A stretch of 64,000 bases of DNA. It comes from Bacillota bacterium. Its GTDB lineage: Bacteria; Bacillota; SHA-98; UBA4971. Both the position numbers and the translations under genes were made by a program. Below, one piece after another: positions 1 to 64,000 of this stretch (positions within the stretch are counted from its first letter, which is position 1; the number at the start of each line of letters is the position of its first letter). The notes below the pieces were generated by a model, which was not told where the DNA came from, made no database searches, and saw only the letters and a program-made list of their open reading frames with translations. Where the stretch lies: assembly GCA_012842395.1 (NCBI GenBank), contig DUSX01000018.1, positions 62,116-126,115 on the forward strand. The letters run 5' to 3'.

Positions 1-16
1 CGGCCAGCCGATTGCA

Positions 17-328
17 ATGAACTGGGAGCGTGCGGAGGATGGGCCGGAGCGGCTGCGGGGCGCGGCGCTTCGAGCCATCGACCGGGCCATTGAGGCCCGA
101 TGCCCGCGTCGAAACCCAGGTATCGTCGAGCTTTACGAGCGTTTTCTGGGCGAGCCGGGCGGGAGCCGCGCGAAAGAGCTCCTGCACGACCCGGTGCGTC
201 TTTCAGCGCAACTTCGCACTTCACATCGAAGCGCCGGCGACTCTCGCGCGGAGGGCACGCCGGCGGCTGCCGAGGGATCGGGCGGGACGGGCGCCTCGGT
301 CAAACCCGCGGAAGGAGGTGCGCGGTGA
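17..328 (+). CDS. Hypothetical protein, probably the 3' part of a gene that begins upstream of the window
   Basis: The reading frame is open back to base 1. The stop codon (326-328) lies one base before the ATG of the ferredoxin gene at 330, which suggests translational coupling. No recognisable motif. Confidence 0.3.
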   Translation: MNWERAEDGPERLRGAALRAIDRAIEARCPRRNPGIVELYERFLGEPGGSRAKELLHDPVRLSAQLRTSHRSAGDSRAEGTPAAAEGSGGTGASVKPAEGGAR

Positions 329-329
329 A

Positions 330-767
330 ATGGCTTCAAGGTATGAAACGCTCGACCTGCTGACCCGCGGGAACGACATGGACATCCGGGTGTTCGAGCC
401 CACGAAGTGCACCGGGTGTAGGAACTGTGAGCTTGCGTGCTCCATAGCGCACTTCGGTGCGTTTAACCCGAAGCGGGCTCGCATACGAGTGCTCCGGCGC
501 GGATGTGCCGAGGAGCTTCACGTGTGCAACCACTGCAACGAGCATCCTTGCGTCGCGGCATGCAGGAGGGGGGCACTTACGTGGGACGACGGGGAGGTAT
601 TCGTGGACGAGGCCGCATGCGACCTGTGCGGCGACTGCGTCACCGCGTGCCCGTCCGGCGGGATTCGCGTGTTCGATGGCGACCTTCTTGTCTGCGACCT
701 CTGCCACGGCGATCCTATGTGCGTGAAGTTCTGCACTACCGGGGCCCTTGTCCTGAAAGCGAGGTGA
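330..767 (+). CDS. 4Fe-4S polyferredoxin, AOR-associated electron-transfer subunit
   Basis: Four CxxCxxCxxxC(P) cluster motifs (CTGCRNCELAC, CNHCNEHPCVAAC, CDLCGDCVTACP, CDLCHGDPMCVKFC). GGAGG RBS at 314-318. In frame with track ORF 30..767. Sits immediately upstream of AOR. Confidence 0.8.
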   Translation: MASRYETLDLLTRGNDMDIRVFEPTKCTGCRNCELACSIAHFGAFNPKRARIRVLRRGCAEELHVCNHCNEHPCVAACRRGALTWDDGEVFVDEAACDLCGDCVTACPSGGIRVFDGDLLVCDLCHGDPMCVKFCTTGALVLKAR

Positions 768-773
768 AGGCGG

Positions 774-2612
774 GTGTCGTACATGGATAGGTTGCTGTGG
801 GTTGACCTTGCCGCTGGTCGAACGCGCAAGACCAGGGTGCCGGAGGAATGGAAGTCTTGCTACCTTGGAGGCCGCGGGTTTACTTCCAGAGTGCTTTACG
901 ACCTTGTAGATGCCCACGTCGACCCTCTGTCGCCGGAGAATGTGCTGACCGTCGCCACGGGCCCGTTGGACGGGACTCTGTCGCCCTCATCCGGCAGGTT
1001 CACCGTGGGCTGCAAGTCGCCCCTCACGGGGCTCCTCGGGGATGCCAACTCCGGCGGGCATTTCGGCCCTGAGCTCCGGTTCGCCGGCTACGACGCCGTC
1101 ATCATCCAGGGCAGGGCAAGGGGTCCGGTCTACCTGCTCATCGATGATGACCACGTGGAGCTGCGCGATGCGTCTCACCTTTGGGGACGAGGCGTGTTCG
1201 ATACGGTCAGTGCCCTCGAGAAGGCGCACGGGAGCGATGTCAAGGTGATCGCCATCGGCCAGGCCGGCGAGAACCTCGTTCCGTACGCGAACATCATGGC
1301 GGCGGGCCACAACGCTGCGGGCCGCACTGGCGTGGGGGCGGTCATGGGCTCCAAGAACCTCAAGGCGATTGCGGTGCGCGGGTCGCGCGACATCCCAGTG
1401 GCAGATGACGAGAGGTTCCTCGCAAAGGTCCGTGAATGCCACAGGAAGCTCATAGCGGACCCGACCTACGCTGACTTTTCCGAGTACGGAACGCTGATCC
1501 TCGTGGACATCGCCCAGGCGAGCGGCGGGCTCTCCACGAGAAACGGGCAGCTTGGCCTATTCGAGCACTACGAGGACATCTCCAGCCACGTGTACCAGGA
1601 CACCTACAAGCTCGCCTCCAAGGCATGCTTCTCGTGCATCCTCCACTGCAAGAACTACGCCCGTGTCGCGTCGGGGCCGTATCAGTGCGAGAATATGGGC
1701 CCGGAGTACGAGACCATGGTTACGTTAGGGAGCAGAGTAGGCGTTGGATCCCTCGCGGCCATTCTCAAGGCCAACCAGCTCGCCAACGACTACGGGCTCG
1801 ACACCATATCCGCCGGCACGAGCATCGCGTTCCTCATGGAGTGCTCGCAGCGCGGCCTCATCGACGAGAGATACGAGTGGGGCGACGCGGACTTCGTCAT
1901 CGATTGCCTGCGCAAGATCGCGTATCGCGACGGCATCGGGGCTTTCCTCGCAAAGGGCGTGAAGGCCATGTCGCGCGAGATCCCCGGCAGCGAAGGGTTC
2001 GCTCTTCACGTCAAGGGCCTGGAGCTTCCGGCGTTCGACGTGCGAACCGGCAAGGGCTTTGCGCTCGGCGAGGCCGTGGCGAGCAGGGGTGGAGATCACC
2101 TGCGGGCCCTCCCCAACTTTGAGCTCCTCAGCAAGACCAGGGAGGAAGGGATCCGCTGGTTCGGGAGCCCTGACTGTGTGGACCCGTATACCGAGAACGG
2201 CAAGGTCCCGATGGTCATTTGGCACGAGAACTACGGCGCAGTGTGCGACTCGGCGGAGATATGCAAGTACTGCACGTTTGCAACTTACGCCGTCATGCCT
2301 AAAGATGTTGCGGACCTCCTGACATTTGCGACGGGGCGGGCCTACTCTGAGACAGACCTCCTTACGATAGGCGAGAGGATCGTTAATGTGGAGAGAGTCT
2401 TCAACCTGCGATGCGGTATGACGCCGGATGACGATACCCTTCCCAAGCGTTTTCTGACTGAGGGCCTCGCCGAAGGGCCCGCGAAAGATGTGACGGTGGA
2501 CCTCGGGAGGATGCTCCCCGAGTACTATTCCAGACGCGGGTGGACTCTTGACGGCGTGCCCACCCGAGAGAAGATCGAGGCGCTCGGGATAGAAGTGAAA
2601 GGAGTGGCGTAG
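774..2612 (+). CDS. aor: Tungsten-containing aldehyde:ferredoxin oxidoreductase (AOR family)
   Basis: 612 aa with AOR-family N-terminal domain (RLLWVDL...YLGGRGF) and overall AOR-like architecture. Adjacent to a polyferredoxin gene. Confidence 0.85.
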   Translation: MSYMDRLLWVDLAAGRTRKTRVPEEWKSCYLGGRGFTSRVLYDLVDAHVDPLSPENVLTVATGPLDGTLSPSSGRFTVGCKSPLTGLLGDANSGGHFGPELRFAGYDAVIIQGRARGPVYLLIDDDHVELRDASHLWGRGVFDTVSALEKAHGSDVKVIAIGQAGENLVPYANIMAAGHNAAGRTGVGAVMGSKNLKAIAVRGSRDIPVADDERFLAKVRECHRKLIADPTYADFSEYGTLILVDIAQASGGLSTRNGQLGLFEHYEDISSHVYQDTYKLASKACFSCILHCKNYARVASGPYQCENMGPEYETMVTLGSRVGVGSLAAILKANQLANDYGLDTISAGTSIAFLMECSQRGLIDERYEWGDADFVIDCLRKIAYRDGIGAFLAKGVKAMSREIPGSEGFALHVKGLELPAFDVRTGKGFALGEAVASRGGDHLRALPNFELLSKTREEGIRWFGSPDCVDPYTENGKVPMVIWHENYGAVCDSAEICKYCTFATYAVMPKDVADLLTFATGRAYSETDLLTIGERIVNVERVFNLRCGMTPDDDTLPKRFLTEGLAEGPAKDVTVDLGRMLPEYYSRRGWTLDGVPTREKIEALGIEVKGVA

Positions 2613-4112
2613 GTGGCGAAGATCCTCATCCGCGGCGGAACCGTAGTCACCATGAACAACAGGGGAGAAGTGCTGGAGGGCGCGGACGTCCTCATCGATG
2701 GGCGGAGGATAGCCGAGGTGGTCTGGCCTGGGTCGACCAGCAGGGGGCGGCGGCGTCCGAATGATGAGGATGACGCAGGGGGACCGGGCCCAGATCGGGA
2801 TGCGCCCGGCGGTCTCGGGGTGGGTCCGCCAGGCATTGCCCGGGACGAGGAATGCGGGTCGAGCGCACGTTACGCAGGATTTCACGAGCTCCCCGCGGGC
2901 GGCCACAGGCATGATGTGGACATGATCATAGACGCTTCGGGCAAGATCGTGCTGCCGGGCTTCGTCCAGGCGCATGTTCACCTCTGTCAAACGCTCTTTC
3001 GGGGCCAAGCGGACGACCTTGAGCTCCTAGACTGGCTCAAGAAACGCGTTTGGCCGCTCGAGGGCGCGCACGATGAGGAGAGCGTCTATTGGTCCGCGAT
3101 GCTCGGCATAGCCGAGCTCATAAAGGGTGGAACCACGTCTATCATTGACATGGAGACGGTGCACCACACCGAGAGCGCATTCTGGGCGATCGACTCGTCG
3201 GGCATCCGGGCCGCGTCCGGGAAGGTAATGATGGATTACGGCTCCGACGTGCCCGCGAGCCTCAAGGAGTCCACCCCGGATTCGCTCCGTGAGAGCGAGG
3301 CGCTGCTCGAGCGGTGGCACATGCATGACGACGGCAGGATCCGCTACGCTTTTGCACCCAGGTTTGTCGTGTCCTGCTCGGACGAGCTTCTCGTTCGAGT
3401 TCGCGACATGGCGAGGGCCGCAGGCGTGCTCGTCCACACCCACGCGTCGGAGAATCGCGGCGAGGTGGCGCTCGTGCAGCAAGACAGGGGCATGCGCAAC
3501 GTTGTTTGCCTTCGCGAGCTCGGGCTAGTTGGCCCGAACCTCGTCCTCGCTCACTGCGTCTGGCTGGACGAAGAGGAGATGGCGATCCTGCGCGACTCCG
3601 GCACGAAAGTGGTTCACTGCCCGTCGTCCAATCTCAAGTTGGCATCAGGGATCGCGAGGGTGCCCGAGATGCTCGAGATGGGAATGTTCGTATCGATGGG
3701 GGCGGATGGAGCGCCGTGCAACAACAACCTCGATATGTTTCGGGAGATGCGGCACGCAGCGCTCATTCAGAAAGTGCGTCTCGGGCCCACCGCGCTTCCT
3801 GCTCGGGCGGTATTGGAGATGGCGACGATGGGCGGCGCGCGCGCAATGGGTCTGGAGGATGAGATCGGCAGCATCGAGCCTGGGAAGCGCGCGGATATCG
3901 TGATCGTCGACCTCCACGCGCCCCACGCGGTCCCGGCAGATGGTGTGGACGTGATGGCCCGCATTGTATATGAGGCCAACGCGTCCGACGTGGAGACCAC
4001 CATCGTCGATGGACGAATCCTCATGTACGGGAGGAAACTCCTCGCCTTTAACGAAGATGAAGTGATACGTGAGGCTTCAAAGGCGCTCCGGCGGGTGGTG
4101 CGGAGATGTTGA
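2613..4112 (+). CDS. Amidohydrolase of the MtaD/SsnA (5-methylthioadenosine/S-adenosylhomocysteine deaminase-like) family, with an approximately 60-aa low-complexity insertion
   Basis: N-terminus KILIRGGTVVTMN. Metal-binding region PGFVQAHVHLCQTLFRG. C-terminal motifs HCPSSNLKLASG and GADGAPCNNNLD. A G/P/R/D-rich insert lies between RRIAEV and DVDMIIDASGK. Confidence 0.7.
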   Translation: MAKILIRGGTVVTMNNRGEVLEGADVLIDGRRIAEVVWPGSTSRGRRRPNDEDDAGGPGPDRDAPGGLGVGPPGIARDEECGSSARYAGFHELPAGGHRHDVDMIIDASGKIVLPGFVQAHVHLCQTLFRGQADDLELLDWLKKRVWPLEGAHDEESVYWSAMLGIAELIKGGTTSIIDMETVHHTESAFWAIDSSGIRAASGKVMMDYGSDVPASLKESTPDSLRESEALLERWHMHDDGRIRYAFAPRFVVSCSDELLVRVRDMARAAGVLVHTHASENRGEVALVQQDRGMRNVVCLRELGLVGPNLVLAHCVWLDEEEMAILRDSGTKVVHCPSSNLKLASGIARVPEMLEMGMFVSMGADGAPCNNNLDMFREMRHAALIQKVRLGPTALPARAVLEMATMGGARAMGLEDEIGSIEPGKRADIVIVDLHAPHAVPADGVDVMARIVYEANASDVETTIVDGRILMYGRKLLAFNEDEVIREASKALRRVVRRC

Positions 4113-4909
4113 CTGATGAGGAGAGAATGCGGTATTCCAGACAGCTTGTGCTCCCCGAGATCGGTGAGGCTGGTCAGGAGCGGCTACGGGCTGCTAAGGT
4201 GCTGGTGGTGGGGGCCGGGGGCTTGGGGTCTCCAGCAGCGATGTATCTCGCAGCAGCCGGGGTGGGGACGCTGGGACTGGTGGATCCCGACGTGGTTGAT
4301 GTCTCCAATTTGCAGAGACAGATCCTTCACGGCGTCAACCACCTGGGCCTCGCAAAGGTCGAGTCGGCCAGGCGTGCAATCGGGCGATTGAACCCGAGCG
4401 TTCACGTGGTTCCCTGCCGCATGAGCCTCAACGCCGAGAACGCATCCCAGATCATTGGGGCGTACGACCTTGTGCTGGACGCCGTGGACAACCTCGAGAC
4501 GAGATACGTGGTGAACGACGCGTGCGTGAGGGCCGGCAAGCCTCTGATAGAGGCGGGGGTGCTGAGGTTCGACGGCATGGTGCTCACGATCATCCCGGGC
4601 AAGGGGCCGTGCTATCGGTGCCTGTTCCCTGCGCCTCCACCGCCCGGCACAGTGCCGTCGCCGAGAGAAGCGGGGATCCTCGGCGCGGTGCCCGGGGTCA
4701 TTGGCAGCATCGAGGCACTCGAAGCGCTCAAGATCATCCTTGGTATAGGGCAGACCCTGGTGGGACGGCTGCTTTTGTTTGATGGGCTCGCCATGACGTG
4801 GCGGGAGGTGAGCGCCGCACGCGACCCCAACTGCCCCGCATGCGGCAGCGGCAAAGCGCCTGCTGATTCCGACGGGGGGCGCGGCGGGTCGGAGATTCCT
4901 TTGGAGTGA
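4106..4909 (+). CDS. MoeB/ThiF-family adenylyltransferase (molybdopterin/tungstopterin synthase sulfurylase-like)
   Basis: RYSRQLVLPEIGEAGQERL and the GAGGLGSP nucleotide loop. C-terminal CxxC...CPAC motif. The start overlaps the upstream stop in an ATGTTGA arrangement. Confidence 0.8.
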   Translation: MLTDEERMRYSRQLVLPEIGEAGQERLRAAKVLVVGAGGLGSPAAMYLAAAGVGTLGLVDPDVVDVSNLQRQILHGVNHLGLAKVESARRAIGRLNPSVHVVPCRMSLNAENASQIIGAYDLVLDAVDNLETRYVVNDACVRAGKPLIEAGVLRFDGMVLTIIPGKGPCYRCLFPAPPPPGTVPSPREAGILGAVPGVIGSIEALEALKIILGIGQTLVGRLLLFDGLAMTWREVSAARDPNCPACGSGKAPADSDGGRGGSEIPLE

Positions 4910-4915
4910 TGCCGC

Positions 4916-5905
4916 ATGAGCATGAGTACCACGAGGACAGGGAGGGAAAGGGGGGCGCGGGCTTCAGCAGGGCCTCGGCTAGGCGCGTGCGAGCGGCCTT
5001 GGATTCCGCCATGGGTTGCCATCGGCATAGGCGTTGTCGCGGTCTCGTTCGCGTCGGTCTTCGTGCGGCTGTCGTCGGCGCCTCCTCTAGTCATAGCCAC
5101 ATGGAGAATGGGTCTTGCAACGCTCATGTTGGCGCCGTTTGCGCTTGTGGGCGCAAGGCACGAAGTGTTGGCCATGAGGCGCACGGACTTCGTTCTATCG
5201 CTATTTGCGGGCGGCTTTCTCGCGGTGCATTTCGGGGCGTGGATGACCTCCCTTTCCCTCACGTCCGTCGCTAGCTCGGCGGTGCTGGTGGAGACGCATC
5301 CCCTCTTCGTGATGCTCGCAAGTCGCATCATCTTCGGCGAGAGGACCTCCGGGTGGGCAGTAGCCGGTGCGGTGAGCGCTGTAGCCGGGTCCGCCGTCAT
5401 CGGTCTCGGCGACTCGGTCGGCGGAGGATCCGTGCTCCTGGGCGACCTTCTCGCCGTGCTTTCGGCGCTCATGTTCGCCTGTTACGCCCTAGTGGGCCGG
5501 GGCGTGAGACAGAGGCTTTCGGTGGTGCCGTACGCCTTCGTCGCGTACGGCACATGCACCGTCATCCTTGCACTGACGTGCGCTGTCCGAGGTCTGCGCC
5601 TTCATCCCTACCCGGTCCGCGACTACATGCTCTTTCTCGCTCTCGCGGCGGTTCCCACGATCCTCGGGCATACCGTGTTCAATTGGGCCCTCCGCTATGT
5701 GAGCGCGTCCGTGATATCCGTGAGCGTGCTGGGCGAGCCCGTGGGCGCGACCTTGCTCGCGATGACGCTGCTGAAAGAGACGCCCCCTGCCACCGCAGTG
5801 GCGGGAGGCGCTCTCGTGGTCTCTGGAATAGCTGTCTTTACCCTGTTTTCCGCCCGGGCGGGCGGCAAGGCTCGCCCGGCGGCAGCACACGGCGGCACCG
5901 GGTGA
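4916..5905 (+). CDS. EamA/DMT-family membrane transporter
   Basis: Multiple hydrophobic helices in a duplicated EamA-like arrangement. The true start is probably downstream of the G/R-rich N-terminus. Confidence 0.65.
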   Translation: MSMSTTRTGRERGARASAGPRLGACERPWIPPWVAIGIGVVAVSFASVFVRLSSAPPLVIATWRMGLATLMLAPFALVGARHEVLAMRRTDFVLSLFAGGFLAVHFGAWMTSLSLTSVASSAVLVETHPLFVMLASRIIFGERTSGWAVAGAVSAVAGSAVIGLGDSVGGGSVLLGDLLAVLSALMFACYALVGRGVRQRLSVVPYAFVAYGTCTVILALTCAVRGLRLHPYPVRDYMLFLALAAVPTILGHTVFNWALRYVSASVISVSVLGEPVGATLLAMTLLKETPPATAVAGGALVVSGIAVFTLFSARAGGKARPAAAHGGTG

Positions 5906-5959
5906 GCGTCGGCTGCGTGTGGCTGCGTTGGTGCCCGCTAAGTGTGTGTGGCTCGCGGC

Positions 5960-7042
5960 CTAGCCCGCCAACCGGTAGAGGCTCTCGCAGACCGCGTCGC
6001 CCACCTCGCAGGTGGTAGCTGTTCCCCCGAGGTCGAACGGCTTTGGCGCGTCCTCGAGGAGGGTGCGTTCGACGGCGGATATGACAAGCGCGCCCATGTC
6101 CTCGTATCCCAGGAAGTCCAGCATCATGGCTGCCGCCCATATGGTTGCGACGGGGTTGGCGATTCCCTTGCCCGCGATGTCGGGAGCTGAGCCGTGGATG
6201 GGCTCGAACATAGACGGGTATTTCTTTTCTGGGTTGAGATTCGCCCCGGCCGCAAGACCGATGCTGCCTTGGATCGCTGCACCCTCGTCCGTGAGGATGT
6301 CCCCGAAAAGGTTCGTCGCGACGACTACGTCGAACCACTCAGGCCTTGTGATCACGTACATGGCCGCCGCGTCCACGTGAACCTGAACAGCCTCGATGTC
6401 CGGGTAGTCCTTGGCCACGGCGTGGAACACTTCGTCCCAGAACACCATGCTGTAGTTGCACGCGTTGGACTTCGTCACGGACACGACGCGTTTTGCCTTC
6501 TGTCTTTTCCTCGCCAGGTCAAAGGCATATCTCATGATCCGTTCCGTTCCGTGGCGGGTGAAAACGTTGCTCTGGATTGCCACCTCGAACGGCGTTCCGA
6601 TGTGGACCCTGCCTCCGACTCCGGAGTACTCCCCCTCGGTATTCTCGCGGACGACCACGAAATCGATATCCTCCGGGCCCTTGCCTATCAGTCGCCCGGG
6701 CACGCCGCGGAGCAGTTTGATGGGTCGTAAGTTCACATACTGGTCGAAGGATTTACGGATGGGGAGCAACAGGCCCCAAAGGGAGATATGGTCCGGAACC
6801 AGCCCGGGTGCCCCGACCGCGCCCAAGAGTATGGCCTGATGATCTCGAAGCGCGTCAAGGCCATGTTCATCCATCATGCGGCCGTGCTTTAGGTAGTACT
6901 GGCAACCCCAGGCGAATTCCGTGAAGCTGAAAGTGAGCCCGCCATGCACTTCCGCGGCCACCCTGAGCACTTTGACCGCCTCCGCGGTTACCTCGGGCCC
7001 TATTCCGTCACCAGGAACCACAGCGACGCTTATTGTGTCCAT
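5960..7042 (-). CDS. D-malate/tartrate dehydrogenase (decarboxylating), isocitrate/isopropylmalate dehydrogenase family (DmlA/TtuC-like)
   Basis: 360 aa, near-colinear with E. coli DmlA/TtuC as recalled: VPGDGIGPEV, DQYVNLRP, VRENTEGEYS, NLFGDILTD, FEPIHGSAPDIAGKGIANP. Confidence 0.8.
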   Translation of the reverse strand: MDTISVAVVPGDGIGPEVTAEAVKVLRVAAEVHGGLTFSFTEFAWGCQYYLKHGRMMDEHGLDALRDHQAILLGAVGAPGLVPDHISLWGLLLPIRKSFDQYVNLRPIKLLRGVPGRLIGKGPEDIDFVVVRENTEGEYSGVGGRVHIGTPFEVAIQSNVFTRHGTERIMRYAFDLARKRQKAKRVVSVTKSNACNYSMVFWDEVFHAVAKDYPDIEAVQVHVDAAAMYVITRPEWFDVVVATNLFGDILTDEGAAIQGSIGLAAGANLNPEKKYPSMFEPIHGSAPDIAGKGIANPVATIWAAAMMLDFLGYEDMGALVISAVERTLLEDAPKPFDLGGTATTCEVGDAVCESLYRLAG

Positions 7043-7131
7043 GATAACAGTCCTCCAGACGTGTTTCCACTGGTTTCACGTGTGACGTGGGCGGCCTTCC
7101 CAGGAGGCCTGCCGCCCTGCGCGTGCCGCCG

Positions 7132-7572
7132 TCAGAAGAGAAACCCGCGCGGCAGCGGGACATCCAGCAAGCTCGCGAACACCACATAGAAGACACCGAT
7201 CTCGGCCGCAACCACGAGGAGCGACACCGCGAGCGCGCCCGGCTGTCGCACCCTGATGTCGACGAACGCGGCAAAGATCGTGGATACGAGCACGCTAGCC
7301 ACGTAGAACCCCGCGACCGGGATGAGGATGAGCCACAGTACCATCAGCCCCACAGCCGCTCCCAGGGTTCGCATGTTCGGGAGTTTGAAGGGCTTCCCCG
7401 AGCCTTTCGCCGACCCAGAAATCACGAGCAACCCAATGGACATTACAACTGTAAGGGCCAGAACCCATTCCGGAAACAAGGCGTCGAGGTCGGGAAGACC
7501 CCGGAGTTGCACCCCGAACACCAATGCCAGGACAAGCACGAAGAGAGCGGAGATGCGATCAACGGTCAGCAT
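7132..7572 (-). CDS. tctB: Tripartite tricarboxylate transporter small membrane subunit TctB
   Basis: 146-aa hydrophobic protein directly downstream of tctA and overlapping its stop. Typical TctB size and position. Confidence 0.6.
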   Translation of the reverse strand: MLTVDRISALFVLVLALVFGVQLRGLPDLDALFPEWVLALTVVMSIGLLVISGSAKGSGKPFKLPNMRTLGAAVGLMVLWLILIPVAGFYVASVLVSTIFAAFVDIRVRQPGALAVSLLVVAAEIGVFYVVFASLLDVPLPRGFLF

Positions 7573-9091
7573 AAGCGCCCCCCTTCCTGCGGCGGGCCGT
7601 GGACGAGGACAGGTACGGCCACGCGAACGACACCAGGGTCATGAGGATGAGGATGATGGAAATGGGGCTCCTCACGAATATGAGCCACGGGAACTGCCAT
7701 GCCCTCGAGATGAGGAGCGACTGCAGGAGGCCCTCCTCGATGATCGGTCCGAGGATGAGTCCAAGAACGATAGGTGCCGCGTTGAAATCGAGCTCCTTAA
7801 GGATGTATCCTATGATCCCACAGCCGAGCATCACCCACACATCGGCCATGTTGTTCCTGATCGCGTACGATCCGATGATGCTCAGAAAGATGATGGATGG
7901 TGCCAGAAACCTCAGGGGCGCGCGCGACACGAGCCTGTGGAGAGCTGTGCCCAAGGCAAGGCCTACCACCATCATCATGAGGGTGGCGACGAAAAGCGAG
8001 AAGATGAACCCGTAGGTGATGTCGGCGTGCACACTGAAGAGCTCCGGCCCTGGCCGGAGGCCTTGTAGCAACAGGCCACCGTATATCACGGCATCGACGG
8101 GTGTGCCTGGGACTCCCAGGGTAAGGAGGGGCACCAGCCCACCTCCGATGGTGGCGTTGTTGGACGTTTCGGTGGCGATGACGCCGTCAATGATCCCGGT
8201 GCCGAACTTCTCAGGGTACTTCGAGGCGCGTACGGCTTCATTGTAAGCGATGAGGTTGGCAATGTTCCCGCCCGCACCGGGTATGATCCCGACGATCGTC
8301 CCGATGACGCTGGAGCGCAGGAGGTTTCCTGGCTGGCTGAGCACCTTGCGTATGGTTGACATGATGACGCCCCTCTGTCTCACCAAGCGCACAGCCTCAT
8401 AGGCCTGCGCCCCCTGGAGCACAAGGGACAGCACCTCCGGTATGCAGAACAGCCCTATGAGGGCACACACTAGTTGTACCCCGCCTTGTAGGGCTGGCTC
8501 CCCGAACGTGAGCCTAACGTTTCCCCCGACCGGGCTGATGCCGATCATGCTTATCAGTAGACCGACCGCCCCGCCAATGAGGCCCTTGAGGATCGACTTC
8601 GATGCCAGGCTCGCTATGATGCTCAGGCCGAACACGCCGACCCAGAAGTATTCCGGGGGCCCGAAACGAAGAGCAATCCGTGCTAAGGGCGGCGCCAGGA
8701 ACGCAAGCACCGCCACTCCGAAGAGCCCGCCGATGACCGAGGATACCGTGGCAACCACTATGGCTTCTTGGCCTCTCCCGGCCTTCGCCATCGGGTACCC
8801 GTCGAAGCATGTACCAATGGAAGAAGGCGTCCCAGGGGTGTTGATGAGTATCGCGGAGAAGCTGCCGCCGTATATTGCAGACATATAGATGGCGCCCATG
8901 ACCACGAGGCCAGTGAGTGGCGGCATGACGAACGTAAACGGGATCACAAGCGCTACAGCCATCGTGGCTGTGAGGCCTGGCAGTGCGCCTGCGATGAGGC
9001 CGGCCACTGTGCCTACGAGCATCAACAAGAGATTGCCCGGCGAAAGCACCTGCGTTATCCCAGACACCAAGGCGTCCATTCGCATCACCAT
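7559..9091 (-). CDS. tctA: Tripartite tricarboxylate transporter large permease TctA
   Basis: 510-aa polytopic protein. N-terminal ALPGLTATMAVALVIP and NTPGTPSS motifs typical of TctA. Confidence 0.85.
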   Translation of the reverse strand: MVMRMDALVSGITQVLSPGNLLLMLVGTVAGLIAGALPGLTATMAVALVIPFTFVMPPLTGLVVMGAIYMSAIYGGSFSAILINTPGTPSSIGTCFDGYPMAKAGRGQEAIVVATVSSVIGGLFGVAVLAFLAPPLARIALRFGPPEYFWVGVFGLSIIASLASKSILKGLIGGAVGLLISMIGISPVGGNVRLTFGEPALQGGVQLVCALIGLFCIPEVLSLVLQGAQAYEAVRLVRQRGVIMSTIRKVLSQPGNLLRSSVIGTIVGIIPGAGGNIANLIAYNEAVRASKYPEKFGTGIIDGVIATETSNNATIGGGLVPLLTLGVPGTPVDAVIYGGLLLQGLRPGPELFSVHADITYGFIFSLFVATLMMMVVGLALGTALHRLVSRAPLRFLAPSIIFLSIIGSYAIRNNMADVWVMLGCGIIGYILKELDFNAAPIVLGLILGPIIEEGLLQSLLISRAWQFPWLIFVRSPISIILILMTLVSFAWPYLSSSTARRRKGGAYADR

Positions 9092-9286
9092 CCTTGCTCA
9101 GTCGACTTGTGACTTGGCCTGCGCCGCAGGCCGGCTGGCCCGTGACCTAGTGTGCGAGAGCAGCGGGGTCGGGGCGGCACGGAGTCCGAGATTCCGCTCC
9201 AACCCCGCGCGCACAGTTCCGGCTACGCCGTCCGGCTACGCCGGTTAGGGTACGCCTGATTCGGCATGTCCAGCGGTACCTGATGC

Positions 9287-10252
9287 CTATTTGACCACTC
9301 CCAGGTCTTTCAGAAGCTTCTCATAGTGGACGCGCCTGGTCTGAACGAATTTCTCATACTCGCTAGGCCCCATGAACTCGAGGTCGAAGGCCATCTCCTG
9401 CATCTTCTTTTGGAACTCGGGGTCCCGGTTGACCTTGTCAAACGCGTCCGCCAGGATCTTGACGATCTCGTCAGGCGTGTTGGGAGGGACAGACACGCCT
9501 CGGTACGCGCCTTCAACCACGTCGTATCCGAGCTCCATGAAAGTGGGGGCGTCAGGCAGAACCGCCGAACGCTTTTCAGACGCTACCGCGAGGACTCGCA
9601 TTTGGTCTTTGTACTGAACTGCCATGGTGGTGTACGTCATGAGACCGGTGACGTGCCCTCCGAGCAGTGCCGGGACCACTGCGCCTGAGCCTGTGAACGG
9701 TATGTAGGTCATCTTGACATTGGCAGCCTGGTTCAGCTCAAGGACGCCAAGGTGGTTGGCGGACCAGCTACCGCTCCCTCCAAGTGTCACGACCTCCGGA
9801 TGCTCCTTGGCGTAATCGATGAGGTCCTTGAGTGTCTTGAAGGGGCTATCTTTCCTCACCACCAGCGCGTTCGGAGTGCTTTCGAAACAGTACACGCGCT
9901 TGAGCTGCTCGGTCTTATAGCCCGCGTCTGTACGCTGCAGGGGTTGAAGTATGGTGTGGGGCAAATTATCCCCGGCGATCGTGTACCCATCCGGCTTGGA
10001 GCGGACGAGCTCAGACCAGCCGACAGCCCCGCCTCCTCCTGTCTTATACGATATGATCACCTTGACGCCGAGGACTTTCTCGAGGAAAGGCTGCTGCAAG
10101 CGGGCGGTAATGTCAGACTCACCGCCCGGATCGAAACAGATAAGGTAGTTTATGGGTTTCTCAGGAAACTTAGGAGCTGCGGACGCCACGGAACCGAGCA
10201 GGGCCAGCGACACGAGGACACAAACGGCAACGATTCTGGTAAAGGCGCGCAT
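9287..10252 (-). CDS. tctC: Tripartite tricarboxylate transporter substrate-binding protein TctC (Bug family)
   Basis: 321 aa with signal peptide. Bug/TctC-like fold motifs (KFPEKPINYLICFDPGGESD). Confidence 0.8.
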   Translation of the reverse strand: MRAFTRIVAVCVLVSLALLGSVASAAPKFPEKPINYLICFDPGGESDITARLQQPFLEKVLGVKVIISYKTGGGGAVGWSELVRSKPDGYTIAGDNLPHTILQPLQRTDAGYKTEQLKRVYCFESTPNALVVRKDSPFKTLKDLIDYAKEHPEVVTLGGSGSWSANHLGVLELNQAANVKMTYIPFTGSGAVVPALLGGHVTGLMTYTTMAVQYKDQMRVLAVASEKRSAVLPDAPTFMELGYDVVEGAYRGVSVPPNTPDEIVKILADAFDKVNRDPEFQKKMQEMAFDLEFMGPSEYEKFVQTRRVHYEKLLKDLGVVK

Positions 10253-10312
10253 TTCTTCTACCTCCCTGTAGTCCTTGTGTTCGTCGCAGTTCGAGTCTGT
10301 TCCGACACTACT

Positions 10313-11611
10313 TCAAAGCTGCTGCAGCGTGACCTTGCCTGCCATACCACCTCCCGGTACAGGGACTACGATTCCGGCGCAAGGCATGACGATCGAGTCA
10401 TAGTCCTTACCATGCTTGGACTCAACTAGGTGGAGGGCCTCTTCAAGGCTCTTCGCAGGGGTGAAGAAAAGCTTTCTTGCAAGAACGTCGTCAAGGGACG
10501 ATACGAGGACAACCTCTTTATCTCGCAAGACCCGGGCTAGGCTGTAGGCCTTATGCCCGCCCAACACGAACCCGGCAGCGAAGCGACGGAAGATATCATC
10601 GAGGCTGCGTGCCTCTGTCATCCAACTCTCGAACGTCGGCTCGCCGCATCCCTCGGGGCACTCGGCCAAGAGCACGATAGTGCCGCCCTTTCTCACGACT
10701 CGGTCGGCGTTGTCGATGGCTTTCTGTGCCTGGTACACGTTGATGTCTTTGGGGAATCCTCCCGCGCTCGCGATGGCCACGTCGACTTCGCGGGCGACCG
10801 GCGCTACGACGTAATCCGAACATATCTTCACGCCTTCGAGCCACGCTTTCTCAACGTCCCCTGCCACCACGGCCGCCACCTTGCCCACCCCGTCGGTGAC
10901 CGTGTTCACGATGAAATGGACGCCGGCTTTACGCGCGGCTTCGACCATCTCGATGTGGACTGGGTTTCCATCGAGGTTGCATACAGCCGCAGCCTCGGAA
11001 GTCATGAGCGAGTGATTGTGAGAGATGGTGGCCCGGCCCGACACGCCTGGCAAGATCGCCTTGCGTCCTCCGGAGAACCCGGCGAAGTAGTGAGGGGAGA
11101 TGACGCCGGTCGCTATGACGAAGTCCGCCTCAAGGACGATGCGGTTGACGCGCAGTTCCGTCCCGAAGGGGAGAGTGCCCAAGGGGACCAGGTTCTCCTC
11201 GTCGTCGCAGTCATGATTCACGACGCGATACGTCTCGCAGATCTCGCGTCCCAACGTCAGCCGCATTTCTTCAGGGGTCATTCCTCTATGGATCCCGGTG
11301 GCGACGACGAGCGTCACGTCCTCGTCGGCTATTCCCGCTTCCCGGAGCTCGCTGAGGAGAGGGGGCAGGATGTCGGTATAAGGTGTGGGTCTTGTGATGT
11401 CGTTCACGATGATCACGACAGTCCTTGCGCGCCTGCGCTTTACCTCGTGGAGCAGGCTGTCGGTCCCTGTCGGATGTCTGAGTCTCGAAAGGACTTCGCT
11501 GCGCAGGTCGGCGAGGGGCTTCGCCTCTCGACCGGTCAACACCTGCGGATTCACGAGCACGCCTATGTCCAGCGGAACACAGGACCTCCCGTACTTCAAC
11601 TGAACGACCAC
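10313..11611 (-). CDS. LarA-family nickel-pincer-cofactor-dependent 2-hydroxyacid racemase/epimerase homolog
   Basis: 432 aa. HYFAGFSGGRKAILPG (catalytic Lys in GGRK), ATGIHRGMTPEE and the conserved His-containing N-domain (DUF2088-like). Confidence 0.7.
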   Translation of the reverse strand: MVVQLKYGRSCVPLDIGVLVNPQVLTGREAKPLADLRSEVLSRLRHPTGTDSLLHEVKRRRARTVVIIVNDITRPTPYTDILPPLLSELREAGIADEDVTLVVATGIHRGMTPEEMRLTLGREICETYRVVNHDCDDEENLVPLGTLPFGTELRVNRIVLEADFVIATGVISPHYFAGFSGGRKAILPGVSGRATISHNHSLMTSEAAAVCNLDGNPVHIEMVEAARKAGVHFIVNTVTDGVGKVAAVVAGDVEKAWLEGVKICSDYVVAPVAREVDVAIASAGGFPKDINVYQAQKAIDNADRVVRKGGTIVLLAECPEGCGEPTFESWMTEARSLDDIFRRFAAGFVLGGHKAYSLARVLRDKEVVLVSSLDDVLARKLFFTPAKSLEEALHLVESKHGKDYDSIVMPCAGIVVPVPGGGMAGKVTLQQL

Positions 11612-11817
11612 GAAGGCACCCCCTAACCTTCAGCAGGCCCGGGACTGGAAGCGCGGCGCCGCGCCTGAGCCGAGCTGTACCACAGCGTCACACTGCCTGC
11701 GACGCACAGCGCGGAGCCCCCGACGCACGACGCCCGGCACGGCGAGCGTCCTGACCCAAATCGCCCGAACCAGTGACCTCGGGCCGTGTTCTGCGCGAGT
11801 TCCGTACTAGGACAAAA

Positions 11818-11832
11818 GCAAACTGCGTGCCA
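11818..11832 (-). promoter_or_regulatory. Sigma-54 (RpoN) -24/-12 promoter driving the LarA-homolog/tctCAB/dmlA-like operon
   Basis: Minus-strand sequence TGGCAC-GCAGT-TTGC is an exact match to TGGCAC-N5-TTGC. It lies about 205 bp upstream of the LarA-homolog start, and a sigma-54 activator is encoded immediately upstream. Confidence 0.65.
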
Positions 11833-12021
11833 ACGCCGTCCAAACCGTCTTGCGCTTGGACGGGAGGAAGGGAAGCCACCCGTGGCATGGGCTTGCCAGG
11901 CACGATGATGTAGCACATCAGCAACGGAGCTGTTACATTGGCGCAACACATGGAGCGGCTCAAGCCCAGGCAGCTCTTCTGCCACCTGCCTATGGGGCGA
12001 GACGCAACGCTGGTTTTCGAT

Positions 12022-14070
12022 TCATGGTTCGCGGCCGCCTTCACGCTGCGCGTCCCGCCTTGCCGCTGTGTGTTCGCTCCTGAGCTTGCGCCAAAGCGTG
12101 GTCCGGTTGATTCCGAGGCGACGGGCGGCTTCGCTCTTGTTGCCGCCGCATGCACTGACCGCACGGGCTATGCTCTCGCGTTCCACAGCTTTGATGAGGC
12201 TTTCGAGGTCGCGCCCGGTGCCGCTGTCGCGGGGACTGGCCAGAGTGCCAGCGGCTGAGGATGTGTCACCGTCGATCTCGGTAATGCGGGGCCATCCTTC
12301 CGACCCGGGCGTGTCACCTATGGCATCGAGCACGTCGTTGTTTGTGACACACCCGCTCTCCGACAAGACCAGGCACTTCTCGACGGTGTTTTTGAGCTCC
12401 CTCACGTTGCCATGCCAGGGATGAGCAAGAAGGACCGCCAACGCATCACTCGTGAAGCCCTGGAAGGGCGTACCGAGCTTTGCAGATAGTGTCCTCGCAA
12501 ACGTCTCAGCCAGAAGCGGTATGTCCTCAGGCCGCTCCCGCAGCGGGGGCAGCGCGAGCTTGAGGACGTCAAGCCGGTAGTACAGGTCTGCCTGAAACAG
12601 GCCCTCTGCAACGAGTTTACGGAGGTCTTTGTTAGACGCGGCGATGACACGGACGTCAATGGGGATTGTGCGGTCATCCCCCAGCCGCATCACCTCCTTT
12701 TCTTGGAGGACCCTGAGAAGGCGGGCCTGGAGACGCAGGGGCATGCCCGCGATCTCATCCAGGAAGATCGTTCCGTGGTGGGCCAGCTCAAAGAGGCCTT
12801 GTTTGCCTTCCCGCTTAGCCCCGGTGAAGGCACCTTCAACGTAACCGAACAGCTCGCTCTCGAGCAAGCTTTCCGGTAATGCGGCGCAGTTGACCGCGAC
12901 GAACGGCCCATCGCGCCTAGCACTCGCATTGTGAATGCTTTGGGCGAAAAGCTCTTTCCCGGTTCCTGTCTCTCCGAGGATGAGGATCGTGGAGTCCACG
13001 GCAGCAAAGCGTCTAGCCTTGGTGATGGCAGCCTGGATCGCGCGGCTGGTGCCTACGATGTCGCCGAACGTGAACCTCGCCACGTGGCCGCGGGCATAGA
13101 GCCTCTTGCGCAGGTCTTTTTCCAGCGCTTGCAACCTGCTGACATCCTGGAAGGTCGCGATGGCGCCCGCACATGAGCCGCTCACCACGATAGGCACACG
13201 GGTCACATTAACGAGAGTGCCGTTTATCCGACACACCTCGGGCGATGCGGGCTGGGAGGAAGGATTCGACGAGGACTCGCGGCGCCAATCCCGGCCCGAC
13301 GAGGCGGCTGCGAGGATCGCGGCGAAACCGGCTTCAGGCAACACCTCGTCTACGTGACGCCCTACGACGTCGGCTGCGGCGCGGCCTGTGAGCCGTTGGG
13401 CGGCTTCGTTGAAAACAGTGATGTGCCCTGCATCGTCTACAGCGATGATGCCGTCGGACACGTTGTCTATGATGAGTTTGAACTGCTCCGCCCGTGCCGT
13501 CTCGTGTTTCTTGACCCATAGCACGCGCGAAGCCTCGTCGATGGCTTGCCTGACAGCTTCCGGCCCAGATTCTATCAGCACGGCTCTGGCGCCGTGCTTC
13601 TCGGCGGTTCGAACAGTTATCACTCCGCCTATCAGGACATCAACTCCATCTCGCAGGGCTTCACGGACTGTCGTGTCGGCGTCGCGGGCGCGCTCGAGGA
13701 CGATCTCCTTTATCTCCACATCCATCGACTCGCTCAGCGTGCTCGCCCCGAGCACCATGTTCTCAAAGCCCACTATGGCAATGCGGCGCCCGAAGAGCCT
13801 TGCCTTCGCAACGGCGCGCACCACGTCGTAAGCTGTCACGCGGATCTCCACCACCGGCAGGCCGACGTCTTTGGCGTCCTGGAGCACGAGGGCCGTCCCC
13901 CCGCGACTGATGAGGACCTGAACCCCCTCCCTCTTCAGGCGCCGCGCGAGCGCCGGTGCCTCGCCCAGAAGGGCGCGCTCCACTCTGACTGGCTTTCGGA
14001 CGGTTCTCGAGACTTCGCAGGCCACCGCAGCGAGGTTGTCGTACGGTGCTATGAGCGCGATATCAGGCAT
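12022..14070 (-). CDS. Sigma-54-dependent transcriptional activator with PrpR-like N-terminal sensory domain, PAS domain, AAA+ sigma-54 interaction domain and Fis-type HTH
   Basis: [15 protein letters not shown] Walker A and ESELFGY (GAFTGA-region equivalent). C-terminal [21 protein letters not shown]-terminus resembles the propionate-regulator PrpR_N domain. Confidence 0.85.
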
Positions 14071-14496
14071 GCCTTGTCACCCCTCTGTTCGTCCTGGGAG
14101 GGGTTTCGCTTTGGGCAGGTGGCTTTCCTTCCGAAGTACGGTGCCACAGGTCTTCGCCTCCTACCTCGAGGGCGACAGGAGCGCCGGGGCTGCCCGTGAT
14201 TGCGCGGGACGCGGCGAGCTCGGCCGTCTCGCACGCCAAATCCTCGCCGAATCCGGACGAGGCGCGCCGCACAAACCGCAGGAAGTGCGCCGCCCCGGCC
14301 CCGGAGGGCAAGGCTGATGGCCTTAGGCGACACGTGCGTGCTGAAGGGCAGCGCGACGTTGTGACGATCACTTCGGTGCCGATCCCTGCCTCAACGGCGG
14401 CAGCATCATCGGGACGAAGCTGCGGCAGAGCCGTCGTCGCACGCGGACACCACCCCGGTCCTTGACGCTGCCAAAATATGGTGATATGATTGAGGC

Positions 14497-15165
14497 ATGG
14501 CAGTGGGGCCCAGAGATGGCGATATATGGTTACTGCATGGCTCCACAGGCGACTATCGCAGAGGAACACGGCTAAATGAACAAAAGAGGAAGCTAAACGT
14601 TCGCGAAGGCCGCGGCGGGTTTCCGCTTGGGTCCTCTGGCATGACTCCGTTGGGGGGGACGGGAATGGGCAGGTTGAAGGTGCTTGTGCTTGACGACGGA
14701 ACGGTGGATCGCTTGGTCGATCTGGACTCGGCCGTGTCCGTTGGTGACGTCGAGGTCGTCGGCACCTTGAGGATCACGCCTTGTTCAGCCTTGGCAGCCA
14801 CAACTGCTCCAGCAGGCGCGGGCGTCTCAGGCGACGCCGTCGGTTTTGGCGCGGTGCTGCGTGAATCACCGGCTGTCTTGTCGAAGGACTCGTGCGCGTC
14901 AAGCGGGGGGGCCGGAGGTGATGCGTGGGCTGCTCAAGGCGCGCGGATGGAGCCTGTTGAACGAGAGGCGCCAGTGTACCTTACCAGGACCGAGCTGGAT
15001 GTCCTGAGGCTCCTCGCCAAGGGCTTGAGGAACAAAGACATCGCGCAGGAACTGTACATCAGCGTCAACACCGTGAAAACGCACGTGGCCAGCATATTCA
15101 GGAAACTCCGGGTGAAAAACCGGTCCGAGGCCGTGAGATACGTGTGGAGCCGTGGCGTGCGTTGA
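14497..15165 (+). CDS. LuxR-family HTH transcriptional regulator, with no recognisable receiver or autoinducer domain
   Basis: C-terminal LTRTELDVLRLLAKGLRNKDIAQELYISVNTVKTHVASIFRKL. The N-terminal 120 aa are low-complexity. A more likely start is ATG 14665 (MGRLKVLVLDD), which follows a G-rich RBS. Confidence 0.6.
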   Translation: MAVGPRDGDIWLLHGSTGDYRRGTRLNEQKRKLNVREGRGGFPLGSSGMTPLGGTGMGRLKVLVLDDGTVDRLVDLDSAVSVGDVEVVGTLRITPCSALAATTAPAGAGVSGDAVGFGAVLRESPAVLSKDSCASSGGAGGDAWAAQGARMEPVEREAPVYLTRTELDVLRLLAKGLRNKDIAQELYISVNTVKTHVASIFRKLRVKNRSEAVRYVWSRGVR

Positions 15166-15635
15166 GCCGAGGTTCACCCGTTGGAGCCACCACAAGTCCC
15201 CCGTTCGGGCAATAGCGCGCCCGGCCCGCGATTGATAGACTGGGGTTGCCAGAGGCGACCTGGGCCGGCTCAGGCCAGCGCATCCAGTCTCCCGCAGCGC
15301 TAGGTGGGGAAAGGGGGTGGACTCGGTGTACGGAAGGCTTGCTGGCAGAAAGATCAGGATGGACCTTGCGATCGACGGGTATTGCTTCACTTTCAGACTC
15401 TGGGGTCATCGGGTCACGATAGGCTAAGCCCGGCCGCGGGGAGCATGGGCGGGCGGCGAGACAACGGGTTGCTGCCTCGCCGCCTGCCCCCGCTGTTTGT
15501 GTCGACGATGGCAGGTCCTTCCCGGCCTGAACCCAGGAACAGGGCAAAGCACGTCGCCCAGGGCGTCGTCGCCCTGCTCAGGACCGGCAAGGCCCGGCTG
15601 CCGATGGACGTCGCCAGTCGCTGACACACCCTCGC

Positions 15636-17000
15636 ATGGGCCGACGGTTGAAGGAGGGGGCCTCGACGCGGATGGATGAGAAGGTCTACACGATCTCCCC
15701 TGAAGTGCGAGTGTCCGAGGTTGAGGGCCAGTATGTGCTGGTGAATCCCAAAAACATCGAGTGGGTCAAGTTGACTCGTGAGGCGTATGAGCTCGCGGAA
15801 AACCCTGGGAACCTGGTAGCGAGTGACCTTGTCAAGCGCGAATGCGTCCTGCGGGGAGCTGACCCCGGAGAGGTGGAGGGGCTTCTCCGTTACCTCCTGG
15901 AGGCGGGCTTCATCGTGGAGGCTGGAGAAGCGGTGGGTCTCGGTCGAGTGTACTTCAACGTCACTGACCGATGCAACCTCTCTTGTCCAGCATGTTACTT
16001 CGCGGCCGACGACATGCCTCGTGCCGGCGACCTCTCGACCGAAGATGCGCTATCCCTGCTGGATGTGCTTGCGGCCGAGAAACCGAGGTGTCTTGTGATA
16101 AGCGGGGGAGAGCCGTTTCTCCGTGACGACATAGGCGACATATTGGCGTCTGCCGCGGGCAGATTTGACGACGTCGTGCTCCTCACCAACGGGTGTCTGG
16201 TCGGCGAGGCCGAGGCTAAGCTCGTGAAGGACTGCGGAGCCAGGGTGCAAGTGAGCGTCGAGTCAGACGACCCCATTCTCCACGAACTGGCACGAGGTTG
16301 CGGCAGTTTCGACGCGGTGATGCGGGGCATCCGTGCATTGCAGTCCGCGGGCGTGAGCGGGATCGAGATCGTGCCCACCCTCACCAGGAGGAACCTCGGA
16401 CGGCTGCAAGGCATCGTAAAGCTTGCCAGGGATCTCGGGGTCGGCTACCACTTCAGCCTTTTCATGCCAGTAGGTCGAGGCGCATGTCACGCAGCCGATC
16501 TTTCGATAGCGCCTCGCGATCTCCTTGCGTGCTTCGCCTCGTTCGTGGAGTCGACCCTTCAGGACCGGGAGGGCTTGTCAGAGGCTCTCGACGCTGATCT
16601 TGCGATAGACCTGCGCGTGAAAGCCGGGTGTGGTGCCGGATACAAGATCCTCAGCGTCGGCCCGGACGGCGCCGTGTATCCGTGCCCGTTGATGCACCGT
16701 CCCGAAATGCTCCTTGGAAGGCTGCCGGGTGGCTCGCTTTCGCGGATGCGCCGCGTGGGCAGGGGCATTGTGCCCCAGGTAAATGAGATCCCCAGTTGCT
16801 TCCGGTGTAAGGTGGCGTACTTCTGCGGGGGCGGCTGCCGAGCGCACGCGCTCGCTCAGGGAGGCAACCTCTTCGCCGTCGACCCGTATTGCGAGTTCTA
16901 TCGAAGGGCCTACATGGCCTTGCTGACGGGTTGGCGCGACGGCCGGACCATTGTTGAGAATGCCAAGTCGGTTGCGATGGCTCTTGCAGATGGGTTGTGA
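15636..17000 (+). CDS. Radical SAM/SPASM-domain peptide-modifying enzyme with N-terminal PqqD-like RiPP recognition element
   Basis: CNLSCPACY (CxxxCxxC). C-terminal Cys-rich SPASM region (CPLMH...CFRCKVAYFCGGGCRAHA). N-terminal approximately 85 aa is PqqD-like (VSEVEGQYVLVNPKNIEWVKL...LLEAGFIV). Alternative start ATG 15672. Confidence 0.85.
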   Translation: MGRRLKEGASTRMDEKVYTISPEVRVSEVEGQYVLVNPKNIEWVKLTREAYELAENPGNLVASDLVKRECVLRGADPGEVEGLLRYLLEAGFIVEAGEAVGLGRVYFNVTDRCNLSCPACYFAADDMPRAGDLSTEDALSLLDVLAAEKPRCLVISGGEPFLRDDIGDILASAAGRFDDVVLLTNGCLVGEAEAKLVKDCGARVQVSVESDDPILHELARGCGSFDAVMRGIRALQSAGVSGIEIVPTLTRRNLGRLQGIVKLARDLGVGYHFSLFMPVGRGACHAADLSIAPRDLLACFASFVESTLQDREGLSEALDADLAIDLRVKAGCGAGYKILSVGPDGAVYPCPLMHRPEMLLGRLPGGSLSRMRRVGRGIVPQVNEIPSCFRCKVAYFCGGGCRAHALAQGGNLFAVDPYCEFYRRAYMALLTGWRDGRTIVENAKSVAMALADGL

Positions 17001-17788
17001 AAGGCATGACGGGCATCGTGTATTCGTCGCTGGCTTTCAGTTTCGTCATCAGGGTCCTTGCGGACATCAAGAGGTCGTCGAAGGAAAGCGTGAGTCTCAA
17101 GAGTGACCGGACTATCGACGGCATGCCGCTTTTGGGAACCGCCCTGCTTACCGTCGGTTGGGTGGCGTACGGCAGAGACCCGCTGCTGGCGACCGGCCTT
17201 TGCGTCAGGAGGCTCGCGGCATGCCCTTGGTGGCATATGTGTGCTCTATGTGTGACGGGCTTTGCGATGAGTCGGCTGGTTCAGGCCTACCTCTTCCGGT
17301 CGACCGTGAGGGCCCTCGTAGAAAGTGGTGCCATCAACCCCGGCGGCGCGTACCTGGCTCTCGCCAATAGCAGCCCCGCGAGCGTCGCGCTTGTGGGGGC
17401 GGCCATGACGTTCTCGCAGACCTTTGTGGAGGAGTTTGCGTTCCGCGGCCTTGCGCTGCCCGGTGCCGCGGCGATGGTCGAGAACCTTGGTGCTCCCCCC
17501 GAGTGCGCGCTAGTGGCCGGGGTTGCATTGTCGTCCCTAGCCTTCGGCCTCTTGCACTTCGTCCCGATGAAGGTGGCGACCCGCGGCAAGAGCGCGCTCC
17601 TCTCGTGGTACGCCCTGGTAGTTCCGTCGAGTCTGGCCGTCGGTTTCTGCGTTCTAAACCAAATGGCGGGTTCGCTGTGGCCCGGGTGGCTCGTCCACTG
17701 GTGGATGAATTACGCGGGCCTTGTGTGGAGCAAAGCCGAGCGACGCTGGGAACGGGCGATCGCGGCGCCAGGGCGCAGCGAGGCGTGA
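16997..17788 (+). CDS. CPBP-family (CAAX protease / bacteriocin-processing) intramembrane metalloprotease
   Basis: Motifs EEFAFRG (EExxxR), FGLLHF (FxxxH) and HWWMNY (HxxxN) in a polytopic protein. The start overlaps the radical-SAM stop (GTGA). Confidence 0.75.
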   Translation: MKGMTGIVYSSLAFSFVIRVLADIKRSSKESVSLKSDRTIDGMPLLGTALLTVGWVAYGRDPLLATGLCVRRLAACPWWHMCALCVTGFAMSRLVQAYLFRSTVRALVESGAINPGGAYLALANSSPASVALVGAAMTFSQTFVEEFAFRGLALPGAAAMVENLGAPPECALVAGVALSSLAFGLLHFVPMKVATRGKSALLSWYALVVPSSLAVGFCVLNQMAGSLWPGWLVHWWMNYAGLVWSKAERRWERAIAAPGRSEA

Positions 17789-17839
17789 GGAGGCGTTGAT
17801 GCAGGCATGCCGCCACGGCCAAGTCACGGGGGGATGTTT

Positions 17840-18109
17840 ATGGAGCATTGGTCCATGGAGACGAGACTCGCTGACGCATGCCTCGCGCTGGGGCACATAT
17901 GCACTGTGGAAGCCAAATGGGCCGAAGATCCCGAGTTGAGGGCGGTCATGTTGGGCCATGCGCTTGGGTTCCTGAATGCGGCCTGGCTCTTTCTCCCATC
18001 TTGCGCGTCCAGAAGGTCGGTTGGGATGGAAACCACAGCCGAGCCTGTGGCAGGAATCGTGTGCCGGCTGACGAAGGATAAAAAGGCTGATACGTACGAC
18101 GGCTCATGA
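17840..18109 (+). CDS. Small Cys-containing protein (88-90 aa) downstream of the CPBP protease, a candidate RiPP precursor or accessory protein
   Basis: Strong GC3 codon bias, consistent with real coding in this genome. G-run RBS at 17828-17833. Four Cys. No homology recognised. Confidence 0.4.
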   Translation: MEHWSMETRLADACLALGHICTVEAKWAEDPELRAVMLGHALGFLNAAWLFLPSCASRRSVGMETTAEPVAGIVCRLTKDKKADTYDGS

Positions 18110-18203
18110 CGCATGGCGCAGACCTGTCCGCTCGGGGGCGCGGCAGCCGCTCTGAGGGTCGGATCCACGCGCGAGACGGGCGCGACTTGGTCGCGCCGGG
18201 TGC

Positions 18204-20987
18204 ATGAGCCGACGGCCACAGGGCGTGGACGGAGGAAATGCGGTGATCCGGCGGTACTTCTGGTTCGCACTGATCGCGGTGGTTGTGGCGTTCGCCGCGT
18301 CGTTTCGCGGGATGGCCACGTTCATCACTGATGTTATGTGGTTCCGGGAATTGGGATACCTGCAAGCGCTTTGGGTGCCAATTCTGTCACGGGCGATGGT
18401 CGGCTTCATCGTCGCTGCGGTCTTCTCCATCTTCTCTTACGCTAACCTCAAGGTGGCAGGAAGGAGTCTCGGAAGGCTTTCATTGGGATTGGGTTTTCGG
18501 TCCTTCGATATCCCGATGCGGCTCACAACACAGAGGTTGAGGGCTGTTCTCCTGGTCGGTAGCATCCTCATCGGGATGCTCGCGGGCTTGGAAACCTCCT
18601 CGCATTGGATGACAGTTCAGCAGTTCCTGCACCGAGCGCCGGGAGGGGTGAAGGACCCCTTGTTTGGCCTAGACGTGGGCTACTACATGTTCGGCCTGCC
18701 GTTTTGGCGACTCGTCTACTCTCTCCTCATGACCCTTGTGCTTGTCACCACGGCGCTCGTGGCGGCGATCTATATTGTGACGCGATCCATCGGCCTGAGG
18801 GGCACCCACGTAACCGGGACCATGACGGCCAAACGCCACGTCGCTGGCCTGGTTGCGCTCTGCCTTCTGCTGAGAGCTTGGGGCTACCGGCTCATGGCGT
18901 TGGCGCTTGTATACTCCGACCGAGGCGTCGTCTTCGGCGCTGGCTACACGGACGTTCATGCGACGCTGCCTGCCCTCAAGATTCTCTCTATGATAGCGAT
19001 CGTTGCGGCGGCTTCGGTGCTTGCGAGCCCCTTCATGCGTGGGGAGAAGGTCGTTCTTGCTACCGTGGGGATGCTTGTCGTGGCATCCTTTGTTTTGGGC
19101 ACGGTTTACCCCGCCATTATCCAGAAGCTGTCAGTGGAGCCCAGCGAGCTATCGAGAGAGCGGCCCTACATAAGGTATAACATCGAGGCGACCAGGCAGG
19201 CGTTCGGCTTGGACGACATAGATGTGCGGCCCCTCGATGTCCGCAACGATCTGACGCTAGAGAGACTTTTGACCGCTTACCAGGATACTGTCAACAACAT
19301 CAGGCTCTGGGATTGGCGCCCCCTCTCTCAGACCCTAAACCAACTTCAGGAGATCAGGGTATACTATAGATTCAATGACGTCGATATCGACAGATACACG
19401 GTAGCCGGCAAGACTCGGCAGATGGCGTTGTCTGCGCGCGAGCTGTCCCTGGCCGAACTGCCGGCGCAGGCGAGGACATGGGTGAACGAACACCTGGTGT
19501 ACACCCATGGCTATGGGCTGGTCATGAGCGACGTAACGCGGGTTTCTGCTGAAGGGCTTCCAAGCTTCACGATAAGGGACATTCCGCTGCGGACCGACGA
19601 GGGATTTGACGTGGTGCGTCCCGAGATCTACTACGGGGAGTGCACTGACGAGTACGTGGTGGTCGGGACGTCCGCTCGGGAATTCGATTACCCCGCAGGG
19701 GAATCTGGCACTTACACGACCTACGAAGGGCGCGGCGGCGTCCGGTTGTCGTCGTTCTGGAGAAGGCTTCTGTTCGCCGCGCGATTCGGGAGCATGCAAT
19801 TCCTGATGTCTTCGGACATGAGCAGAGATAGCCAGGTATTATACGTTCGGAACATCCGCGACCGCGTACAGGCCATAGCGCCCTTTCTCAGGTATGACAG
19901 GGACCCGTACCTGGTGCTTGCGGACAGGAGACTCTTCTGGATGTGGGATGCGTATGTCGTGAGCGATCGTTATCCGTATTCTCAACCCATCGAGGATGGA
20001 ATCAACTACATTCGAAACTCAGTCAAGGTCGTTGTTGACGCATACAGCGGTGAAGTGACGTTTTACACCCCCGACCCTGACGAGCCCATCATAAAGACCC
20101 TGTGCGGTATCTTCCCGGGGATGTTCGTGCCGATGGACGAAATGCCCGTGTCTCTGAAGGCCCACGTGCGTTACCCCGAAGACCTGTTCGTGATCCAGGC
20201 CCGCGTGCTCGGCAAGTATCATACGACGGAGCCGGATGCTCTTTATAAACAGGAGGATTTCTGGGAATTCCCAGCAGAGGTGTACGGTGGCGAGCGCCAG
20301 ACCATGCAGCCATACTACGTGTTCATGCGTATGCCAGGTGATGAGCGGGCCGAGTACGTGCTCACCGTGCCGTTCACTCCGTCAGGCAGAGACAACATGA
20401 TCGCATGGCTTGCCGCCAGGAACGATTTCCCCGGCTACGGGCAGCTTGTGCTCTACAGCTTCCCTAAAGACCGCCTTGTATACGGGCCCATGCAGGTTGA
20501 ATCGAGGATCGATCAGGATCCGGCCATATCGCAGGCACTCACCCTGTGGAGCCAGCGGGGGTCGAAGGTTGTGCGGGGAAACCTCCTTGCTATCCCGATA
20601 GAGAATTCGATCCTCTACGTGGAGCCGCTGTATCTTCTTGCGGAGCGGAGCGATCTGCCGGAATTGAAGAGGGTGGTGGTCTCCTTCGGCGACGCCGTGG
20701 CCATGGACACGACCCTGGAGGGCGCCCTGGCCGCCGTGTTTGGTGCCGGTACAGCGGTTCCAAGGCGCAGTGCGGCCGCGGAGCCCGGAAACGGTCTTGG
20801 AGTGCCGGCGCCGGCTTCCCCGCAGGACAGCGACACCGGGGTCCTGTCTGAGCTAGTTGGTCGTGCTCTTCAGGTGTATGAGGACGCCAACAGACGGCTC
20901 CGTGACGGTGACTTCGCCGGCTTCGGAGAGCGCCTCGACGAGCTGGGCGTTTTGCTGCGAGAACTCGAAAGAAGAGGGGCGAAGTGA
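18204..20987 (+). CDS. UPF0182-family large membrane protein
   Basis: 927 aa. N-terminal TM region with FITDVMWFRELGY. Size and architecture typical of UPF0182 (COG1615). Confidence 0.65.
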   Translation: MSRRPQGVDGGNAVIRRYFWFALIAVVVAFAASFRGMATFITDVMWFRELGYLQALWVPILSRAMVGFIVAAVFSIFSYANLKVAGRSLGRLSLGLGFRSFDIPMRLTTQRLRAVLLVGSILIGMLAGLETSSHWMTVQQFLHRAPGGVKDPLFGLDVGYYMFGLPFWRLVYSLLMTLVLVTTALVAAIYIVTRSIGLRGTHVTGTMTAKRHVAGLVALCLLLRAWGYRLMALALVYSDRGVVFGAGYTDVHATLPALKILSMIAIVAAASVLASPFMRGEKVVLATVGMLVVASFVLGTVYPAIIQKLSVEPSELSRERPYIRYNIEATRQAFGLDDIDVRPLDVRNDLTLERLLTAYQDTVNNIRLWDWRPLSQTLNQLQEIRVYYRFNDVDIDRYTVAGKTRQMALSARELSLAELPAQARTWVNEHLVYTHGYGLVMSDVTRVSAEGLPSFTIRDIPLRTDEGFDVVRPEIYYGECTDEYVVVGTSAREFDYPAGESGTYTTYEGRGGVRLSSFWRRLLFAARFGSMQFLMSSDMSRDSQVLYVRNIRDRVQAIAPFLRYDRDPYLVLADRRLFWMWDAYVVSDRYPYSQPIEDGINYIRNSVKVVVDAYSGEVTFYTPDPDEPIIKTLCGIFPGMFVPMDEMPVSLKAHVRYPEDLFVIQARVLGKYHTTEPDALYKQEDFWEFPAEVYGGERQTMQPYYVFMRMPGDERAEYVLTVPFTPSGRDNMIAWLAARNDFPGYGQLVLYSFPKDRLVYGPMQVESRIDQDPAISQALTLWSQRGSKVVRGNLLAIPIENSILYVEPLYLLAERSDLPELKRVVVSFGDAVAMDTTLEGALAAVFGAGTAVPRRSAAAEPGNGLGVPAPASPQDSDTGVLSELVGRALQVYEDANRRLRDGDFAGFGERLDELGVLLRELERRGAK

Positions 20988-21934
20988 GCTTGGTGGTGCC
21001 AAAGATAGAGATGCGGCGGGATAACGCGGTCATCTCAGGCATTTCACCATTTGACCTCAAGGAAACCCTGGAATCCGGACAAGCGTTCCGCTGGGACCTT
21101 GAGGACGGCGTGTTCACCGGCGTCGTGCGCGGGAGAGTCATTCGAGCTGCACAGGAGGGTGATTCACTCGTCCTCATCAAGCCTGGTTCAGAAGAGGTCA
21201 TTCACCTTGCGACCGATTACTTTTCGCTCGATGTGGACCAGGCGGACATTGAGGAGCGGCTGCGCAGCATGGACCCCACGCTCGACTCGGCGGTAAGGTC
21301 GTTCACCGGCCTTCGCTTGCTGCGACAGGAACCATGGGAATGCCTGGTGTCATTCATCCTATCTGCCAGGAACGCCATTCCCCTCATCCGCCGAGCGGTC
21401 GAGCGTATAGCGAGAGCTTACGGCGATCCCATCTTTCAGGAGAATGACGACGGCCTTCCGACGCACGGTGGCCGCGGATCCGGGCAAACATCGTATTACA
21501 GCTTTCCGACCCCGGGTCGGCTTGCATCGGCGGACGTCCTCGACCTTGTGAGGTGCGGCGCGGGTTTCAGGTCGCAGTATGTGAAAGCCGCGGCAGAGAG
21601 AGTAGCGTCCGGTGACATCGATCTTCAAGCTCTACGAAGCCTCGGATACGGAGGCGCAAAAGAGAGACTGATGAGCCTGCGAGGTGTGGGCGAGAAGGTG
21701 GCCGACTGCGTCCTTCTGTTCTCGCTCGGCTTCTATGAGGCATTTCCGATTGACGTTTGGATGACAAGGGTGATGCGATATGTCTATTTCGGGGGAAGCA
21801 AAGTCTCGGCCGCGACCATAACGCAGTTTGCTCGGGAGAGGTTCGGCGAGCTCGCAGGCTATGCCCAACAGTACTTGTTTCATTACGCTCGTAGGAAGCT
21901 TGCGTCCGAACTCCGTGGGCTAGACCTGGACTGA
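20984..21934 (+). CDS. ogg: 8-oxoguanine DNA glycosylase/AP lyase (Ogg, HhH-GPD superfamily)
   Basis: TLESGQAFRW N-terminal motif. HhH-GPD segment LMSLRGVGEKVADCVLLFSLG...FPIDVWM with a catalytic Lys/Asp arrangement. Confidence 0.7.
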   Translation: MSLVVPKIEMRRDNAVISGISPFDLKETLESGQAFRWDLEDGVFTGVVRGRVIRAAQEGDSLVLIKPGSEEVIHLATDYFSLDVDQADIEERLRSMDPTLDSAVRSFTGLRLLRQEPWECLVSFILSARNAIPLIRRAVERIARAYGDPIFQENDDGLPTHGGRGSGQTSYYSFPTPGRLASADVLDLVRCGAGFRSQYVKAAAERVASGDIDLQALRSLGYGGAKERLMSLRGVGEKVADCVLLFSLGFYEAFPIDVWMTRVMRYVYFGGSKVSAATITQFARERFGELAGYAQQYLFHYARRKLASELRGLDLD

Positions 21935-22468
21935 GTAGGCGGCCACGAGACCGTTGGTTTTTCCCAGCCAGAAGTCGGCCCTGCTTTAGGGCGTGCAAGT
22001 GCCACCTAAGGTAACCGGCCTTGTTCTTCAGGGACGGCGCGCCTGCGGGAAGCCTCGTGCGAATTCGGCGTGCGGGATGGCCCGATCCGCTGCGCGCCAT
22101 CGTGCAAGCACCGGCAACGCTGGCGGCTCTATGGAACCAGGCGAGGATTCGTGGCAGAGACTGTTGCGATTTCCGAGCAGTGCCAGCTTCCGCGAGCAGG
22201 GCGGCAGCTTGGCGCACTTTAACTCGGCTGCACTGGCGTAATATGGGAAGACTGAACGGCCCGATGGCACGTTACTTGGCTGCGGCCCTCGTCTGGCCAG
22301 TGGTAGGGCCTGGTGGACGGGGGTCCGTGCCCCATTCGGCGGTGGTCCGCCCGGCGGAGAGGGGAGGAGGAGCGCGGGGTCTTCCTGATTCGCCCGCTCT
22401 TGAGGGATGCAGGCCGAAACCAGGACAGGCCCCTGTGCGCACTTTGGACACGTGGGGGGGAAGGAAGA

Positions 22469-23260
22469 ATGTCCCGAAGCGGCGGTGCGGAGGAGTCGTC
22501 TTCGATCTCCAGGCAGATCACTGAGCTTGCCAGGATGGTGAGGAGCGCAGGGAAGTGTGTCGTTCTCACCGGCGCTGGCATATCTACGGAGAGCGGGATC
22601 CCGGACTTCCGTAGCCCCGGCACGGGTCTCTGGAGCCGCGTCGATCCAATGGCGGTGCTGTCCGCCACCGCTTTTCGGACGACGCCGGAAGCGTTTTACC
22701 GGTTCATCGTGGAGCTCGTCGAGACATTACAAGCCGCGCGACCGAACAACGGGCACAGAGCCATCGCCGCGCTCGAGAAAATGGGTGTCGTTGATGTAGT
22801 GGTCACCCAGAACATCGACGGCTTGCATCAACGCGCGGGATCGAGGAACGTGCTCGAAGTCCACGGTCACCTGCGGACCGGCACGTGTGTGCAGTGCGGC
22901 AAGACTTACGATATCAAGGTTGTCCTGGACGCCGTCGGACTTGGCGAGCTACCGAGATGCGACGCGTGCCGCGGTCTCATCAAGCCCGACGTTGTGCTCT
23001 TTGAAGATCCCCTGCCTGTTGATTTCCTTTTGGCCCAGCAGGCAGTGGCGGAGTGCGACCTTCTCCTCGCGGTCGGGTCTAGTCTTGAAGTAGCGCCGGT
23101 GTGTTATCTCCCGGCGATGGCGCCGCATCTCGCGATAATAAACCTGATGCCCACCGGCTACGATGTCCGTGCGGATGTGGTGATACATGCGAAGGCGGGG
23201 GAGGTCCTTCCATCGCTTGTTGACGCCATGCGAGAGGGAACTGATGGAAACACCCGTTGA
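22469..23260 (+). CDS. cobB: NAD-dependent protein deacylase (sirtuin, CobB/Sir2 family)
   Basis: GAGISTESGIPDFRS, Zn ribbon CVQCGK...CDACRG, QNIDGLH. GGAAGG RBS before ATG 22469. The track ORF begins earlier in a GC-rich extension. Confidence 0.8.
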   Translation: MSRSGGAEESSSISRQITELARMVRSAGKCVVLTGAGISTESGIPDFRSPGTGLWSRVDPMAVLSATAFRTTPEAFYRFIVELVETLQAARPNNGHRAIAALEKMGVVDVVVTQNIDGLHQRAGSRNVLEVHGHLRTGTCVQCGKTYDIKVVLDAVGLGELPRCDACRGLIKPDVVLFEDPLPVDFLLAQQAVAECDLLLAVGSSLEVAPVCYLPAMAPHLAIINLMPTGYDVRADVVIHAKAGEVLPSLVDAMREGTDGNTR

Positions 23261-23513
23261 ACGCGGGTGAACGGCAGGAATGACGGGAGCAGTATAGAAT
23301 AGCCTCTTGGGAGAATCCACGTTTTCCGTGGAACGCGGTCGATCCTGGGGGGATCGTGGTTGGGTGCGAAAGTGCCTGCGAAAAGGGAAAAGAAGAAGCC
23401 CAAAAAACAGAAGACCCAGGTACCTAAGGCGCAAGGCCAGGGTGACAACAGGCTCTCAATTCTGAACAAGCCGTGACGGTTGGAAGAGAGGGCAGAAGAA
23501 GGAGCACAGGACT

Positions 23514-24551
23514 GTGGCGCGTAATGGGTATAGCTTTTTTGTCCGCGATATGGCAATAGACTTGGGCACCGCCAATTCGCTCGTGTACGTGACTAGGCGA
23601 GGCGTCGTCATGTTTGAGCCGTCGGTTGTAGCCATCGACGAAGTCAGCGGCGAGGTGTTGGCGGTTGGCAGCGAGGCCAAGCAAATGATCGGGAGGACGC
23701 CGGGGGCTATTCGTGCCGTACGCCCTCTGAAACAGGGCGTCATCGCGAATTTCGAGATGACCAAGCATTTGCTTCGCTACCTTATCCGGAGAGGATGCCG
23801 CGGAAGGGCGCTGGTGCGGCCGCGAGTCATCGTGTCGGTTCCCGCAGATGTGACCGAGGTGGAGCGAAGGGCGGTGATCGATGCCACCATTGAAGCAGGT
23901 GCCCGCGCGGCGTTTCTCATTGAAGAGGCCGTGGCGGCTGCTATCGGCGTAGGCCTGCCTGTCCAGGAACCGACGGGCAGCATGGTGGTGGACATCGGAG
24001 GCGGCATGACCAACGCCGCTGTGATCTCGCTTGGTGGTATTGTCTCTGGCTGTTCCGTGAGGGTTGGCGGAGACGACATGGATGAGGCCATAGTGAGGCA
24101 TGTAAGGCGGAATTACAACCTGATGATAGGCGAGCGCACGGCGGAGGACGTCAAAATCGGCATAGGCTCTGTGTGGCCGTTGCAAGAGGAGCTCTCTATG
24201 GAGGTGCGCGGAAGAGACTATGTAACAGGTCTGCCGAAGAGCATCACGCTGACGTCACAAGAGGTCCGGGAGGCCCTGGCAGAGCCGATGGCGGCCATAG
24301 CCGCGGGCGTCCGCAGCACGCTCGAGAACACTCCGCCGGAGCTCATAGGCGACGTGATAGACAAGGAGATAGTCATCACCGGCGGAGGGGCGCTGCTGCG
24401 AGGCATCGACCGTTACATTTCGAAGGAAACAGGAATGCCGGTGAGATGCGGCGACAATCCGCTCATGAGCGTCGTGACAGGCGCGGGCAAAGCGCTCGAG
24501 GAGATTGATCTCCTTGAGAAGGTGGCGAATGCCTCTCGGAGGGTGAGGTAG
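23514..24551 (+). CDS. mreB: Rod-shape-determining protein MreB/Mbl
   Basis: IDLGTANSLVYV and actin-fold ATPase motifs. GAAGGAG RBS. Alternative start ATG 23550. Confidence 0.85.
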   Translation: MARNGYSFFVRDMAIDLGTANSLVYVTRRGVVMFEPSVVAIDEVSGEVLAVGSEAKQMIGRTPGAIRAVRPLKQGVIANFEMTKHLLRYLIRRGCRGRALVRPRVIVSVPADVTEVERRAVIDATIEAGARAAFLIEEAVAAAIGVGLPVQEPTGSMVVDIGGGMTNAAVISLGGIVSGCSVRVGGDDMDEAIVRHVRRNYNLMIGERTAEDVKIGIGSVWPLQEELSMEVRGRDYVTGLPKSITLTSQEVREALAEPMAAIAAGVRSTLENTPPELIGDVIDKEIVITGGGALLRGIDRYISKETGMPVRCGDNPLMSVVTGAGKALEEIDLLEKVANASRRVR

Positions 24552-24724
24552 TCCCCGCCTCCGGTGCGTGGTGCACTCCAGGGCGCGGACCGGCCGCGGT
24601 CTTGCGGAAGGATGAACTTGCCGGAGCGACGACGACCGGTATTGACTCGTTCTTCTGGTTGGGTTATAATTGGTCTTGCGCCGGGCGGGGAGACGCCAAG
24701 GCGAGCGACAAGACTTTGACAAGC

Positions 24725-24800
24725 GGGCGGATAGCTCAGTTGGGAGAGCACCTCCCTTACAAGGAGGGGGTCGGCAGTTCAAATCTGCCTTCGCCCACCA
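24725..24800 (+). tRNA. tRNA-Val (anticodon TAC)
   Basis: 76-nt cloverleaf. Acceptor stem GGGCGGA/TTCGCCC. Anticodon loop CTTACAA. GTTCAAATC T-loop. Encoded CCA. Confidence 0.9.
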
Positions 24801-24835
24801 AGAGCAAGAAACGACAATTAAAGATAGATGTTTGC

Positions 24836-24913
24836 GGAGGCGTGGTGTAGCTGGTCTAACATACCTGCCTGTCACGCAGGAGATCGCGGGTTCGAATCCC
24901 GTCGCTTCCGCCA
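24836..24913 (+). tRNA. tRNA-Asp (anticodon GTC)
   Basis: 78 nt. Acceptor GGAGGCG/CGCTTCC. Anticodon loop CTGTCAC. GTTCGAATC T-loop. Encoded CCA. Confidence 0.9.
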
Positions 24914-24921
24914 TTTTGTTA

Positions 24922-24997
<76 letters not shown>

Positions 24998-25633
24998 TAT
25001 TTTGTACGCGAGCGGCCCGGGGCGCGTCGGGAAGCGAAGACGCGTGAGCCACGGTCGCGCAGCTGCCTCCGCCAGGGCGGGTGCCTTCTTCGTAAACCCA
25101 GTTCTCCGGGGGCTCGTCTGTACATACGGGCCTGCTCTTGCGTGGCCGTGCCGCGCCTTCCCCTCCTCTCATGAACTCATGCCAAGGTTGAACCACCCTC
25201 GATACAACCGCGCCGATTTGACTTCTTCTAGATGTCTCCGCCGCCATTCGCCGCCACTATCGTGGGCCGGGGATGTTGCGCTGTGCGGGTTTTGGGGTGG
25301 CCATGAGGAGAAGGAGCGTCGGACGTCGAACTGAATGGCCTAGCTCCAATCGTCCATTCGATGAGAGGGGTCGCGTGATGGTCGCGGGGGGTTGAGTCTC
25401 AAGGGTAAGTGATTCAGGGAGCCAGGTTCGCATAGGCGTAAGTATCGTGCATGGGTATCACCTGGGCGGTTCTCTGTCGGCATTCGCGTTCTTTGCGGTG
25501 CCGGCATTTGTGTGAGCGGGCCCCGAAGCAGCGGTGCTCGGCACAGATACGTGACACGCGGCGACCTTGCTCCTTCTGTCTATCACGCGGGTTTTGCGTG
25601 CTTCCTGGGAGCGGACGTGGGGGGCGTGATTCA

Positions 25634-26984
25634 GTGAGGGCGATCGTGATAGGTGCCGGGAAAGTTGGGTTCGAGATAGCGAAGAGACTGTCAGAAGATG
25701 GGCACGACGTCGTGGTCATCGATCGAGACGAGGCTGTCCTCAGGGAGGTAGAGGACAACCTCGATGTGCTGGTTGTCCATGGCAACGGTGCGAGCGCCAG
25801 GGTCCTGGAAGAGGCCTCCATAAAAGACGCAGGGCTCTTCATCGCGGTGACCGATGTCGATGAGATCAACATCATAGCGTGCATGATCGCAAAGAGGCTG
25901 GGGGTCAAGAGGACGATCGCGCGCATAAGGAATCCGGAGTATCAAGGCCTCAAGAACTGGACGCTCTCGAACAAGCAACTCGGGATCGACGCGGTGATAA
26001 ACCCAGAGGAGGCCGTGGCGTACGAGATAATCAAGTTTTTGAGGGCACCGGCGGCCACAGACATAGAGTATTTTGCGGACGGCAAGATCCAGATGGTGGG
26101 GTTCAGCGTCCAGGAGGGCTCCCCCATAGCCAACAAGACCATAAGTGACGCAAGCATATCCTACTGCACAATAGGCGCGATCTCACGACAGTGGGAGGTT
26201 CTGATCCCTCACGGGAGCACGCGCATCCTGCCTGGGGATGACATTTTCATCATCGGCAAGTCGGGCCTTCCGACGGAGAATAGGCTGGCTAGTTGGGAAA
26301 AGCGACCAAGCCGCCAGGAACGTGGTCATCCTGGGAGGCGGGAGGACGGGGTTCATCCTTGCCCAGTACCTTGAGACTCACCGAAAGTACGGCCCGTTCG
26401 TCAAGCTGATAGAACGCGACAAGGAGTTGTGTCAGGAACTAGCCGAGAGACTACACCATGTCCTTGTAGTAAACGCTGACGGAACAAGGCCAGACCTGTT
26501 TCGAGAAGAAAACATTCAGGCTGCTGACTCCTTCATTGCCGTAACTGGTCAGGACCAGACTAACCTTCTGGCGGGCTTTCTTGCTAAAGACTTGGGCGTC
26601 CAAAGGGTGGTCGCCGAGCTTCACAGGGAAGACTACGTGCCCACGGCGAAGAGAATGAGGATCGACGTTACCGTGATCCCGCGACTCATCGTCGCGAGCA
26701 CGGTTCTTCGCGCGATTCCCAAACCGAACGTCAAGACCCTGTCCCTTTTGAAAGAAGGGAATCTGGAGGTCGTGGAGGTCGTCGTCTCTCCGGGGTCGAG
26801 CGTCTCTGGCAAGTCTCTGAGGCAGATCGGCCTTCCGGAGGAAGTCGTGGTCGGCGCGATCGTGCGAGGTGATGCAGTGGTCGTCCCGAGAGGAGACACG
26901 GTGATGTGCCCTGGGGACCATGTGCTGATCTTTGCTTCCCCGAGGGCTGGGCCCTTGCTGGAGTTCTATTTCGGTGTGAGATAG
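25634..26984 (+). pseudogene. trkA: trkA (Trk K+ uptake NAD-binding regulatory protein, tandem RCK N/C domains) with an apparent single-base frameshift in the inter-domain linker
   Basis: The N-terminal half (GAGKVGFEIAKRL...) is in the frame of track ORF 25451..26374. The second RCK half (VVILGGGRTGF...) is in the +1 frame of ORF 26238..26984. The frames overlap at the run GGGAAAAG (A-run 26297-26300). Deleting one A restores ...ENRLASWESDQAARNVVILGGG. Confidence 0.55.
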
Positions 26985-27005
26985 TCAAGGCGAGGGAGAG
27001 ACGTC

Positions 27006-28451
27006 GTGAGTCTCAAGGCTGTTGCCAACGTGGTAGGATCCTTGGTCATTCTGCTGGGCTTCCTTGCAATAGTCCCAGCGGGGGTCTCCGTATATTGTCG
27101 CGAGGGGGACGCCCCAGCTTTCCTGCTGTCGATGGTTATAGCTGTCTCGTCCGGAGCCATCGTTAAGAGACTTTCTCGCGGTGACCAGGGAGTGCGCAAT
27201 AGAGAGTGCTTTGCCATAGTCACCCTCGGGTGGGTGGCGGCAGCGACCGTGGGGGCACTTCCGTTCGTCCTATACGGGACGTTGCCGTCGTTCACTGATG
27301 CGTTCTTTGAGGCGATCTCCGGATTCACCACGACGGGCGCAACGATGATCGCGGATATCGAGGCACAACCCCACGGGATACTGTTGTGGCGAAGCCTTCT
27401 TCATTGGTTGGGCGGCATGGGAATTATCGTCCTCTTCATTGCCGTTCTGCCCAACTTCGGGCTGGAGGACGCAAGGCTCTTCAAAGTAGAGGTTCCCGGC
27501 CCGGTCCCTGAGAGACTTGAGCCGAGGATAAGGGAAACCGCGAGAGCGCTTTGGGGTATATACGCGGGCATGTCCCTGGCAGAGATCATTCTCCTATGCC
27601 TAGGTGGCATGAGTCTCTTTGATTCGGTGACTCACACGTTCGCCACGGTGTCGACCGGGGGTTTCTCGACAAAGACAGCGAGCATAGGCGCGTGGCAAAG
27701 TCCATTTATCCAGTCCACGATAATCTTTTTCATGCTTGCCGCTGGGGGGAACTTCGCCCTCTACTTCCGCGCGCTTCATGGCCGCCACAGGGCTATTCTC
27801 CCTGACGCTGAACTACGGTTTTATCTCCTGGTGGTGATCGTGGCAACTTGCACGGTAGCCTTGAGCCTCTACTTCAGCGGATCGTCAGGGCTTGTTGGCG
27901 CGGTGCGAGATGCGGCTTTCCAAGTATCATCGGTGATAACGACTACTGGGTTTGCCACTGCCGATTTTGATGCCTGGCCGTCTCTCGCCAAAGGGATCCT
28001 TTTGGGCTTGATGTTCATCGGAGGGTGCACCGGCTCCACGAGCGGTGCGATCAAGGTGGCCCGGGTGCTCATGGTTTTCAAACACGGGTGCAGGGAGCTT
28101 CAGAGGCTGATTCACCCGAAGGCGGTTTCAGTCGCGAAGCTGAATGGTGAAGCTATCAGACCCGATGTCTTGAACAGGGTTCTCGGATTCGTGTTCCTGT
28201 ATGTATTCGTTTTCATTTCGGCCTCCCTTGTGATGATGGCGCTGGGCCTAGACATGGTGAGCGCGTGCTCGTCGGTGGCGGCCACCCTCGGGAATGTGGG
28301 CCCGGGGCTGGGGATCGTCGGGCCGACGTATACCTATGTACCTCTGCCTGCCTTAGGCAAATGGGTGCTAAGCCTTTGCATGCTGCTTGGAAGGCTTGAG
28401 CTCTATCCGGTCCTGGTGTTGCTGGTGCCGAGCTTCTGGCTGAGATACTAA
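27006..28451 (+). CDS. trkH: Trk-type potassium uptake membrane protein TrkH/KtrB
   Basis: 481-aa polytopic protein with repeated pore-loop segments (TTTGF, STGGFST, TTTGFAT). Immediately follows trkA. Confidence 0.85.
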   Translation: MSLKAVANVVGSLVILLGFLAIVPAGVSVYCREGDAPAFLLSMVIAVSSGAIVKRLSRGDQGVRNRECFAIVTLGWVAAATVGALPFVLYGTLPSFTDAFFEAISGFTTTGATMIADIEAQPHGILLWRSLLHWLGGMGIIVLFIAVLPNFGLEDARLFKVEVPGPVPERLEPRIRETARALWGIYAGMSLAEIILLCLGGMSLFDSVTHTFATVSTGGFSTKTASIGAWQSPFIQSTIIFFMLAAGGNFALYFRALHGRHRAILPDAELRFYLLVVIVATCTVALSLYFSGSSGLVGAVRDAAFQVSSVITTTGFATADFDAWPSLAKGILLGLMFIGGCTGSTSGAIKVARVLMVFKHGCRELQRLIHPKAVSVAKLNGEAIRPDVLNRVLGFVFLYVFVFISASLVMMALGLDMVSACSSVAATLGNVGPGLGIVGPTYTYVPLPALGKWVLSLCMLLGRLELYPVLVLLVPSFWLRY

Positions 28452-28803
28452 GTATATCGCCAGGAGACCGTTGAACTCTCCCACGTTGCGCCACCTTGGA
28501 ACGATTGAAGCCCACGAAGTCGTCGCCGTTATCGCCCGGATTTGCAGCTGCCGGGGAGGTTCACTGGTCTCAGTCAGGGGTTCGCACTGCTTTTCAGCTT
28601 TCCGGTTTTTCGGCTTTTCGGCGCGTGCCGTCCTGTCAGAGGCCACCGAGCTTGCCTCCCCGGGCAGGGAGGCGACACGCCTTCCGCGCGCCTCGTTCGA
28701 GCCCGGAGCGCGATATGGCTAGACCTTCCACACCAAGTCGTGCCAGACCGGCGGCCCTGGCGCTGTCAAGAAGAGAAGCGAAGGCTCACGGCGTCATACT
28801 CAG
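28448..28803. repeat. Degenerate copy of the MITE-like element, overlapping the trkH stop
   Basis: Begins CTAAGTATATCGCC, a 1-mismatch variant of the TIR. Internal GCGCGCCTCGTTCGAG matches the element core. A degenerate right end (GGCGTCATACTCAG) is at about 28790-28803. Confidence 0.4.
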
Positions 28804-28826
28804 CGGCCGCGTGAAGGCCGCGAGGA

Positions 28827-29633
28827 TCAGCGAGTGTCGACAGTGATGCGCATGTCGAGGCCGACGATTTCTCTGCCAAAGCGCTCGATGATGGGCCCTA
28901 CGATCTTTTCGACGGCGCGCTTTTGTTCGAGATCCGCGACCTCGCCGCGGAGGACGATTTTGCCGTCCGCAGTCGAGACCGACACACGTTCTGCGAGCGA
29001 CGGGTGATCGCCCAAAGCCCGCTTGATTTCGTAGGCTGCCTCCTGTGGTACCGGAGCTTGCCGGCGCGGACCCATGCCCGCATGGCCGTTATTCGGCTCT
29101 GGGACTTCCTCGTGACTGGCGGGCTCATCCGTTGCCGCCGGTATGACTTTGCCCCCACGGCCCACTGCGACCGGGCTAGCAGGAGGAGTGTCGCTGTTAA
29201 CTCTGATGTGACTCACCACTTCTTCGACTCCGCGCGCCCTCGAGGCTGCGGTGATGGCAGCCTGCTCCGCGACGGGGGAGTCAGCTTTCCCGTACAGGTG
29301 GACCGTGCCCCGCTGGCTCTCCGCGTAGATCTGGCCTGTGTCAACCTTGGGATCGAGCCTAAGCTCTTCGGAGACTTCGAAAGCCACGTCGGCGTCGGTG
29401 ATGGCCCCGTCTGTGCACACGGTGAGGTCGTTTTCCACCGCGACGACTCCATCGACGCCTGACGCTATTTCCTCGGCTCTTGCTTTCTCCGCGAGCACGT
29501 CCACAATGCCCCCGAGGTGAACAACACCATCCCGGGCGGTCACGTTTATCTCATACCCCTGGAGCCCTGCGTCGTCTCGAATGGCCTTCAGTACTTTCAC
29601 GGTGAGTTGGCGGTCGCGCTCATCGATAGCCAC
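28827..29633 (-). CDS. BON-domain protein (OsmY-like, three BON repeats)
   Basis: Repeated VxVxxGxVxLxGxV BON motifs (VTARDGVVHLGGIV, SQRGTVHLYGKADS, STADGKIVLRGEVAD). Confidence 0.65.
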   Translation of the reverse strand: MAIDERDRQLTVKVLKAIRDDAGLQGYEINVTARDGVVHLGGIVDVLAEKARAEEIASGVDGVVAVENDLTVCTDGAITDADVAFEVSEELRLDPKVDTGQIYAESQRGTVHLYGKADSPVAEQAAITAASRARGVEEVVSHIRVNSDTPPASPVAVGRGGKVIPAATDEPASHEEVPEPNNGHAGMGPRRQAPVPQEAAYEIKRALGDHPSLAERVSVSTADGKIVLRGEVADLEQKRAVEKIVGPIIERFGREIVGLDMRITVDTR

Positions 29634-29707
29634 AGTCTCGCCCCCGCTTCTGGACGAGTTCTCCCAAACGGGTTCTCAGACAATAGTATTCCCATCCTGC
29701 CGGGGGG

Positions 29708-29815
29708 CTAAGTATGTCGCCAAAAGTTCACGCCACTTTTCGGCGGAGGGGTCGTGCCTAAGGCTATCGGTGTTGCCATCCGGGGACGGCGCGCTTGCGG
29801 CGCGCCTCACGGCGC
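29708..29815. repeat. Truncated MITE-like element (left TIR plus about 90 bp of core)
   Basis: CTAAGTATGTCGCCAAAAGTTCACGCCACTTTTCGGCGG...CCTAAGGCTATCGGTGTTGCC is about 90% identical to the first 110 bp of the copy at 58797. No right TIR. Confidence 0.6.
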
Positions 29816-29969
29816 GACACCTTCAACTGGGACATTCATGAGGCCAAGTAGCGGGCAAGGGGGGTATTGCAAATCCGGCCGGGACGTGCTAAACTAAATT
29901 ACGCGAGCGGCGGATCGCCGTGTTGCCGTGGAGTTCCGCCGCAGGTGAGCGAAGCAAGCAATGATTCGA

Positions 29970-30044
29970 GCGGAAGTGGCTCAGGGGTAGAGCATCGCCT
30001 TGCCAAGGCGAGGGTCGCGGGTTCAAATCCCGTCTTCCGCTCCA
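29970..30044 (+). tRNA. tRNA-Gly (anticodon GCC)
   Basis: 75 nt. Acceptor GCGGAAG/CTTCCGC. Anticodon loop CTTGCCAAG. Encoded CCA. Confidence 0.9.
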
Positions 30045-30068
30045 TAATTTATATATCTGGGGCTGTGG

Positions 30069-30142
30069 GGCGACATAGCCAAGTGGCAAGGCAGCGGTCT
30101 GCAAAACCGCTATCCCCGGTTCGAATCCGGGTGTCGCCTCCA
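30069..30142 (+). tRNA. tRNA-Cys (anticodon GCA)
   Basis: 74 nt. Acceptor GGCGACA/TGTCGCC. Anticodon loop TCTGCAAAA. Encoded CCA. Confidence 0.9.
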
Positions 30143-30529
30143 TTATTGTGTACCGCCTGGTAGCCGACCTCTTGGTAGTCACTACCACTTTTCGATTTCC
30201 AGCTGTTTGGACCGCGAGACCGTTGCCCCTAAACCAACCTAAACGGGACCAAGGACTTCCTCCTGATGACGAAACCATGTTTCATCAGGAGGTTTTTGAT
30301 ATGGCAGAAGTCCTTCGGGTTGACAAGCGGCTTCCGGACACTTGGGAGGCAGCGCTCCCGCATTTCTTTCAATCCCGCATCCTCTCCGACCAGTGCGAAT
30401 CCCGGCGCGCAGGCGGGAATAGCCCGCGCTCGGCCGGGCCCTCCGCGGTCAGGTGGCTCCGTGGAACGGGTTCCCGCGCGTCTGCATAGGATAGGGTGGA
30501 CTACCAATTCGGGAGGAGGGGACACGATC

Positions 30530-30778
30530 GTGGAGAACGCTGCCCAGACGATGAAAGCGATGGGTGCCCGTACCGTGTTCCACTGCGTTTTCAGAGTCGG
30601 CGAGCACCAATACTTCCTCGTCGTCCAGGACGAGGTTCACGAGGTTGTCACCATAGTACGGTTATCGGCTGACGAATTCGCCTTCCTCAGGCGGCTCGGT
30701 ATTCCCGAGTGCAGGGTCATTGAACCGATGGGTTCCGCAACGCCGGGAATGCCCGGTATAGGTGGCGTACCGTACTGA
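30530..30778 (+). CDS. Small hypothetical protein (about 83 aa), paralogous to the next gene
   Basis: GGAGG RBS 10 nt before GTG 30530. Core VFRVGEHQYFL...FAFLRRLGIPECRV shares the VFRV-E-QY-FLRR-G-PE motif with ORF 30821..31018. Confidence 0.4.
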   Translation: MENAAQTMKAMGARTVFHCVFRVGEHQYFLVVQDEVHEVVTIVRLSADEFAFLRRLGIPECRVIEPMGSATPGMPGIGGVPY

Positions 30779-30820
30779 TGTCGCGCCACTAGGGAAATGT
30801 TGTGAGGGGGGCAGACGTTC

Positions 30821-31018
30821 ATGGATGAAGTCACCGCTCTTCGCCAGACGATCGGCGGTGTGGCGGTCACGCCGTTCATCTTCAGCATAGCCCCGGTGGG
30901 ATTCTTTGTGGCGCTTGTCCCGAGGGGCTCGGGGAACATCTCTGTTTTCCGGGTGTCCGAGCCCCAGTACGTGTTCCTGAGACGGGTCGGTGTTCCGGAA
31001 GTCGTTGTGTTCATGTGA
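30821..31018 (+). CDS. Small hypothetical protein (65 aa), paralog of 30530..30778
   Basis: GAGGGGGG RBS before ATG 30821. VFRVSEPQYVFLRRVGVPEVVVF motif. Confidence 0.4.
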   Translation: MDEVTALRQTIGGVAVTPFIFSIAPVGFFVALVPRGSGNISVFRVSEPQYVFLRRVGVPEVVVFM

Positions 31019-31263
31019 TAGAGAGCGAGAGCGCTCGGCCCCGACGCGGACCGACCGTGCTCAGGTGAACCGTGCTCAGGCGATATGAGGCTGCCCGCTG
31101 GTGTGCCCCGCCGCACGGCCATGAGCGCACACGCGAGATGACCGCGGCCACATCACGCGCCCGGGCCGCGGCCATCTCGTGCTTGACAAACGTCACGAGG
31201 TTGCCTAGAATATGGTTGTGCACAGGGCGCTGCGGTGCCCTGAAGCTAGTAGACTACCGAAGT

Positions 31264-31340
31264 GCGGCGTTAGCTCAGTTGGCTAGAGCGCAGCGTTGAC
31301 ATCGCTGAGGTCGCTGGTTCAATTCCAGCACGTCGCACCA
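31264..31340 (+). tRNA. tRNA-Val (anticodon GAC)
   Basis: 77 nt. Acceptor GCGGCGT/ACGTCGC. Anticodon loop GTTGACATC. Encoded CCA. TTGACA-N17-TAGAAT promoter at 31183-31211. Confidence 0.9.
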
Positions 31341-31393
31341 TTTTTGTGCCCCGCGCCTGGACGTTCCGAAGCCGCCAAGCGTAGCACCCGGCT

Positions 31394-32542
31394 GTGCTTC
31401 CCACTGGAGGATTGACAGGAAGTCGGCCGTACGGCGTCGCCCTGGGTGGCGCTTTCCTTTTGGCCCTACCCGCTTCCGGTTCCGCTGCTAAGGAGGAAGA
31501 CGCTCTCACTTCGGTAAGAATGCGTGCGATCCTGGAGAAAGCCGGGAAAGTCGCCGGGGACCGAGGATGTCGCGCGGGCGTCCCCAGGCGAGCTGCGGAA
31601 GGGTGCGGGGAGGTGGTGGAGTTGGCATCAGGGCTACGCGAAGTAGCTTTGGTGGTATTCTGGTTCGTGGCGGCGTGGTGGGGATTGTGGACGGTCCTCG
31701 CACTCATAGCAAGGGTGCGGCTGCTCTTCGCGTTCATGCTCGGCTTGGGCGTCCTCTGGGGCTCGCTCGCGTTCAGCCTCGCGGGCTCGGTCTTATCGTT
31801 TCTCCTGATCATCATTCCCATCTTCATCCTTCCGAAAATGCCGAGGATCATTCCTGAGTATCAGCGCGGCGTGCTGTTCAGGTTCGGGCGGCTAGCAGGG
31901 GTGTTGCGCCCCGGCCTCAATGTCATCTTTCCGTTTGGCATCGATAAGCTGTGGATGGTGGACCTGCGCACGTTCACCATCGACGTTCCAAAACAGGAGA
32001 TCATAACCCGCGACAACGTCCCCGTTATCGTGGACGCGGTCGTTTACTTCAACGTATACGAGCCGAGCCTCGCCGTGACCAAGGTTGCGAACTACGTTCA
32101 GAGCACCACGCTCCTTGGTCAAACCATCCTCCGCTCCGTTCTCGGGCAACACGAGCTCGATGACATGCTTGCCAAGCGTGAGCAGCTGAACGAGGAACTG
32201 AGATCTCTCCTGGACCGGGCTACAGATCCTTGGGGCGTGAAAGTGTCGGCAGTGGAGATAAAGGCAGTTGAGCTTCCCGAGACTATGAAGCGGGCCATGG
32301 CGAAACAGGCGGAAGCGGAGAGGGAACGCAGGGCGAAGGTGATATCGGCGGACGGCGAGTTTGAAGCCGCCGAGAAGCTGCGGCAAGCGGCCATCGTCAT
32401 AGGGAACGAGCCCACAGCACTTCAGCTCAGGTACTTGCAGACTCTGACCGAGATCGCGATAGAGAAGAACTCCACGATCCTCTTCCCCTTGCCGATGGAG
32501 ATCTTAAGGTATTTCGGCGCCCGGCCCGAGACACCGGCCTGA
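31394..32542 (+). CDS. SPFH/band-7 (stomatin/prohibitin-like) membrane protein
   Basis: SPFH core RGVLFRFGR...TRDNVPVIVDAVVYF...KAVELPETMKRAMAKQAEAERERRA, preceded by a hydrophobic anchor. The start is uncertain; ATG 31520 or a later GTG is possible. Confidence 0.7.
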   Translation: MLPTGGLTGSRPYGVALGGAFLLALPASGSAAKEEDALTSVRMRAILEKAGKVAGDRGCRAGVPRRAAEGCGEVVELASGLREVALVVFWFVAAWWGLWTVLALIARVRLLFAFMLGLGVLWGSLAFSLAGSVLSFLLIIIPIFILPKMPRIIPEYQRGVLFRFGRLAGVLRPGLNVIFPFGIDKLWMVDLRTFTIDVPKQEIITRDNVPVIVDAVVYFNVYEPSLAVTKVANYVQSTTLLGQTILRSVLGQHELDDMLAKREQLNEELRSLLDRATDPWGVKVSAVEIKAVELPETMKRAMAKQAEAERERRAKVISADGEFEAAEKLRQAAIVIGNEPTALQLRYLQTLTEIAIEKNSTILFPLPMEILRYFGARPETPA

Positions 32543-32765
32543 GAACAACGCGGGCGCGGGGCGAGTCATCGAGTCGTCATGTGATGTGGACCGCGGCTCG
32601 TCGCTCGCCGGTGCGGGGGACCGAGCCATCGCAGAGCTTTGCGACTGCTTGGACCAAAGAGGCACGACTGGTGATGGATGGTCGTTCCGGACAACGTGAG
32701 GAAATCGCCCCTGGCTTGACTGTATACGAGGTAGCCGCCGGACATATAATAGTCGGGGAAGGGGC

Positions 32766-33734
32766 GTGATCCTGATGGAGCTCATTGCCATTGGGGTCCA
32801 GGATCACACGAACGTCGTCCGGGACCGGCTCGGCGCCAAGGTCCGGATGCTGTGTGAGAAGGGAATTGAGGTATCAATGACCGAGAGGTCCGCAGGACCT
32901 CTCACGTTTCTGTGCTTCCATTTGCGCGACACGGGCCGAGGCATACCAACCGGGCAGCGCGACCTGGTGCGTTACCACGTCGCCAGCGTCCTCGCGGACA
33001 TGATCGTGAATGAGTTCGCAAGGGGGCTCGTGGCGAAGATGGTCCGCGAGCGCTACCCCTACTTCGACGACGCTGAACAAGAGAAGGTCGTCGTGTGCGC
33101 GACAGCGGCTCTTGCGCGTCAGCACGAGCCCGGTAGAACCGGAGGCACAGTCGGCGAAGGTGGTAGTCGGGACGACGAGTCACGGTGCTTCGCCCGCCGA
33201 AGAAACGATGTGCTCTTCAAGGTGCTTGACTACCTCGAGAACGCCAGCTGTCTGGTTCTTGACGGGTTCATTCGCTTCAGGCTCAAGGACTTCGTCGACG
33301 AGCTGCGTGAAGCCACGGACGCTGCGGTCGACGACTACATGATAGAGCGCGAGTATAACGAGTTCATCCGGCTCCTCAAGTACTTCGTGGACATCCAAGA
33401 GCCCAAGATCGATGAGGTACACGTGGTCGTGCGGCCCGGCGGCCTCTTTAGGCTGCTGGATAGCCAGGGGAAGGTAGTGGACAACGATTACCTTGAGGGG
33501 CTGGCGCCCGAGCTCGTCGAGACCGACGTGGACTACGAGGACCTCCTCATGAGCGCCCTCATAAGCGTGTCCCCCAGAAGGATCGTTCTGCACTTCGGAA
33601 GAGGCGAGGGAGTCGCGGACACGGTCCGGAGGGTGTTCGAAGGCCGCGTGTCGATGTGCCCTGGGTGTCGCCTCTGCGAAGCTTACCGCGCCAAGGCGCA
33701 CGTTCCAGCAGGCACCCGCACTGACCAGAGCTAG
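32766..33734 (+). CDS. ytxC: Putative sporulation protein YtxC
   Basis: About 320-aa protein immediately upstream of the T-box-controlled thrS, matching the conserved ytxC-thrS synteny of endospore formers. The sequence assignment is from memory of the family, not from a strong motif. Confidence 0.45.
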   Translation: MILMELIAIGVQDHTNVVRDRLGAKVRMLCEKGIEVSMTERSAGPLTFLCFHLRDTGRGIPTGQRDLVRYHVASVLADMIVNEFARGLVAKMVRERYPYFDDAEQEKVVVCATAALARQHEPGRTGGTVGEGGSRDDESRCFARRRNDVLFKVLDYLENASCLVLDGFIRFRLKDFVDELREATDAAVDDYMIEREYNEFIRLLKYFVDIQEPKIDEVHVVVRPGGLFRLLDSQGKVVDNDYLEGLAPELVETDVDYEDLLMSALISVSPRRIVLHFGRGEGVADTVRRVFEGRVSMCPGCRLCEAYRAKAHVPAGTRTDQS

Positions 33735-33827
33735 AACGGGTTTACGACGAGGGTCTGCGGCGCGGTGCTGCAAGCGGGGGCGCAAGTGTGCAGGCGTTGG
33801 CTTGGCGCAAAGGCGCAAAAACCGTCC

Positions 33828-33856
33828 TTGACAGGCCGGAGGGGCGTGTCTATAAT
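33828..33856 (+). promoter_or_regulatory. Sigma-A-type promoter for the thrS leader
   Basis: TTGACA (33828-33833), a 17-nt spacer, then TATAAT (33851-33856). Confidence 0.7.
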
Positions 33857-33862
33857 GGCTTT

Positions 33863-34228
33863 AATAAAGGAGCTGTTTGTGGAAGAGCGATGAGAAGGAC
33901 GAGTACGCGCCACGGCCGATAGAGAGCGGGGGCCGAGGGCTGGAAGCCTCCGCCGGAAGTAGGGCGCCGAAAACCACCTTTGAGCTTCGCGGTGAAAGCG
34001 CGCAGCTTCGCGTGACGCAAGTAGCCGGTGACGGGCGCACCCGTTAACGTGCCTGACGAGAGGGCGCTGTTGGCCATGCGACCAATATCGTACCGAGGGG
34101 TGCGGCCGGATCTGCTGGCTCGCGAGTGGTTCCCTGAAGCAGGGGCCACGGCAGCTGCGCCAATCAGGGTGGAACCGCGGGTTTGCCCCGTCCCTGGGTG
34201 ATTCCAGGGGCGGGGCTTCGTTTTTCGT
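33863..34228 (+). promoter_or_regulatory. T-box riboswitch leader (tRNA-Thr responsive) of thrS
   Basis: T-box sequence AATCAGGGTGGAACCGCGG at 34162-34180. Intrinsic terminator GCCCCGTCCCTGG...CCAGGGGCGGGGC plus TTCGTTTTT at 34184-34225. Candidate ACC specifier in GAAAACCACC. Confidence 0.75.
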
Positions 34229-34248
34229 TTGCCTAATCGAGGATTACG

Positions 34249-36105
34249 TTGAGGAAAGGCCGAGGTGAAGGAGAAGTGGCTCAACCGATTTCTGGTACGC
34301 TTCGCGCGGAATCACAGGGGGACGCAGAGGAGAGAGGCACAGACGCAAGGGTGACGGTGGACCTCGATACCGACGAGGGCCGAGAGATACTCCGGCACTC
34401 TACCGCGCACGTGCTGGCGCAAGCCGTGAAGCGCCTTTTCCCGGAAGTGAAGCTAGCCATAGGGCCTGCAATCGAGAACGGGTTCTACTATGATTTCGAC
34501 AAGCCGGAACCCTTCACCCTCGATGACTTGGGCCGCATAGAGGAAGAGATGCGCAGGATTGTGTCCGAGAACCTGCCGATAGTCCGAGAGGAGATCTCGC
34601 GGGACGATGCGTTGGCGCTCTTCCGCAAGATGGACGAGCCGTACAAACTCGAGCTCATCGAGGACCTTCCGCAGGATGAGGTCGTTAGCGTTTACCGGCA
34701 GGGCGAATTCGTCGACCTGTGCCGCGGGCCTCATCTGGCCTCCACCGGCGAGATCAGGGCGTTCAAGCTGCTCAATGTGGCGGGGGCTTACTGGCGCGGC
34801 GACGAAAAGCGCAAGATGTTGCAGCGCATTTACGGGACGGCGTTTCCAACCGAGGCGGGGCTCCAGGCATACCTTCACGTGCTGGAGGAGGCCGAGAGGC
34901 GAGACCACCGGAAGCTCGGCAAGGAGCTCGACCTTTTCAGCCTCCACGAAGAGGCTGGCGCGGGCCTTGTCTATTGGCATCCCAAGGGTGCCATGATTCG
35001 GAAGGTGATCGAGGATTTCTGGCGCGAGGAGCACCTGAGGCGCGGTTACCAACTTGTGTACTCGCCTCACATAGCCCGGCGCGATCTCTGGGAGATATCC
35101 GGCCACTGGGGTTGGTACCGCGAGAACATGTACTCCCCCATCGACATAGACGGCGTGGAATACCTCCTGAAGCCTATGAACTGCCCGTTCCACATCCTGA
35201 TGTACAAAACGCGGACCCGCTCCTACCGCGATCTCCCCATCAGGTGGGCGGAGCTCGGCACGGTGTATCGATACGAGCGCAGCGGCGTGCTCCACGGCTT
35301 GCTGCGGGTACGGGGGTTCACCCAAGATGACGCACACCTCTTCATGCGTCCCGATCAGCTCGAGGACGAGCTCGTGGGGGTGCTGGACCTTGTGGAGTTC
35401 ATGATGAGATCTTTCGGGTACAAAGACTATGACATGGAGCTGTCCGTGCGTGACCCCGGCAATAAGGAGAAGTACGTGGGGTCGGACGAGGTGTGGAACA
35501 TGGCCGAGGGCGCGCTCGTCGCCGCGCTCGACCGGAAGGGGCTTCCCTACACAAGGATGGAGGGCGAGGCGAAGTTCTACGGCCCTGCCATAGACGTAAA
35601 GGTGAAAGACGCGCTCGGTCGGGGCTGGCAGGGCCCTACGATTCAGGTCGACTTCAACCTGCCGGAGAGATTCGACTTGGAGTACATCGGCGAGGACAAC
35701 TCCCCGCACCGTCCCGTCATGATTCATCGCACCGTTCTGGGGTCCATGGAGCGGTTCGTTGCCGGGCTCGTCGAGCACTATGCGGGAGCGTTCCCAGTGT
35801 GGCTTGCGCCCGTTCAAGTGCGGGTCATTCCCATAGCCGATCGGCACGTGGACTACGCGCGGAAGGTTGCCTCCGAGCTCGCAGATGCGAAGGTCCGCGT
35901 GGAGGTGGACGACCGCAGCGAGAAGATCGGGTATAAGATCCGCGAGGCCCAGGTCGAGAAGGTGCCTTACATGCTGGTGGCGGGCGACAGAGAGGCGGAA
36001 CGCGGGACGGTGTCGGTGCGCTCGCGGGGCCAGGGCGATCTCGGCCCCATGTCGCTGACGGATTTCAAGGCCAGGGTCTTGCGGGAGATCGAGGCGAAGG
36101 TGTGA
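34249..36105 (+). CDS. thrS: Threonyl-tRNA synthetase
   Basis: N2 editing-domain motif HSTAHVLAQAV, class II catalytic motifs and anticodon-binding domain. The N-terminal TGS domain appears short or absent (618 aa). Confidence 0.9.
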   Translation: MRKGRGEGEVAQPISGTLRAESQGDAEERGTDARVTVDLDTDEGREILRHSTAHVLAQAVKRLFPEVKLAIGPAIENGFYYDFDKPEPFTLDDLGRIEEEMRRIVSENLPIVREEISRDDALALFRKMDEPYKLELIEDLPQDEVVSVYRQGEFVDLCRGPHLASTGEIRAFKLLNVAGAYWRGDEKRKMLQRIYGTAFPTEAGLQAYLHVLEEAERRDHRKLGKELDLFSLHEEAGAGLVYWHPKGAMIRKVIEDFWREEHLRRGYQLVYSPHIARRDLWEISGHWGWYRENMYSPIDIDGVEYLLKPMNCPFHILMYKTRTRSYRDLPIRWAELGTVYRYERSGVLHGLLRVRGFTQDDAHLFMRPDQLEDELVGVLDLVEFMMRSFGYKDYDMELSVRDPGNKEKYVGSDEVWNMAEGALVAALDRKGLPYTRMEGEAKFYGPAIDVKVKDALGRGWQGPTIQVDFNLPERFDLEYIGEDNSPHRPVMIHRTVLGSMERFVAGLVEHYAGAFPVWLAPVQVRVIPIADRHVDYARKVASELADAKVRVEVDDRSEKIGYKIREAQVEKVPYMLVAGDREAERGTVSVRSRGQGDLGPMSLTDFKARVLREIEAKV

Positions 36106-36139
36106 AGCGTGCCGCGAAGCGTGCGTGCTGAATCCGCGA

Positions 36140-36787
36140 TTGACCGTGCCCAGTTGTTGTGGTATACTCAAAAGCGCTATGGCCGCCCAGGGCGGGCGGC
36201 TAGGGCGCGGTGTCCCGCGTCACGGGCACCCTCCGCCGCGGACGGGCCGGTTTGAAGGCCGTCGCGAAGCGGATTTGCGAACTGAATAGCCTAGAGGTAT
36301 CAAGTAGAAGCCGTCTGCTTCTCACCTTGCGGCGCCCGCCCACTCGCCGTGGCCGACACGGACACGGATGGGCGAGGGGCGCGAAATCTGGGCTGCCAGC
36401 AAGGTCAAAGGTTGGTGTGGTTTGCACCCGAGTGATGGGGGTGCGGGCTTCATCGCGTTGCGGGTGTTATGCACTGGGCGGGCGGCATGCCCGCCTTTCG
36501 CGTACCGCCAGCGCTTCTTTCGGCTGGGACGGGCGCCATTGCGGCGGAGGTCGCGGCGGTAGGAGCAGGTCGTTCCTGAGGCCCGCGGCAGGTCGACGCA
36601 TTCGCCCGCGAGCCGCCTTACGCCACGTTAAGGTTGAGGCTGTCGGTGTGGTGCAGGCCTCCTCAGATCGCCGCGTTTCTGCGCGTCACCGCGCGGCATT
36701 GAGTGAAGCCTTTGAAAGGAAGGGCAAAACGCGGAAACCGGGGAAGACTGCGCTCTGCGCGAGTCAACAACTTGGGGGTGAGGCACA
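36140..36787 (+). promoter_or_regulatory. Promoter and long 5' leader of the infC-rpmI-rplT operon (candidate L20/IF3 autoregulatory leader)
   Basis: TTGACC-N17-TATACT at 36140-36168, followed by about 620 nt of GC-rich, highly structured non-coding sequence before infC. A long L20-regulated leader is established in Bacillus. Confidence 0.45.
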
Positions 36788-37303
36788 ATCGCCAAAGACT
36801 TGAGGGTGAACGAGGCGATCCGGGCCCGAGAGATCAGGCTCATCGATGAGAACGGGGAGCAGCTCGGGATCATGGTGGTCAGGGAGGGCCTGCGGATCGC
36901 AGCGGAGAGGGGCCTTGACCTTGTCGAGGTTGCGCCCAACGCTAAGCCGCCTGTGTGCCGGTTGCTCGATTATGGCAAGTACAAGTACGAGCAGGCGAAG
37001 CGCGACAGAGAGGCCCGGAAGAAACAGCGGACCATGGACATCAAGGAAGTCAGGATGACGCCCAAGATCGAGGGCCACGATTTCCAGGTGAAGGTGAGGA
37101 ACGCCCAAAAGTTTCTTCAGGACGGAGACAAGGTCAAGGCAACCGTGAGGTTTCGTGGCCGCGAGATCGTTCACGCCGACATCGGCCGCGCGTTGCTCTT
37201 GGACCTCGCTGAGGAGGTCAAAGACTATGGGGTCATCGAGCGAGAGCCCAGAGTTGAGGGCAAGCACATGATCATGGTGCTCGCCCCGAAACAGGCCGGA
37301 TGA
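36788..37303 (+). CDS. infC: Translation initiation factor IF-3, probably initiating at a non-AUG (ATC) codon
   Basis: IAKDLRVNEAIRAREIRLIDENGEQLG...KPPVCRLLDYGKYKYE. In-frame ATC at 36788, 5 nt after RBS GGGGGTGAGG. The first in-frame TTG (36800) is 17 nt from the RBS. Confidence 0.8.
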   Translation: MAKDLRVNEAIRAREIRLIDENGEQLGIMVVREGLRIAAERGLDLVEVAPNAKPPVCRLLDYGKYKYEQAKRDREARKKQRTMDIKEVRMTPKIEGHDFQVKVRNAQKFLQDGDKVKATVRFRGREIVHADIGRALLLDLAEEVKDYGVIEREPRVEGKHMIMVLAPKQAG

Positions 37304-37389
37304 ACCGTGCGCGAAGCGCGTGGATCGTAGATTGAGAAGGCAGCACCTCGCCTTTGTGTGATGTGCGCCCCGAAAAGGAGAGACTTGAA

Positions 37390-37587
37390 GTGCCCAAGGT
37401 CAAGACTCACAAAGGAGCCGCCAAGAGGTTCAGGGTCACGGGTTCCGGGAAGATCATGAGAGACAAGGCTTACGGCGGACATAATACTGGCAAGAAACGA
37501 GGCAAGGTCAAGAGATCCCTGAGGGAACCCGCGGTCCTTGCGCCCGGGGATGCGGCGAGGGTGAAAAGGCTTCTGCACCACGCATAG
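37390..37587 (+). CDS. rpmI: 50S ribosomal protein L35
   Basis: GTG start giving MPKVKTHKGAAKRFRVTGSGKI. Preceded by GGAGAG. Confidence 0.85.
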   Translation: MPKVKTHKGAAKRFRVTGSGKIMRDKAYGGHNTGKKRGKVKRSLREPAVLAPGDAARVKRLLHHA

Positions 37588-37660
37588 AGACCCCTCGCAG
37601 GGTAGGTAAACAAAGCAAGGGCGCAGGCTGTTTGAGGTTGTACCTGAGGAGGAATCTAGG

Positions 37661-38023
37661 ATGCCGAGAGCAAAAGGCGGATTTGTCACTAGGCGGCGGC
37701 ACAAAAAGATCCTGAAGATGGCTAAGGGGTTCACCGGCGCGAAGAGCAAGGTATTCCGGCGGGCTAACGAGGCCGTGATGAAGTCCCTGCAGTACGCGTA
37801 CAGGGATCGCCGTAACAAGAAACGGGACTTTCGAAAGCTGTGGATCGCGAGGATCAATGCCGCAGCGCGTATGAACGGGATGTCATACAGCCGGTTCATG
37901 GACGGCTTGCATAAGGCGGGCGTCGACATAAACAGGAAGACCCTTGCCGAGATCGCTGTAAGCGACCAGAACGCCTTCGGTGAGCTTGTGAAGCTGGCGA
38001 AGGCGAGCGGCGGCGGGCAGTAG
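37661..38023 (+). CDS. rplT: 50S ribosomal protein L20
   Basis: [24 protein letters not shown]... Confidence 0.9.
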
Positions 38024-38036
38024 CTAAGCAAGGCGG

Positions 38037-38879
38037 GTGGCCGGGGACAGGTGGCGGTTGGCGGTTGTGATCACGAGCCGTCGCAATCCGAAGATCCAAG
38101 AGATAAGAAAGCTTGCGCGCCGCGAGCATCGGGCTGCGACGCGCCGGTGCCTTCTCGAAGGCACGAGGTGCGTGGAGGAGGCCATGGATGCGGGGGCTAG
38201 GATATATGAGGTCCTGGTCACCCCGCATCTTCTTCACTCTGCACGCGGAGAGACGCTGCTAGAGCGGTTGAAGGCGGCTGGGGCGGGAGTAGCTGTGGTC
38301 ACGGACGAGGTGATCGCGGTGGTGTCGGACACAGAGACCCCCCAGGGAATCGTGGCCGTGGCGGCCATGTCTTCGGAGACGCTGTGTCTCGACGGGAACC
38401 CTTTGATCCTTGTGGTTGACGGAGTCCGTGACCCGGGGAACCTGGGCACGCTGATTCGGACGGCTGCCGCACTCGGAAGCGGCGGGGTTATCGTTACCCG
38501 CGGGACTGTCGACATATACAACCCCAAGTGCGTCCGGGCGACCATGGGGAGCCTCTTTCGGGTGCCGGTGGAGGAACGGCCCGACGCGACCGCTGCGGTG
38601 TCCTTTCTCAAAGAGCGCGGGCTTCGCGTCGTCGCAGGGGACGTTCGTGCTAAGACGGCGTGCTACGACTGGGATTTCACTGGGCCGACCGCCGTGCTGG
38701 TGGGTGGTGAGGCGTTCGGGCCGTCCGCGGACGTCTTGACGAGGTGCGACGGCCAGGTGAGGATCCCCATGCCGGGCGGGGTTGAGTCATTCAACGTGGC
38801 GGTGGCCGGCTCGATTCTCATGTATGAGGCCGTGGCGCAGAGAGCGACATGCCGGCGGGAACGGGCTGGGAAGGCCTAG
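38037..38879 (+). CDS. TrmH/SpoU-family RNA 2'-O-methyltransferase (YsgA-like)
   Basis: SpoU methylase motifs LILVVDGVRDPGNLGTLIRTAAALG and C-terminal SFNVAVAGSILMYE. Position equivalent to B. subtilis ysgA upstream of pheS. Confidence 0.75.
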   Translation: MAGDRWRLAVVITSRRNPKIQEIRKLARREHRAATRRCLLEGTRCVEEAMDAGARIYEVLVTPHLLHSARGETLLERLKAAGAGVAVVTDEVIAVVSDTETPQGIVAVAAMSSETLCLDGNPLILVVDGVRDPGNLGTLIRTAAALGSGGVIVTRGTVDIYNPKCVRATMGSLFRVPVEERPDATAAVSFLKERGLRVVAGDVRAKTACYDWDFTGPTAVLVGGEAFGPSADVLTRCDGQVRIPMPGGVESFNVAVAGSILMYEAVAQRATCRRERAGKA

Positions 38880-39379
38880 AAATGCCTGTTGCGGGCCAGG
38901 GGACGGCTGTGCTATAATGAGACGCAAAGAGTCCGACCGACACCTCTGAAGGGACGTGGTTCCTCGATGCTGGGAGCGGACTTCTTCTGGCGGCTCTTCG
39001 AAGTTACAGGATCGATCACGGCCTACCTGATTTACAGGATGCTGGTTACCCAGTAGCAGTCGGTGCCCGCGATTCGCGGTGGCAATTTGGGATGGATTCG
39101 GGATGGCGGGTGTCAGCCGAGAAGAGATGGAAGGGATGGCGCGGATCACGCACAGGTGAGGGTTTACATATCACGGGCCGTTCCCGGCTAACGCTGGACG
39201 GGTCGGAACGGCTTGAGACAGAGAACGCCATATGATCCACAGGCGATGAAGGAGAGGAGTAGACGGGACGAAGCCCCAAGGGAGGGCGCGTCGAAGACTG
39301 GAAGCGCGCCTGGGTCGGTTCCGTTGAAGTTCGCTCCTGAGCTGCAGGCTGAAAGAGCCCGGGCTTGCTTGGTCCTAGG

Positions 39380-39657
39380 GCTGCGTTTTGGTGTGAGAGC
39401 TCGAGAACACGGGTACACGAACGTGTTCCGCGGCAGACCGGGGGCGTCGCTGGAGAGTTCTCCCCGCGAGTAGGCTGCGCCGGAACCCCACCGTTACAAG
39501 GGGAGGGCATCGGCCTTTGAGCCTGTGCCTGGCAAATGAGATGGCGGGCAATGGCCCGGCGCCGGGTTTCGTTTTGACGGCGCGCATAGGCCTGCCAAGA
39601 AGGGTGGTACCACGGAGCCACAGTCTTCGTCCCTTGGAAGACTGTGGCTTTTTTATT
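39380..39657 (+). promoter_or_regulatory. T-box riboswitch leader with Phe (UUC) specifier, upstream of tlyA-pheS-pheT
   Basis: T-box AGGGTGGTACCACGG at 39601-39615. Terminator CCACAGTCTTC...GAAGACTGTGG plus CTTTTTTATT at 39618-39657. GAGAGUUCUCC specifier-loop candidate with UUC at 39458-39460. Confidence 0.65.
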
Positions 39658-39682
39658 GGGAGGAGCGAGGAGGGGGAAGGGG

Positions 39683-40555
39683 ATGAGCCATGTGGTGAGG
39701 TATACAAAAAAGAGGCGACTTGACGAGCTCCTGGTCGAGCGCGGGTTTTTTGACAGTCGCCGTGCTGCGACCGGATATATCATGGCTGGCAAGGTTCTCG
39801 TGAACGGTCAGCGCGAAGACAAACCCGGCACCGTGGTGCCGTATGACGCGGACATAAGGGTGAAGGGCGTCGAGATGCCGTTCGTGGGGCGCGGCGGCCT
39901 GAAGTTGGACCATGCGCTTCGGGAATTCGGACTGGACGTGACGGGGAAGGTGGTCCTGGACGCGGGCGCGTCCACTGGCGGCTTCACGGACTGTCTCCTG
40001 CAGCGCGGCGCCAGGCTTGTCTACGCGGTCGACGTGGGCTTTGGGCAGCTTGCGGGAAAGCTACGCGTGGATCCGAGGGTCGTGTCGTTTGAGCGCACGA
40101 ACATCAGCGATCTCGAGCCCGCGCGCCTTGTGCCCGCGCCGGAGATGGCCGTGGCAGACCTCTCTTATCTGTCGCTCTTGAAGGCGATCCCGATCATCGC
40201 CCGCCTCATCATCGGAGAGGGAGACATCGTGGCACTCATAAAGCCGCTCTTTGAGGACTCGAGACCCGCTGCAGCGGAGGATCCCTGCGTTCACAGAGAT
40301 GTGCTTGCCCGGTTGGTCAGCCAGTTCGACCAGAAGGGATTCGGCGTGCTGGGCTTGACTCCGTCGCCTGTTCTCGGCAGCTCCGGCACGGTGGAGTTCC
40401 TCATCTGGCTATCGAAGTCAGCCAAGCACACGCGCGTAGCTGAGGTCTGGAATGCGATTCCCGCTGTGGTGGCCGCGTCGCAGCACCTGAGGGAAGCCAC
40501 CCGGCGCGAGCGTGAGCGCGCTCAAGCTGGCGCGGAAGGGGAAGCGCGTCTGTAA
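39683..40555 (+). CDS. tlyA: TlyA-family rRNA 2'-O-methyltransferase (S4 domain plus FtsJ-like methyltransferase, hemolysin A-like)
   Basis: RLDELLVERGFFDSRRAATGYIMAGKVLVNG (S4). DAGASTGGFTDCLLQRGA SAM-binding motif. GGGAGG/GGAAGGGG RBS before ATG 39683. Confidence 0.8.
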   Translation: MSHVVRYTKKRRLDELLVERGFFDSRRAATGYIMAGKVLVNGQREDKPGTVVPYDADIRVKGVEMPFVGRGGLKLDHALREFGLDVTGKVVLDAGASTGGFTDCLLQRGARLVYAVDVGFGQLAGKLRVDPRVVSFERTNISDLEPARLVPAPEMAVADLSYLSLLKAIPIIARLIIGEGDIVALIKPLFEDSRPAAAEDPCVHRDVLARLVSQFDQKGFGVLGLTPSPVLGSSGTVEFLIWLSKSAKHTRVAEVWNAIPAVVAASQHLREATRRERERAQAGAEGEARL

Positions 40556-40642
40556 GGGGTGCAGGGGAGCAAGACGGAAAGGCAAGTGTCCAAGTGTCCA
40601 AGTGTCGGACAACACTTGGCGCGACGATTGGAGGGTCTAGGG

Positions 40643-41692
40643 ATGCGTGAGGAGATCGAGAATGTTATATCAGAGGCCGCCACGGACATTCGCGCGGCAT
40701 CAACTCTTGCGGAGCTCGATGAGGTGAGGGTGAGGTATCTGGGTAAGAAGGGCCGGATCACGACAGCCCTCCGGAGCTTGGGCTCCTGCCCGCCTGAAGA
40801 ACGTCCGACGCTGGGAAGGCTTCTCAACGAGGCGCGCGAATCGGTGGAGGCCATGCTAGTCCGTCGCAGAGACGAGGTGGCCGCCCGTGAGAAAGCCGAG
40901 ATCCTCGAGGCTGAGAGGCTCGATATCACTCTGCCCGGAACGAGACCGGCTGTGGGGGCGAGGCATCCCATAAAGATGGTCTACGAAGAGCTGGAGGAGA
41001 TCTTCGGGCGCATGGGCTTCGAGGTGGCTGAGGGCCCCGACGTTGAACTGGATTATTACAATTTCGAGGCCTTGAATGTTCCAAAGAACCACCCGTCCCG
41101 GGACATTCAGGATACGTTCTACATCTCCGAAGACGTGGTGCTTCGGACCCACACTACGTGCGTGGATGTGCGGGTCATGGCAGGCCGCAAGCCCCCGATC
41201 CGGGCGATCATACCTGGCAAGGTTTATAGGTCAGACGCGTCAGACCCGTCGCACCTGCCGGTGTTCCACCAGCTTGACGGGTTTGCGGTTGACGAGGGCA
41301 TCACGTTCGGTGATCTCAAGGGCACGCTCACGAGGTTTGCCCGCGAGTTCTTCGGCCCCGGCACGAGAGTCCGGTTTCGCCCGAGCTATTTTCCGTTTAC
41401 AGAGCCCAGCGCCGAGATGGACGTGTCGTGCGTGATCTGCGGCGGCAGCGGATGCCGCGTATGCAAGAACACGGGCTGGCTTGAGATCCTGGGATCGGGG
41501 CTCTTCCATCCGAAGGTGCTGGAGGCGGTGGGGTACGATCCCGAGAAGGTGTCGGGGCTCGCGTTTGGCATGGGCGCGGACAGAATTGCCATGTTGAAAT
41601 ACGGGATCGATGACATCCGCCTCCTCGCGGAAAACGACATGCGCTTCAACAGGCAATTTCGCGATCTCATCTACGCATCGACGGAGGGTTGA
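40643..41692 (+). CDS. pheS: Phenylalanyl-tRNA synthetase alpha subunit
   Basis: FEALNVPKNHPSRDIQDTFY and class II motifs. GGAGGG RBS before ATG 40643. The track ORF starts earlier, at 40559. Confidence 0.9.
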   Translation: MREEIENVISEAATDIRAASTLAELDEVRVRYLGKKGRITTALRSLGSCPPEERPTLGRLLNEARESVEAMLVRRRDEVAAREKAEILEAERLDITLPGTRPAVGARHPIKMVYEELEEIFGRMGFEVAEGPDVELDYYNFEALNVPKNHPSRDIQDTFYISEDVVLRTHTTCVDVRVMAGRKPPIRAIIPGKVYRSDASDPSHLPVFHQLDGFAVDEGITFGDLKGTLTRFAREFFGPGTRVRFRPSYFPFTEPSAEMDVSCVICGGSGCRVCKNTGWLEILGSGLFHPKVLEAVGYDPEKVSGLAFGMGADRIAMLKYGIDDIRLLAENDMRFNRQFRDLIYASTEG

Positions 41693-41695
41693 GAC

Positions 41696-43882
41696 ATGCT
41701 CGTACCTTACGAATGGCTGAAGGAATTCGTGCCTGGGCTTCCCCCGGCGGGCCAGGTTGCCCGCGAGCTCACGATGGCAGGCGTTGCGGTCGAGGCGGTC
41801 ACGGGCGAAGGGGAGGCGACCGTCTTCGATTTCGAGATAACCCACAACCGTCCCGACCTGTTGAGCGTGTTCGGCATTGCGCGCGAGGCCGCGGCGGTCT
41901 TTTCCTTGCCACTGCGACATCCGACCCTTGTGGTGCCTGAAGAAGGGCGCGCTGCGCACGACATGGCGGCGCTCGAGATCGCTGCGCCGGACCTGTGCCG
42001 CAGGTACATTGCACGGATCATCACGGACGTGAGTATCCGGCCCTCACCTGCCTGGATGCAGGCGAGGCTTGCAGCCGCGGGCGTTCGGTCTATCAACAAC
42101 GTTGTCGATGTTACAAACTACGTCATGTTGGAGCTCGGTCAGCCCCTGCACGCGTTCGACCTTGACCTCCTGGAGGGGCGCCGGATAGTGGTCCGCCGGG
42201 CTCTGCCGGGCGAGTCTCTCACCACCATCGATGGCGAAGAGCGCGTGCTGGGCGGAGAGATGCTGGTGATCGCGGATGCACGCCGCCCGGTGGCGGTGGC
42301 CGGGGTCATGGGCGGCCTTGAGACCGAGGTGAGCGAGGGGACCAAGACGGTGCTCCTCGAGTCTGCGAACTTCGACGGCGTAAGCGTATGGCGTACCTCC
42401 CGCACCCTTCGCATGCGCACGGAGGCCTCGAGCCGGTTTTCGCGCGGCCTGTGGCCTGAAAACGCGCGCATGGGGGTCGACCGGGCGGCGGCGCTGATAG
42501 CCGCGGTGGGCGCTGGAAGGATAGCCGCGGGAATGCTCGACGCGTACCCCGGGCGTGAGGAGCCGGTTTGGGTGACTCTGCGCCCGAGCCGTGTGAATCA
42601 CCTGCTCGGCACCGCCATCCCAGCTGAGGAGATGAAGGATATCCTCATGAGGCTCGGTTTCATCGTTGAGCCTCAAGGCCACAACGCGTATCGGGTTCTC
42701 GTTCCCGACCACCGCCGGGACGTGTCCAGGGAGGAGGACCTTGTCGAGGAGATCGCGAGGCTATACGGGTATGACAAGATAGAAGCCACCCTCCCCAAGG
42801 GGGCACCGCCGGAGGCGCAGCCTCAGCCCGCGAGACAGCTTGCCGCGCGAGCCGGGGAGATCCTCAGGGCGTGCGGCCTTTCAGAAGTGGAGACGATCAC
42901 GTTCACGAACTTTGAAACGTGCCGCAAGCTCCGCATCCCAGAGGAGCTCACGGGACGCTCCGTGCGGATATCGAATCCGCTCTCGAGCGACTACACCATC
43001 ATGCGGACCACGCTTCTCACCAGCCTCGTCGATGTGCTCCAGAGGAATGCCGCCCGTCGTGAGGACGATGTGGCGATCTACGAGATCGCCAAGGTGTACC
43101 TCAGGCGTGAGGGCGAAGCGGCGGCTGGCGCGGCTTCGGAGGACCGTCTCCCCATCGAGGGGGGCGAGAGAAGAGCGAACGAAAGCCTGCTCCCGTGCGA
43201 GCCGACGAAGATAGGCCTCGCCGTGATGGGCAGGATGGCTGAGTCCTCCTGGGAGCATAGAAGCGCTGACGCGGGTTTCTTCGACCTCAAGGGCATCGTG
43301 GAGACGCTTCTCGAAAGCCTGGGCGTGCGTGACCCCAAGTTCGTCGCGGCGGCTCACCCGTCCCTGCACCCGGGGAGGGCGGCGCGGGTTGTGGCTGTGC
43401 CGGCCCGTGCACGAGAGGTCTTGGCGGGCCAGAGGAGCGGGGAGGGCACGGCGGTCGTCGACGTCGGGTACCTGGGCGAGCTACACCCGGACATCCAGGA
43501 GGCGTTCGGTCTTCGCAAGCGGGCGTACGTGGCAGAGCTCGACCTTGCTGCCATCCTTGCGGCGAGGGAACGCGCGCGCCGTGTGGAGCCTCTTGCCAGA
43601 TTCCCTGCGGTCACGAGGGATATGGCGGTCATTGTGCGCCGGGACATCCCGTGTTCAGAGGTCTTAAGCGTGATGAAGGCTGCCGGGATGGGTCTTGCGG
43701 AAGACCTGAGGCTCTTTGATGTGTATGAGGGACCGCAGGTCCCCGAAGGTCACAGGAGTCTCGCGTTTTCCATCACGTATAGGAGCCCGGACCGCACCCT
43801 GACCGACTCTGAGGTTGATAGGGCCCATGCTGACATCGCGTCTGCGCTTTCCCGCAGGCTCGGTGCGACGGTGAGGGAGTGA
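41696..43882 (+). CDS. pheT: Phenylalanyl-tRNA synthetase beta subunit
   Basis: 728 aa. B3/B4, B5 and FDX-ACB domains. C-terminus VYEGPQVPEGHRSLAFSITYRSPDRTLTD. Confidence 0.9.
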   Translation: MLVPYEWLKEFVPGLPPAGQVARELTMAGVAVEAVTGEGEATVFDFEITHNRPDLLSVFGIAREAAAVFSLPLRHPTLVVPEEGRAAHDMAALEIAAPDLCRRYIARIITDVSIRPSPAWMQARLAAAGVRSINNVVDVTNYVMLELGQPLHAFDLDLLEGRRIVVRRALPGESLTTIDGEERVLGGEMLVIADARRPVAVAGVMGGLETEVSEGTKTVLLESANFDGVSVWRTSRTLRMRTEASSRFSRGLWPENARMGVDRAAALIAAVGAGRIAAGMLDAYPGREEPVWVTLRPSRVNHLLGTAIPAEEMKDILMRLGFIVEPQGHNAYRVLVPDHRRDVSREEDLVEEIARLYGYDKIEATLPKGAPPEAQPQPARQLAARAGEILRACGLSEVETITFTNFETCRKLRIPEELTGRSVRISNPLSSDYTIMRTTLLTSLVDVLQRNAARREDDVAIYEIAKVYLRREGEAAAGAASEDRLPIEGGERRANESLLPCEPTKIGLAVMGRMAESSWEHRSADAGFFDLKGIVETLLESLGVRDPKFVAAAHPSLHPGRAARVVAVPARAREVLAGQRSGEGTAVVDVGYLGELHPDIQEAFGLRKRAYVAELDLAAILAARERARRVEPLARFPAVTRDMAVIVRRDIPCSEVLSVMKAAGMGLAEDLRLFDVYEGPQVPEGHRSLAFSITYRSPDRTLTDSEVDRAHADIASALSRRLGATVRE

Positions 43883-44101
43883 GCTCCGCGGCGCGGCAGG
43901 GCGACTGGCTCTGACTCGGCCGCCGCGACCAGGGCTCCACCAGGGCTGCGGCTCCGGTCCAGGCCCTTCACGCTCAAGGGCGAAATTCGCGGGCCTCATC
44001 GCTCTACAAGGAGGTAATCGAAAGAACGCTGTAGAAGTTTAGAAAGAAAGGGCGCGAACACATCGGATTCCGGCAAGGAGCGTCGAAGGAGCGTCGAACG
44101 T

Positions 44102-44398
44102 ATGATGGGAGCAGGTTCTCTGGGTGAAGCTGAGCGTGGGGTTAGCGGGCCGAGGAAGAATCGGGTCACCGTTAACATCATGGACGAAGAATACACCATC
44201 AGGGCCGACGCGGACCCGGAGTATATGAAGCTGCTCGCGAAGGTGGTGGACGAGAGGGTCCGCGCCGCGCTCTCCGCAAATCCCAGGCTTGCTAGGAGCC
44301 GCGCGGCCATCCTGGCGTGCCTTTCCTTCGCTGATGACTTGGAGAAACTGAAGGCCCGATACGAGGAGCTCATGCGCATGGTTGAGGAAGCGAGATAG
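44102..44398 (+). CDS. zapA: Cell division protein ZapA
   Basis: VTVNIMDEEYTIRADADPEYMKLLAKVVDERV typical of ZapA. Position after pheT, as in Bacillus. Confidence 0.65.
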   Translation: MMGAGSLGEAERGVSGPRKNRVTVNIMDEEYTIRADADPEYMKLLAKVVDERVRAALSANPRLARSRAAILACLSFADDLEKLKARYEELMRMVEEAR

Positions 44399-44412
44399 GG
44401 AGGGCGTTCCGC

Positions 44413-45000
44413 ATGGACTGGCTCAGCCTTCTTATCCTTGTGTTCGTAGGCCTCATGGCTTTCGCCGGGCTAAGGCAGGGCCTGATGCGACAGGTGTTGG
44501 GGCTTGCAGGCCTCGTGGCCGCCCTCGTGCTCGCGTTTCAATATTATGAGAGGGTTGGCACGTTCCTTCTCGACTACTTTGTGATCCCGAGGGCTCTCGC
44601 GAACACCATCGGTTTCGCCGCCGTTTGCGTCGGCGTCGGGCTGGCCGTGAGCATTGTGGAGTGGCTTTGGGGCAGGCTGGTTCGGTACACGCCCGTGTCA
44701 TGGCTGGACGCGGCTGGCGGCGCGCTGTTTGGGCTCCTCAAGGGCGCCGTGATCGTCGCGCTCGTGCTGCTCGTGCTGTACGCGCTCCCCGTGAAAGGCC
44801 TCCGCGAGGTCATCGATGGCTCGTCCATCGCAAGGGAGTTCCTGGACGCCTCTCCGATCATCTACGGCAAGCTCGAGGAGATCCTTCCTACGGGAGTGCC
44901 ATCCTTCATCCGGGGCGGTGACGGTGACCGAGGCGGGCGTGAGGAGGCGCCGGGCGAGGGCGAGCCTGGCCCCGGCCTTGCGCCTCAGGGCCGGGCATAG
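44413..45000 (+). CDS. CvpA-family membrane protein (YshB-like)
   Basis: MDWLSLLILVFVGLMAFAGLRQGL plus additional TM helices. Synteny with zapA-yshB-polX. Confidence 0.6.
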   Translation: MDWLSLLILVFVGLMAFAGLRQGLMRQVLGLAGLVAALVLAFQYYERVGTFLLDYFVIPRALANTIGFAAVCVGVGLAVSIVEWLWGRLVRYTPVSWLDAAGGALFGLLKGAVIVALVLLVLYALPVKGLREVIDGSSIAREFLDASPIIYGKLEEILPTGVPSFIRGGDGDRGGREEAPGEGEPGPGLAPQGRA

Positions 45001-45056
45001 GAAAGCATCTCGATGTCGCGCGTATCCCGGATCGGACCGTGGGGGGATTTCGGGCC

Positions 45057-46790
45057 ATGGACAACACAGGCATCGCCTTGGTGTTTCGCGAGCTCGCGGA
45101 CCTTCTCGAACTCAAGGGCGAGAACCCTTTCAAGATCCGCGCATATAGGCGTGCAGCAGACGTCATAGAGAGCCTTCCCGAGGATGCGGCGAAGCTCGCA
45201 GCTGAGGGGAGGCTCAAGAGCATCCAGGGCATAGGGGATGCGATTGAGAAAAAGACCGCTGAGATCGCGAATACCGGGAGACTCAGACTGCTTGAGGAGC
45301 TCAGGCGCGAGATCCCCCCTGGGCTGCGGGACCTGCTGAGAATCCCCGGAGTGGGACCGCGCACGGCAGCCGCGGTGTTCCGACATCTCGGTGTGGCAAG
45401 CGTGAATGAACTCGAGAGCGCCGCTCGCGACGGTAGGCTCGAGAACGTGCCGGGCCTGGGAGCGAAAACCGCTATGAACATCCTGCAGGCCATCGAGAGG
45501 CTGCGTGAAGGGGACTGGACCAGGACTCCGCTTGGAGAGGCGGTAACGCTGGCCCGGTCCCTTCTTGACAGGTTGGCCGACGTGCAGGGCGTGAGCGAGG
45601 CCGCCGTGGCCGGGAGTGTGCGGAGGTGGCGGGAGACGTGCGGGGACCTGGATGTAGTGGTGGGGGCAGACGACGGCGGCCCGGTCACGGAAGCGGTTCG
45701 AACGTGGGGCGAGGTCTCCAAGGTGCTCAGCGCCGGGGAGGCAAGGAGCGTGTTCGGCACGCGCCGCGGTTTGGACCTGGACATCCGGGTGGTGCCTCCG
45801 ACGGAGTTCGTCCCCGCGCTTCACTGTGCCACGGGCTCTGCGGCTCACATCATGAGGCTTCGCGCGATCGCTCGCGAGCGAGGCATGACCATGAGCGAGC
45901 GCGGCCTCTTCTCGCCCGATGGCAGTCGGCTATCTCTCGCGGGTGAGGAAGACATTTACGCCGCGCTGGGTCTGCAATACGTGCCGCCGGAGCTCCGGGA
46001 GGACGCCGGCGAGGTCGAGGCCGCTGCGGAGGGAAGACTGCCGCACCTTGTCGGTGAGGGAGACATCCGGGGAGACCTTCACGTTCACAGCAATTGGAGC
46101 GACGGCGCGTCCTCCATCGAGGCCATGGCTGAGGCGGCGCGGGCGAGGGGGTATGAGTACATCGCGATCTGCGATCACTCGAAGTCCCTAGGTATTGCCG
46201 GAGGCCTGACTGAAGAAGAGGTCCTGAGACAAACCGAGTTCATCACAGACCTGAATCGGCGCCTGCACGGCATCACCGTGCTTTCGGGAATAGAGGTCGA
46301 CATCAAGAAAGACGGCACCCTAGACCTCCCGGACGAGATCCTCTCGCGGCTCGATATCGTGGTGGCCTCCGTGCATTCGTCCTTCAGACAATCGAGAGAA
46401 GCGATGACGGAGCGGATAATCCGCGCAATAAGGAACGGGAACGTGGACATCATCGGGCACCCCACAGGCAGGGTGCTCGGAAGGCGCGACGCGTACGACG
46501 TAGACCTGGACAGGGTCGTCGAGGAGGCCGCGCGCTGGGGCGTGGCTCTTGAGATCAACGCGCATCCCGAGAGACTGGATCTTGACGCAAAATGGGCCAG
46601 GAGGGCCAGGGACCGAGGCGCGATCCTTGCTGTAAGCACGGACTCGCATAGCTTCGACGAGCTCGGCTACATGGTGTTCGGCCTCGGCGTCGCGAGGAGG
46701 GGTTGGCTCGAGCGATGCCACATAGTGAACACATGGGCTCTTGAGAAGCTGCGCGAATGGCTCTCCCGAACCCGGAATCTCGAGGTCTGA
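45057..46790 (+). CDS. polX: DNA polymerase X family protein with C-terminal PHP phosphoesterase domain (PolX)
   Basis: N-terminal pol-beta-like HhH (GENPFKIRAYRRAADVIE). C-terminal PHP motifs DLHVHSNWSDG...GIEVDI... Confidence 0.85.
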   Translation: MDNTGIALVFRELADLLELKGENPFKIRAYRRAADVIESLPEDAAKLAAEGRLKSIQGIGDAIEKKTAEIANTGRLRLLEELRREIPPGLRDLLRIPGVGPRTAAAVFRHLGVASVNELESAARDGRLENVPGLGAKTAMNILQAIERLREGDWTRTPLGEAVTLARSLLDRLADVQGVSEAAVAGSVRRWRETCGDLDVVVGADDGGPVTEAVRTWGEVSKVLSAGEARSVFGTRRGLDLDIRVVPPTEFVPALHCATGSAAHIMRLRAIARERGMTMSERGLFSPDGSRLSLAGEEDIYAALGLQYVPPELREDAGEVEAAAEGRLPHLVGEGDIRGDLHVHSNWSDGASSIEAMAEAARARGYEYIAICDHSKSLGIAGGLTEEEVLRQTEFITDLNRRLHGITVLSGIEVDIKKDGTLDLPDEILSRLDIVVASVHSSFRQSREAMTERIIRAIRNGNVDIIGHPTGRVLGRRDAYDVDLDRVVEEAARWGVALEINAHPERLDLDAKWARRARDRGAILAVSTDSHSFDELGYMVFGLGVARRGWLERCHIVNTWALEKLREWLSRTRNLEV

Positions 46791-46811
46791 GCGTGGCAAC
46801 ACTACGGCCGG

Positions 46812-47984
46812 GTGGGACCCATGTCGCGGGAGAAAGGTGCCGAAACGAGATGGACAGCTGCCCGGATGATCTATGGCATGTCCCTTTGGGTGGTCCCGAA
46901 GGTCGACGAGGAGCTGGCGAGGTGGAGGAGGGCTCTGGAATCCTCTCCTGATCCCGAGCTCAGAGCTCAGGGTCTCGCAAGCCTACGGCGGAAGCGTTTC
47001 CATGCGATCGGTGGCTCCGTGTACAGCTTGGAGTCCCGCGCGTCGAGGGGTCTCGTCAGGCTGATAGTCGCTTACCAGACCATCAGCGACTATCTTGACA
47101 ACCTGTGTGACCGCGCGGGGGTATGCGACACCGCCGCGTTCGAGCGGCTTCACCAAGCCATGCTCGACGCGCTTTCAAAGGCGAGGGCTGGCGCGGACGG
47201 CATGGAGCGTGGCAGAGGCCTCGAGACAGACGGGTACTATGGATTGTACCCTCGAAAAGCCGATGGCGGCTACCTCCGCTCGCTAGTGGAGGAGTGCACC
47301 AGTCAGATCGCGCGCCTTCCCGGGTACGATGCGGCCGTCGAGGCTGAGGCCCTCAGACTTGCCCGGCTCTACGCGGACCTACAGGTCCGCAAGCACGCCG
47401 CCCCGGAGGAAAGGGTCCCTCTTCTCCTGGACTGGTGGAGACGCGAGAGTGGGGCAACGACGGGTATGGTTCAGGGAGTCGGATTGCCAGACACTGCTTG
47501 GTGGGAATTCGCGGCCGCTTCAGGATCCACTCTCGGCATTTTCGCGCTTTTCAGCTTCGCTGCGGGCGGAGGGCCGGGGCACGGTCCGCTTCAGGGCCTA
47601 GGCCCCGATCCAGCACGCGAGCTGTCTCGAGCGTATTTCCCGTGGGTTGGCGGCCTACACATACTCCTGGACTACCTAATCGATCTGAACGAGGACGCCC
47701 GGGAGGGCGATCTCAACTTTGTGAGCTTTTACAGGGACGAGCGCGAGCGGCGGGAGAGGCTGGGCTACTTTGTCGACAAGGCACTACAAGCGGTGTCCCG
47801 CCTCCCGAACGCGTCATTTCACGAGATGGTTGTGAAGGGGCTTCTCGCCATGTACCTCTCGGACCCAAAGGTCGCCGAGGGCGGGCTGGAAGGGCTGGCT
47901 GCGTTCCTCCTTGCAAAAGCTGGACCTGCCGCGCGCCGCATGTGGCGGGCGTGCCGGCTCTTCAGGCGGACTGGCATGCTCTGA
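46812..47984 (+). CDS. YtpB-like protein (DUF2600, tetraprenyl-beta-curcumene synthase family)
   Basis: IVAYQTISDYLDNLCDR segment, recalled as characteristic of B. subtilis YtpB/DUF2600. About 390 aa. Confidence 0.5.
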   Translation: MGPMSREKGAETRWTAARMIYGMSLWVVPKVDEELARWRRALESSPDPELRAQGLASLRRKRFHAIGGSVYSLESRASRGLVRLIVAYQTISDYLDNLCDRAGVCDTAAFERLHQAMLDALSKARAGADGMERGRGLETDGYYGLYPRKADGGYLRSLVEECTSQIARLPGYDAAVEAEALRLARLYADLQVRKHAAPEERVPLLLDWWRRESGATTGMVQGVGLPDTAWWEFAAASGSTLGIFALFSFAAGGGPGHGPLQGLGPDPARELSRAYFPWVGGLHILLDYLIDLNEDAREGDLNFVSFYRDERERRERLGYFVDKALQAVSRLPNASFHEMVVKGLLAMYLSDPKVAEGGLEGLAAFLLAKAGPAARRMWRACRLFRRTGML

Positions 47985-48083
47985 GCCTCGCCCCTCCCGC
48001 TACGGAAGACGGGCGCGTTCCCCGCGTCGGCCTCCAAGTGGAGGTGCGAAGAAAGTGGCGCGAACCTTTGGGCACATACTTAG
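47985..48083. repeat. Fragment carrying the right terminal inverted repeat of the MITE-like element
   Basis: Ends GCGCGAACCTTTGGGCACATACTTAG, compared with the element right end GCGCGAACTCTTGGCGACATACTTAG. The left boundary is unclear. Confidence 0.4.
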
Positions 48084-48688
48084 TGTGGCGGGGTCCGTCC
48101 GAACTCGTCGGCGCGTCCCGCGTCGTCGGTTGCCGTGTCGGAGATGTCCGTGGCGGCAGCCTTGTTGAGGACGTCCCGGGCGGCCTTTCGTATCGCCTCG
48201 TCGCGCGCATTCTCCGCGAGCCAGCCCACGTAGGCAGGGTCCTGCCGCGCCACGTGTCCAAGGGGTCGCTTGGCATACTTACCGAAGGTGAGCACGAGGT
48301 CCTCAGGGTTCTCGGGACCGGGGATCTCATCCTGAGGCAGGACGTCCCCGAGCTCCTCGAGGGCCACGAGGTCGATGCCCACTGCGTCACGCATCGCCCG
48401 GGCCTTTGCGCGCGTAGCGGCCATCCGGAGGATGTGTGGTTGGATTGCCCGGTTTACGCTCTCGGGCGAGGCATCGCCCACCTCCTTGAACACGCCGTTC
48501 GCGGTCTCTATCTCGGCCTCGACGACCGCGTACATGCCGTTGTCTGGGGACGGGATTTGAACGATGTTGGTGGTGATCCGCTTCAATCCATGCTGGCGGG
48601 CGAGCTCAAGCAGGCCGCCATACAGAACGTAGTCCTTGCCTTGAAGCGTCTTGACAAATCTCTCCCGGAACTCTCTCGATAATTCCAT
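48080..48688 (-). CDS. Hypothetical protein, possibly Rad52/Sak-like ssDNA-annealing fold, with a DUF3820-like C-terminal motif
   Basis: Strong RBS (GGGAGG-6nt-ATG). Motif HILRMAATRAKARAMRDAVGI resembles the Rad52-family helix. C-terminal FGKYAKRPLGHVARQDPAYVGWL resembles the DUF3820 GKxKGxxL...YLxWL motif. Confidence 0.3.
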   Translation of the reverse strand: MELSREFRERFVKTLQGKDYVLYGGLLELARQHGLKRITTNIVQIPSPDNGMYAVVEAEIETANGVFKEVGDASPESVNRAIQPHILRMAATRAKARAMRDAVGIDLVALEELGDVLPQDEIPGPENPEDLVLTFGKYAKRPLGHVARQDPAYVGWLAENARDEAIRKAARDVLNKAAATDISDTATDDAGRADEFGRTPPH

Positions 48689-48702
48689 AGTTGACCTCCC
48701 GC

Positions 48703-49464
48703 TTACTCCTCAGGATTGCGCGCCTCGGGTCCTGACCCGGGCCCTGACTGCGGCGCGGGTCCAACCTTCGACTGGAGATCCCGCACCTCCGCTCGCTCCT
48801 TCTTCGCGACGTACAGCTCGCCCGCGGTATCCAACGTCGCCAGGAGCACGTCCGACGGGTCTTTCACGCCCTTTTTCTCTAGCTCTTCCTTCAGCCAGGC
48901 CACGGTGAGGCCGAGCTGGTCCAGGTGATGGTAGTGGACCCTGCCGTCGGTGATGAGAGGGTACGGCAATCCCTCGTACGCCGTGGTGATCCCGAGGTCC
49001 CTGGGCGTCACCGGACGAGCCTGCGATTTCATGATGACGCTGAGGCGTCCCGAGCCTTCCAGGATTGCGAACTCCACGTCCTGAATGTTGGAGACGTTTT
49101 TCTCCCGCAAGCCGGCGAGGAGGTCATCGAGGTTGTAACGAAGCTCCCTGAGGTTGCCCTCGAGGATGTGGCCATCCCTGATCACGATGGTGGACTGGCC
49201 GCTTATGATGGCTCTCGCCTTGTCGCTCCTGAGGGTGATGTAAGCGAAGAGCACCTCGGTCGCGGCCAGGACGACGATGGGGACGACCGCATCGTGTATG
49301 TGGATGTCCCTTTCCTCGAGAGGCATGGCGGCGAGGTCCGCTATCATGATGGCCACCACGAGGTCGAAGGGGGAAAGCTGGCCGATCTCGCGTTTGCCCA
49401 TGAGCCGCGTGATGAAGAGGACGAAGACATACATGAATATTGTCTTGGCTACTATCGCGAGCAC
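48703..49464 (-). CDS. DUF421/YetF-family membrane protein
   Basis: N-terminal TM region IFMYVFVLFITRLMGKREIGQLSPFDLVVAIMIADLA followed by a soluble C-domain, typical of YetF/YdfS-type proteins. Confidence 0.65.
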   Translation of the reverse strand: MLAIVAKTIFMYVFVLFITRLMGKREIGQLSPFDLVVAIMIADLAAMPLEERDIHIHDAVVPIVVLAATEVLFAYITLRSDKARAIISGQSTIVIRDGHILEGNLRELRYNLDDLLAGLREKNVSNIQDVEFAILEGSGRLSVIMKSQARPVTPRDLGITTAYEGLPYPLITDGRVHYHHLDQLGLTVAWLKEELEKKGVKDPSDVLLATLDTAGELYVAKKERAEVRDLQSKVGPAPQSGPGSGPEARNPEE

Positions 49465-49909
49465 TGAGGAACCAGCCCTTTCCCGACGCGTTTTCCACTG
49501 ACAACCAATTAATCGAGAGCAAGTGAACGGCTACGAGTTTACGCGAGTTTTCAGTGTGGAAGCGTTTTTGCACCTCTACTTAGCGCGGCCGCCGGCCGGA
49601 CGCTTTCGCACCTGGGCGACGGGCGACCGAACGGGCGCCCTCTGGCTAGAGAAGTAGTATGGTTCCCGCAAGCCCTTGTTATTCCGTGCCAAGCACACCC
49701 GGCACCCTCCCGGCGTTGCCTTTGACCTTTGATTTTGATGGGCGCCCAAAGGATGGGCGCCCAAAGCCCAAAGCTCGTACCGCTCGTTGGCGTCCGCCCG
49801 CGCCTCCGTTCAAGGCCCGCTCGCGGTGGCACCCGCGCCGGCGCCGGCGCGGCGAGCATTCCGCGATTCTTTCCGGCAGGGAATACATCGCGGGCGACGC
49901 GACAAGACT

Positions 49910-50989
49910 ATGTGTGGTGTGGCCCCTGCTGTGCTCGTGGGGGCTTTCGCCTCTCGGTCGAATGTTCGCTTAGAGGTGCGGAGGACGGATGACGTGAGAG
50001 GGATCCTGGAACTGCCAGCGGAGCTCGAGACCCGCGCTAAGGCGGTCGACAGCGTCATCGAGCAAGCGCTCTCGTCCGAGAGCAGGCACTTGGCGAGGCC
50101 GCGAGACCACGTCCTGGCGACGCGCGGAAAGGGCCTGCGGCCGACGCTCGTGATCCTGTGGGCCTGGGCGCAGGCCGGCACGGGTGGGACACCCGAGGAG
50201 GCGCGTGCCCGGGCGGCGGTGGACGTCGCGGCTGCCGCAGAGCTTGTTCACATGGCTTCGCTGGTGCATGACGACGTCATAGACGGATCTCCTACCCGTA
50301 GGGGGCTCCAGACCGCAAACGCGCTCTTTGGGGCGCGACCCTCGGTCTTGCTTGGGGATTTCTTCTTTGCAAGAGCCTTCGAGCTGCTTGCGCGACATAA
50401 GGATTTCGGCGTGGTCGAGCTGATGACCGACGCCATTTCCGCGATGTGCGAGGGTGAGCTCGAGCAGGCCGCGTGCGCTTTCTCATGTGATGAGACCGAG
50501 GATGCTTACCTTCGAAGGATTACGCTGAAGACAGCGAGGCTCATCCAGGCATGCTGCCATGCAGGAGCGATCATCGGTGGAGCCTCCCAGGACGGGATCG
50601 CGAACGCTCGCGAGTTCGGGCTTGAACTCGGGATCGCGTTTCAGCTCACCGATGACGCCCTTGATTTCATCGCGGACGAGCGCGAGCTGGGCAAACCCAC
50701 GTGTCAGGACCTCGTGTGCGGAGTGCTCACCTTGCCGATCCTGCGGCTGCTTTCAAACGAATCGCTCGGGCCGAGGGCGCGCCAGGTCATCGAGTCGAGG
50801 CGGTTTGATCCCGATACGATCCTGTGGATGCGAAGCGCGGTCGTGGAGTGTGGAGGGGTGGACCTGACCTACCAGAGGGCACGTGAGTGTCTCGAACGCG
50901 CTGCGGCGTGTGCGTCCAAGCTTCCGGACGGTCCTGCCCGGGACGCGCTTGCGGCAATTACCCGCCACGTGATCACAAGGAAACGTTGA
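49910..50989 (+). CDS. Long-chain trans-polyprenyl diphosphate synthase (HepT-like, heptaprenyl diphosphate synthase component II family)
   Basis: ELVHMASLVHDDVIDGSPTRRG (first DDxxD), second DDxxD in FQLTDDALDF, C-terminus LPDGPARDALAAITRHVITRKR. All closely parallel to B. subtilis HepT. Confidence 0.8.
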   Translation: MCGVAPAVLVGAFASRSNVRLEVRRTDDVRGILELPAELETRAKAVDSVIEQALSSESRHLARPRDHVLATRGKGLRPTLVILWAWAQAGTGGTPEEARARAAVDVAAAAELVHMASLVHDDVIDGSPTRRGLQTANALFGARPSVLLGDFFFARAFELLARHKDFGVVELMTDAISAMCEGELEQAACAFSCDETEDAYLRRITLKTARLIQACCHAGAIIGGASQDGIANAREFGLELGIAFQLTDDALDFIADERELGKPTCQDLVCGVLTLPILRLLSNESLGPRARQVIESRRFDPDTILWMRSAVVECGGVDLTYQRARECLERAAACASKLPDGPARDALAAITRHVITRKR

Positions 50990-51144
50990 AGAGGGACCGA
51001 TCGTGACCCGCGGGTGTAACCAGCACGGGAGCAACGAGGGCGGCTTCGCTTGAGCATGTGGTATAATGATGCCTGGCGGGCCGGAAGGCGGGGCTGCGCA
51101 GCGTCCGCAGCTGGAGTCGCTGGAGCCCGCCGGAGGGATGCTGG

Positions 51145-53556
51145 TTGGACGAAAGGACCCTGCGGGTTTTGGAGTTCCACAAGATTAGAGAGCGCCTCGC
51201 CGCAGCTACCACGAACAGCCTTGGCCGGGAGCTCGCGCTCGCCCTTGAGCCGGTCACCGAGGCGGAAGGCGTCTTTTCGAGGCAACGCGAAACCACCGAG
51301 GCGAGGAAGATCCTGGAGAGATATCCCGCCGTGCCCCTCGGGGGGATCCGCGACGTCAGGTCCGCGGTGGCGAGGGCAAGGGTGGGGTCCACTCTGTCGC
51401 CTCAGGAGCTTCTGGAAGTCGCGTGGACCATGGACGCGGCCAGCCGGCTCCGAAAGTTCATCCTGGATCTCGACGAGGAATTCGCGACGATGCGCGGCCA
51501 CGCGGCCAAGATTAGTCCTCAGCCGTCTCTTGTGCGGGAGGTGACCCGGTGTCTCGACGACCAGGGCGGCGTGGTGGACCATGCAAGCCCCCTTTTGGCG
51601 AGGCTCAGGGCTGAGATCAGGATGACGGAGGGTCGCATCCGGGATCAGCTGGATTCGCTTGTGCGCTCACCGGAGGCCTCGCGCTGGCTGCAAGACCCGG
51701 TGGTGACGATCCGGGGCGGCAGGTTTGTCGTGCCGGTGAAGCAGGAGCATCGGGCGGCGGTCCCGGGCATAGTCCATGACCAGTCCGCAAGCGGCATGAC
51801 GCTTTTCGTTGAGCCCATGGCGGTGGTTGAACTCAATAACGAGCTTGCAGCGCTCGAGGCGAAGGAGCGCGACGAGGTAGAGAGGATCCTTCGTCACCTG
51901 TCCGGGCTCGTTCGCGTGGCGTGTCCCGAGATTCAGCAGACCCTGGAAACCCTCGGCGCCCTGGACTTCGCTTTCGCCAAGGGCAGGCTCAGCATGGACA
52001 TGAACGCCGTGGAGCCTGAGATCAACACCTCTGACTATCTTCAGATTCGCCAGGGGAGACACCCGCTCCTTCAGGGGCGGGTCGTCCCGATAGATGTAGA
52101 GCTTGGCGCGAGGTTCCGGACGCTCGTCGTAACCGGCCCAAACACGGGCGGCAAGACCGTATCGCTGAAGACGATAGGGCTCTTCGCCCTGATGACCATG
52201 GCTGGCCTTCACCTTCCCGCGGGGAGCGGCACGAGGTTCGGCGTGTTCCAGCGCGTGTTCGCCGATATCGGCGACGAACAGAGCATCGAGCAGAGCCTCT
52301 CGACTTTCTCATCGCATATGAGTCACATAGTGAAGATACTGGAGCAGGCAGGCCCGGGGTCGCTCGTGCTTCTGGACGAGCTGGGCGCGGGCACGGACCC
52401 CGTTGAAGGGGCCTCGCTGGGCGTCGCCATTCTGGAGCACCTACACTCGCGCGGTGCGTGTACAGTGGCCACCACGCATTACAGCGAGCTCAAGACGTTT
52501 GCGTACGAGCACGATGGTGTGGAGAACGCCTCGTGCGAGTTCGATGTCGCGACGCTGCAACCTACCTACCGTCTCATAGTTGGTGTTCCCGGGAGCTCGT
52601 GCGCTTTCGAGGTTGCGGAGCGGCTTGGCCTTCCGCACGAGATCGTGGAGTCCGCACGGGCGAGGCTGGGAGAGGACCGGATGAGGGTCGAGCACATCAT
52701 CGCCGAGATCGAGCGGAACCGCAAAGAGATTGAAGAGGACAGGGAGCGCGCACGCGGCGCGAGACAGATGATGGAACGGCTCGTCCGCGAGCGGGACGAG
52801 GAGGCTCGGCGGCTACGCGAGGAACGGTCCGAGATGCTCCGGAAGGCTCGCGAGGAGGCGGCACGCATCTTGTCTTCCGCGCGGGAGAACGTTGCGAGGA
52901 TCATCGAGGATCTCAAACGGAACGCCGCGCAGCTCGATAGGAGCGCGGTGGACGACGTCGCGCGCAGGGCGAGGGAAGCCTTGAAGCAGGCCACGGAGGA
53001 GATCATGAAGGCCGGGGATGCCGAGACAGAGCAGCAGAAAGAGGTATCGGCGCGGGCGTGCCGCACCAGGGCTCCGCGGCCGGGCGAGATCGTCGTCGGC
53101 TCGCGGGTGTACGTGCCTCGGCTCGGGAGCTCCGGCCGGGTTGTGGGCGTGCCGCGCGTCGGGGAAAACGTGGAAGTCCAGGTCGGAGCGATGAGGCTCT
53201 TCGTGCCCGCCAAGGACCTTGCCATGATCGACGACGAGCCGGAGAGCCCTGGCCCGGCTGTGGGCGGCGTGACCATGGCGCCCGTCGCCCGCGAGAAGGC
53301 CGCCGTCGTCTCGAGCGAGCTCGATCTCCGTGGGCTGACCGTCGAGGATGCGCTCGCCGAGGTGGATAAGTACCTGGACGACGCGTGCCTTGCGGGACTC
53401 CCGAAGGCCAGGATAATACACGGCAAGGGGACGGGAGCGCTGCGGCAGGCCGTCCGCGAGTTCGTGAGGACCCATCCTCACGTGAAAGGCTTCGAGCCCG
53501 GGGGACCTGGGGAAGGCGGGGACGGCGTCACGGTTGTCGCCATCCGGGGGGACTAA
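51145..53556 (+). CDS. mutS2: Endonuclease MutS2 (MutS domain plus C-terminal Smr)
   Basis: Walker A GPNTGGKTV. Coiled-coil middle region. Smr domain LDLRGLTVEDALAEVDKYLD...HGKGTGALRQAVREF. Confidence 0.9.
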   Translation: MDERTLRVLEFHKIRERLAAATTNSLGRELALALEPVTEAEGVFSRQRETTEARKILERYPAVPLGGIRDVRSAVARARVGSTLSPQELLEVAWTMDAASRLRKFILDLDEEFATMRGHAAKISPQPSLVREVTRCLDDQGGVVDHASPLLARLRAEIRMTEGRIRDQLDSLVRSPEASRWLQDPVVTIRGGRFVVPVKQEHRAAVPGIVHDQSASGMTLFVEPMAVVELNNELAALEAKERDEVERILRHLSGLVRVACPEIQQTLETLGALDFAFAKGRLSMDMNAVEPEINTSDYLQIRQGRHPLLQGRVVPIDVELGARFRTLVVTGPNTGGKTVSLKTIGLFALMTMAGLHLPAGSGTRFGVFQRVFADIGDEQSIEQSLSTFSSHMSHIVKILEQAGPGSLVLLDELGAGTDPVEGASLGVAILEHLHSRGACTVATTHYSELKTFAYEHDGVENASCEFDVATLQPTYRLIVGVPGSSCAFEVAERLGLPHEIVESARARLGEDRMRVEHIIAEIERNRKEIEEDRERARGARQMMERLVRERDEEARRLREERSEMLRKAREEAARILSSARENVARIIEDLKRNAAQLDRSAVDDVARRAREALKQATEEIMKAGDAETEQQKEVSARACRTRAPRPGEIVVGSRVYVPRLGSSGRVVGVPRVGENVEVQVGAMRLFVPAKDLAMIDDEPESPGPAVGGVTMAPVAREKAAVVSSELDLRGLTVEDALAEVDKYLDDACLAGLPKARIIHGKGTGALRQAVREFVRTHPHVKGFEPGGPGEGGDGVTVVAIRGD

Positions 53557-53763
53557 GTATGTCGCCATAAGTTTTCGTCCCCTTGCCTGACGGCGTTAGG
53601 GTTGCCGGTGCTTGCACGACGGGGCGTGGAGAATTCGGATGTCTCCCGCGCCGAATTCGAACGAGGCACGCCGCAAGCGCGCCGTCCCCGGAGGGCAACA
53701 CCGATAACCTTAGGCAGGACCCCCCCTCCGAAAAGTAGCGCGAACTCTTGGCGACATACTTAG
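53547..53763. mobile_element. Complete MITE-like non-autonomous element (217 bp) with about 21-bp terminal inverted repeats
   Basis: Left end CTAAGTATGTCGCCATAAGTT, right end AACTCTTGGCGACATACTTAG. The core is the reverse complement of the 58797 copy. No ORF. Flanked by CTA and TAG. Confidence 0.75.
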
Positions 53764-53791
53764 AAGCTCCCGCCTGACTGCAGTGCAGGTC

Positions 53792-56044
53792 CTACTCGGC
53801 GGGAGGGCTTGCGCTCTGAGAGGCGGATGGCAAGGTGTCTGGCTGCGCGGCGCGGTCGGTGGCGGTTCCGTCGTTCCGACCGTGAAGAGGGCAGTACGTC
53901 GTTGGGATGTGCTCGTCTGCCGCTATCGTGCCGTCCGGAAGCACCCGCAGACCGCTGGAGGACAGGTAGCGCCGAATCTCGACTTTATCCGGCGGACAGG
54001 CGCCCGTCGCGAGGCACCCCGACTCAGTGCACACTGCGACTTCAACGATGCCGCTGTGGAGAGAGCAGTAGTCTTTTGGCTCTGTCCCGGGCAAGAATAC
54101 CTCTGTGGTGGTCTTTGGGCACGAAGGGGTCGCGAGCATACCTGATTCAGTGCAGATCGTGGTGAACACGAGCCCGGCCGGCACCGGGAATTCCGCAGGT
54201 GGGGTATCGCGCAACGCCTCCTTCATGAAAGCCCCCCATATCATCGCCGCCCGTGCGCTGCCGATCCTTACCCCTCCGTAAACCATCGGCTTCTGCTGCT
54301 CGTCATTGCCTATCCATACACATGCCACGAGGTCAGGCGTGAACCCTACGAACCACGCGTTGGTGTAATCTGACGTAGTCCCTGTCTTGCCTGCTGCCGG
54401 ACGACCGATGTTTGCCGCCTTGCCGGTTCCGCGGGTGATGACGCCCCGCATCATGTCAGTCATGATATATGCTGTTTGCTCGTCAAGGACCACGTTCTTG
54501 ACTGGCACGTTGCGCTCGAGCACATTCCCGTCGGGGTCCTCCACCCTCAATATGGCGATGGGCTCTGCCCTGATTCCCTGGTTGGCGAACACAGCGTATG
54601 CGGCCGCCATCTCGAGAGGCGTGACACCCTTCGTCAGCCCGCCCAGCACGAGCGAAAGGTTCATGTCGTTCCGTCGCCCAGATTCCACGAGGCTCGTTAT
54701 CCCCATGGCCTCGGCGGTCTTGACCGCCTTTTCGATGCCTATCTGGTCGAGAAGCTTCACGGACGGCACGTTGATGGAGTCTTCCAAAGCCTTTCGCAGG
54801 GTAACGGGCCCCCGGAACTTGTTGTCGTTGTTGATGGGCGCCCAGGGTTCCTTTTGCCCCGGGATGTTGTACTCGACCGGCGAGTCATCCAGCATTGTGG
54901 ACGGGGTATACCCCGCCTGTATGGCCGCGGTGTACACGAACGGTTTGAACGCTGACCCTGGCTGCCTATACGACTGAACAGCCCTGTTGAACTCGTCGTT
55001 GCCGCGTCCGCCGACCATCGCCCTGATGTAGCCATCGTGAGCATCGAGCACGACCATGGCTCCCTGGGGTTGTATGAGGCCCTTCGAGTCGGGTTTGCCC
55101 TGCGGAAGATTGGAGACGAGCGTTTTCTCGGCGAGCTCTTGGAGTCTCAGGTCTAGTGTTGTGTACACCTTCAAGCCGCCTTTGTACACCAGATCCCGTC
55201 CGTATCTCTCCAACAGCTGCGTTCGGACGTAGTCGACGAAATACGGGGCGACCTCTTTTGACGAGCGCTTTTCAATAACCCCCAAGGGGGCCCGATTGGC
55301 CGCATCCGCCTGCTCCTGTGAGATGTACCCGAGTTCCACCATGCGCGATAGAACCGTCGCACGTCTCGCCCGCGCGGCCTCGGGATTCTTGGTGGGCGAA
55401 TAGAGCTGGGAGTTCCGTATCAAGCCCGCGAGGAGCGCGGACTCGGCGAGGTTCAGGTCACGCACGTGCTTGCCGAAATACCCTTGGGACGCGGCCTCCA
55501 CCCCGTACACGGCCTGGCCGGGGAAAAAGTAAACCTCATTAAGGTACAGCTCTAGGATCTGATCTTTGGTGTACGCGCGCTCGAGTTGGATCGCGTAGAT
55601 GAACTCCTGGATCTTTCTGGTGAACGTACGCTCCTGCGTCAAGAACGCGTTCTTGGCAAGCTGCTGAGTAATGGTGCTCCCGCCCTGGACGATCCGGCCC
55701 TCCCTGAGGTCGACGAGGAGGGCTCTCAGCATAGCGGTGAAGTTGACGCCGTGATGCTGGCGGAAATTGTGGTCTTCTATGGCGATCACGGCGTTCTGCA
55801 GTGTCTCCGGGATGTCACGTAACGGGACCCACACTCTGTTTTCTATGTACAACCTCGAAATGAGTTTTCCGTTGACATCGTATATCCTCGTGGCCTCGCT
55901 GGGCCTGTACTCGAGGTCTTGGAGCGCGGGCATGTTCCGCAAAGCCCCCATGACCACTCCCACGAGGACGCCGGAGACGACACATGCCGCCAGGACAAAG
56001 GTTATGACTAGGACGGATATGATGCGCCCCATGCCCCTGGACAT
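53792..56044 (-). CDS. Class A penicillin-binding protein (PBP1A; transglycosylase plus transpeptidase) with Cys-rich C-terminal tandem repeats
   Basis: N-terminal TM. GT51 motifs (EDHNFRQHHGVN, RKIQEF) and transpeptidase SxxK/SxN/KTG. C-terminus contains two approximately 40-aa repeats with C-TESG-LAT--CP. Confidence 0.85.
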   Translation of the reverse strand: MSRGMGRIISVLVITFVLAACVVSGVLVGVVMGALRNMPALQDLEYRPSEATRIYDVNGKLISRLYIENRVWVPLRDIPETLQNAVIAIEDHNFRQHHGVNFTAMLRALLVDLREGRIVQGGSTITQQLAKNAFLTQERTFTRKIQEFIYAIQLERAYTKDQILELYLNEVYFFPGQAVYGVEAASQGYFGKHVRDLNLAESALLAGLIRNSQLYSPTKNPEAARARRATVLSRMVELGYISQEQADAANRAPLGVIEKRSSKEVAPYFVDYVRTQLLERYGRDLVYKGGLKVYTTLDLRLQELAEKTLVSNLPQGKPDSKGLIQPQGAMVVLDAHDGYIRAMVGGRGNDEFNRAVQSYRQPGSAFKPFVYTAAIQAGYTPSTMLDDSPVEYNIPGQKEPWAPINNDNKFRGPVTLRKALEDSINVPSVKLLDQIGIEKAVKTAEAMGITSLVESGRRNDMNLSLVLGGLTKGVTPLEMAAAYAVFANQGIRAEPIAILRVEDPDGNVLERNVPVKNVVLDEQTAYIMTDMMRGVITRGTGKAANIGRPAAGKTGTTSDYTNAWFVGFTPDLVACVWIGNDEQQKPMVYGGVRIGSARAAMIWGAFMKEALRDTPPAEFPVPAGLVFTTICTESGMLATPSCPKTTTEVFLPGTEPKDYCSLHSGIVEVAVCTESGCLATGACPPDKVEIRRYLSSSGLRVLPDGTIAADEHIPTTYCPLHGRNDGTATDRAAQPDTLPSASQSASPPAE

Positions 56045-56494
56045 CGTTGCGTCCCTCTCTAGACGAGCCCGTCATCGGCATCGACGCGCTCGGTGTAATG
56101 GAATCGCTGAGCCAGCCACCGCGTGAAAGGCTTCGAGCCGTCGGTTCACGCGGTCATGTCCGTAAAACCCCTGTGCAGCGCCCGGCCTAATTATACCACA
56201 CACGCCTTCGCCCGTGCCAACCTCGCCTGGCAGTGGCGACGCACAGCGCGACCGGAGTCCCGTTGAGCCAACGACCGCTGCGACCGCGTGCGAGCCCGGG
56301 GATATTCCCGGATCGTCCGTTCGCCTTCGCTGAGGACAGCGGTCTACGCCACGGGCTCGCGGCGGCGCACGCCCGTAGCGCCGGCGCCGGTGGACGGTGA
56401 ACGCGGCGCGCCGTTGTCCGGCGACAGGCGCGCCGGGGCGATTGACGCCGGGATCACCCTATGCTAAACTGAACGTAACGCCGGCTGGGAGGTA

Positions 56495-57721
56495 TTGGTG
56501 GTGACTGTGGACGACCAGGTTAGCATCCTGAAGAAAAGGACCGCGGAGATAGTATCCGAGGAGGATCTCCGCGAGAAGCTGGAAAGAGCGTCGCGAGAGT
56601 CTCGGCCCCTCAGGGTCAAGCTCGGCCTGGACCCGTCCGCACCCGACATCCATCTCGGGCATGCCGTAGTCCTGCGTAAGCTCCGCGAATTCCAAGATCT
56701 GGGCCACGAGGTCATTCTGGTAGTAGGGGATTTCACAGGCCGTATCGGCGATCCTACGGGGAAATCCGAGACGAGGCGCCAGCTCTCCGTCGAGGAGGTC
56801 ACGAGGAACGCCCGGACTTATCAGCAACAGGCGTACAAGATCTTGGACCCGGCGAGGACGAGGATCGCATTCAACAGCGAGTGGCTTTCGAGACTGACGT
56901 TCGAGGACGTTATCAACCTTGCTTCCAAGTACACGGTGGCGCGAATGCTCGAGCGCGACGAGTTCAGTGCGAGGTTCCGCCAGGAACAACCGATATACAT
57001 CCACGAATTCTTCTATCCTTTCATGCAGGCTTACGATTCCATTGCGTTGAAGGCCGACGTCGAGCTCGGCGGCACCGACCAAAAGTTTAACATCCTTTTC
57101 GGTAGGACGCTTCAGCGCGAGTACGGGCAGGAACCCCAGGTTGCCATGCTGATGCCCATCCTCGTCGGCACCGATGGGGTCAACAAGATGAGCAAGAGCT
57201 TGGGAAACTACATCGGCGTGGACGAGCCTCCGTCGCAGATGTACGGGAAGACTATGTCGATATCCGACGATGTGATGCTGACATACTACGAGCTCGCGAC
57301 CACTTTGTCCCAGACCGAGGTGGAGGACATTCGAGACTCTCTCGCCAGCGGCCGGTTGCACCCTAGGGATGCGAAAAGGCGCCTTGCGCGCGAGATCGTC
57401 GCGCTCTACCACGGACCGGACGCCGCAAAAGCCGCTGAGGAGGAGTTCGACGCGATCTTCCGCAAAGGGGAGCTACCCGAGGAGATTCCGGAGGTGACCA
57501 TCTCCCATGACGAGTTGGTGGATGGCAGGATGTGGTGTCCAAGGCTGCTTGTGAGGGCTGGCCTTGTGGACAGCACAAGCGAGGCGCGGCGCCTCATCGA
57601 GCAGGGAGCGGTAAGGATCAACAGCGAGAGAGTGGCGGATCCGCAAGCTGAGGTGGCCGTCGGGCCTGACATGGTGGTTAGGGTGGGTAGGCGGAGGTTC
57701 GCGAAGATCCGTCTTTGCTGA
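56495..57721 (+). CDS. tyrS: Tyrosyl-tRNA synthetase
   Basis: HLGH (HIGH) and KMSKS motifs. C-terminal S4-like domain. TTGACG-N17-TAAACT promoter at 56442-56470. No T-box evident. Confidence 0.9.
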
Positions 57722-57873
57722 CGGCATTCAGAGCATCGCGACGGGGCCCTCGCGAGGGCCCCGTTTTCATGCCTTGCTCTATGGCTTTTTGTTGCACGGG
57801 GAGAATATGATCTACCACGAACTCCTTGCGTCCGTGAGGGCCAGGCGCGAGGGCTAAGGAGGTACGTGGTTCG

Positions 57874-58791
57874 ATGGCGCATCGCCGCTGGTCGAGCGGC
57901 CTTCCGCGCCACCCGTGGTGGGTGGAGCTCGGACGCGCCTTGTCCAGGGCTTTCGGGCCCAGGTGGCCCGCGCGGCGGCGACCAATGACGCCATTTCAGC
58001 TGGCGCCCGCGGACCGGAAGATCAGCCGCAGCCAACGAGGGCTCGCAGGCCTTGGAGGCGAAGGGGGAAGCTTTGCTCATACGGCGGGGCACGGACGGGC
58101 CCGGAGATGGCCCGGACTCCGGCGTCGACCCCCGCGGTGGTACGGATGGCTGCGGCGCGTGGCTGCCATGGTCGCGGTGGGTGGCCTCCTCTTTGCGCTT
58201 GTGGATTGGCGTCTTCGGCCGACTCTTCATCAGATAGCGAGCGCGCAGGCCCGAGTGCTCGCCACTGAAGCGGTCAGTCAGGCGGTGGCGACGGAGATCG
58301 CGGAGGACATCCGGTGGGAAGACCTCTACGCTCTAAGACCTGACAGCACCGGGCGGGTTGTCCTCGTGCAGCCGAATACCGCGGAGATCGACCGCCTGAC
58401 GTCCAAGGTGACCAACAGGGTGCAGGAACTCCTCAAGAAAGTCACCGTGACCCAGGTGCGGATACCGTTAGGACAGGTCTTCGGAAGCCAGATCCTCGCC
58501 AACATGGGCCCACGGATACCCATCTCGGTTGTGCCAGTGGGCACTGTAACCACCAAAATACTCAGCGATTTCGAGCAGGCAGGCATAAACCAGATCCGCC
58601 ACAAGATCTACCTCGAGGTCGCGGCTCACATCAAACTTGTGGTTCCGCTCGTCGCCTCAGCGGTCGACGTCACGGTCCAAGTGCCCATCACCGAGGTCCT
58701 CATCATGGGCGACGTTCCCCAGACTTATATTCAGCTGGAGGGCTCCGAGCTGCGGAATCTCCTCCTGCCGCAGACTCCTCCGGCACAGTGA
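57874..58791 (+). CDS. yunB: Sporulation protein YunB
   Basis: Basic N-terminus, one TM segment, and a YunB-like core (ATEAVSQAVATEI...VTQVRIPLGQVFGSQILANMGPRIPIS...). The true start is probably internal (about 58009-58168). Confidence 0.5.
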   Translation: MAHRRWSSGLPRHPWWVELGRALSRAFGPRWPARRRPMTPFQLAPADRKISRSQRGLAGLGGEGGSFAHTAGHGRARRWPGLRRRPPRWYGWLRRVAAMVAVGGLLFALVDWRLRPTLHQIASAQARVLATEAVSQAVATEIAEDIRWEDLYALRPDSTGRVVLVQPNTAEIDRLTSKVTNRVQELLKKVTVTQVRIPLGQVFGSQILANMGPRIPISVVPVGTVTTKILSDFEQAGINQIRHKIYLEVAAHIKLVVPLVASAVDVTVQVPITEVLIMGDVPQTYIQLEGSELRNLLLPQTPPAQ

Positions 58792-58796
58792 GAATC

Positions 58797-59007
58797 CTAA
58801 GTATGTCGCCAAAAGTTCGCGCTACCTTTCGGCGGGGCCGCCCTGCCTAAGGCTATCGGTGTTGCCCTCCGGGGACGGCGCGCTTGCGGCGCGCCTCGTT
58901 CGAATTCGGCGCGCAAGACATCCGAATTCTCCACGCCCCGTCGGGCAAGCACCGGCAACCCCAGCGCCGTCAGGAAAGGAGACGAACACTTATGCCGCCA
59001 TACTTAG
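58797..59007. mobile_element. Complete MITE-like non-autonomous element (211 bp)
   Basis: Left end CTAAGTATGTCGCCAAAAGTT, right end CTTATGCCGCCATACTTAG. The first 110 bp are about 90% identical to the 29708 copy. No ORF. Flanked by CTA and TAG. Confidence 0.75.
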
Positions 59008-59145
59008 TGGCCTCGCGGGCGGCAGAAAGGCGTTTCCCTGCGTCTGTGCGGGAGGAATCCCGGTAAGAGTGCAGAACCTAGCAACTGACTGACAAGAGCA
59101 CTCGGGCAAGTTTTGTCATTCTCAGACTAGGGGGATTCGCCGAGA

Positions 59146-59793
59146 ATGCACAGGTTCCGTGACGCGGTCTTGGCTCGCAGCTACATTCAACGCGCCATTA
59201 TCGTGTGGGAGACGGTCCTGGCCCTGCTCGTGTTGCTGGGAGTAGTCGCGGGGAGCCTGGACCTGGTTAGCTATCTCAAGCTCCTCTTGCAAAGGGGGTC
59301 TGAGCTCCAGGATCCGTACAGCACGCTGCAGGGATTAATAGGTCACGTGCTGATGCTCGTGGTTGGGCTTGAACTCGCCATGATGCTCATCCGGCACACG
59401 CCGGGGAGCGTGATCGAGGTCCTCATGTACGTGGCGGCGCGCAAGATGCTCGGGCCGCAGACAACGGTGGCGGAATTCCTCGCTGGCACTGCGGCCATCG
59501 CAGGGCTCTTCGCGGTCAGGAAGTACCTCTTCGTGGCGAGGATGGATGTGGGCGATCACGTTTTTGGTGCGGCGACTCCGGTGAGCACGGTGTGTCAGAC
59601 CGCGGATGTGCGCATACCAGGGAGTATGGCGAAGACTATCGGAGGGGTGGTGGCGCGTCTTGCGGAGGAGCAGGGTGTGGACATCGTTCCGCGCCGCGCC
59701 TTCCGAGTGGGGGATGCCCTCATAGAGGTCGTGACGGTTGTGGACGGCTTGGTGGAAACCGTGAGGGTGACCCGAGTTGGCGACGATTCCTGA
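59146..59793 (+). CDS. PsiE-family membrane protein with C-terminal soluble extension
   Basis: N-terminal 130 aa with four predicted TM helices in a PsiE-like arrangement, followed by an approximately 80-aa beta-rich C-terminal domain. Confidence 0.45.
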   Translation: MHRFRDAVLARSYIQRAIIVWETVLALLVLLGVVAGSLDLVSYLKLLLQRGSELQDPYSTLQGLIGHVLMLVVGLELAMMLIRHTPGSVIEVLMYVAARKMLGPQTTVAEFLAGTAAIAGLFAVRKYLFVARMDVGDHVFGAATPVSTVCQTADVRIPGSMAKTIGGVVARLAEEQGVDIVPRRAFRVGDALIEVVTVVDGLVETVRVTRVGDDS

Positions 59794-59825
59794 CCCAAAA
59801 CCCAGACTCAAGTGAGCGACCCCGG

Positions 59826-59860
59826 AGAGTGCTCCGGGGTCGCCTTCTTTCGGTTTCCGG
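59826..59860. terminator. Bidirectional intrinsic terminator between the PsiE-like gene and groEL
   Basis: GCGACCCCGGAGAGTGCTCCGGGGTCGC hairpin, followed by TTCTTTCGG on the plus strand and preceded by A/T on the minus strand. Confidence 0.45.
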
Positions 59861-59884
59861 GCCTCGTTGTGCAAGGCTCTCGTT

Positions 59885-61842
<1,958 letters not shown>

Positions 61843-61868
61843 TCGTCATACCTCCTCTGGGCTGAAAT

Positions 61869-61895
61869 TTAGCACTCACCGAGGGGGAGTGCTAA
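61869..61895. promoter_or_regulatory. CIRCE operator (HrcA binding site) upstream of groES
   Basis: TTAGCACTC-N9-GAGTGCTAA is a perfect match to the CIRCE consensus. It lies 27-53 bp upstream of the groES start. Confidence 0.9.
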
Positions 61896-62002
61896 CAATC
61901 CGATACCATATTACAGAAGGTCATTCCGGGTTGTCAATAGGATAACTCGCAAATTCTCGAAAGCGGCGGAGTCTGACGAGCTTCACACCCCGCATGATCC
62001 GT

Positions 62003-62647
62003 TCATCCGTCAGACCAGCTCGCGAGGGTTTCAAGGATTCGCAGCAGTTCCTCCTCGCTTGACACACGTATCCCGGCTTTGAGATCGGCCCTCTCATTTG
62101 GCGGAAGATCGCTAGCCCTTATTCTGGTCACGCTCTTGGGTCTGCACCTGTGCTCGGGGTCACCGTAGAAAACCGTCACCCATCCATCCTTCTCGCCGAT
62201 GTGCATGTTAGAGAGGCAGGTGGGCGACATCCCGGCCCTCCTCTGCGACATCACGACCCGCTCTGGCGTGAACTCCGTTATGGTCCAGTCGACGACTTCG
62301 CGTGCTAGTTCCTCGCGGGTAAGGCCCACCATCTCCGGAGGCGCGGCCGTCCTGCTCACTTCCTCGTGGCCGCACTCGTAGAGCACCCTGTAGACAATCT
62401 CGGTGGAGGAGGATATCCTTGCGGCCGAGGCGACTTGTTCGGCGCCTGCCTTGAGACCCTCAAGGGGCAGGGAAGCCGCGTCCGGCCTCGTCGGACTGGT
62501 CTGTCCTAGCTTCTCCCGCGCCCGTTCGACGTTGTGAGCAGCTTTCAGGCTGAGGTAGGCGTACGTCGCCCCGGCGGAGGCCAGGGTGAACACGACGCAG
62601 AGCGCTACCAGCCTGCCCTTTCGGTCCACAGCCTCATCCCTCCGCAA
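62003..62647 (-). CDS. Hypothetical secreted/membrane-anchored protein, possibly BofC-like (sporulation)
   Basis: N-terminal TM anchor. C-terminal IGEKDGWVTVFYGDPEHRCRPKSVTRI...EELLRILE resembles the BofC C-domain. Confidence 0.3.
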   Translation of the reverse strand: MRRDEAVDRKGRLVALCVVFTLASAGATYAYLSLKAAHNVERAREKLGQTSPTRPDAASLPLEGLKAGAEQVASAARISSSTEIVYRVLYECGHEEVSRTAAPPEMVGLTREELAREVVDWTITEFTPERVVMSQRRAGMSPTCLSNMHIGEKDGWVTVFYGDPEHRCRPKSVTRIRASDLPPNERADLKAGIRVSSEEELLRILETLASWSDG

Positions 62648-62700
62648 CCAGTACCCAAAACTCCCTGGCTATCATGCCCGAAATAGCGTGAAGTATTCCT

Positions 62701-62739
62701 TAAAACAGGAGAACATGGCATCCATGCCATGTTCTCCTG
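62701..62739 (-). terminator. Intrinsic terminator downstream of yebC (minus strand)
   Basis: Perfect 16-bp inverted repeat CAGGAGAACATGGCAT-CC-ATGCCATGTTCTCCTG (62706-62739), followed on the minus strand by TTTTAAGG. Confidence 0.55.
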
Positions 62740-62928
62740 ATCTGATCAGCCCTTTTCGCCCTGTGCACACGTCGTCCGCGTGGCGTGAGCAGCGAGCGGC
62801 GGGACGTCATCGTCATGCTCGGACTCGGAGGCGTCCCGCGATCCAGCTCTGTCCGGAGACAGGCGGGGCGAACTCCCCTGCGCTCCCGCGCTGCGAAACC
62901 TCGCCTTACACGGTGAAGCGACCGGAGG

Positions 62929-63687
62929 TCATTCCTCTGCGGCCGCTTCCATTTCCTCGTCCGGTATGTCGAAGTTCGCGTGTACCTGCTGGACGTCGTC
63001 CAGATCCTCGAGCTCCTCGGTGAGACTGAGCACCTGCCTTGCGTCCTTGCCTGTGACCCGCACTGTAGTCTGTGGCAGCCAGGTGAGCTCCGCGACGGTG
63101 AAGGCGACGCCGTAATCCTTGAGATATTTCTGCACTTTCTCGAAATCCGCGGGATCAGTGGTGATCTCGACGGTGGAGCCGTCAACCTTCAAGTCCTCGG
63201 CCCCGGCTTCCACGGCGAGGTTCATCAGGTCGTCTTCGCTCATCTTCGACTCCGCGAGGTCCACCACGAGGAGACCCTTCTTGCGGAACATCCACGCCAC
63301 GCAACCGCTTTCGCCCAGGTTTCCCCCGTGCCGCGTGAAGATGTGTCGTATATCGGAGGCCGCGCGGTTCCTGTTGTCGGTCATGGCCTCAACCATGATG
63401 GCCACGCCTCCAGGGCCGTACCCTTCGTAAACGATCTCCTCGTACGTCTCGGTTCCGGACTCGCCCGCACCCCTCTTTATGGCCCGCATTATGCTGTCGT
63501 TGGGCATGTTGACGCCCCTGGCCCGCTCGATGGCCATCCTCAGCCTGAAGTTTGCCTCCGGGTCAGGCCCCCCCTGGCGCGCGGCGACCAAGATCTCCCG
63601 CGCGACCTTGGTGAACATCTTTCCCCGCTCCGCATCAGCCTTTGCTTTTCTATGCTTGATGTTAGCCCATTTGGAATGTCCAGACAC
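62929..63687 (-). CDS. yebC: YebC/PmpR-family transcriptional regulatory protein
   Basis: MSGHSKWANIKHRKAKADAERGKMFTK... Confidence 0.9.
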   Translation of the reverse strand: MSGHSKWANIKHRKAKADAERGKMFTKVAREILVAARQGGPDPEANFRLRMAIERARGVNMPNDSIMRAIKRGAGESGTETYEEIVYEGYGPGGVAIMVEAMTDNRNRAASDIRHIFTRHGGNLGESGCVAWMFRKKGLLVVDLAESKMSEDDLMNLAVEAGAEDLKVDGSTVEITTDPADFEKVQKYLKDYGVAFTVAELTWLPQTTVRVTGKDARQVLSLTEELEDLDDVQQVHANFDIPDEEMEAAAEE

Positions 63688-63946
63688 GTCTCACCCCTCC
63701 CGTCACGACAATCTTAGCACAGAGGCCAACCTGTTGTCACCGGGTCTTCGACCGCAGGGTGGGCGTTTCTCACGCGTGCTTTCGCGCCACTCGGCAGCCG
63801 GACCAACCGACCGCGCCACGCCCCGTCTCTTGAGTGAATCAGCAGGGAGCTCCGCGTGATTCGCAGGGAGCACATCGGGGCGCCCTGTCGATGCGCGCTC
63901 CGGCGGTGGGTGAGATCGATAACTCGGTGACCCGCCGCAGGCACAC

Positions 63947-64000
63947 CTAAGTATGTCGCCAAAAGTCCGCGCTACTTGTCGGCGGGGCGGCCCAGGGTTG
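63947..64000. repeat. Left end of another MITE-like element, running off the window
   Basis: CTAAGTATGTCGCCAAAAGTCCGCGCTACTTGTCGGCGGGGCGGCC matches the element left arm. Confidence 0.55.

Follow-up and report, generated by a model that had tools for sequence, protein, structure and literature searches.

A conserved gene cluster in uncultured Bacillota linking a predicted LarAH6-family malate racemase to a TctCAB transporter, a TtuC/DmlA-family dehydrogenase and a sigma-54 activator

The DNA analysed here (the window) is a 64-kb stretch from an uncultured, spore-forming anaerobic member of the Bacillota, with a biogas fermenter as its source. Between positions 5960 and 14070 it carries six co-directional minus-strand genes. 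All six open reading frames were found where the original prediction had placed them, with the families it had described and in the order it had given, larAH–tctC–tctA–tctB–ttuC downstream of a gene for a sigma-54 activator (Table 1). A Shine–Dalgarno sequence precedes every gene of the cluster, and the intergenic gaps are short or overlapping; the start of tctB overlaps the end of tctA by 14 nt. The spacer between tctC and tctA is 207 nt long, GC-rich and not conserved, and contains a strong hairpin that could modulate read-through. No convincing internal terminator was found within the operon, and larAH, tctC, tctA, tctB and ttuC are, as judged from their arrangement, probably read as a single transcript.

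Table 1. Genes and regulatory features of the cluster, listed from the activator gene onward (positions are those of the window)
Feature	Position	Strand	Basis of assignment
Sigma-54 enhancer-binding protein, 682 aa	12022..14070	minus	PrpR_N + PAS + Sigma54_activat + AAA_lid + HTH_8 (Pfam)
Tandem imperfect palindromes, putative upstream activator sites (UAS)	11910..11947	minus	GTTGCGCCAATGTAAC and GTTGCTGATGTGCTAC; alignment of upstream regions
Sigma-54 promoter, -24/-12 element	11818..11832	minus	TGGCACGCAGTTTGC; match to TGGCAC-N5-TTGC
LarAH6-family nickel-pincer-nucleotide-dependent malate racemase (predicted), 432 aa	10313..11611	minus	Lar_N + LarA_C; NF052593
TctC-family solute-binding protein of a tripartite tricarboxylate transporter, 321 aa	9287..10252	minus	PF03401
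TctA large permease, 506 aa from the ATG at 9079	7559..9079	minus	PF01970; longest ORF starts at 9091
TctB small membrane subunit, 146 aa	7132..7572	minus	PF07331
TtuC/DmlA-family tartrate/D-malate dehydrogenase (decarboxylating), 360 aa	5960..7042	minus	Iso_dh; TIGR02089

For assignment of the larAH product, curated NCBIfam models, solved structures and individual residues were compared. The protein passes the model for nickel-dependent malate racemases of the LarAH6 type (NF052593; 518.4 bits, cut-off 500) and falls below the cut-offs for LarAH5 (394.7 versus 462 bits) and LarA (363 versus 460 bits), and its closest solved structure is that of Mar2 (6d6z, E = 3.8e-89). In the reference numbering of LarA, the catalytic residues are D72, H108, H174 and K298 and the NPN-binding residues are R75, K184 and H200; the corresponding D71, H108, H174 and K297, as well as R74, K184 and H200, are all kept. 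None of these seven positions varies in an alignment of 32 family members, nor in those aligned loci for which sequence was recovered. The GGRK motif that had been proposed as catalytic is present (G181-G182-R183-K184), but K184 tethers the nickel-pincer cofactor and is no catalytic base. By the published signature for malate racemases (H or Q plus K at the positions of LarA W358/T359, and Q preceding the catalytic K; PMC11770544, PMC7583248), the pocket is of the malate type, with H353-K354 and Q296, as well as Y175-F176. The H-K pair has been predicted to bind the second carboxylate on the C4 backbone of malate (PMC11770544). What had been described as a LarA-family racemase homolog thus lies inside a characterised malate racemase family, and its predicted activity is that of a malate racemase.

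Mar2/LarAH6 of Thermoanaerobacterium thermosaccharolyticum (6d6z, 7s91), for which a Km of 0.38 mM for L-malate has been reported (PMC7583248), falls in the same curated-HMM family. The two proteins share the catalytic D/H/H/K, the cofactor ligands R/K/H, the Q that precedes the catalytic K and the H-K pair, although overall identity is only about 45–50% and the position following His174+1 is occupied by Phe176 in the window protein, as in most LarAH6 proteins, and by Lys173 in Mar2.

The last gene of the cluster encodes a full-length member of the TtuC/DmlA equivalog (TIGR02089; 534 bits, cut-off 470; model positions 3–352 of 352), to which E. coli DmlA and the TtuC proteins of P. putida and Agrobacterium vitis also belong; the best structural match is P. 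putida TDH (3flk, E = 4e-115). The near-colinearity with E. coli DmlA expected of this IMDH-family enzyme was borne out by a full-length alignment with 54% identity and 9 gap positions. It had also been noted that E. coli dmlA has no racemase partner, and this is correct: in K-12, dmlA adjoins the divergent regulator gene dmlR, with neither a racemase nor a TTT transporter at the locus, whereas in the window ttuC shares a probable operon with the genes for a nickel-pincer racemase and TctCAB, under a sigma-54 activator. Characterised members of TIGR02089 use D-malate, L-tartrate and meso-tartrate, among which the sequence gives no discrimination. DmlA itself has served as the D-malate-specific coupling enzyme of a published racemase assay (PMC7583248).

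Because malate racemases (PMC11770544) as well as TtuC-type enzymes also act on tartrates, the substrate of the cluster is not fixed by sequence alone. The main rival to a malate pathway is a route for tartrate stereoisomers, in which TctCAB would import tartrate, LarAH would act as a C2 epimerase for D-, meso- and L-tartrate, and the TtuC step would convert meso-tartrate to D-glycerate and CO2, or L-tartrate to oxaloglycolate, with every isomer usable. The best model of the dehydrogenase is named for tartrate dehydrogenase and its best structure is the P. putida TDH, and Mar1, Mar2 and LarAH62 have been found to epimerise both D/meso- and L/meso-tartrate (PMC11770544). However, in all racemases tested to date the epimerisation of tartrate amounts to a minor side activity, in LarAH62 at roughly 1/60 to 1/180 of the efficiency with malate (PMC11770544), and the pocket signature of the TtuC-linked LarAH6 proteins is the same as that of most other LarAH6 proteins, giving no sign of re-specialisation. 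We regard a tartrate route as possible but rather unlikely.

The dehydrogenase also exceeds the cut-off of the 3-isopropylmalate dehydrogenase model (NF002898; 416 bits, cut-off 393), and other LarAH6 genes adjoin LeuCD-like hydratases and TctCAB. Both observations would suit a pair of enzymes acting on a different 3-substituted (2R)-malate taken up by the TTT system, for example 3-isopropylmalate, 3-methylmalate or some similar C5–C7 2-hydroxy-dicarboxylate. We consider this quite improbable, since malate/tartrate models score top for both enzymes, H353-K354 is the signature of a second carboxylate on a C4 backbone (PMC11770544) and the cluster of the window holds no LeuCD-like gene.

Between the two enzyme genes, tctC, tctA and tctB together encode a complete tripartite tricarboxylate transporter. 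TctC (PF03401, 171 bits) and TctA (PF01970, 483 bits) score above their Pfam cut-offs, as does TctB (PF07331, 44.7 bits, cut-off 29.1). PDB matches to TctC are Bug/TctC proteins (E = 5e-39 to 1e-21), and TctC identity inside the conserved cluster is 70–97%. The start of TctA, the ATG at 9079, was set by gene calls and by alignment with relatives, where it is conserved. The gene order C-A-B differs from the canonical C-B-A of TctCBA transporters.

The regulator has the PrpR_N-PAS-AAA+-Fis layout that had been read from the sequence: the Pfam domains agree, with a Fis-type HTH_8 at the end, Sigma54_activat scores 233 bits, the translation shows a GAFTGA loop as well as Walker A/B motifs, and the PDB matches are the AAA+ domains of FleQ, ZraR and NifA. 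The description of the activator as PrpR-like holds for its domain architecture but not for its family, as it lies below the equivalog cut-offs for both PrpR (TIGR02329; 399.9 bits, cut-off 499.2) and PrdR (NF041552; 430.2 bits, cut-off 795). With PrpR of enterobacteria and PrdR of Clostridioides it shares the order PrpR_N-(PAS)-AAA+-HTH_8 and the logic of a metabolite-sensing activator beside its target operon, whereas the operon itself differs from theirs. PrpR_N-type activators have been catalogued in Clostridiales (PMC6615313). Orthologs of the activator (56–90% identity) lie directly upstream of larAH in related loci L004–L006 and L008–L012.

Between the activator gene and larAH, where a consensus sigma-54 promoter had been predicted, lies TGGCACGCAGTTTGC, the sole zero-mismatch match to TGGCAC-N5-TTGC in the 64 kb. 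The count of matches carries little weight by itself (expected count 0.11 in the window; at least one match in 10 of 100 shuffles), but the site is convincing because of its position and its conservation: TGGCAY-N5-TTGC is found upstream of larAH in 10/10 TtuC-linked loci and is absent at the unlinked paralog L013. Transcription is predicted to start ~196 nt upstream of the larAH GTG, and the resulting leader neither matched an Rfam family nor folded with unusual stability. About 80–130 bp upstream of the -24 element stand two palindromes, GTTGCGCCAATGTAAC and GTTGCTGATGTGCTAC, which fit a family pattern GTTGC-N6-GCAAC with their centres 22 bp apart. In an alignment of the window with 10 related loci the pair is kept while the flanks diverge, and the two palindromes are putative activator-binding sites.

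Linkage of the racemase, TctCAB, dehydrogenase and activator genes recurs, in two different arrangements, across about a dozen genomes at species level and another five metagenome contigs. The full cluster is present in L004, L006 and L009–L012; L007 has the linkage without Tct genes, and in L014–L017 and L088–L092 it is rearranged or partial. All TtuC-linked racemases fall in one LarAH6 clade. Dehydrogenase identity is 76–98% inside this clade and at most 63% for all other metagenomic homologs, and 74 of the 75 metagenomic TtuC loci outside it show no LarA-like gene in their flanks as far as these were recovered, in many cases over a short distance. The genes for racemase, transporter, dehydrogenase and activator are not neighbours by chance. 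Members of the clade are all uncultured MAGs of Bacillota.

The neighbourhoods also bear on the choice between malate and tartrate. In two Atribacterota loci (L049 and L068), a LarAH6 gene is found with TtdB (L-tartrate dehydratase beta) and a presumed TtdA, a TRAP transporter, a TtuC-like gene and a PrpB-like lyase; this tartrate-flavoured context favours tartrate, and plant-derived L-tartrate would be plausible in biogas feedstock. Against it, genes for the further conversion of tartrate products (glycerate kinase, hydroxypyruvate reductase, oxaloglycolate handling or others) are not conserved next to the core cluster, although they may lie elsewhere in the genome; their absence beside the core fits pyruvate as a product that would enter central metabolism directly.

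Gene contexts for the LarA superfamily have been tabulated by Desguin et al. (2020). In the available part of their Table S1, neighbours of the LarAH5/Mar1 group include TctC and TctA (26%) and an AAA+/Fis-type regulator (16%), so that a malate racemase with a TTT transporter and a sigma-54-type regulator is not unprecedented. That group differs from the window cluster, as the same part of the table gives an altronate-dehydratase-family gene at 100% and no link to a TtuC/DmlA dehydrogenase, and the window racemase belongs to group 6. For group 6, the top neighbour given there is malic enzyme (15%), unlike in the window cluster, and this part of the table names no Iso_dh-family dehydrogenase and no Tct genes among the neighbours.

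In agreement with the original prediction that the window lacks cofactor genes, no LarB-, LarC- or LarE-type domain was found among its larger ORFs, nor was larB, larC or larE found in the 10 kb beyond either window end on the source contig (84 kb covered in all). A PP-loop LarE-like ORF adjoined LarAH6 in 0 of 80 related loci, and adjacency of larE is therefore not expected for LarAH6. The larBCE genes may lie elsewhere in the genome and would then make the cofactor available to the racemase. No rpoN was found within the 64-kb window.

The lack of larBCE in the 84 kb would also fit a racemase that is inactive without NPN synthesis, its linkage being a relic. Across the clade, however, the catalytic and cofactor residues are invariant and the linkage is kept at 57–88% LarAH identity, which argues for purifying selection on a racemase that is predicted to be active. 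An active pathway might instead run in the anaplerotic direction, from pyruvate, CO2 and NADH to D-malate and on to L-malate; a hypothetical scheme put forward for purple bacteria leads from pyruvate via (R)-malate to (S)-malate (PMC8307300). Dedicated high-affinity uptake and a ligand-sensing activator in one conserved unit point rather to catabolism of an external substrate. We judge the relic and the anaplerotic direction, even taken together, to be very unlikely.

We prefer, with modest confidence, to read the cluster as a catabolic operon for malate enantiomers that is induced by its substrate and depends on sigma-54. The PrpR_N/PAS region of the activator would presumably sense the hydroxy-dicarboxylate itself or one of its metabolites, and the activator, bound to the tandem GTTGC-N6-GCAAC sites, would open the sigma-54 promoter and give one transcript of larAH–tctC–tctA–tctB–ttuC. 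Malate would be taken up via TctCAB, L- and D-malate would be interconverted by the nickel-pincer malate racemase, and the TtuC/DmlA enzyme would oxidatively decarboxylate D-malate to pyruvate, CO2 and NADH. Such a route would be stereo-convergent, with both enantiomers usable and L-malate passing through D-malate to pyruvate. On D-malate, the racemase could also feed L-malate to central metabolism, for example to a fumarate/succinate electron sink, and the steps may accordingly be serial or branched. The benefit of two enzymes for L-malate is not obvious, because malic enzyme converts L-malate to pyruvate in one step, and D-malate is regarded as rare in nature. In its general form, an uncharacterised route for a C4 hydroxy-dicarboxylate comprising uptake, stereo-inversion and decarboxylation, the original prediction is supported by the families, the conserved linkage and the promoter. 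A wider scheme, in which the racemase/epimerase would feed all malate and tartrate stereoisomers to one (2R)-specific decarboxylating dehydrogenase under a sigma-54 sensor, is put forward tentatively, as we doubt that it applies.

In the part of the literature that was searched, no paper describes the combination of racemase, transporter, dehydrogenase and activator. The parts all belong to known families; what is new is the pathway context and not the mechanism. Malate racemases have been reported as the largest group of the LarA superfamily, and their in vivo roles are called open by the authors who characterised them (PMC7583248, PMC11770544). In the present cluster a predicted malate racemase is combined with a transporter, with a decarboxylating D-specific dehydrogenase and with a regulator of its own, which suggests a cellular role. 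Within this compact five-gene module of transporter, racemase and dehydrogenase, the racemase may let one D-specific enzyme serve both enantiomers, or it may make L-malate from D-malate. If malate and tartrate stereoisomers do all converge on the one dehydrogenase, the cluster would give a malate racemase its first defined role in physiology and its first regulon, and would represent a tartrate/D-malate pathway not previously described in anaerobes.

Six minus-strand open reading frames, predicted originally from the sequence, were recovered at the predicted positions, and each was assigned to a family by profile searches.

Components of the predicted malate racemase cluster and of its upstream region
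Feature	Coordinates	Strand	Basis
Activator, PrpR_N-PAS-AAA+(Sigma54_activat)-lid-HTH_8	12022-14070	minus	Pfam and NCBIfam
LarA homolog (larAH)	10313-11611	minus	Pfam and NCBIfam
TctC	9287-10252	minus	Pfam and NCBIfam
TctA	7559-9079/9091	minus	Pfam and NCBIfam
TctB	7132-7572	minus	Pfam and NCBIfam
Iso_dh-family enzyme (ttuC)	5960-7042	minus	Pfam and NCBIfam
Palindrome pair, GTTGC-N6-GCAAC form	11932-11947 and 11910-11925		Upstream-region alignment

The activator gene and the LarA homolog gene are separated by 410 nt, and the junctions from larAH to ttuC are, in order, 60 nt, 207 nt, a 14-nt overlap and 89 nt. A Shine-Dalgarno sequence precedes every gene of the cluster. A simple scan of the operon for internal terminators returned weak, sub-background matches only, none of them convincing. 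The 207-nt tctC-tctA spacer (9080-9286, minus strand) is GC-rich and contains a strong hairpin lacking a U-tract; the corresponding spacer in relatives measures 150-460 nt, with neither length nor sequence kept. The transporter genes are arranged in the order tctC-A-B, as opposed to the canonical C-B-A. The G+C content of the operon region (6001-11000) is 0.585-0.613, slightly under the 0.62-0.66 of the flanks, which is a slight indication of foreign origin.

The LarA homolog scored 518 bits against NCBIfam model NF052593 (nickel-dependent malate racemase, LarAH6 family; curated cut-off 500) and fell under the cut-offs of the LarAH5, LarAH10 and lactate racemase models. Judged by these profile scores, it is an assigned member of the LarAH6 family and not an unassigned homolog. 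Among solved structures the best match is to Mar2 of Thermoanaerobacterium thermosaccharolyticum (6d6z, E = 3.8e-89), whose malate racemase activity has been characterised experimentally, the Km for L-malate being 0.38 mM (PMC7583248). The window protein retains the catalytic D71, H108, H174 and K297 together with R74, K184 and H200, which bind the cofactor; none of the seven varies across a 32-sequence family alignment. The positions from which specificity is read in the literature are occupied by Y175-F176, Q296 and H353-K354; inspection of the pocket, as proposed with the original prediction, showed H353-K354 to correspond to the malate racemase signature of H or Q followed by K (PMC11770544).

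The dehydrogenase scored 534 bits against TIGR02089 (tartrate dehydrogenase; cut-off 470), matched the Pseudomonas putida tartrate dehydrogenase/decarboxylase 3flk (E = 4e-115) and was 54% identical to Escherichia coli DmlA over its full length. The dmlA gene of E. coli K-12 adjoins the divergent dmlR and has no racemase neighbour, as had been stated, whereas ttuC of the window is clustered with larAH.

To examine conservation of this linkage, the LarAH6 alignment was scanned against one genome per prokaryotic species, which gave 434 relatives; the 80 closest were fetched with their flanks, and cluster genes were located in these loci by tblastn with the window's proteins. The complete order activator-larAH-tctC-tctA-tctB-ttuC recurred in L004, L006, L009, L010, L011 and L012, which supports the proposed coupling of racemase, TctCAB transporter, dehydrogenase and activator. 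Two further loci (L005 and L008) begin in the same way and then reach the contig end, L007 carries larAH-ttuC but no transporter genes, and L014-L017 retain the larAH-ttuC pair; on the longer contig of L015 the pair is convergent with an activator-tctC-tctA-tctB unit. Every genome with the linked cluster is a MAG of an uncultured Bacillota. The linked racemases grouped by neighbour-joining into one clade of 15 tips. Of these tips only L013 is unlinked; it represents a second paralog, from the same MAG as L017. Racemase identity within the clade drops to 57%, with linkage and catalytic residues retained. The MAG labels of L004 (JBLNCC010000124.1, "Betaproteobacteria bacterium") and of another fetched locus, L030 (JBLNEM010000517.1, "Mycobacterium leprae"), are apparently mistaken. 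In L004 the operon and its flanking genes share 87-98% protein identity with those of the window and keep their order; the exception is the LuxR-type regulator, at 67%.

In the reverse test, metagenome contigs were scanned with the dehydrogenase. In all five metagenome loci with TtuC of at least 78% identity, a LarAH6 gene lay alongside, and no LarA-like gene was seen in the recovered flanks of 74 of the 75 loci with TtuC of at most 63% identity, many of these contigs being short. This distribution argues for the larAH-ttuC pairing as a lineage-specific innovation, putatively under selection, and no general trait of TtuC genes. The one diverged TtuC homolog with a LarA-like gene nearby (L160:510-4419, a metagenome locus) has it 1.9 kb upstream; the encoded protein is 31% identical to that of the window, and racemase and dehydrogenase may have been paired here independently, within another LarA group.

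Interpreted through the principal activity established for each family, these components suggest a route in which TctCAB would import malate, the racemase would interconvert L- and D-malate, and the TtuC/DmlA-type enzyme would convert D-malate to pyruvate, CO2 and NADH. The route may be serial, from L-malate through D-malate to pyruvate, or branched, with imported D-malate divided between conversion to pyruvate and racemisation to L-malate, which would lead on to fumarate/succinate; the latter branch would provide the electron sink needed by a malate-fermenting anaerobe. Malate is the simplest reading, and on balance we consider it probable. The overall scheme first put forward, uptake followed by stereo-inversion and oxidative decarboxylation, is supported by both the family assignments and the conserved linkage. 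Tartrate stereoisomers as the substrates of the present clade are the main alternative, and a less likely one: characterised malate racemases also epimerise D/meso- and L/meso-tartrate, with an efficiency far below that for malate (PMC11770544), and L- and meso-tartrate are also substrates of TtuC enzymes. A distinct pocket in the TtuC-linked racemases, which would have hinted at tartrate specialisation, was sought and rejected; their 20 signature positions follow the most common LarAH6 pattern, which counts against tartrate. So does the lack of any linked tartrate follow-up gene in the more diverged relatives examined, where neither a glycerate kinase nor another enzyme for a tartrate product (D-glycerate, oxaloglycolate) was found beside the cluster. 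Pyruvate needs no such follow-up enzyme, and the conserved core is self-contained. Alkyl-malate substrates, an inactive relic and operation in the anaplerotic reverse direction, a scheme put forward hypothetically (PMC8307300), are minor alternatives to malate degradation.

Tartrate finds further support outside the clade, in two Atribacterota MAG loci (L049:537-7921 and L068:744-9390) where the LarAH6 gene lies among several tartrate-related genes. These encode the L(+)-tartrate dehydratase beta subunit TtdB, with an upstream neighbour presumed to be TtdA, TRAP DctP/Q/M and a PrpB/methylisocitrate-lyase-like protein, followed by LarAH6; the TtuC-like dehydrogenase of these clusters scores 413-419 bits, under the 470 cut-off. 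A role in tartrate metabolism is therefore probable for LarAH6 enzymes of some lineages, and the two loci suggest that some are tartrate epimerases in vivo. A third recurrent operon type comprises a LeuC/LeuD-like aconitase-family hydratase pair, TctC-TctA-TctB and then LarAH6 (L038:5156-11263, L046:5030-11263, L067:2919-11266; also L060 and L077), with a sigma-54 activator ahead in the Spirochaetaceae loci; the hydratase may act in the synthesis or the breakdown of D-malate or of a related acid. The commonest neighbour clusters in the fetched loci were a GlcD-like FAD-linked oxidase (17/80) and a CCG-domain Fe-S protein (15/80), found as a pair in L021:7070-9779 and about 15 other loci, which could be a D-2-hydroxyacid dehydrogenase partnering the racemase.

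The sigma-54 promoter predicted between the activator and LarA homolog genes was confirmed as a perfect element, TGGCACGCAGTTTGC at 11818-11832, the only perfect TGGCAC-N5-TTGC across the 64 kb (0.11 expected). It is conserved in relatives: in 10/10 linked loci with upstream sequence, TGGCAY-N5-TTGC precedes the racemase gene by 77-221 nt, and no such element was found ahead of the unlinked paralog. Alignment of the upstream regions of linked loci also revealed two adjacent imperfect palindromes, with centres 22 bp apart and some 80-130 bp upstream of the -24 element, that are kept while the surrounding sequence drifts. This is the layout expected for an enhancer-binding-protein site, to which the activator would bind. 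Walker A/B motifs are present in the activator, as is the GAFTGA loop, through which sigma-54 is contacted. Its description as PrpR-like holds for the architecture but not for family membership, the protein scoring under both the PrpR and PrdR equivalog cut-offs; PrpR_N-type one-component activators are common in Clostridiales (PMC6615313). A riboswitch or structured leader was considered for the approximately 196-nt 5' UTR and for the tctC-tctA spacer and rejected: neither had an Rfam match at E <= 1, unusual stability (folding z-scores of +0.88 and -1.58) or conservation.

Genes for LarB-, LarC- or LarE-type proteins were found neither in the window, as noted originally, nor within 10 kb of either end. 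Across the 80 related loci no such gene adjoined LarAH6 either, and members of this family are thus not usually found next to their cofactor genes.

The window DNA matches a 244-kb biogas-fermenter metagenome contig (ENA ERZ925058, k127_103867), on which window coordinates are offset by 62115 (record position minus 62115). Nearby genes for Fe-hydrogenase, aldehyde:ferredoxin oxidoreductase, BofC, YunB and SpoIIM indicate that the host is a spore-forming, anaerobic Bacillota with a G+C content of about 62%. Positions 1-4909 encode Fe-hydrogenase, ferredoxin, aldehyde:ferredoxin oxidoreductase, an amidohydrolase and MoeB/ThiF, and the 10 kb upstream of the window (L085:1-9985) xanthine-dehydrogenase-like molybdoenzymes and a second amidohydrolase, possibly together a purine or N-heterocycle fermentation locus. 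On the plus strand, a LuxR-type regulator (14497-15165) heads a group of adjoining genes (14497-18109) that looks like a modified-peptide (RiPP) cluster, with a radical SAM enzyme (15636-17000) best matched by SPASM-type peptide maturases, an Rce1/CPBP-type intramembrane protease (16997-17788) and a small 89-aa gene. The LuxR-type regulator also adjoins the malate operon in L004-L006 and L008-L010, in several of which the radical SAM and protease genes recur. A 572-aa open reading frame (34453-36171, minus strand) antisense to the threonyl-tRNA synthetase gene has no Pfam match and is most likely a spurious long frame typical of high-G+C DNA.

All parts of the cluster belong, by sequence, to known families. 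The available portion of the context table of Desguin et al. (2020) gives malic enzyme as the top neighbour of LarAH group 6 (15%), lists TctC/TctA (26%) and an AAA+/Fis regulator (16%) for group 5, and names no TtuC/DmlA partner. The operon was not described in any paper found by full-text searches pairing lactate or malate racemase with tartrate dehydrogenase or D-malate. What appears to be new is the joining of malate racemase, TTT-type transporter and D-malate/tartrate dehydrogenase in a conserved, sigma-54-controlled cluster in a clade of uncultured Bacillota. The in vivo role of malate racemases is described as open by the authors who characterised them (PMC7583248); with no new biochemistry, the cluster offers a testable physiological role for these enzymes.

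What the first reader, a model, noticed from the sequence alone, without database searches (positions are those of the whole stretch)
14497..18109. RiPP-like locus: LuxR-type regulator, RRE-containing radical-SAM/SPASM maturase, CPBP protease, small downstream proteins
The radical-SAM enzyme has CxxxCxxC, a Cys-rich SPASM C-terminus and an N-terminal PqqD-like RiPP recognition element. It is translationally coupled (GTGA overlap) to a CPBP/CAAX-type intramembrane protease (EExxxR, FxxxH, HxxxN). A LuxR-family HTH regulator lacking a receiver domain sits immediately upstream. This combination is the signature of a ribosomally synthesised, post-translationally modified peptide system; the CPBP may act in leader removal or immunity. 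No precursor gene resembles a known class (SCIFF, sactipeptide, streptide or PQQ). The product class is therefore undetermined and may be new.
Basis: partly seen in the sequence, partly recalled or inferred. Interest (0 to 1): 0.75.

Follow-up and report, generated by a model that had tools for sequence, protein, structure and literature searches.

The report
Radical-SAM peptide cassette with overlooked precursor

Summary
The RiPP (ribosomally made, modified peptide) reading is largely right, but the parts list needs correcting.

- **Precursor.** It is not downstream. It is an unannotated 33-codon gene at 15326-15427 (MYGRLAGRKIRMDLAIDGYCFTFRLWGHRVTIG) in the gap between the LuxR gene and the radical-SAM (rSAM) gene.
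- **Evidence it is a real gene.** It occurs at the same place in all 26 cassette loci examined. It is always 33 codons, has a Shine-Dalgarno site and shows a coding substitution pattern. Cys20, Phe23, Trp26, Gly27, Thr31 and Gly33 are invariant.
- **Core cassette.** LuxR-type regulator, peptide, rSAM and CPBP protease travel together through three different genomic contexts. Some relatives add an ABC exporter, giving the gene order of the Bacillus skfA-B-C-E-F operon.
- **Not part of it.** The downstream 100-aa ORF travels with the UPF0182 gene.
- **Enzyme.** It has a peptide-recognition (RRE) domain, an rSAM core and a seven-Cys SPASM domain. Its closest solved relatives are the thioether-forming CteB and SkfB, but it reaches no curated family cut-off.
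- **Regulation.** An operator-like palindrome lies exactly 22 nt upstream of a -10 box in all 26 loci. A strong hairpin follows the peptide gene.

No named family or paper matches the peptide. The chemistry is undetermined; a thioether at Cys20 is my best guess.

The parts
14665..15165 (+). LuxR/GerE-type HTH transcription regulator, 166 aa (the ORF is open from 14497). The N-terminal part is only a remnant of a receiver domain.
   Evidence: PF00196 at 74.2 bits, with no Response_reg hit. Homologue alignments and public gene calls start at Met57. Relative L015 still has a partial Response_reg domain.
15197..15213 (+). Operator-like palindrome TCCCCCGTTCGGGCAAT, a candidate binding site for the LuxR-type regulator, centred at about -43 to -44.
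   Evidence: The pattern TCNYCCNTTYRGGNAAT occurs once in the 64-kb window (0 expected) and once, at the same place, in 13 related cassette loci (plus L081 and L082, which are copies of this locus). Allowing up to 3 mismatches, it is found in all 26 loci, always 22 nt before the -10 hexamer. That the regulator binds it is inferred.
15233..15241 (+). Extended -10 promoter element TGATAGACT, with no recognisable -35 box.
   Evidence: TGnTAnnnT, or TAGACT without the TG, lies at a constant 22-nt spacing from the palindrome in all 26 loci. The consensus promoter scan did not call it because the -35 box is missing.
15259..15274 (+). 16-bp palindrome CCTGGGCCGGCTCAGG in the predicted 5' leader; function unknown.
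   Evidence: Found by the inverted-repeat search. It is nearly invariant across clades whose proteins are only about 45% identical. No compensatory base pairs were found.
15326..15427 (+). Precursor peptide gene: 33 codons plus stop, GTG start, Shine-Dalgarno GGGGGTG 6 nt upstream. Product: MYGRLAGRKIRMDLAIDGYCFTFRLWGHRVTIG.
   Evidence: Present at the same place in 26 of 26 loci and always 33 codons. Third-position entropy is 1.28 against 0.49 at second positions, median dN/dS is about 0.2, the stop codon varies between TAA, TAG and TGA, and the SD is conserved. G7, C20, F23, W26, G27, T31 and G33 are invariant. Some public sources call it as a 33-36 aa hypothetical protein.
15442..15494 (+). 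GC-rich hairpin 15 nt after the peptide stop codon, followed by a weak U-tract. Likely an attenuator or stabiliser that sets the ratio of peptide to enzyme transcripts.
   Evidence: Arms of 22 nt, 82% complementary. Folding energy is -42.1 kcal/mol, z = -2.76. Most related loci have a strong hairpin in the same interval with a different sequence. The consensus terminator scan did not call it.
15672..17000 (+). Radical-SAM/SPASM peptide maturase with a fused N-terminal RRE, 442 aa (the ORF is open from 15636).
   Evidence: PF04055 hit. CxxxCxxC and seven SPASM Cys are invariant in 25 homologues. The AF2 model has pLDDT 84.7 and an RRE topology at residues 5-83. Best solved relatives are CteB, SkfB, SuiB, anSME, TigE and PqqE. 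No NCBIfam family reaches its cut-off.
17006..17788 (+). CPBP (Rce1-like) glutamic intramembrane protease, 260 aa (the ORF is open from GTG 16997, which overlaps the rSAM stop).
   Evidence: PF02517 at 42.2 bits. The three catalytic motifs are invariant in 19 loci. It always lies immediately after the rSAM gene. Public gene calls give 260 aa.

Best explanation
This is a four-gene RiPP cassette: regulator, precursor peptide, rSAM maturase and CPBP protease.

Proposed sequence of events:
1. The LuxR-type regulator binds the palindrome centred near -43/-44 and activates a promoter that has no -35 box.
2. The transcript encodes the 33-residue peptide, then a strong hairpin, then the rSAM and CPBP genes. 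The peptide message is therefore made in excess over the enzyme message.
3. The fused RRE of the rSAM enzyme binds the basic, strand-forming N-terminal half of the peptide (about residues 1-18).
4. The rSAM/SPASM domains install a radical-mediated crosslink in the aromatic C-terminal half (C20-x2-F23-x2-W26-G27-x3-T31-I-G33). My best guess is one thioether from the invariant Cys20 to a carbon of another residue, as in sactipeptides or ranthipeptides.
5. The membrane CPBP protease, whose gene is tightly coupled to the rSAM gene, trims the modified peptide (removing the leader) at the membrane. Release is aided by an ABC-2 exporter in the relatives that have one.

Status of the steps:
- Shown here: the gene set, its conservation as a unit, the coding status of the peptide gene, the domain architecture of the enzyme, the intact catalytic motifs of the protease, and the conserved promoter, operator and hairpin geometry.
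- Inferred: that the peptide is the substrate, the type of crosslink, the role of the protease, the binding of the regulator, and the biological role of the product (antimicrobial or signal).
For: - **A conserved unit.** LuxR, peptide, rSAM and CPBP recur in 24-26 loci in three genomic contexts. These contexts are: between the PrpR-like gene and UPF0182; with an added ABC pair; and between an amidohydrolase gene and obg.
- **A real, constrained peptide gene.** Codon-position entropy, dN/dS of about 0.2, a conserved SD and a fixed length all support coding.
- **A peptide-modifying enzyme.** It has RRE, rSAM and a seven-Cys SPASM domain.
- **Thioether-forming relatives.** Its closest solved relatives by sequence profile and by fold are CteB (E = 2.7e-33; Foldseek 4.4e-19) and SkfB (E = 1.1e-31). 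The best full-length NCBIfam match is the StsB sactipeptide maturase.
- **A possible open iron site.** The stretch 'CGAG-x12-G-x4-C' has two Cys, as in CteB, and lacks the extra Cys that anSME has there. This is compatible with an open auxiliary-cluster site that could bind a substrate Cys.
- **An intact protease.** The CPBP catalytic motifs are invariant.
- **A known operon layout.** The order peptide, rSAM, CPBP, ABC ATPase, ABC-2 permease in L007-L015 and L020 matches skfA-B-C-E-F (PMC8172795).
- **Conserved regulatory geometry.** The palindrome and -10 box are 22 nt apart in 26 of 26 loci. A hairpin follows the peptide gene.
Against: - No experiment or structural model links the peptide to the enzyme.
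- The enzyme is only 15-20% identical to any characterised maturase and is far below every curated family cut-off, so the reaction type cannot be read from homology.
- A nearly invariant extra Cys (C272) could complete the auxiliary cluster, which would weaken the open-site argument.
- The whole 33-mer is conserved, with no obviously variable core, and there is no recognisable leader cleavage motif.
- The window's cassette has no exporter, and no homologue of the relatives' ABC pair was found in its 64 kb.
- CPBP proteins next to bacteriocin genes can act as immunity proteins rather than processing proteases (own knowledge).
- The hairpin lacks a good U-tract, and the terminator scan did not call it.
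Confidence: 0.7

Rival explanations
1. Same cassette, different chemistry. The rSAM enzyme makes a carbon-carbon or carbon-oxygen crosslink on the invariant aromatic residues (Phe23, Trp26), as in streptide, darobactin or the three-residue cyclophanes. Cys20 would then serve only as a recognition or cluster-binding residue, or form a disulfide.
For: Phe23, Trp26 and Gly27 are as invariant as Cys20. SuiB (Lys-Trp crosslink), WgkB and DynA appear among the structural and NCBIfam matches. The enzyme is far from all characterised families, so the reaction type is open.
Against: The top sequence and structure matches are thioether-forming enzymes: CteB, SkfB and StsB. Known partner residues of such crosslinks (Lys or Arg at fixed spacing from Trp) are not conserved in the family. 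A single invariant Cys in a peptide next to a CteB-like SPASM enzyme is most simply the thioether donor.
Confidence: 0.2
2. The small ORF is a regulatory leader (ribosome-arrest or attenuation) peptide rather than the substrate. Its translation would control formation of the downstream hairpin and so the expression of the rSAM and CPBP genes. The real substrate of the enzyme would be encoded elsewhere.
For: Conservation rises towards the C-terminus and the stop position is fixed. A strong hairpin starts 15 nt after the stop codon. The 5' leader is unusually conserved in sequence.
Against: The enzyme carries a fused RRE, which implies a peptide substrate. No other conserved small ORF accompanies it in any of the three genomic contexts. 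The N-terminal half is also constrained: G7 is invariant and positions 8-11 are basic. Precursor gene, hairpin, then enzyme genes is a standard RiPP operon layout (own knowledge). The hairpin has no good U-tract.
Confidence: 0.06
3. The peptide is the precursor of a peptide-derived redox cofactor, in the manner of mycofactocin or PQQ, not of a secreted natural product.
For: The MftC model matches across the rSAM and SPASM domains (E = 4e-31) and PqqE is among the hits. The peptide is short, and its 'IDG[FY]C' recalls the 'IDGMCGVY' tail of MftA (resemblance from memory only).
Against: Scores are far below the cut-offs: MftC 108 against 265, PqqE 64 against 381. No MftB/D/E/F or PqqB/C/D/F homologues and no partner dehydrogenases are conserved next to the cassette. 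A dedicated regulator, a membrane protease and, in some relatives, an ABC-2 exporter point to an exported product.
Confidence: 0.03
4. One reading: the rSAM is an anaerobic sulfatase-maturating enzyme or a tetrapyrrole/cofactor enzyme (AhbD or NirJ type) acting on a protein or small molecule encoded elsewhere. The neighbouring genes would then be incidental.
For: The highest-scoring NCBIfam model is AhbD heme b synthase (128 bits), and anSME is among the PDB matches.
Against: The AhbD and NirJ matches cover only the rSAM core (residues 94-292) and are far below the cut-off (128 against 500). The enzyme has an RRE that those enzymes lack. Its partnership with the peptide, CPBP and LuxR genes is kept in three unrelated genomic contexts with no sulfatase or heme genes.
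Confidence: 0.01

Closest known systems
Sporulation killing factor (SKF) operon skfABCEFGH of Bacillus subtilis
   Same: Same operon logic and gene order: short precursor, then an RRE-containing rSAM enzyme, then a membrane CAAX/CPBP-type putative protease, then an ABC ATPase and permease. The ABC pair is present in relatives L007-L015 and L020 (PMC8172795). SkfB is the second-best solved sequence match (E = 1.1e-31). SKF carries a single Cys-to-C-alpha thioether.
   Different: According to PMC8172795, SkfB ends in a twitch domain with one auxiliary [2Fe-2S] cluster. The profile alignment to SkfB stops at position 361, before the CxxCx5Cx3C block that is invariant here. The precursor here is 33 aa with one Cys, against 55 aa for SkfA with a 26-aa cyclic core and an extra disulfide. 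There are no SkfG or SkfH equivalents. The window's copy has no ABC transporter. The CPBP gave no SkfC-type NCBIfam match.
CteB, the SCIFF/ranthipeptide maturase (thermocellin), PDB 5WGG/5WHY
   Same: Best solved match by profile (E = 2.7e-33, query 57-419) and by fold (Foldseek 4.4e-19). It has the same three-part architecture of RRE, rSAM and SPASM. It also has the same 'CG-x-G ... YPC' stretch with only two Cys where anSME has three.
   Different: Only 17-18% identical. The precursor has one Cys rather than the six-Cys SCIFF motif. No SCIFF-maturase model appears among the top 25 NCBIfam matches. SCIFF loci are not known to carry a coupled CPBP or a LuxR regulator (own knowledge).
StsB family sactipeptide maturase (streptosactin), NCBIfam NF045574
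   Same: Best NCBIfam match that spans both the rSAM and SPASM domains (residues 86-401, E = 2.4e-34).
   Different: The score is 119 bits against a cut-off of 625, so it is not a member.
Mycofactocin system (MftA/MftB/MftC)
   Same: A short peptide modified by an rSAM/SPASM enzyme. The MftC model matches residues 95-409 (E = 4e-31).
   Different: The score is 108 bits against a cut-off of 265. The RRE is fused to the enzyme rather than being a separate MftB. There are no MftD/E/F genes nearby. The peptide ends in TIG, not GVY.
CPBP-dependent peptide maturation, e.g. MroQ processing of AgrD in Staphylococcus (own knowledge, not tested here)
   Same: A CPBP-family intramembrane protease with intact EExxxR, FxxxH and HxxxN motifs is paired with a short peptide under a dedicated regulator.
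   Different: No AgrB/AgrC/AgrA equivalents. The modification enzyme is an rSAM enzyme. The regulator is a LuxR-type HTH with only a receiver remnant.

Membership tests
rSAM/SPASM RiPP maturase with fused RRE (general kind) | CxxxCxxC radical-SAM cluster motif | tested here: met
   C101, C105 and C108 are invariant in 25 homologues. PF04055 at 79.8 bits against a cut-off of 29.5.
rSAM/SPASM RiPP maturase with fused RRE (general kind) | C-terminal SPASM seven-Cys motif (Cx9-15Gx4C ... CxxCx5Cx3C ... C) | tested here: met
   C320-x12-G-x4-C338, C376-x2-C379-x5-C385-x3-C389 and C407 are all invariant. They align to the SPASM Cys of CteB, PqqE and anSME. PF13186 is precomputed for many homologues, although Pfam did not call it on the window protein itself.
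rSAM/SPASM RiPP maturase with fused RRE (general kind) | N-terminal PqqD-like RiPP recognition element | tested here: met
   The AF2 model shows strands 5-8, 13-17, 20-25 and 30-34, then helices 36-43, 50-61 and 65-77. Full-length fold matches are to the RRE-bearing CteB, SuiB and TigE. The TigE profile alignment starts at residue 7. There is no direct PF05402 hit on the window protein; distant homologues carry it.
rSAM/SPASM RiPP maturase with fused RRE (general kind) | Adjacent, co-conserved precursor peptide gene | tested here: met
   A 33-codon gene lies at the same place in 26 of 26 loci and shows coding-type constraint.
rSAM/SPASM RiPP maturase with fused RRE (general kind) | The enzyme actually modifies the peptide | not testable with these tools
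   This needs co-expression or in vitro assay with mass spectrometry.
SKF (SkfA/SkfB/SkfC) system | SkfB-type enzyme with a twitch domain and a single auxiliary cluster | tested here: not met
   The enzyme has the full SPASM Cys set. The alignment to SkfB ends before the CxxCx5Cx3C block. The SkfB twitch domain is described in PMC8172795.
SKF (SkfA/SkfB/SkfC) system | Gene order: precursor, rSAM, CAAX/CPBP protease, ABC ATPase, permease | tested here: inconclusive
   Met in relatives L007-L015 and L020. In the window the ABC pair is absent.
SCIFF / ranthipeptide (CteA/CteB) | Six-Cys-in-45 precursor and an equivalog-level match to the SCIFF maturase | tested here: not met
   The precursor has one Cys. 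No NCBIfam model reaches its cut-off.
Mycofactocin | MftC equivalog score of 265 bits or more, with MftA/B/D/E/F neighbours | tested here: not met
   108 bits. The neighbours are LuxR, CPBP and sometimes an ABC pair.
PQQ (PqqE) | PqqE equivalog score of 381 bits or more, with a PqqA Glu-x3-Tyr peptide | tested here: not met
   64 bits. The peptide has no Glu-x3-Tyr motif.
Anaerobic sulfatase-maturating enzyme / AhbD-NirJ tetrapyrrole enzymes | Family-level score and no RRE | tested here: not met
   AhbD scores 128 bits against a cut-off of 500, over the core only. An RRE is present.
CPBP / Rce1-like glutamic intramembrane protease (PF02517) | Pfam score above cut-off and the motifs EExxxR, FxxxH and HxxxN | tested here: met
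   42.2 bits against 22.4. All three motifs are invariant in 19 loci. Proteolytic activity was not tested.
NarL/LuxR-type response regulator | GerE HTH plus an intact receiver domain with a phospho-acceptor Asp | tested here: not met
   The GerE HTH is present (74.2 bits) but there is no Response_reg hit in the window protein. Only relative L015 has a partial receiver, profile positions 1-76 of 111.

The most novel reading that the evidence does not exclude
The cassette makes a new class of modified peptide. The 33-residue precursor family (C-x2-F-x2-WG-x3-TIG at the C-terminus) would receive a crosslink not yet described for rSAM enzymes. A dedicated, co-translated CPBP intramembrane protease would mature it. 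The product might feed back on the receiver-less LuxR-type regulator as a peptide signal in anaerobic-digester Bacillota.
Probability: 0.25. Interest if true: 0.7.

Novelty: new variant of a known kind. Interest (0 to 1): 0.5.

Why it matters
- **A testable system.** The work turns a vague "RiPP-like locus" into a defined system: a named precursor sequence, an enzyme, a protease, and a promoter and operator.
- **An undescribed family.** The precursor family has no Pfam or NCBIfam model, no name in any source database and no mention in the searched literature. It is rare: 12 hits below E = 0.001, about 10 of them family members, among 1.84 billion representative proteins.
- **Uncultured hosts.** It seems confined to uncultured Bacillota from biogas and anaerobic digesters, a community whose peptide chemistry is almost unexplored.
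- **A simple substrate.** A single-Cys, 33-residue substrate with a compact RRE-rSAM-SPASM enzyme would be a convenient minimal model for radical peptide crosslinking.
- **A chance to test the CPBP role.** The invariant pairing with a catalytically intact CPBP protease could settle whether CPBP proteins in peptide operons, such as SkfC, are maturation proteases.
- **A limit on the claim.** Thousands of uncharacterised rSAM-RiPP families exist and the operon layout has a precedent in skf. This is therefore an incremental discovery, not a surprising one.

Tried and rejected
- **Downstream 100-aa ORF (17807-18109) as precursor: rejected.** It has no Pfam or NCBIfam hit. It stays next to UPF0182 when an ABC pair separates it from the CPBP, and it is absent where the cassette lies elsewhere.
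- **Other small ORFs in the 15166-15671 gap: rejected.** The ORFs at 15181-15303, 15246-15422, 15304-15624 and 15497-15679 are alternative-frame readings of conserved DNA, or are not conserved.
- **A known RNA family in 14000-18300: none** at E of 1 or less.
- **A structured RNA in the 5' leader: no support.** RNAalifold found no compensatory pairs.
- **Family assignment of the peptide: none.** There were no Pfam or NCBIfam hits even at E of 10 or less.
- **Homologue search with the 33-mer.** It worked after padding with X residues.
- **Peptide sequence strings in 8 million papers: no hit**.
- **Literature on rSAM with CPBP or CAAX in RiPPs: nothing relevant** beyond the skf operon.
- **CPBP against PDB sequences: no match**.
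- **Repeat proteins P0141 and P0142 from the profile search: spurious.** P0142, on inspection, is a repetitive sequence; P0141 (2813 aa, seven matched stretches) was not retrieved and is judged by analogy.
- **Consensus scans.** They did not call the promoter, which has no -35 box, or the hairpin, which has a weak U-tract. Both rest on comparative evidence instead.

Full report
**1. What is in the window**

- 14497-15165 encodes a protein whose C-terminus is a GerE/LuxR HTH (PF00196, 74.2 bits), with no receiver-domain hit.
- 15636-17000 is a radical-SAM (rSAM) protein (PF04055, 79.8 bits).
- 16997-17788 is an Rce1-like CPBP protein (PF02517, 42.2 bits).
- 17807-18109 has no family hit.

The flanking genes are:
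- on the minus strand upstream, a PrpR-like sigma-54 activator (12022-14070) and a LarA-family racemase (10313-11611);
- downstream, a UPF0182 membrane protein (18204-20987) and an OGG-type glycosylase (20984-21934).

CxxxCxxC and seven C-terminal Cys are invariant in an alignment of 25 full-length homologues. EE-x2-FR, FG-x2-H and H-x3-N are invariant in 19 CPBP homologues.

**2. The association is conserved**

A scan of one genome per species found 80 loci encoding relatives of the rSAM protein. I ran tblastn with each window protein against those loci.

- The order LuxR, a 0.4-0.65 kb gap, rSAM, CPBP recurs in at least 24 loci (L001-L016, L018-L020, L022-L026, L029, L033), down to about 30% rSAM identity.
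- Equally distant rSAM relatives from Collinsella, Vallitalea and other lineages lack these partners.
- All cassette-bearing records are metagenome-assembled genomes labelled Bacillota, Firmicutes or Clostridia. The one exception is a contig labelled Betaproteobacteria that is fully syntenic and is probably mis-binned.
- The window's own protein occurs on long contigs from biogas-fermenter metagenomes.

**3.

I listed ORFs in the LuxR-rSAM gap of every locus. Each has one small ORF ending in ...C-x2-F-x2-WG-x3-T-I-G-stop. A pattern search over all loci and both strands finds exactly one copy per cassette locus, 26 including the window. The window's copy is at 15326-15427.

The evidence that it is a translated gene comes:
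- It is always 33 codons long.
- A GGAGGTG or GGGGGTG Shine-Dalgarno sequence lies 6 nt upstream.
- The start codon is ATG or GTG. L012 has ATC there, with an in-frame GTG three codons upstream.
- The stop codon varies between TAA, TAG and TGA at a fixed position.
- Nucleotide entropy is 0.71, 0.49 and 1.28 at codon positions 1, 2 and 3.
- The median pairwise dN/dS is about 0.2.

Invariant residues are Gly7, Cys20, Phe23, Trp26, Gly27, Thr31 and Gly33. The N-terminal half is basic with alternating hydrophobic residues. The C-terminal half is aromatic.

The peptide is not known under any name:
- It matches no Pfam or NCBIfam model.
- In the 5.8-billion-protein collection only 18 clusters match. 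None carries a meaningful name; three carry a source label (two 'hypothetical protein', one evidently spurious DUF1289/YdhL call).
- A profile search of 1.84 billion representatives found only about ten family clusters.
- No paper in the library contains the sequence.
- Public gene calls for this very locus leave it unannotated.

**4. What belongs to the cassette**

The 100-aa ORF downstream of the CPBP gene goes with UPF0182, not with the cassette.
- In L007-L013 and L020 it stays directly upstream of UPF0182, while a 1.6-2 kb insertion separates it from the CPBP gene.
- In L019 and L022-L026 the cassette sits between an amidohydrolase gene and obg, and neither this ORF nor UPF0182 is present.

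The insertion in L007-L015 and L020 encodes an ABC ATPase and an ABC-2 permease. The core is therefore LuxR, peptide, rSAM and CPBP, with an optional exporter. No homologue of that exporter pair was found in the window's 64 kb.

**5. The enzyme**

An AlphaFold2 model built from the 25-sequence alignment is confident (pLDDT 84.7, pTM 0.83).
- Residues 5-83 form four short strands and three helices. This is the topology of a PqqD-like RiPP recognition element (RRE).
- A partial TIM barrel and a helical Cys-rich C-terminal domain follow.

The closest solved relatives, by Foldseek and by a profile search of PDB sequences, are:
- CteB first (5WGG/5WHY; E = 4.4e-19 and 2.7e-33);
- then SkfB, SuiB, anSME, TigE and PqqE.

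No NCBIfam model comes near its cut-off.
- AhbD scores highest at 128 bits against a cut-off of 500, over the core only.
- StsB sactipeptide maturase scores 119 against 625.
- MftC scores 108 against 265.

In the HMMER alignments, the stretch between the first two SPASM Cys reads CGAG-x12-G-x4-C. That gives two Cys, as in CteB, where anSME has three. In CteB the corresponding auxiliary cluster has an open site that binds the substrate Cys (my own knowledge of that structure). A nearly invariant Cys272 upstream leaves this point open.

**6. Regulatory anatomy**

*Operator and promoter.* Upstream of the peptide gene, all clades share an imperfect palindrome, TCNYCCNTTYRGGNAAT.
- It occurs once in the window, at 15197-15213, where chance predicts zero.
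- It occurs once, at the same place, in 13 related cassette loci, and in L081 and L082, which are copies of this locus.
- Allowing up to three mismatches, it is found in all 26 loci.
- In every one it ends exactly 22 nt before a -10 hexamer. Eighteen loci have the extended form TGnTAnnnT, and the other eight have TAGACT alone.
- That puts the palindrome centre near -43/-44, with no -35 box. This is the geometry of an activator-dependent promoter such as the lux box (own knowledge).
- I infer that the adjacent LuxR-type protein binds there.

*Regulator.* It retains only a remnant of a receiver domain. Relative L015 still has a partial one.

*Hairpin.* Fifteen nucleotides after the peptide stop codon lies a strong hairpin (15442-15494; -42.1 kcal/mol; z = -2.76) followed by UGUUUGUGU. 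Most related loci have a strong hairpin in the same interval with a different sequence.

*Leader.* The predicted 5' leader contains a further 16-bp palindrome (15259-15274). It is almost invariant across clades, but no compensatory base changes were found. I cannot explain it.

**7. How it most likely works**

The regulator switches on a transcript that yields abundant peptide message. Read-through past the hairpin yields less rSAM and CPBP message. The RRE holds the N-terminal half of the peptide while the rSAM/SPASM domains crosslink the C-terminal half. The CPBP protease, whose gene starts within a few nucleotides of the rSAM stop codon in every locus, then trims the product at the membrane.

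I favour a single thioether from Cys20, for three reasons:
- the nearest characterised enzymes (CteB, SkfB, StsB) all make thioethers;
- the peptide has exactly one invariant Cys;
- the auxiliary-cluster region resembles that of CteB.

This is inference. A crosslink on Phe23 or Trp26 is a serious alternative.

The operon order in the ABC-containing relatives matches skfA-B-C-E-F, where SkfC is the putative protease and SkfE/F handle export and resistance (PMC8172795).

**8. Rivals**

- *Regulatory leader or arrest peptide.* This would explain the conservation weighted towards the C-terminus and the hairpin. However, it leaves an RRE-bearing enzyme without a substrate, and it does not explain the constrained N-terminal half.
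- *Cofactor precursor (mycofactocin or PQQ type).* This lacks the required partner genes and fails the family cut-offs.
- *Sulfatase-maturase or AhbD-type enzyme.* This reading is contradicted by the RRE, by the scores and by the conserved neighbourhood.

**9. Novelty and verdict**

The system works like known rSAM/SPASM RiPP pathways, and its layout resembles skf. It fails the membership tests for SKF, SCIFF, mycofactocin, PQQ, anSME and AhbD. Its precursor family is undescribed. I rate it a new variant of a known kind, of moderate interest (0.5).

It is a clean, experimentally tractable new peptide family from an under-explored habitat. It is not surprising in kind, and its chemistry and biological role remain to be determined.

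Noticed in passing
window 15242-15325, especially 15259-15274: The predicted 5' leader of the peptide gene (GCCAGAGGCGACCTGrGCCGGCyCAGGC, which includes a 16-bp palindrome) is more conserved in nucleotide sequence than the neighbouring proteins are in amino-acid sequence. It shows no compensatory base-pair changes. It may be a second protein-binding site.
   Followed up: partly
window 17807-18109 (public gene call 17840-18109, 89 aa) and 18204-20987: A small protein with no family hit sits directly upstream of the UPF0182 membrane-protein gene in nearly every related locus that has UPF0182 (no match in L015), whatever lies further upstream. It looks like a conserved partner of UPF0182.
   Followed up: partly
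L007 4968-6538; L008-L015 and L020, equivalent positions: An ABC ATPase and an ABC-2 permease follow the CPBP gene in one part of the family. They are absent from the window's clade (L001-L006) and from the distant clade. The exporter has therefore been gained or lost within the family.
   Followed up: yes
L001 (JBLNCC010000124.1): This contig is labelled 'Betaproteobacteria bacterium'. Over the whole stretch compared it is syntenic with, and 66-90% identical in protein to, the window and the Bacillota loci. It is probably a mis-binned or mislabelled contig.
   Followed up: no
L012 7749-7859: The peptide gene has ATC where all other loci have ATG or GTG. An in-frame GTG lies three codons upstream, inside the Shine-Dalgarno sequence. 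This is either an unusual start codon or a slightly longer peptide.
   Followed up: no
window 10313-14070, minus strand: A LarA-family racemase scores above the NCBIfam cut-off for the nickel-dependent malate racemase LarAH6 family (518 bits against 500). It lies next to a PrpR-N/PAS/sigma-54 activator, divergent from the cassette. This pair is conserved next to the cassette only in the window's clade.
   Followed up: no
window 14462-14490: This is the only consensus sigma-70 promoter-like site in 14000-18300 (TTGACG, 17 nt, TATGAT, with an upstream TG). It lies about 175 nt upstream of the likely LuxR start at 14665. That would make the first 56 codons of the long ORF a 5' UTR.
   Followed up: no
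L015 441-1052 and L014 2058-2858: In two relatives the cassette's regulator still has a recognisable or partial receiver domain. In the other clades, including the window, only a short 'KVLVLDDG ... EVVG' remnant survives. The family shows decay from a response regulator towards a receiver-less LuxR-type protein.
   Followed up: partly

Follow-up and report, generated by a model that had tools for sequence, protein, structure and literature searches.

In the window, the whole 64-kb stretch of Bacillota DNA analysed here, the MutS2 gene (51145-53556; Pfam MutS_V/Smr; gene call in L023) and a convergent gene for a class-A PBP enclose a 211-bp repeat (53553-53763, minus strand). This repeat is one of eight copies or remnants of a single family, where none would be expected by chance, and the density amounts to about one copy per 8-9 kb. 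The terminal 21-mer, CTAAGTATGTCGCCAAAAGTT, occurs six times in the window with at most three mismatches, against 0.00 expected from 100 shuffles. A preliminary description had already reported a family of at least six copies; the family is real, and an nhmmer profile adds two diverged members that were absent from that list.

Three copies are full length, each of ~211 bp with an element proper of ~205 bp (range 205-211 bp). The copy following MutS2 (nhmmer 237.6 bits, profile positions 1-211) consists of the target C at 53553, a TA duplicated at 53554-53555 and 53761-53762, the element proper at 53556-53760 and the target G at 53763; the preliminary start at 53547 and length of 217 bp had to be corrected. 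The second copy (58797-59007, plus strand; 233.4 bits), whose length of 211 bp was given correctly, lies 5 nt past the stop codon of YunB, with TA at 58798-58799 and 59005-59006; it is indeed the reverse complement of the first copy, to which it is 91.5% identical. The deposited gene call for YunB has another start. The third copy (63947-64000, plus strand), previously counted among the partial ones, has its first 54 bp in the window and runs on to window-equivalent position 64152 in the source contig (L037 9536-9741; 216.2 bits, profile positions 1-211), between the 5' end of YebC/TACO1 and the 3' end of PrsW.

The remaining copies are truncated or diverged. As described before, the copy starting at 29708 is cut short: it retains the 5' half (29708-29808, plus strand; profile positions 1-101, 94.6 bits) and ends upstream of a tRNA-Gly/Cys promoter region. 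The degenerate copy at 28448-28803 (plus strand) is by profile match and sequence comparison a composite, in which 28614-28802 aligns with profile positions 29-210, while 28448-28613 is a different 5' module that has a related TIR-like end, CTAAGTATATCGCCAGGAGAC, and is related to a 709-bp element in L012/L009. A search for TIR matches, with a check of ORF frames, located the remnant of a single element end at 48040-48083 (minus strand). Both members added by the profile are old: the copy at 21957-22162 (plus strand; 81.9 bits, ~76% identity) is without recognisable TIRs and lies 33 nt past the OGG glycosylase gene, and the copy at 14132-14375 (minus strand; 68.1 bits) contains internal insertions and lies in a divergent intergenic region.

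Every full copy is bounded by CTAAG...CTTAG, beyond which the flanks are unrelated, and pairwise identity among the full copies is 76-96%. Several features noted earlier hold. The TIRs are imperfect, with 17-19 of the 21 terminal positions complementary in full copies; the internal palindrome GCGCGCCTCGTTCGAATTCGGCGCGC is present at 58889-58914 and, with two mismatches, at 53646-53671; and the absence of coding capacity agrees with indels between copies that are not multiples of three and with the lack of any transposase similarity inside the elements by tblastn. An assembly artefact is excluded because independent assemblies (two ENA biogas-fermenter samples, and JGI and ENA bioreactor contigs) hold the same repeat sequence. 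The bioreactor metagenome contigs also carry additional copies with 82-90% identity and unrelated flanks, and more than 12 distinct copies are found in contigs other than the window.

Comparison of occupied and unoccupied sites defines the target. An empty site reads C-TA-G, and a filled site C-TA-[AGTATGTCGCC...GGCGACATACT]-TA-G. For the window family (family 1), ggaC TA Gagcccgc in L035/L036 corresponds to ggaC TA[...]TA Gaagctcccgc in the window. The second pair involves a sister family whose TIR, CTAAGTGAGGGTGCA, is different: the window has an unoccupied CTAG at 49646-49649 (ctctggC TA Gagaagtagtatgg), and at the equivalent position L025 carries a 198-bp sister-family MITE with TA duplications on both sides (ctctggC TA[AGTGAGGG...CCCCACT]TA Gagatgtagtatgg). 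This is a clean filled/empty pair, from which the chemistry of insertion can be read. One deviation was seen, in that the empty MutS2-PBP site of the closest relative (L025) reads CTG, one base off CTAG. PMC2170065, with reference to Tenzen & Ohtsubo 1990/1991, states that members of the IS630 family duplicate TA and that IS630 favours TA in CTAG; a CTAG target with TA duplication is thus an IS630 signature and supports insertion of the IS630 type.

This target also accounts for the association of the elements with stop codons, which is no separate property. The MutS2 stop codon TAA (53554-53556, plus strand; frame check) is made up of the duplicated TA and the first base of the element, where the uninserted orthologue in L035 ends GAC TAG. 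Similarly, the TrkH stop codon (28449-28451) lies inside the terminus of the composite copy, and that of an ExoX-like gene (48080-48082, minus strand) inside the terminal CTTAG of the single-end remnant. Insertion in C|TAG restores a TAA stop, which explains the position of the 3' ends of MutS2, TrkH and the ExoX-like gene within element termini; long-ORF stop codons fall in the terminal TAA/TGA in about 10 of the ~22 copies examined. The earlier claim that all copies sit directly after stop codons is correct for those at 53553, 58797, 28448, 48083 and 21957-22162 and for the far end of the 63947 copy, but not for the 29708 and 14132 copies, which occupy divergent 5' intergenic regions. Both orientations relative to neighbouring genes occur. 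CTAG itself is found 70 times, where base composition predicts 221, and the GC content of the genome is 62%.

We compared five related genomes, with MutS2 76-90% identical. L025 and L035/L036 have an empty MutS2-PBP site where the window has the full copy; in L033 this site contains a shorter member of family 1, and in L027 a different MITE. At the point matching the copy at 58797-59007, the element is absent from L025, L027, L033 and L035, and certain other sites are occupied solely in L025 or L027. The presence/absence polymorphism that the preliminary description proposed to look for is therefore found, with different occupied sites in the five genomes; the copies are non-syntenic, unlike the fixed regulatory motif at syntenic positions that it had named as the opposing outcome. 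These differences in occupancy between relatives suggest that the elements are mobile.

The ends of the elements point to the source of this mobility. The MITE TIR is identical at 20 of 21 positions to both ends (CTAAGTAGGTCGCCAAAAGTT) of a 1,153-bp insertion sequence on plasmids of Microvirga sp. VF16 (L030 2502-3654), which encodes HTH and DDE_3 ORFs whose junction is an A6G slippery site. Two metagenomic full-length insertion sequences (L031, L032), with ends reading CTAAGTAGGT[T/A]GCC..., match the MITE at 18/21 and 16-17/21 TIR positions. The three transposases score 175.5, 150.2 and 132 bits with the NCBIfam IS630 model NF033545 (cut-off 100), and the CTAAG...CTTAG context is common to the MITE and the matching insertion sequences. 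The TIR of the insertion sequences doubles as coding sequence for the transposase C-terminus, ...NFW(R/L)PT*; the MITE TIR would encode ...NFWRHT*. An ...HT C-terminus is absent among 120 listed of 123 homologues of the Microvirga transposase, many of which end ...FWxPT, and none of the 123 matches could be linked to the host Bacillota lineage. Beyond the TIR (~25 bp) the interiors of the MITE and the insertion sequences have no similarity. The full-length insertion sequences come from Microvirga (Alphaproteobacteria) or from metagenomic contigs without an assigned host, and in a Chloroflexota MAG the same TIR encloses MITE interiors that are unrelated; it thus marks one IS630 subgroup with cross-phylum reach. 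These identities show that the window family has the TIRs of a single subgroup within the IS630/Tc1-mariner family of insertion sequences.

Full-length insertion sequences with matching TIRs, which the preliminary description had suggested searching for, therefore exist in Microvirga, L031 and L032, but none was found in the ~400 kb of retrieved sequence. In this set (the window, 10 kb further of its contig and related loci, including ~74 kb of the source contig), tblastn with eight IS630 transposases of the subgroup as queries detected no IS630 transposase. Scans of genome and metagenome collections for the exact TIR pattern yielded MITE-sized elements or chance matches only. Among 185,579 species genomes (the source genome not being one of them), three loci were obtained: a partial copy in the related MAG AS02xzSISU_21, the Chloroflexota MITE and a chance match in Terracidiphilus. 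The metagenomes gave 19 loci, in which paired ends were never separated by more than 709 bp; none of these loci held a full-length insertion sequence. Single-end matches in L001/L021, L007 and L008 are chance matches in ordinary or low-complexity coding sequence. The 709-bp element (L012 5684-6392) was considered as a parent and rejected, as it has internal repeats only and no transposase ORF. We found no mention of the TIR sequence strings in the literature.

The core of the element is GC-rich and Y-shaped, with an outer stem (GGGTTGCCGGTG/CACCGGCAACCC), a GGGG/CCCC stem and two hairpins. Family 1 and the sister family, whose TIRs differ, have this shape in common, a third composite form shares part of it, and the sequences of the two hairpins differ between the two families in a compensatory manner. 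The folding z-score is -8.8 for one full element and -6 to -8 for the cores of well-preserved bioreactor and MAG copies, compared with -2.5 to -4.8 for the three full window copies; the old copies at 21957-22162 and 14132-14375 have cores without the fold (z = +0.65 and -0.35). With age, copies thus lose the fold as well as the ends. Of the copies in the window, half are truncated or decayed and have ceased to fold. Together with the 76-96% identity of the full copies and the absence of an IS630 transposase from the ~400 kb searched, this does not sustain the earlier suggestion of an actively proliferating element.

Altogether, it is highly probable that the repeats form an IS630-derived MITE family, a ~205-bp non-coding and non-autonomous element. 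The classification as MITE-like, proposed on account of small, non-coding, TIR-bounded and dispersed copies, is strengthened by the IS630 TIR match, the TA duplication and the differences in occupancy. An IS630-family DDE transposase would act in trans, binding the element TIRs, excising the element and inserting it at the TA of 5'-CTAG-3' with duplication of the TA. Insertions inside genes would be selected against and CTAG would be a rare target in a genome of 62% GC, so that surviving insertions would gather in intergenic DNA and at C|TAG stops; an insertion into such a stop would change TAG to TAA and leave the protein unchanged. Once inserted, copies would drift as neutral, decaying DNA. 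Rather unlikely, in our estimation, is a variant in which the GC-rich Y-shaped core would be no filler but a cargo module under selection. It would serve as a portable hairpin at 3' ends, acting as a terminator or stabilising mRNA, or as a site for a host factor or transposase enhancer, and IS630-type CTAG targeting would deliver it onto or just past stop codons.

It is more doubtful still that the elements or their conserved core are structured modules selected by the host (3'-end hairpins, terminators, stabilisers or a host-factor site), with the TIRs merely serving delivery. Copies are numerous at gene 3' ends, the Y-fold with its compensatory hairpin differences is common to two families, and the most conserved stretch, the 3' core motif GTGCAAKCACCGGCAACCC, is confined to elements, all of which would suit such modules. 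On the other hand, the covariation term of RNAalifold is negligible (-0.36), the elements have no match in Rfam (the window gives only tRNAs at the gathering threshold, and the best sub-threshold matches of a permissive search have E ≥ 0.57), and no terminator-like T-tract was seen in a scan of the elements. The elements lie in either orientation relative to the upstream gene, their sites are not conserved among related genomes and old copies have decayed to z-scores near zero. Moreover, in the window subfamily the outer stem is disrupted without compensation (AGGCTATCGG versus CACCGGCAACCC), and this subfamily still reached at least three sites.

Two further readings have very little probability. 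Were the repeats a family of small non-coding RNA genes, duplicated around the genome and giving stable structured transcripts, the strongly negative z-scores of well-preserved copies would be expected; yet the two strands fold about equally well, as a DNA palindrome would, neither a promoter/terminator consensus nor an Rfam family was found for the elements, copies overlap stop codons and lie in both orientations, and decayed copies are tolerated. The intergenic, palindromic, GC-rich and dense copies resemble REPs and BIMEs, and could therefore be taken for REP/REPIN-like or otherwise palindromic repeats that owe their spread to recombination or to a RAYT-type (IS200/IS605-like) enzyme and not to a DDE transposase. 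This possibility is just as remote, given a unit of ~211 bp with 21-bp TIRs instead of a 20-40-bp palindrome (single or in inverted doublets), the near-identity of the TIR to IS630-family ends, the TA duplication in CTAG at filled as compared with empty sites, and the absence of a Y1/RAYT gene from the annotated regions examined.

Read as an IS630-derived MITE, the window family is new as a family but represents a kind of element that is well known, and it leaves the knowledge of how MITEs work unchanged. It does provide a testable annotation for a dense repeat in an uncultured biogas-reactor lineage represented by MAGs only. Repeats of this kind break assemblies and yield spurious ORFs, and their copies can be used as strain or species markers. 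TA-in-CTAG chemistry combined with selection would give insertions that overlap and rebuild stop codons, a pattern that can be mistaken for a regulatory signal.

A close counterpart by description is RUP of Streptococcus pneumoniae, attributed to IS630-Spn1, which is likewise a Bacillota MITE of ~100-200 bp, non-coding and intergenic; its TIRs are similar to the ends of an IS630-family insertion sequence, and its insertion is at TA (PMC2229807). Its mobilisation by a transposase is inferred and not demonstrated (PMC2229807). RUP is 107 bp long with short TIRs and has a candidate parent insertion sequence in the same genome, whereas the window family is ~211 bp long, has a GC-rich branched core and a strict CTAG context, and resides in an uncultured high-GC sporulating host in which no parent insertion sequence of the lineage was found in the ~400 kb searched; a sequence relationship between the two is not expected. 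With IS630 of Shigella sonnei and the IS630/Tc1/mariner family, including ISY100, the window elements share the TA duplication, the CTAG preference and the TIR pattern ...GTCGCCAAAAGT, but they encode no transposase and would be passengers, not autonomous members. Correia/NEMIS of Neisseria, ERIC and RPE, although unrelated in sequence and host, resemble the window family in their length of 100-200 bp, their TIRs and TA termini, their long stem-loops, their mostly intergenic location and their subfamilies of exchangeable modules (PMC2229807).

The 21-bp terminal sequence CTAAGTATGTCGCCAAAAGTT has six matches in the window at three or fewer mismatches, against 0.00 expected. An nhmmer profile built from 12 full copies and then run on the window retrieved seven loci of this family (family 1): full copies at 53553-53763 (- strand) and 58797-59007 (+), which are reverse complements of each other with 91.5% identity; a 5' half copy at 29708-29808 (+); a match at 28614-28802 (+); diverged copies at 21967-22154 (+) and, with insertions, at 14134-14367 (-); and a copy running from 63947 to the window end. 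BLAST added an end remnant at ~48040-48083. In the source contig the copy starting at 63947 is full length, ending at window-equivalent position 64152, and no second copy was found in the following 9.5 kb. The sequence features listed in the preliminary description were borne out, including the internal palindrome, located at 58889-58914, except that the element placed at 53547 starts 6 bp later, at 53553.

All full copies begin with CTAAG and end with CTTAG, have unrelated flanks directly outside, and are 76-96% identical in pairwise comparisons. The two ends are consistently unlike (CTAAGTATGTCGCCAAAAGTT versus CTAAGTATGGCGCCATAAGTT; 17-19 of 21 positions match). Between them lies a long, imperfectly palindromic interior, which on either strand folds into a rod that branches at its centre. 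No conserved ORF was found in the copies, and the indels between them are not multiples of three. Bioreactor contigs (JGI Ga0134099-Ga0134104 and ENA UPAD01/UPSA01) carry copies 82-90% identical to those of the window, with other flanks. A separate non-coding element of 709 bp on two contigs (L012 5684-6392 and L009 6002-6710; L002 1777-1879 is a further locus concerned) has a related terminal inverted repeat (TIR; CTAAGTATGTCGCCACGAGAC) and short internal repeats. Its 5' module is ~72% similar to window 28448-28613, the extra 5' part of a composite copy; this likeness suggests modular, chimeric MITEs.

IS630-family elements duplicate TA, and the TA in CTAG is the preferred target of IS630 itself, according to PMC2170065 and the work of Tenzen & Ohtsubo cited there. 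The target was tested by synteny of the window with five related genomes. The MutS2-PBP junction is filled in the window (...gggggaC TA [AGTATGTCGCC...GGCGACATACT] TA Gaagctcccgc) and empty in L035 and L036 (MutS2 76% identical; ...ggatggaC TA Gagcccgc) as well as in L025 (90%), which reads ACTGAAG, one base off CTAG. At the same point, L033 (78%) has a shorter family-1 copy and L027 (81%) a different MITE, with TIR CTAAGTGAGGGTGCA. For the latter, sister family, a perfectly clean pair is formed by the empty site at window 49646 (ctctggC TA Gagaagtagtatgg) and the filled site in L025 (ctctggC TA [AGTGAGGG...CCCCACT] TA Gagatgtagtatgg). These filled and empty pairs show that C and G are target bases and that TA is duplicated, giving an element proper of ~205 bp.

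Occupied sites vary among the related genomes, including MutS2-PBP and the site downstream of YunB. The DUF421-polyprenyl-synthase site is occupied in L025 only and the polyprenyl-synthase-MutS2 site in L027 only, while at DUF2600-ExoX the window and L025 retain a remnant and L027 has an unoccupied site. Such variation runs directly counter to the syntenic positions that the preliminary description had named as evidence against mobility. As to the active proliferation also proposed there, the divergence between copies and the presence of decayed ones argue against a very recent burst.

The sister family (TIR CTAAGTGAGGGTGCA...; L027 12388-12625 and 9534-9845, L025 2618-2815) has a core that is ~70-73% identical to that of family 1 and predicted to fold in the same way. 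This family is common in related MAGs; the window has only a remnant end (49554-49583) and the empty CTAG (49646-49649). Taking L033, L035 and L036 as reference, the three-gene block of ExoX-like, DUF421 and polyprenyl synthase is inverted in L025, L027 and the window (window 47985-48079 and 50990-51144; compare L033 5878-10001 and L035 6216-10001). One breakpoint carries the element remnant at ~48040-48083 in the window, and the other, in L027, a sister-family MITE.

A 40-nt query containing the TIR matched Microvirga plasmids, at the ends of annotated transposase genes. The element on the Microvirga sp. VF16 plasmid (L030 2502-3654; 1,153 bp) has the ends CTAAGTAGGTCGCCAAAAGTT, identical to the MITE TIR at 20 of 21 positions, and CTAAGTAGGTCGCCATAAGAC; its ORFs encode HTH and DDE_3 domains and are joined at an A6G slippery site. 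Two further full-length metagenomic relatives, L031 and L032, end in CTAAGTAGGTTGCC... and CTAAGTAGGTAGCCAAAAGTC. With scores of 175.5, 150.2 and 132 bits, the transposases of all three exceed the cut-off (100) of the NCBIfam IS630 equivalog. In this subgroup (L030 2502-2530 and 3625-3654; L031; L032) the transposase stop and last 6-7 codons lie inside the TIR, which encodes the C-terminus ...NFW(R/L)PT*. The TIR is thus constrained twice, as binding site and as coding sequence, and the coding role plausibly accounts for its conservation across phyla. Elements of 176 bp in a Thermoflexales MAG (L003 7052-7226; JBBQST010000139.1) and 151 bp in a metagenome contig (L004 1286-1436) match the MITE TIR at 21 of 21 positions at one end and 20 of 21 at the other, and have interiors unrelated to that of family 1; separate MITEs seem to have arisen in another phylum from this IS630 subgroup. 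Their subterminal AAGTTCTGC has a match in the Microvirga insertion sequence. No IS630 transposase was found in the window, 10 kb more of the contig and the related loci (~400 kb in total), and searches of genome and metagenome collections with the exact TIR pattern yielded no full-length insertion sequence. As far as sequence can tell, family 1 has every feature of an IS630-type MITE bar one, a cognate transposase in its own genome, for which the search covered ~74 kb of the source contig.

Insertion at the TA of C|TAG would turn a TAG stop into TAA and leave the protein unchanged. The stops of MutS2 (53554-53556), TrkH (28449-28451) and the ExoX-like gene (48080-48082) lie inside element termini, and in ~10 of the ~22 copies examined the terminal stop ends a long ORF (at least 100 codons). 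CTAG is three-fold depleted in the window (70 occurrences, against 221 predicted by base composition and 88 by a Markov estimate). We infer that the association with stops arises from target specificity together with purifying selection against intragenic insertions. The claim that all copies lie directly after stops holds for many, but not for those at 29708 and 14132, which are in divergent 5' regions.

The fold itself might be a selected cargo, and the well-preserved cores of both families do share a Y-shape (z-scores -4.6 to -8.0) with hairpin sequences that differ compensatorily. RNAalifold covariation is, however, almost nil (-0.36), and the element has no Rfam match and no terminator or promoter consensus; it folds alike on both strands and occurs in both orientations. 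The outer stem is disrupted, without compensation, in four of the aligned cores, of which the window contributes two. The half copy at 29708 has the same 5'-arm variant, and this subfamily is nonetheless present at three or more window sites. Two old copies, at 22009 and at 14187, no longer have the fold (z = +0.65 and -0.35, respectively). A selected role for the core is accordingly improbable; the simplest reading is that family-1 elements are selfish DNA, decaying once inserted.

Among described elements, RUP (S. pneumoniae; attributed to IS630-Spn1) works in a similar manner to family 1, and Correia elements are among the other bacterial MITEs that family 1 resembles (PMC2229807). No paper containing the TIR strings was found in the searchable literature library. 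The family is useful for annotation and a neat case of stop-codon-preserving insertion; to a specialist it is unsurprising.

The window (GC 61.9%) is part of a 244-kb biogas-fermenter metagenome contig (ENA ERZ925058, PRJDB5067), and an independent assembly from a second sample is 99.996-100% identical. Its genes (YunB, BofC, SpoIIM, MutS2, class-A PBP, GroES/EL) are those of a sporulating Bacillota. The best named-species relatives of MutS2 are only ~50% identical (Symbiobacterium), with a Limnochordia MAG similar, and nearer ones are MAGs only. Two such proteins, P0002 (GCA_050260395.1; 90% identical) and P0005 (GCA_050260545.1; 78%), lie on contigs syntenic with this region, in MAGs labelled Betaproteobacteria and Bacteroidota, respectively; these records are probably mis-binned or mislabelled. 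The window tRNAs are at 24725-24997 (Val-Asp-Phe), 29970-30142 (Gly-Cys) and 31264-31340 (single Val), and tRNA-Gly is preceded by a promoter-like TTGCAA-17-TAAACT, with the end of the half element (29708-29808) lying ~50 bp upstream of it. Immediately to the right of the element at 53553-53763, the stretch at 53767-53812 contains ~24 bp that L025 lacks. The additional sequence (CTCCCGCC...) pairs with GGCGGGAG, which lies just within the PBP coding region at its 3' end, possibly as a local hairpin between the convergent genes.
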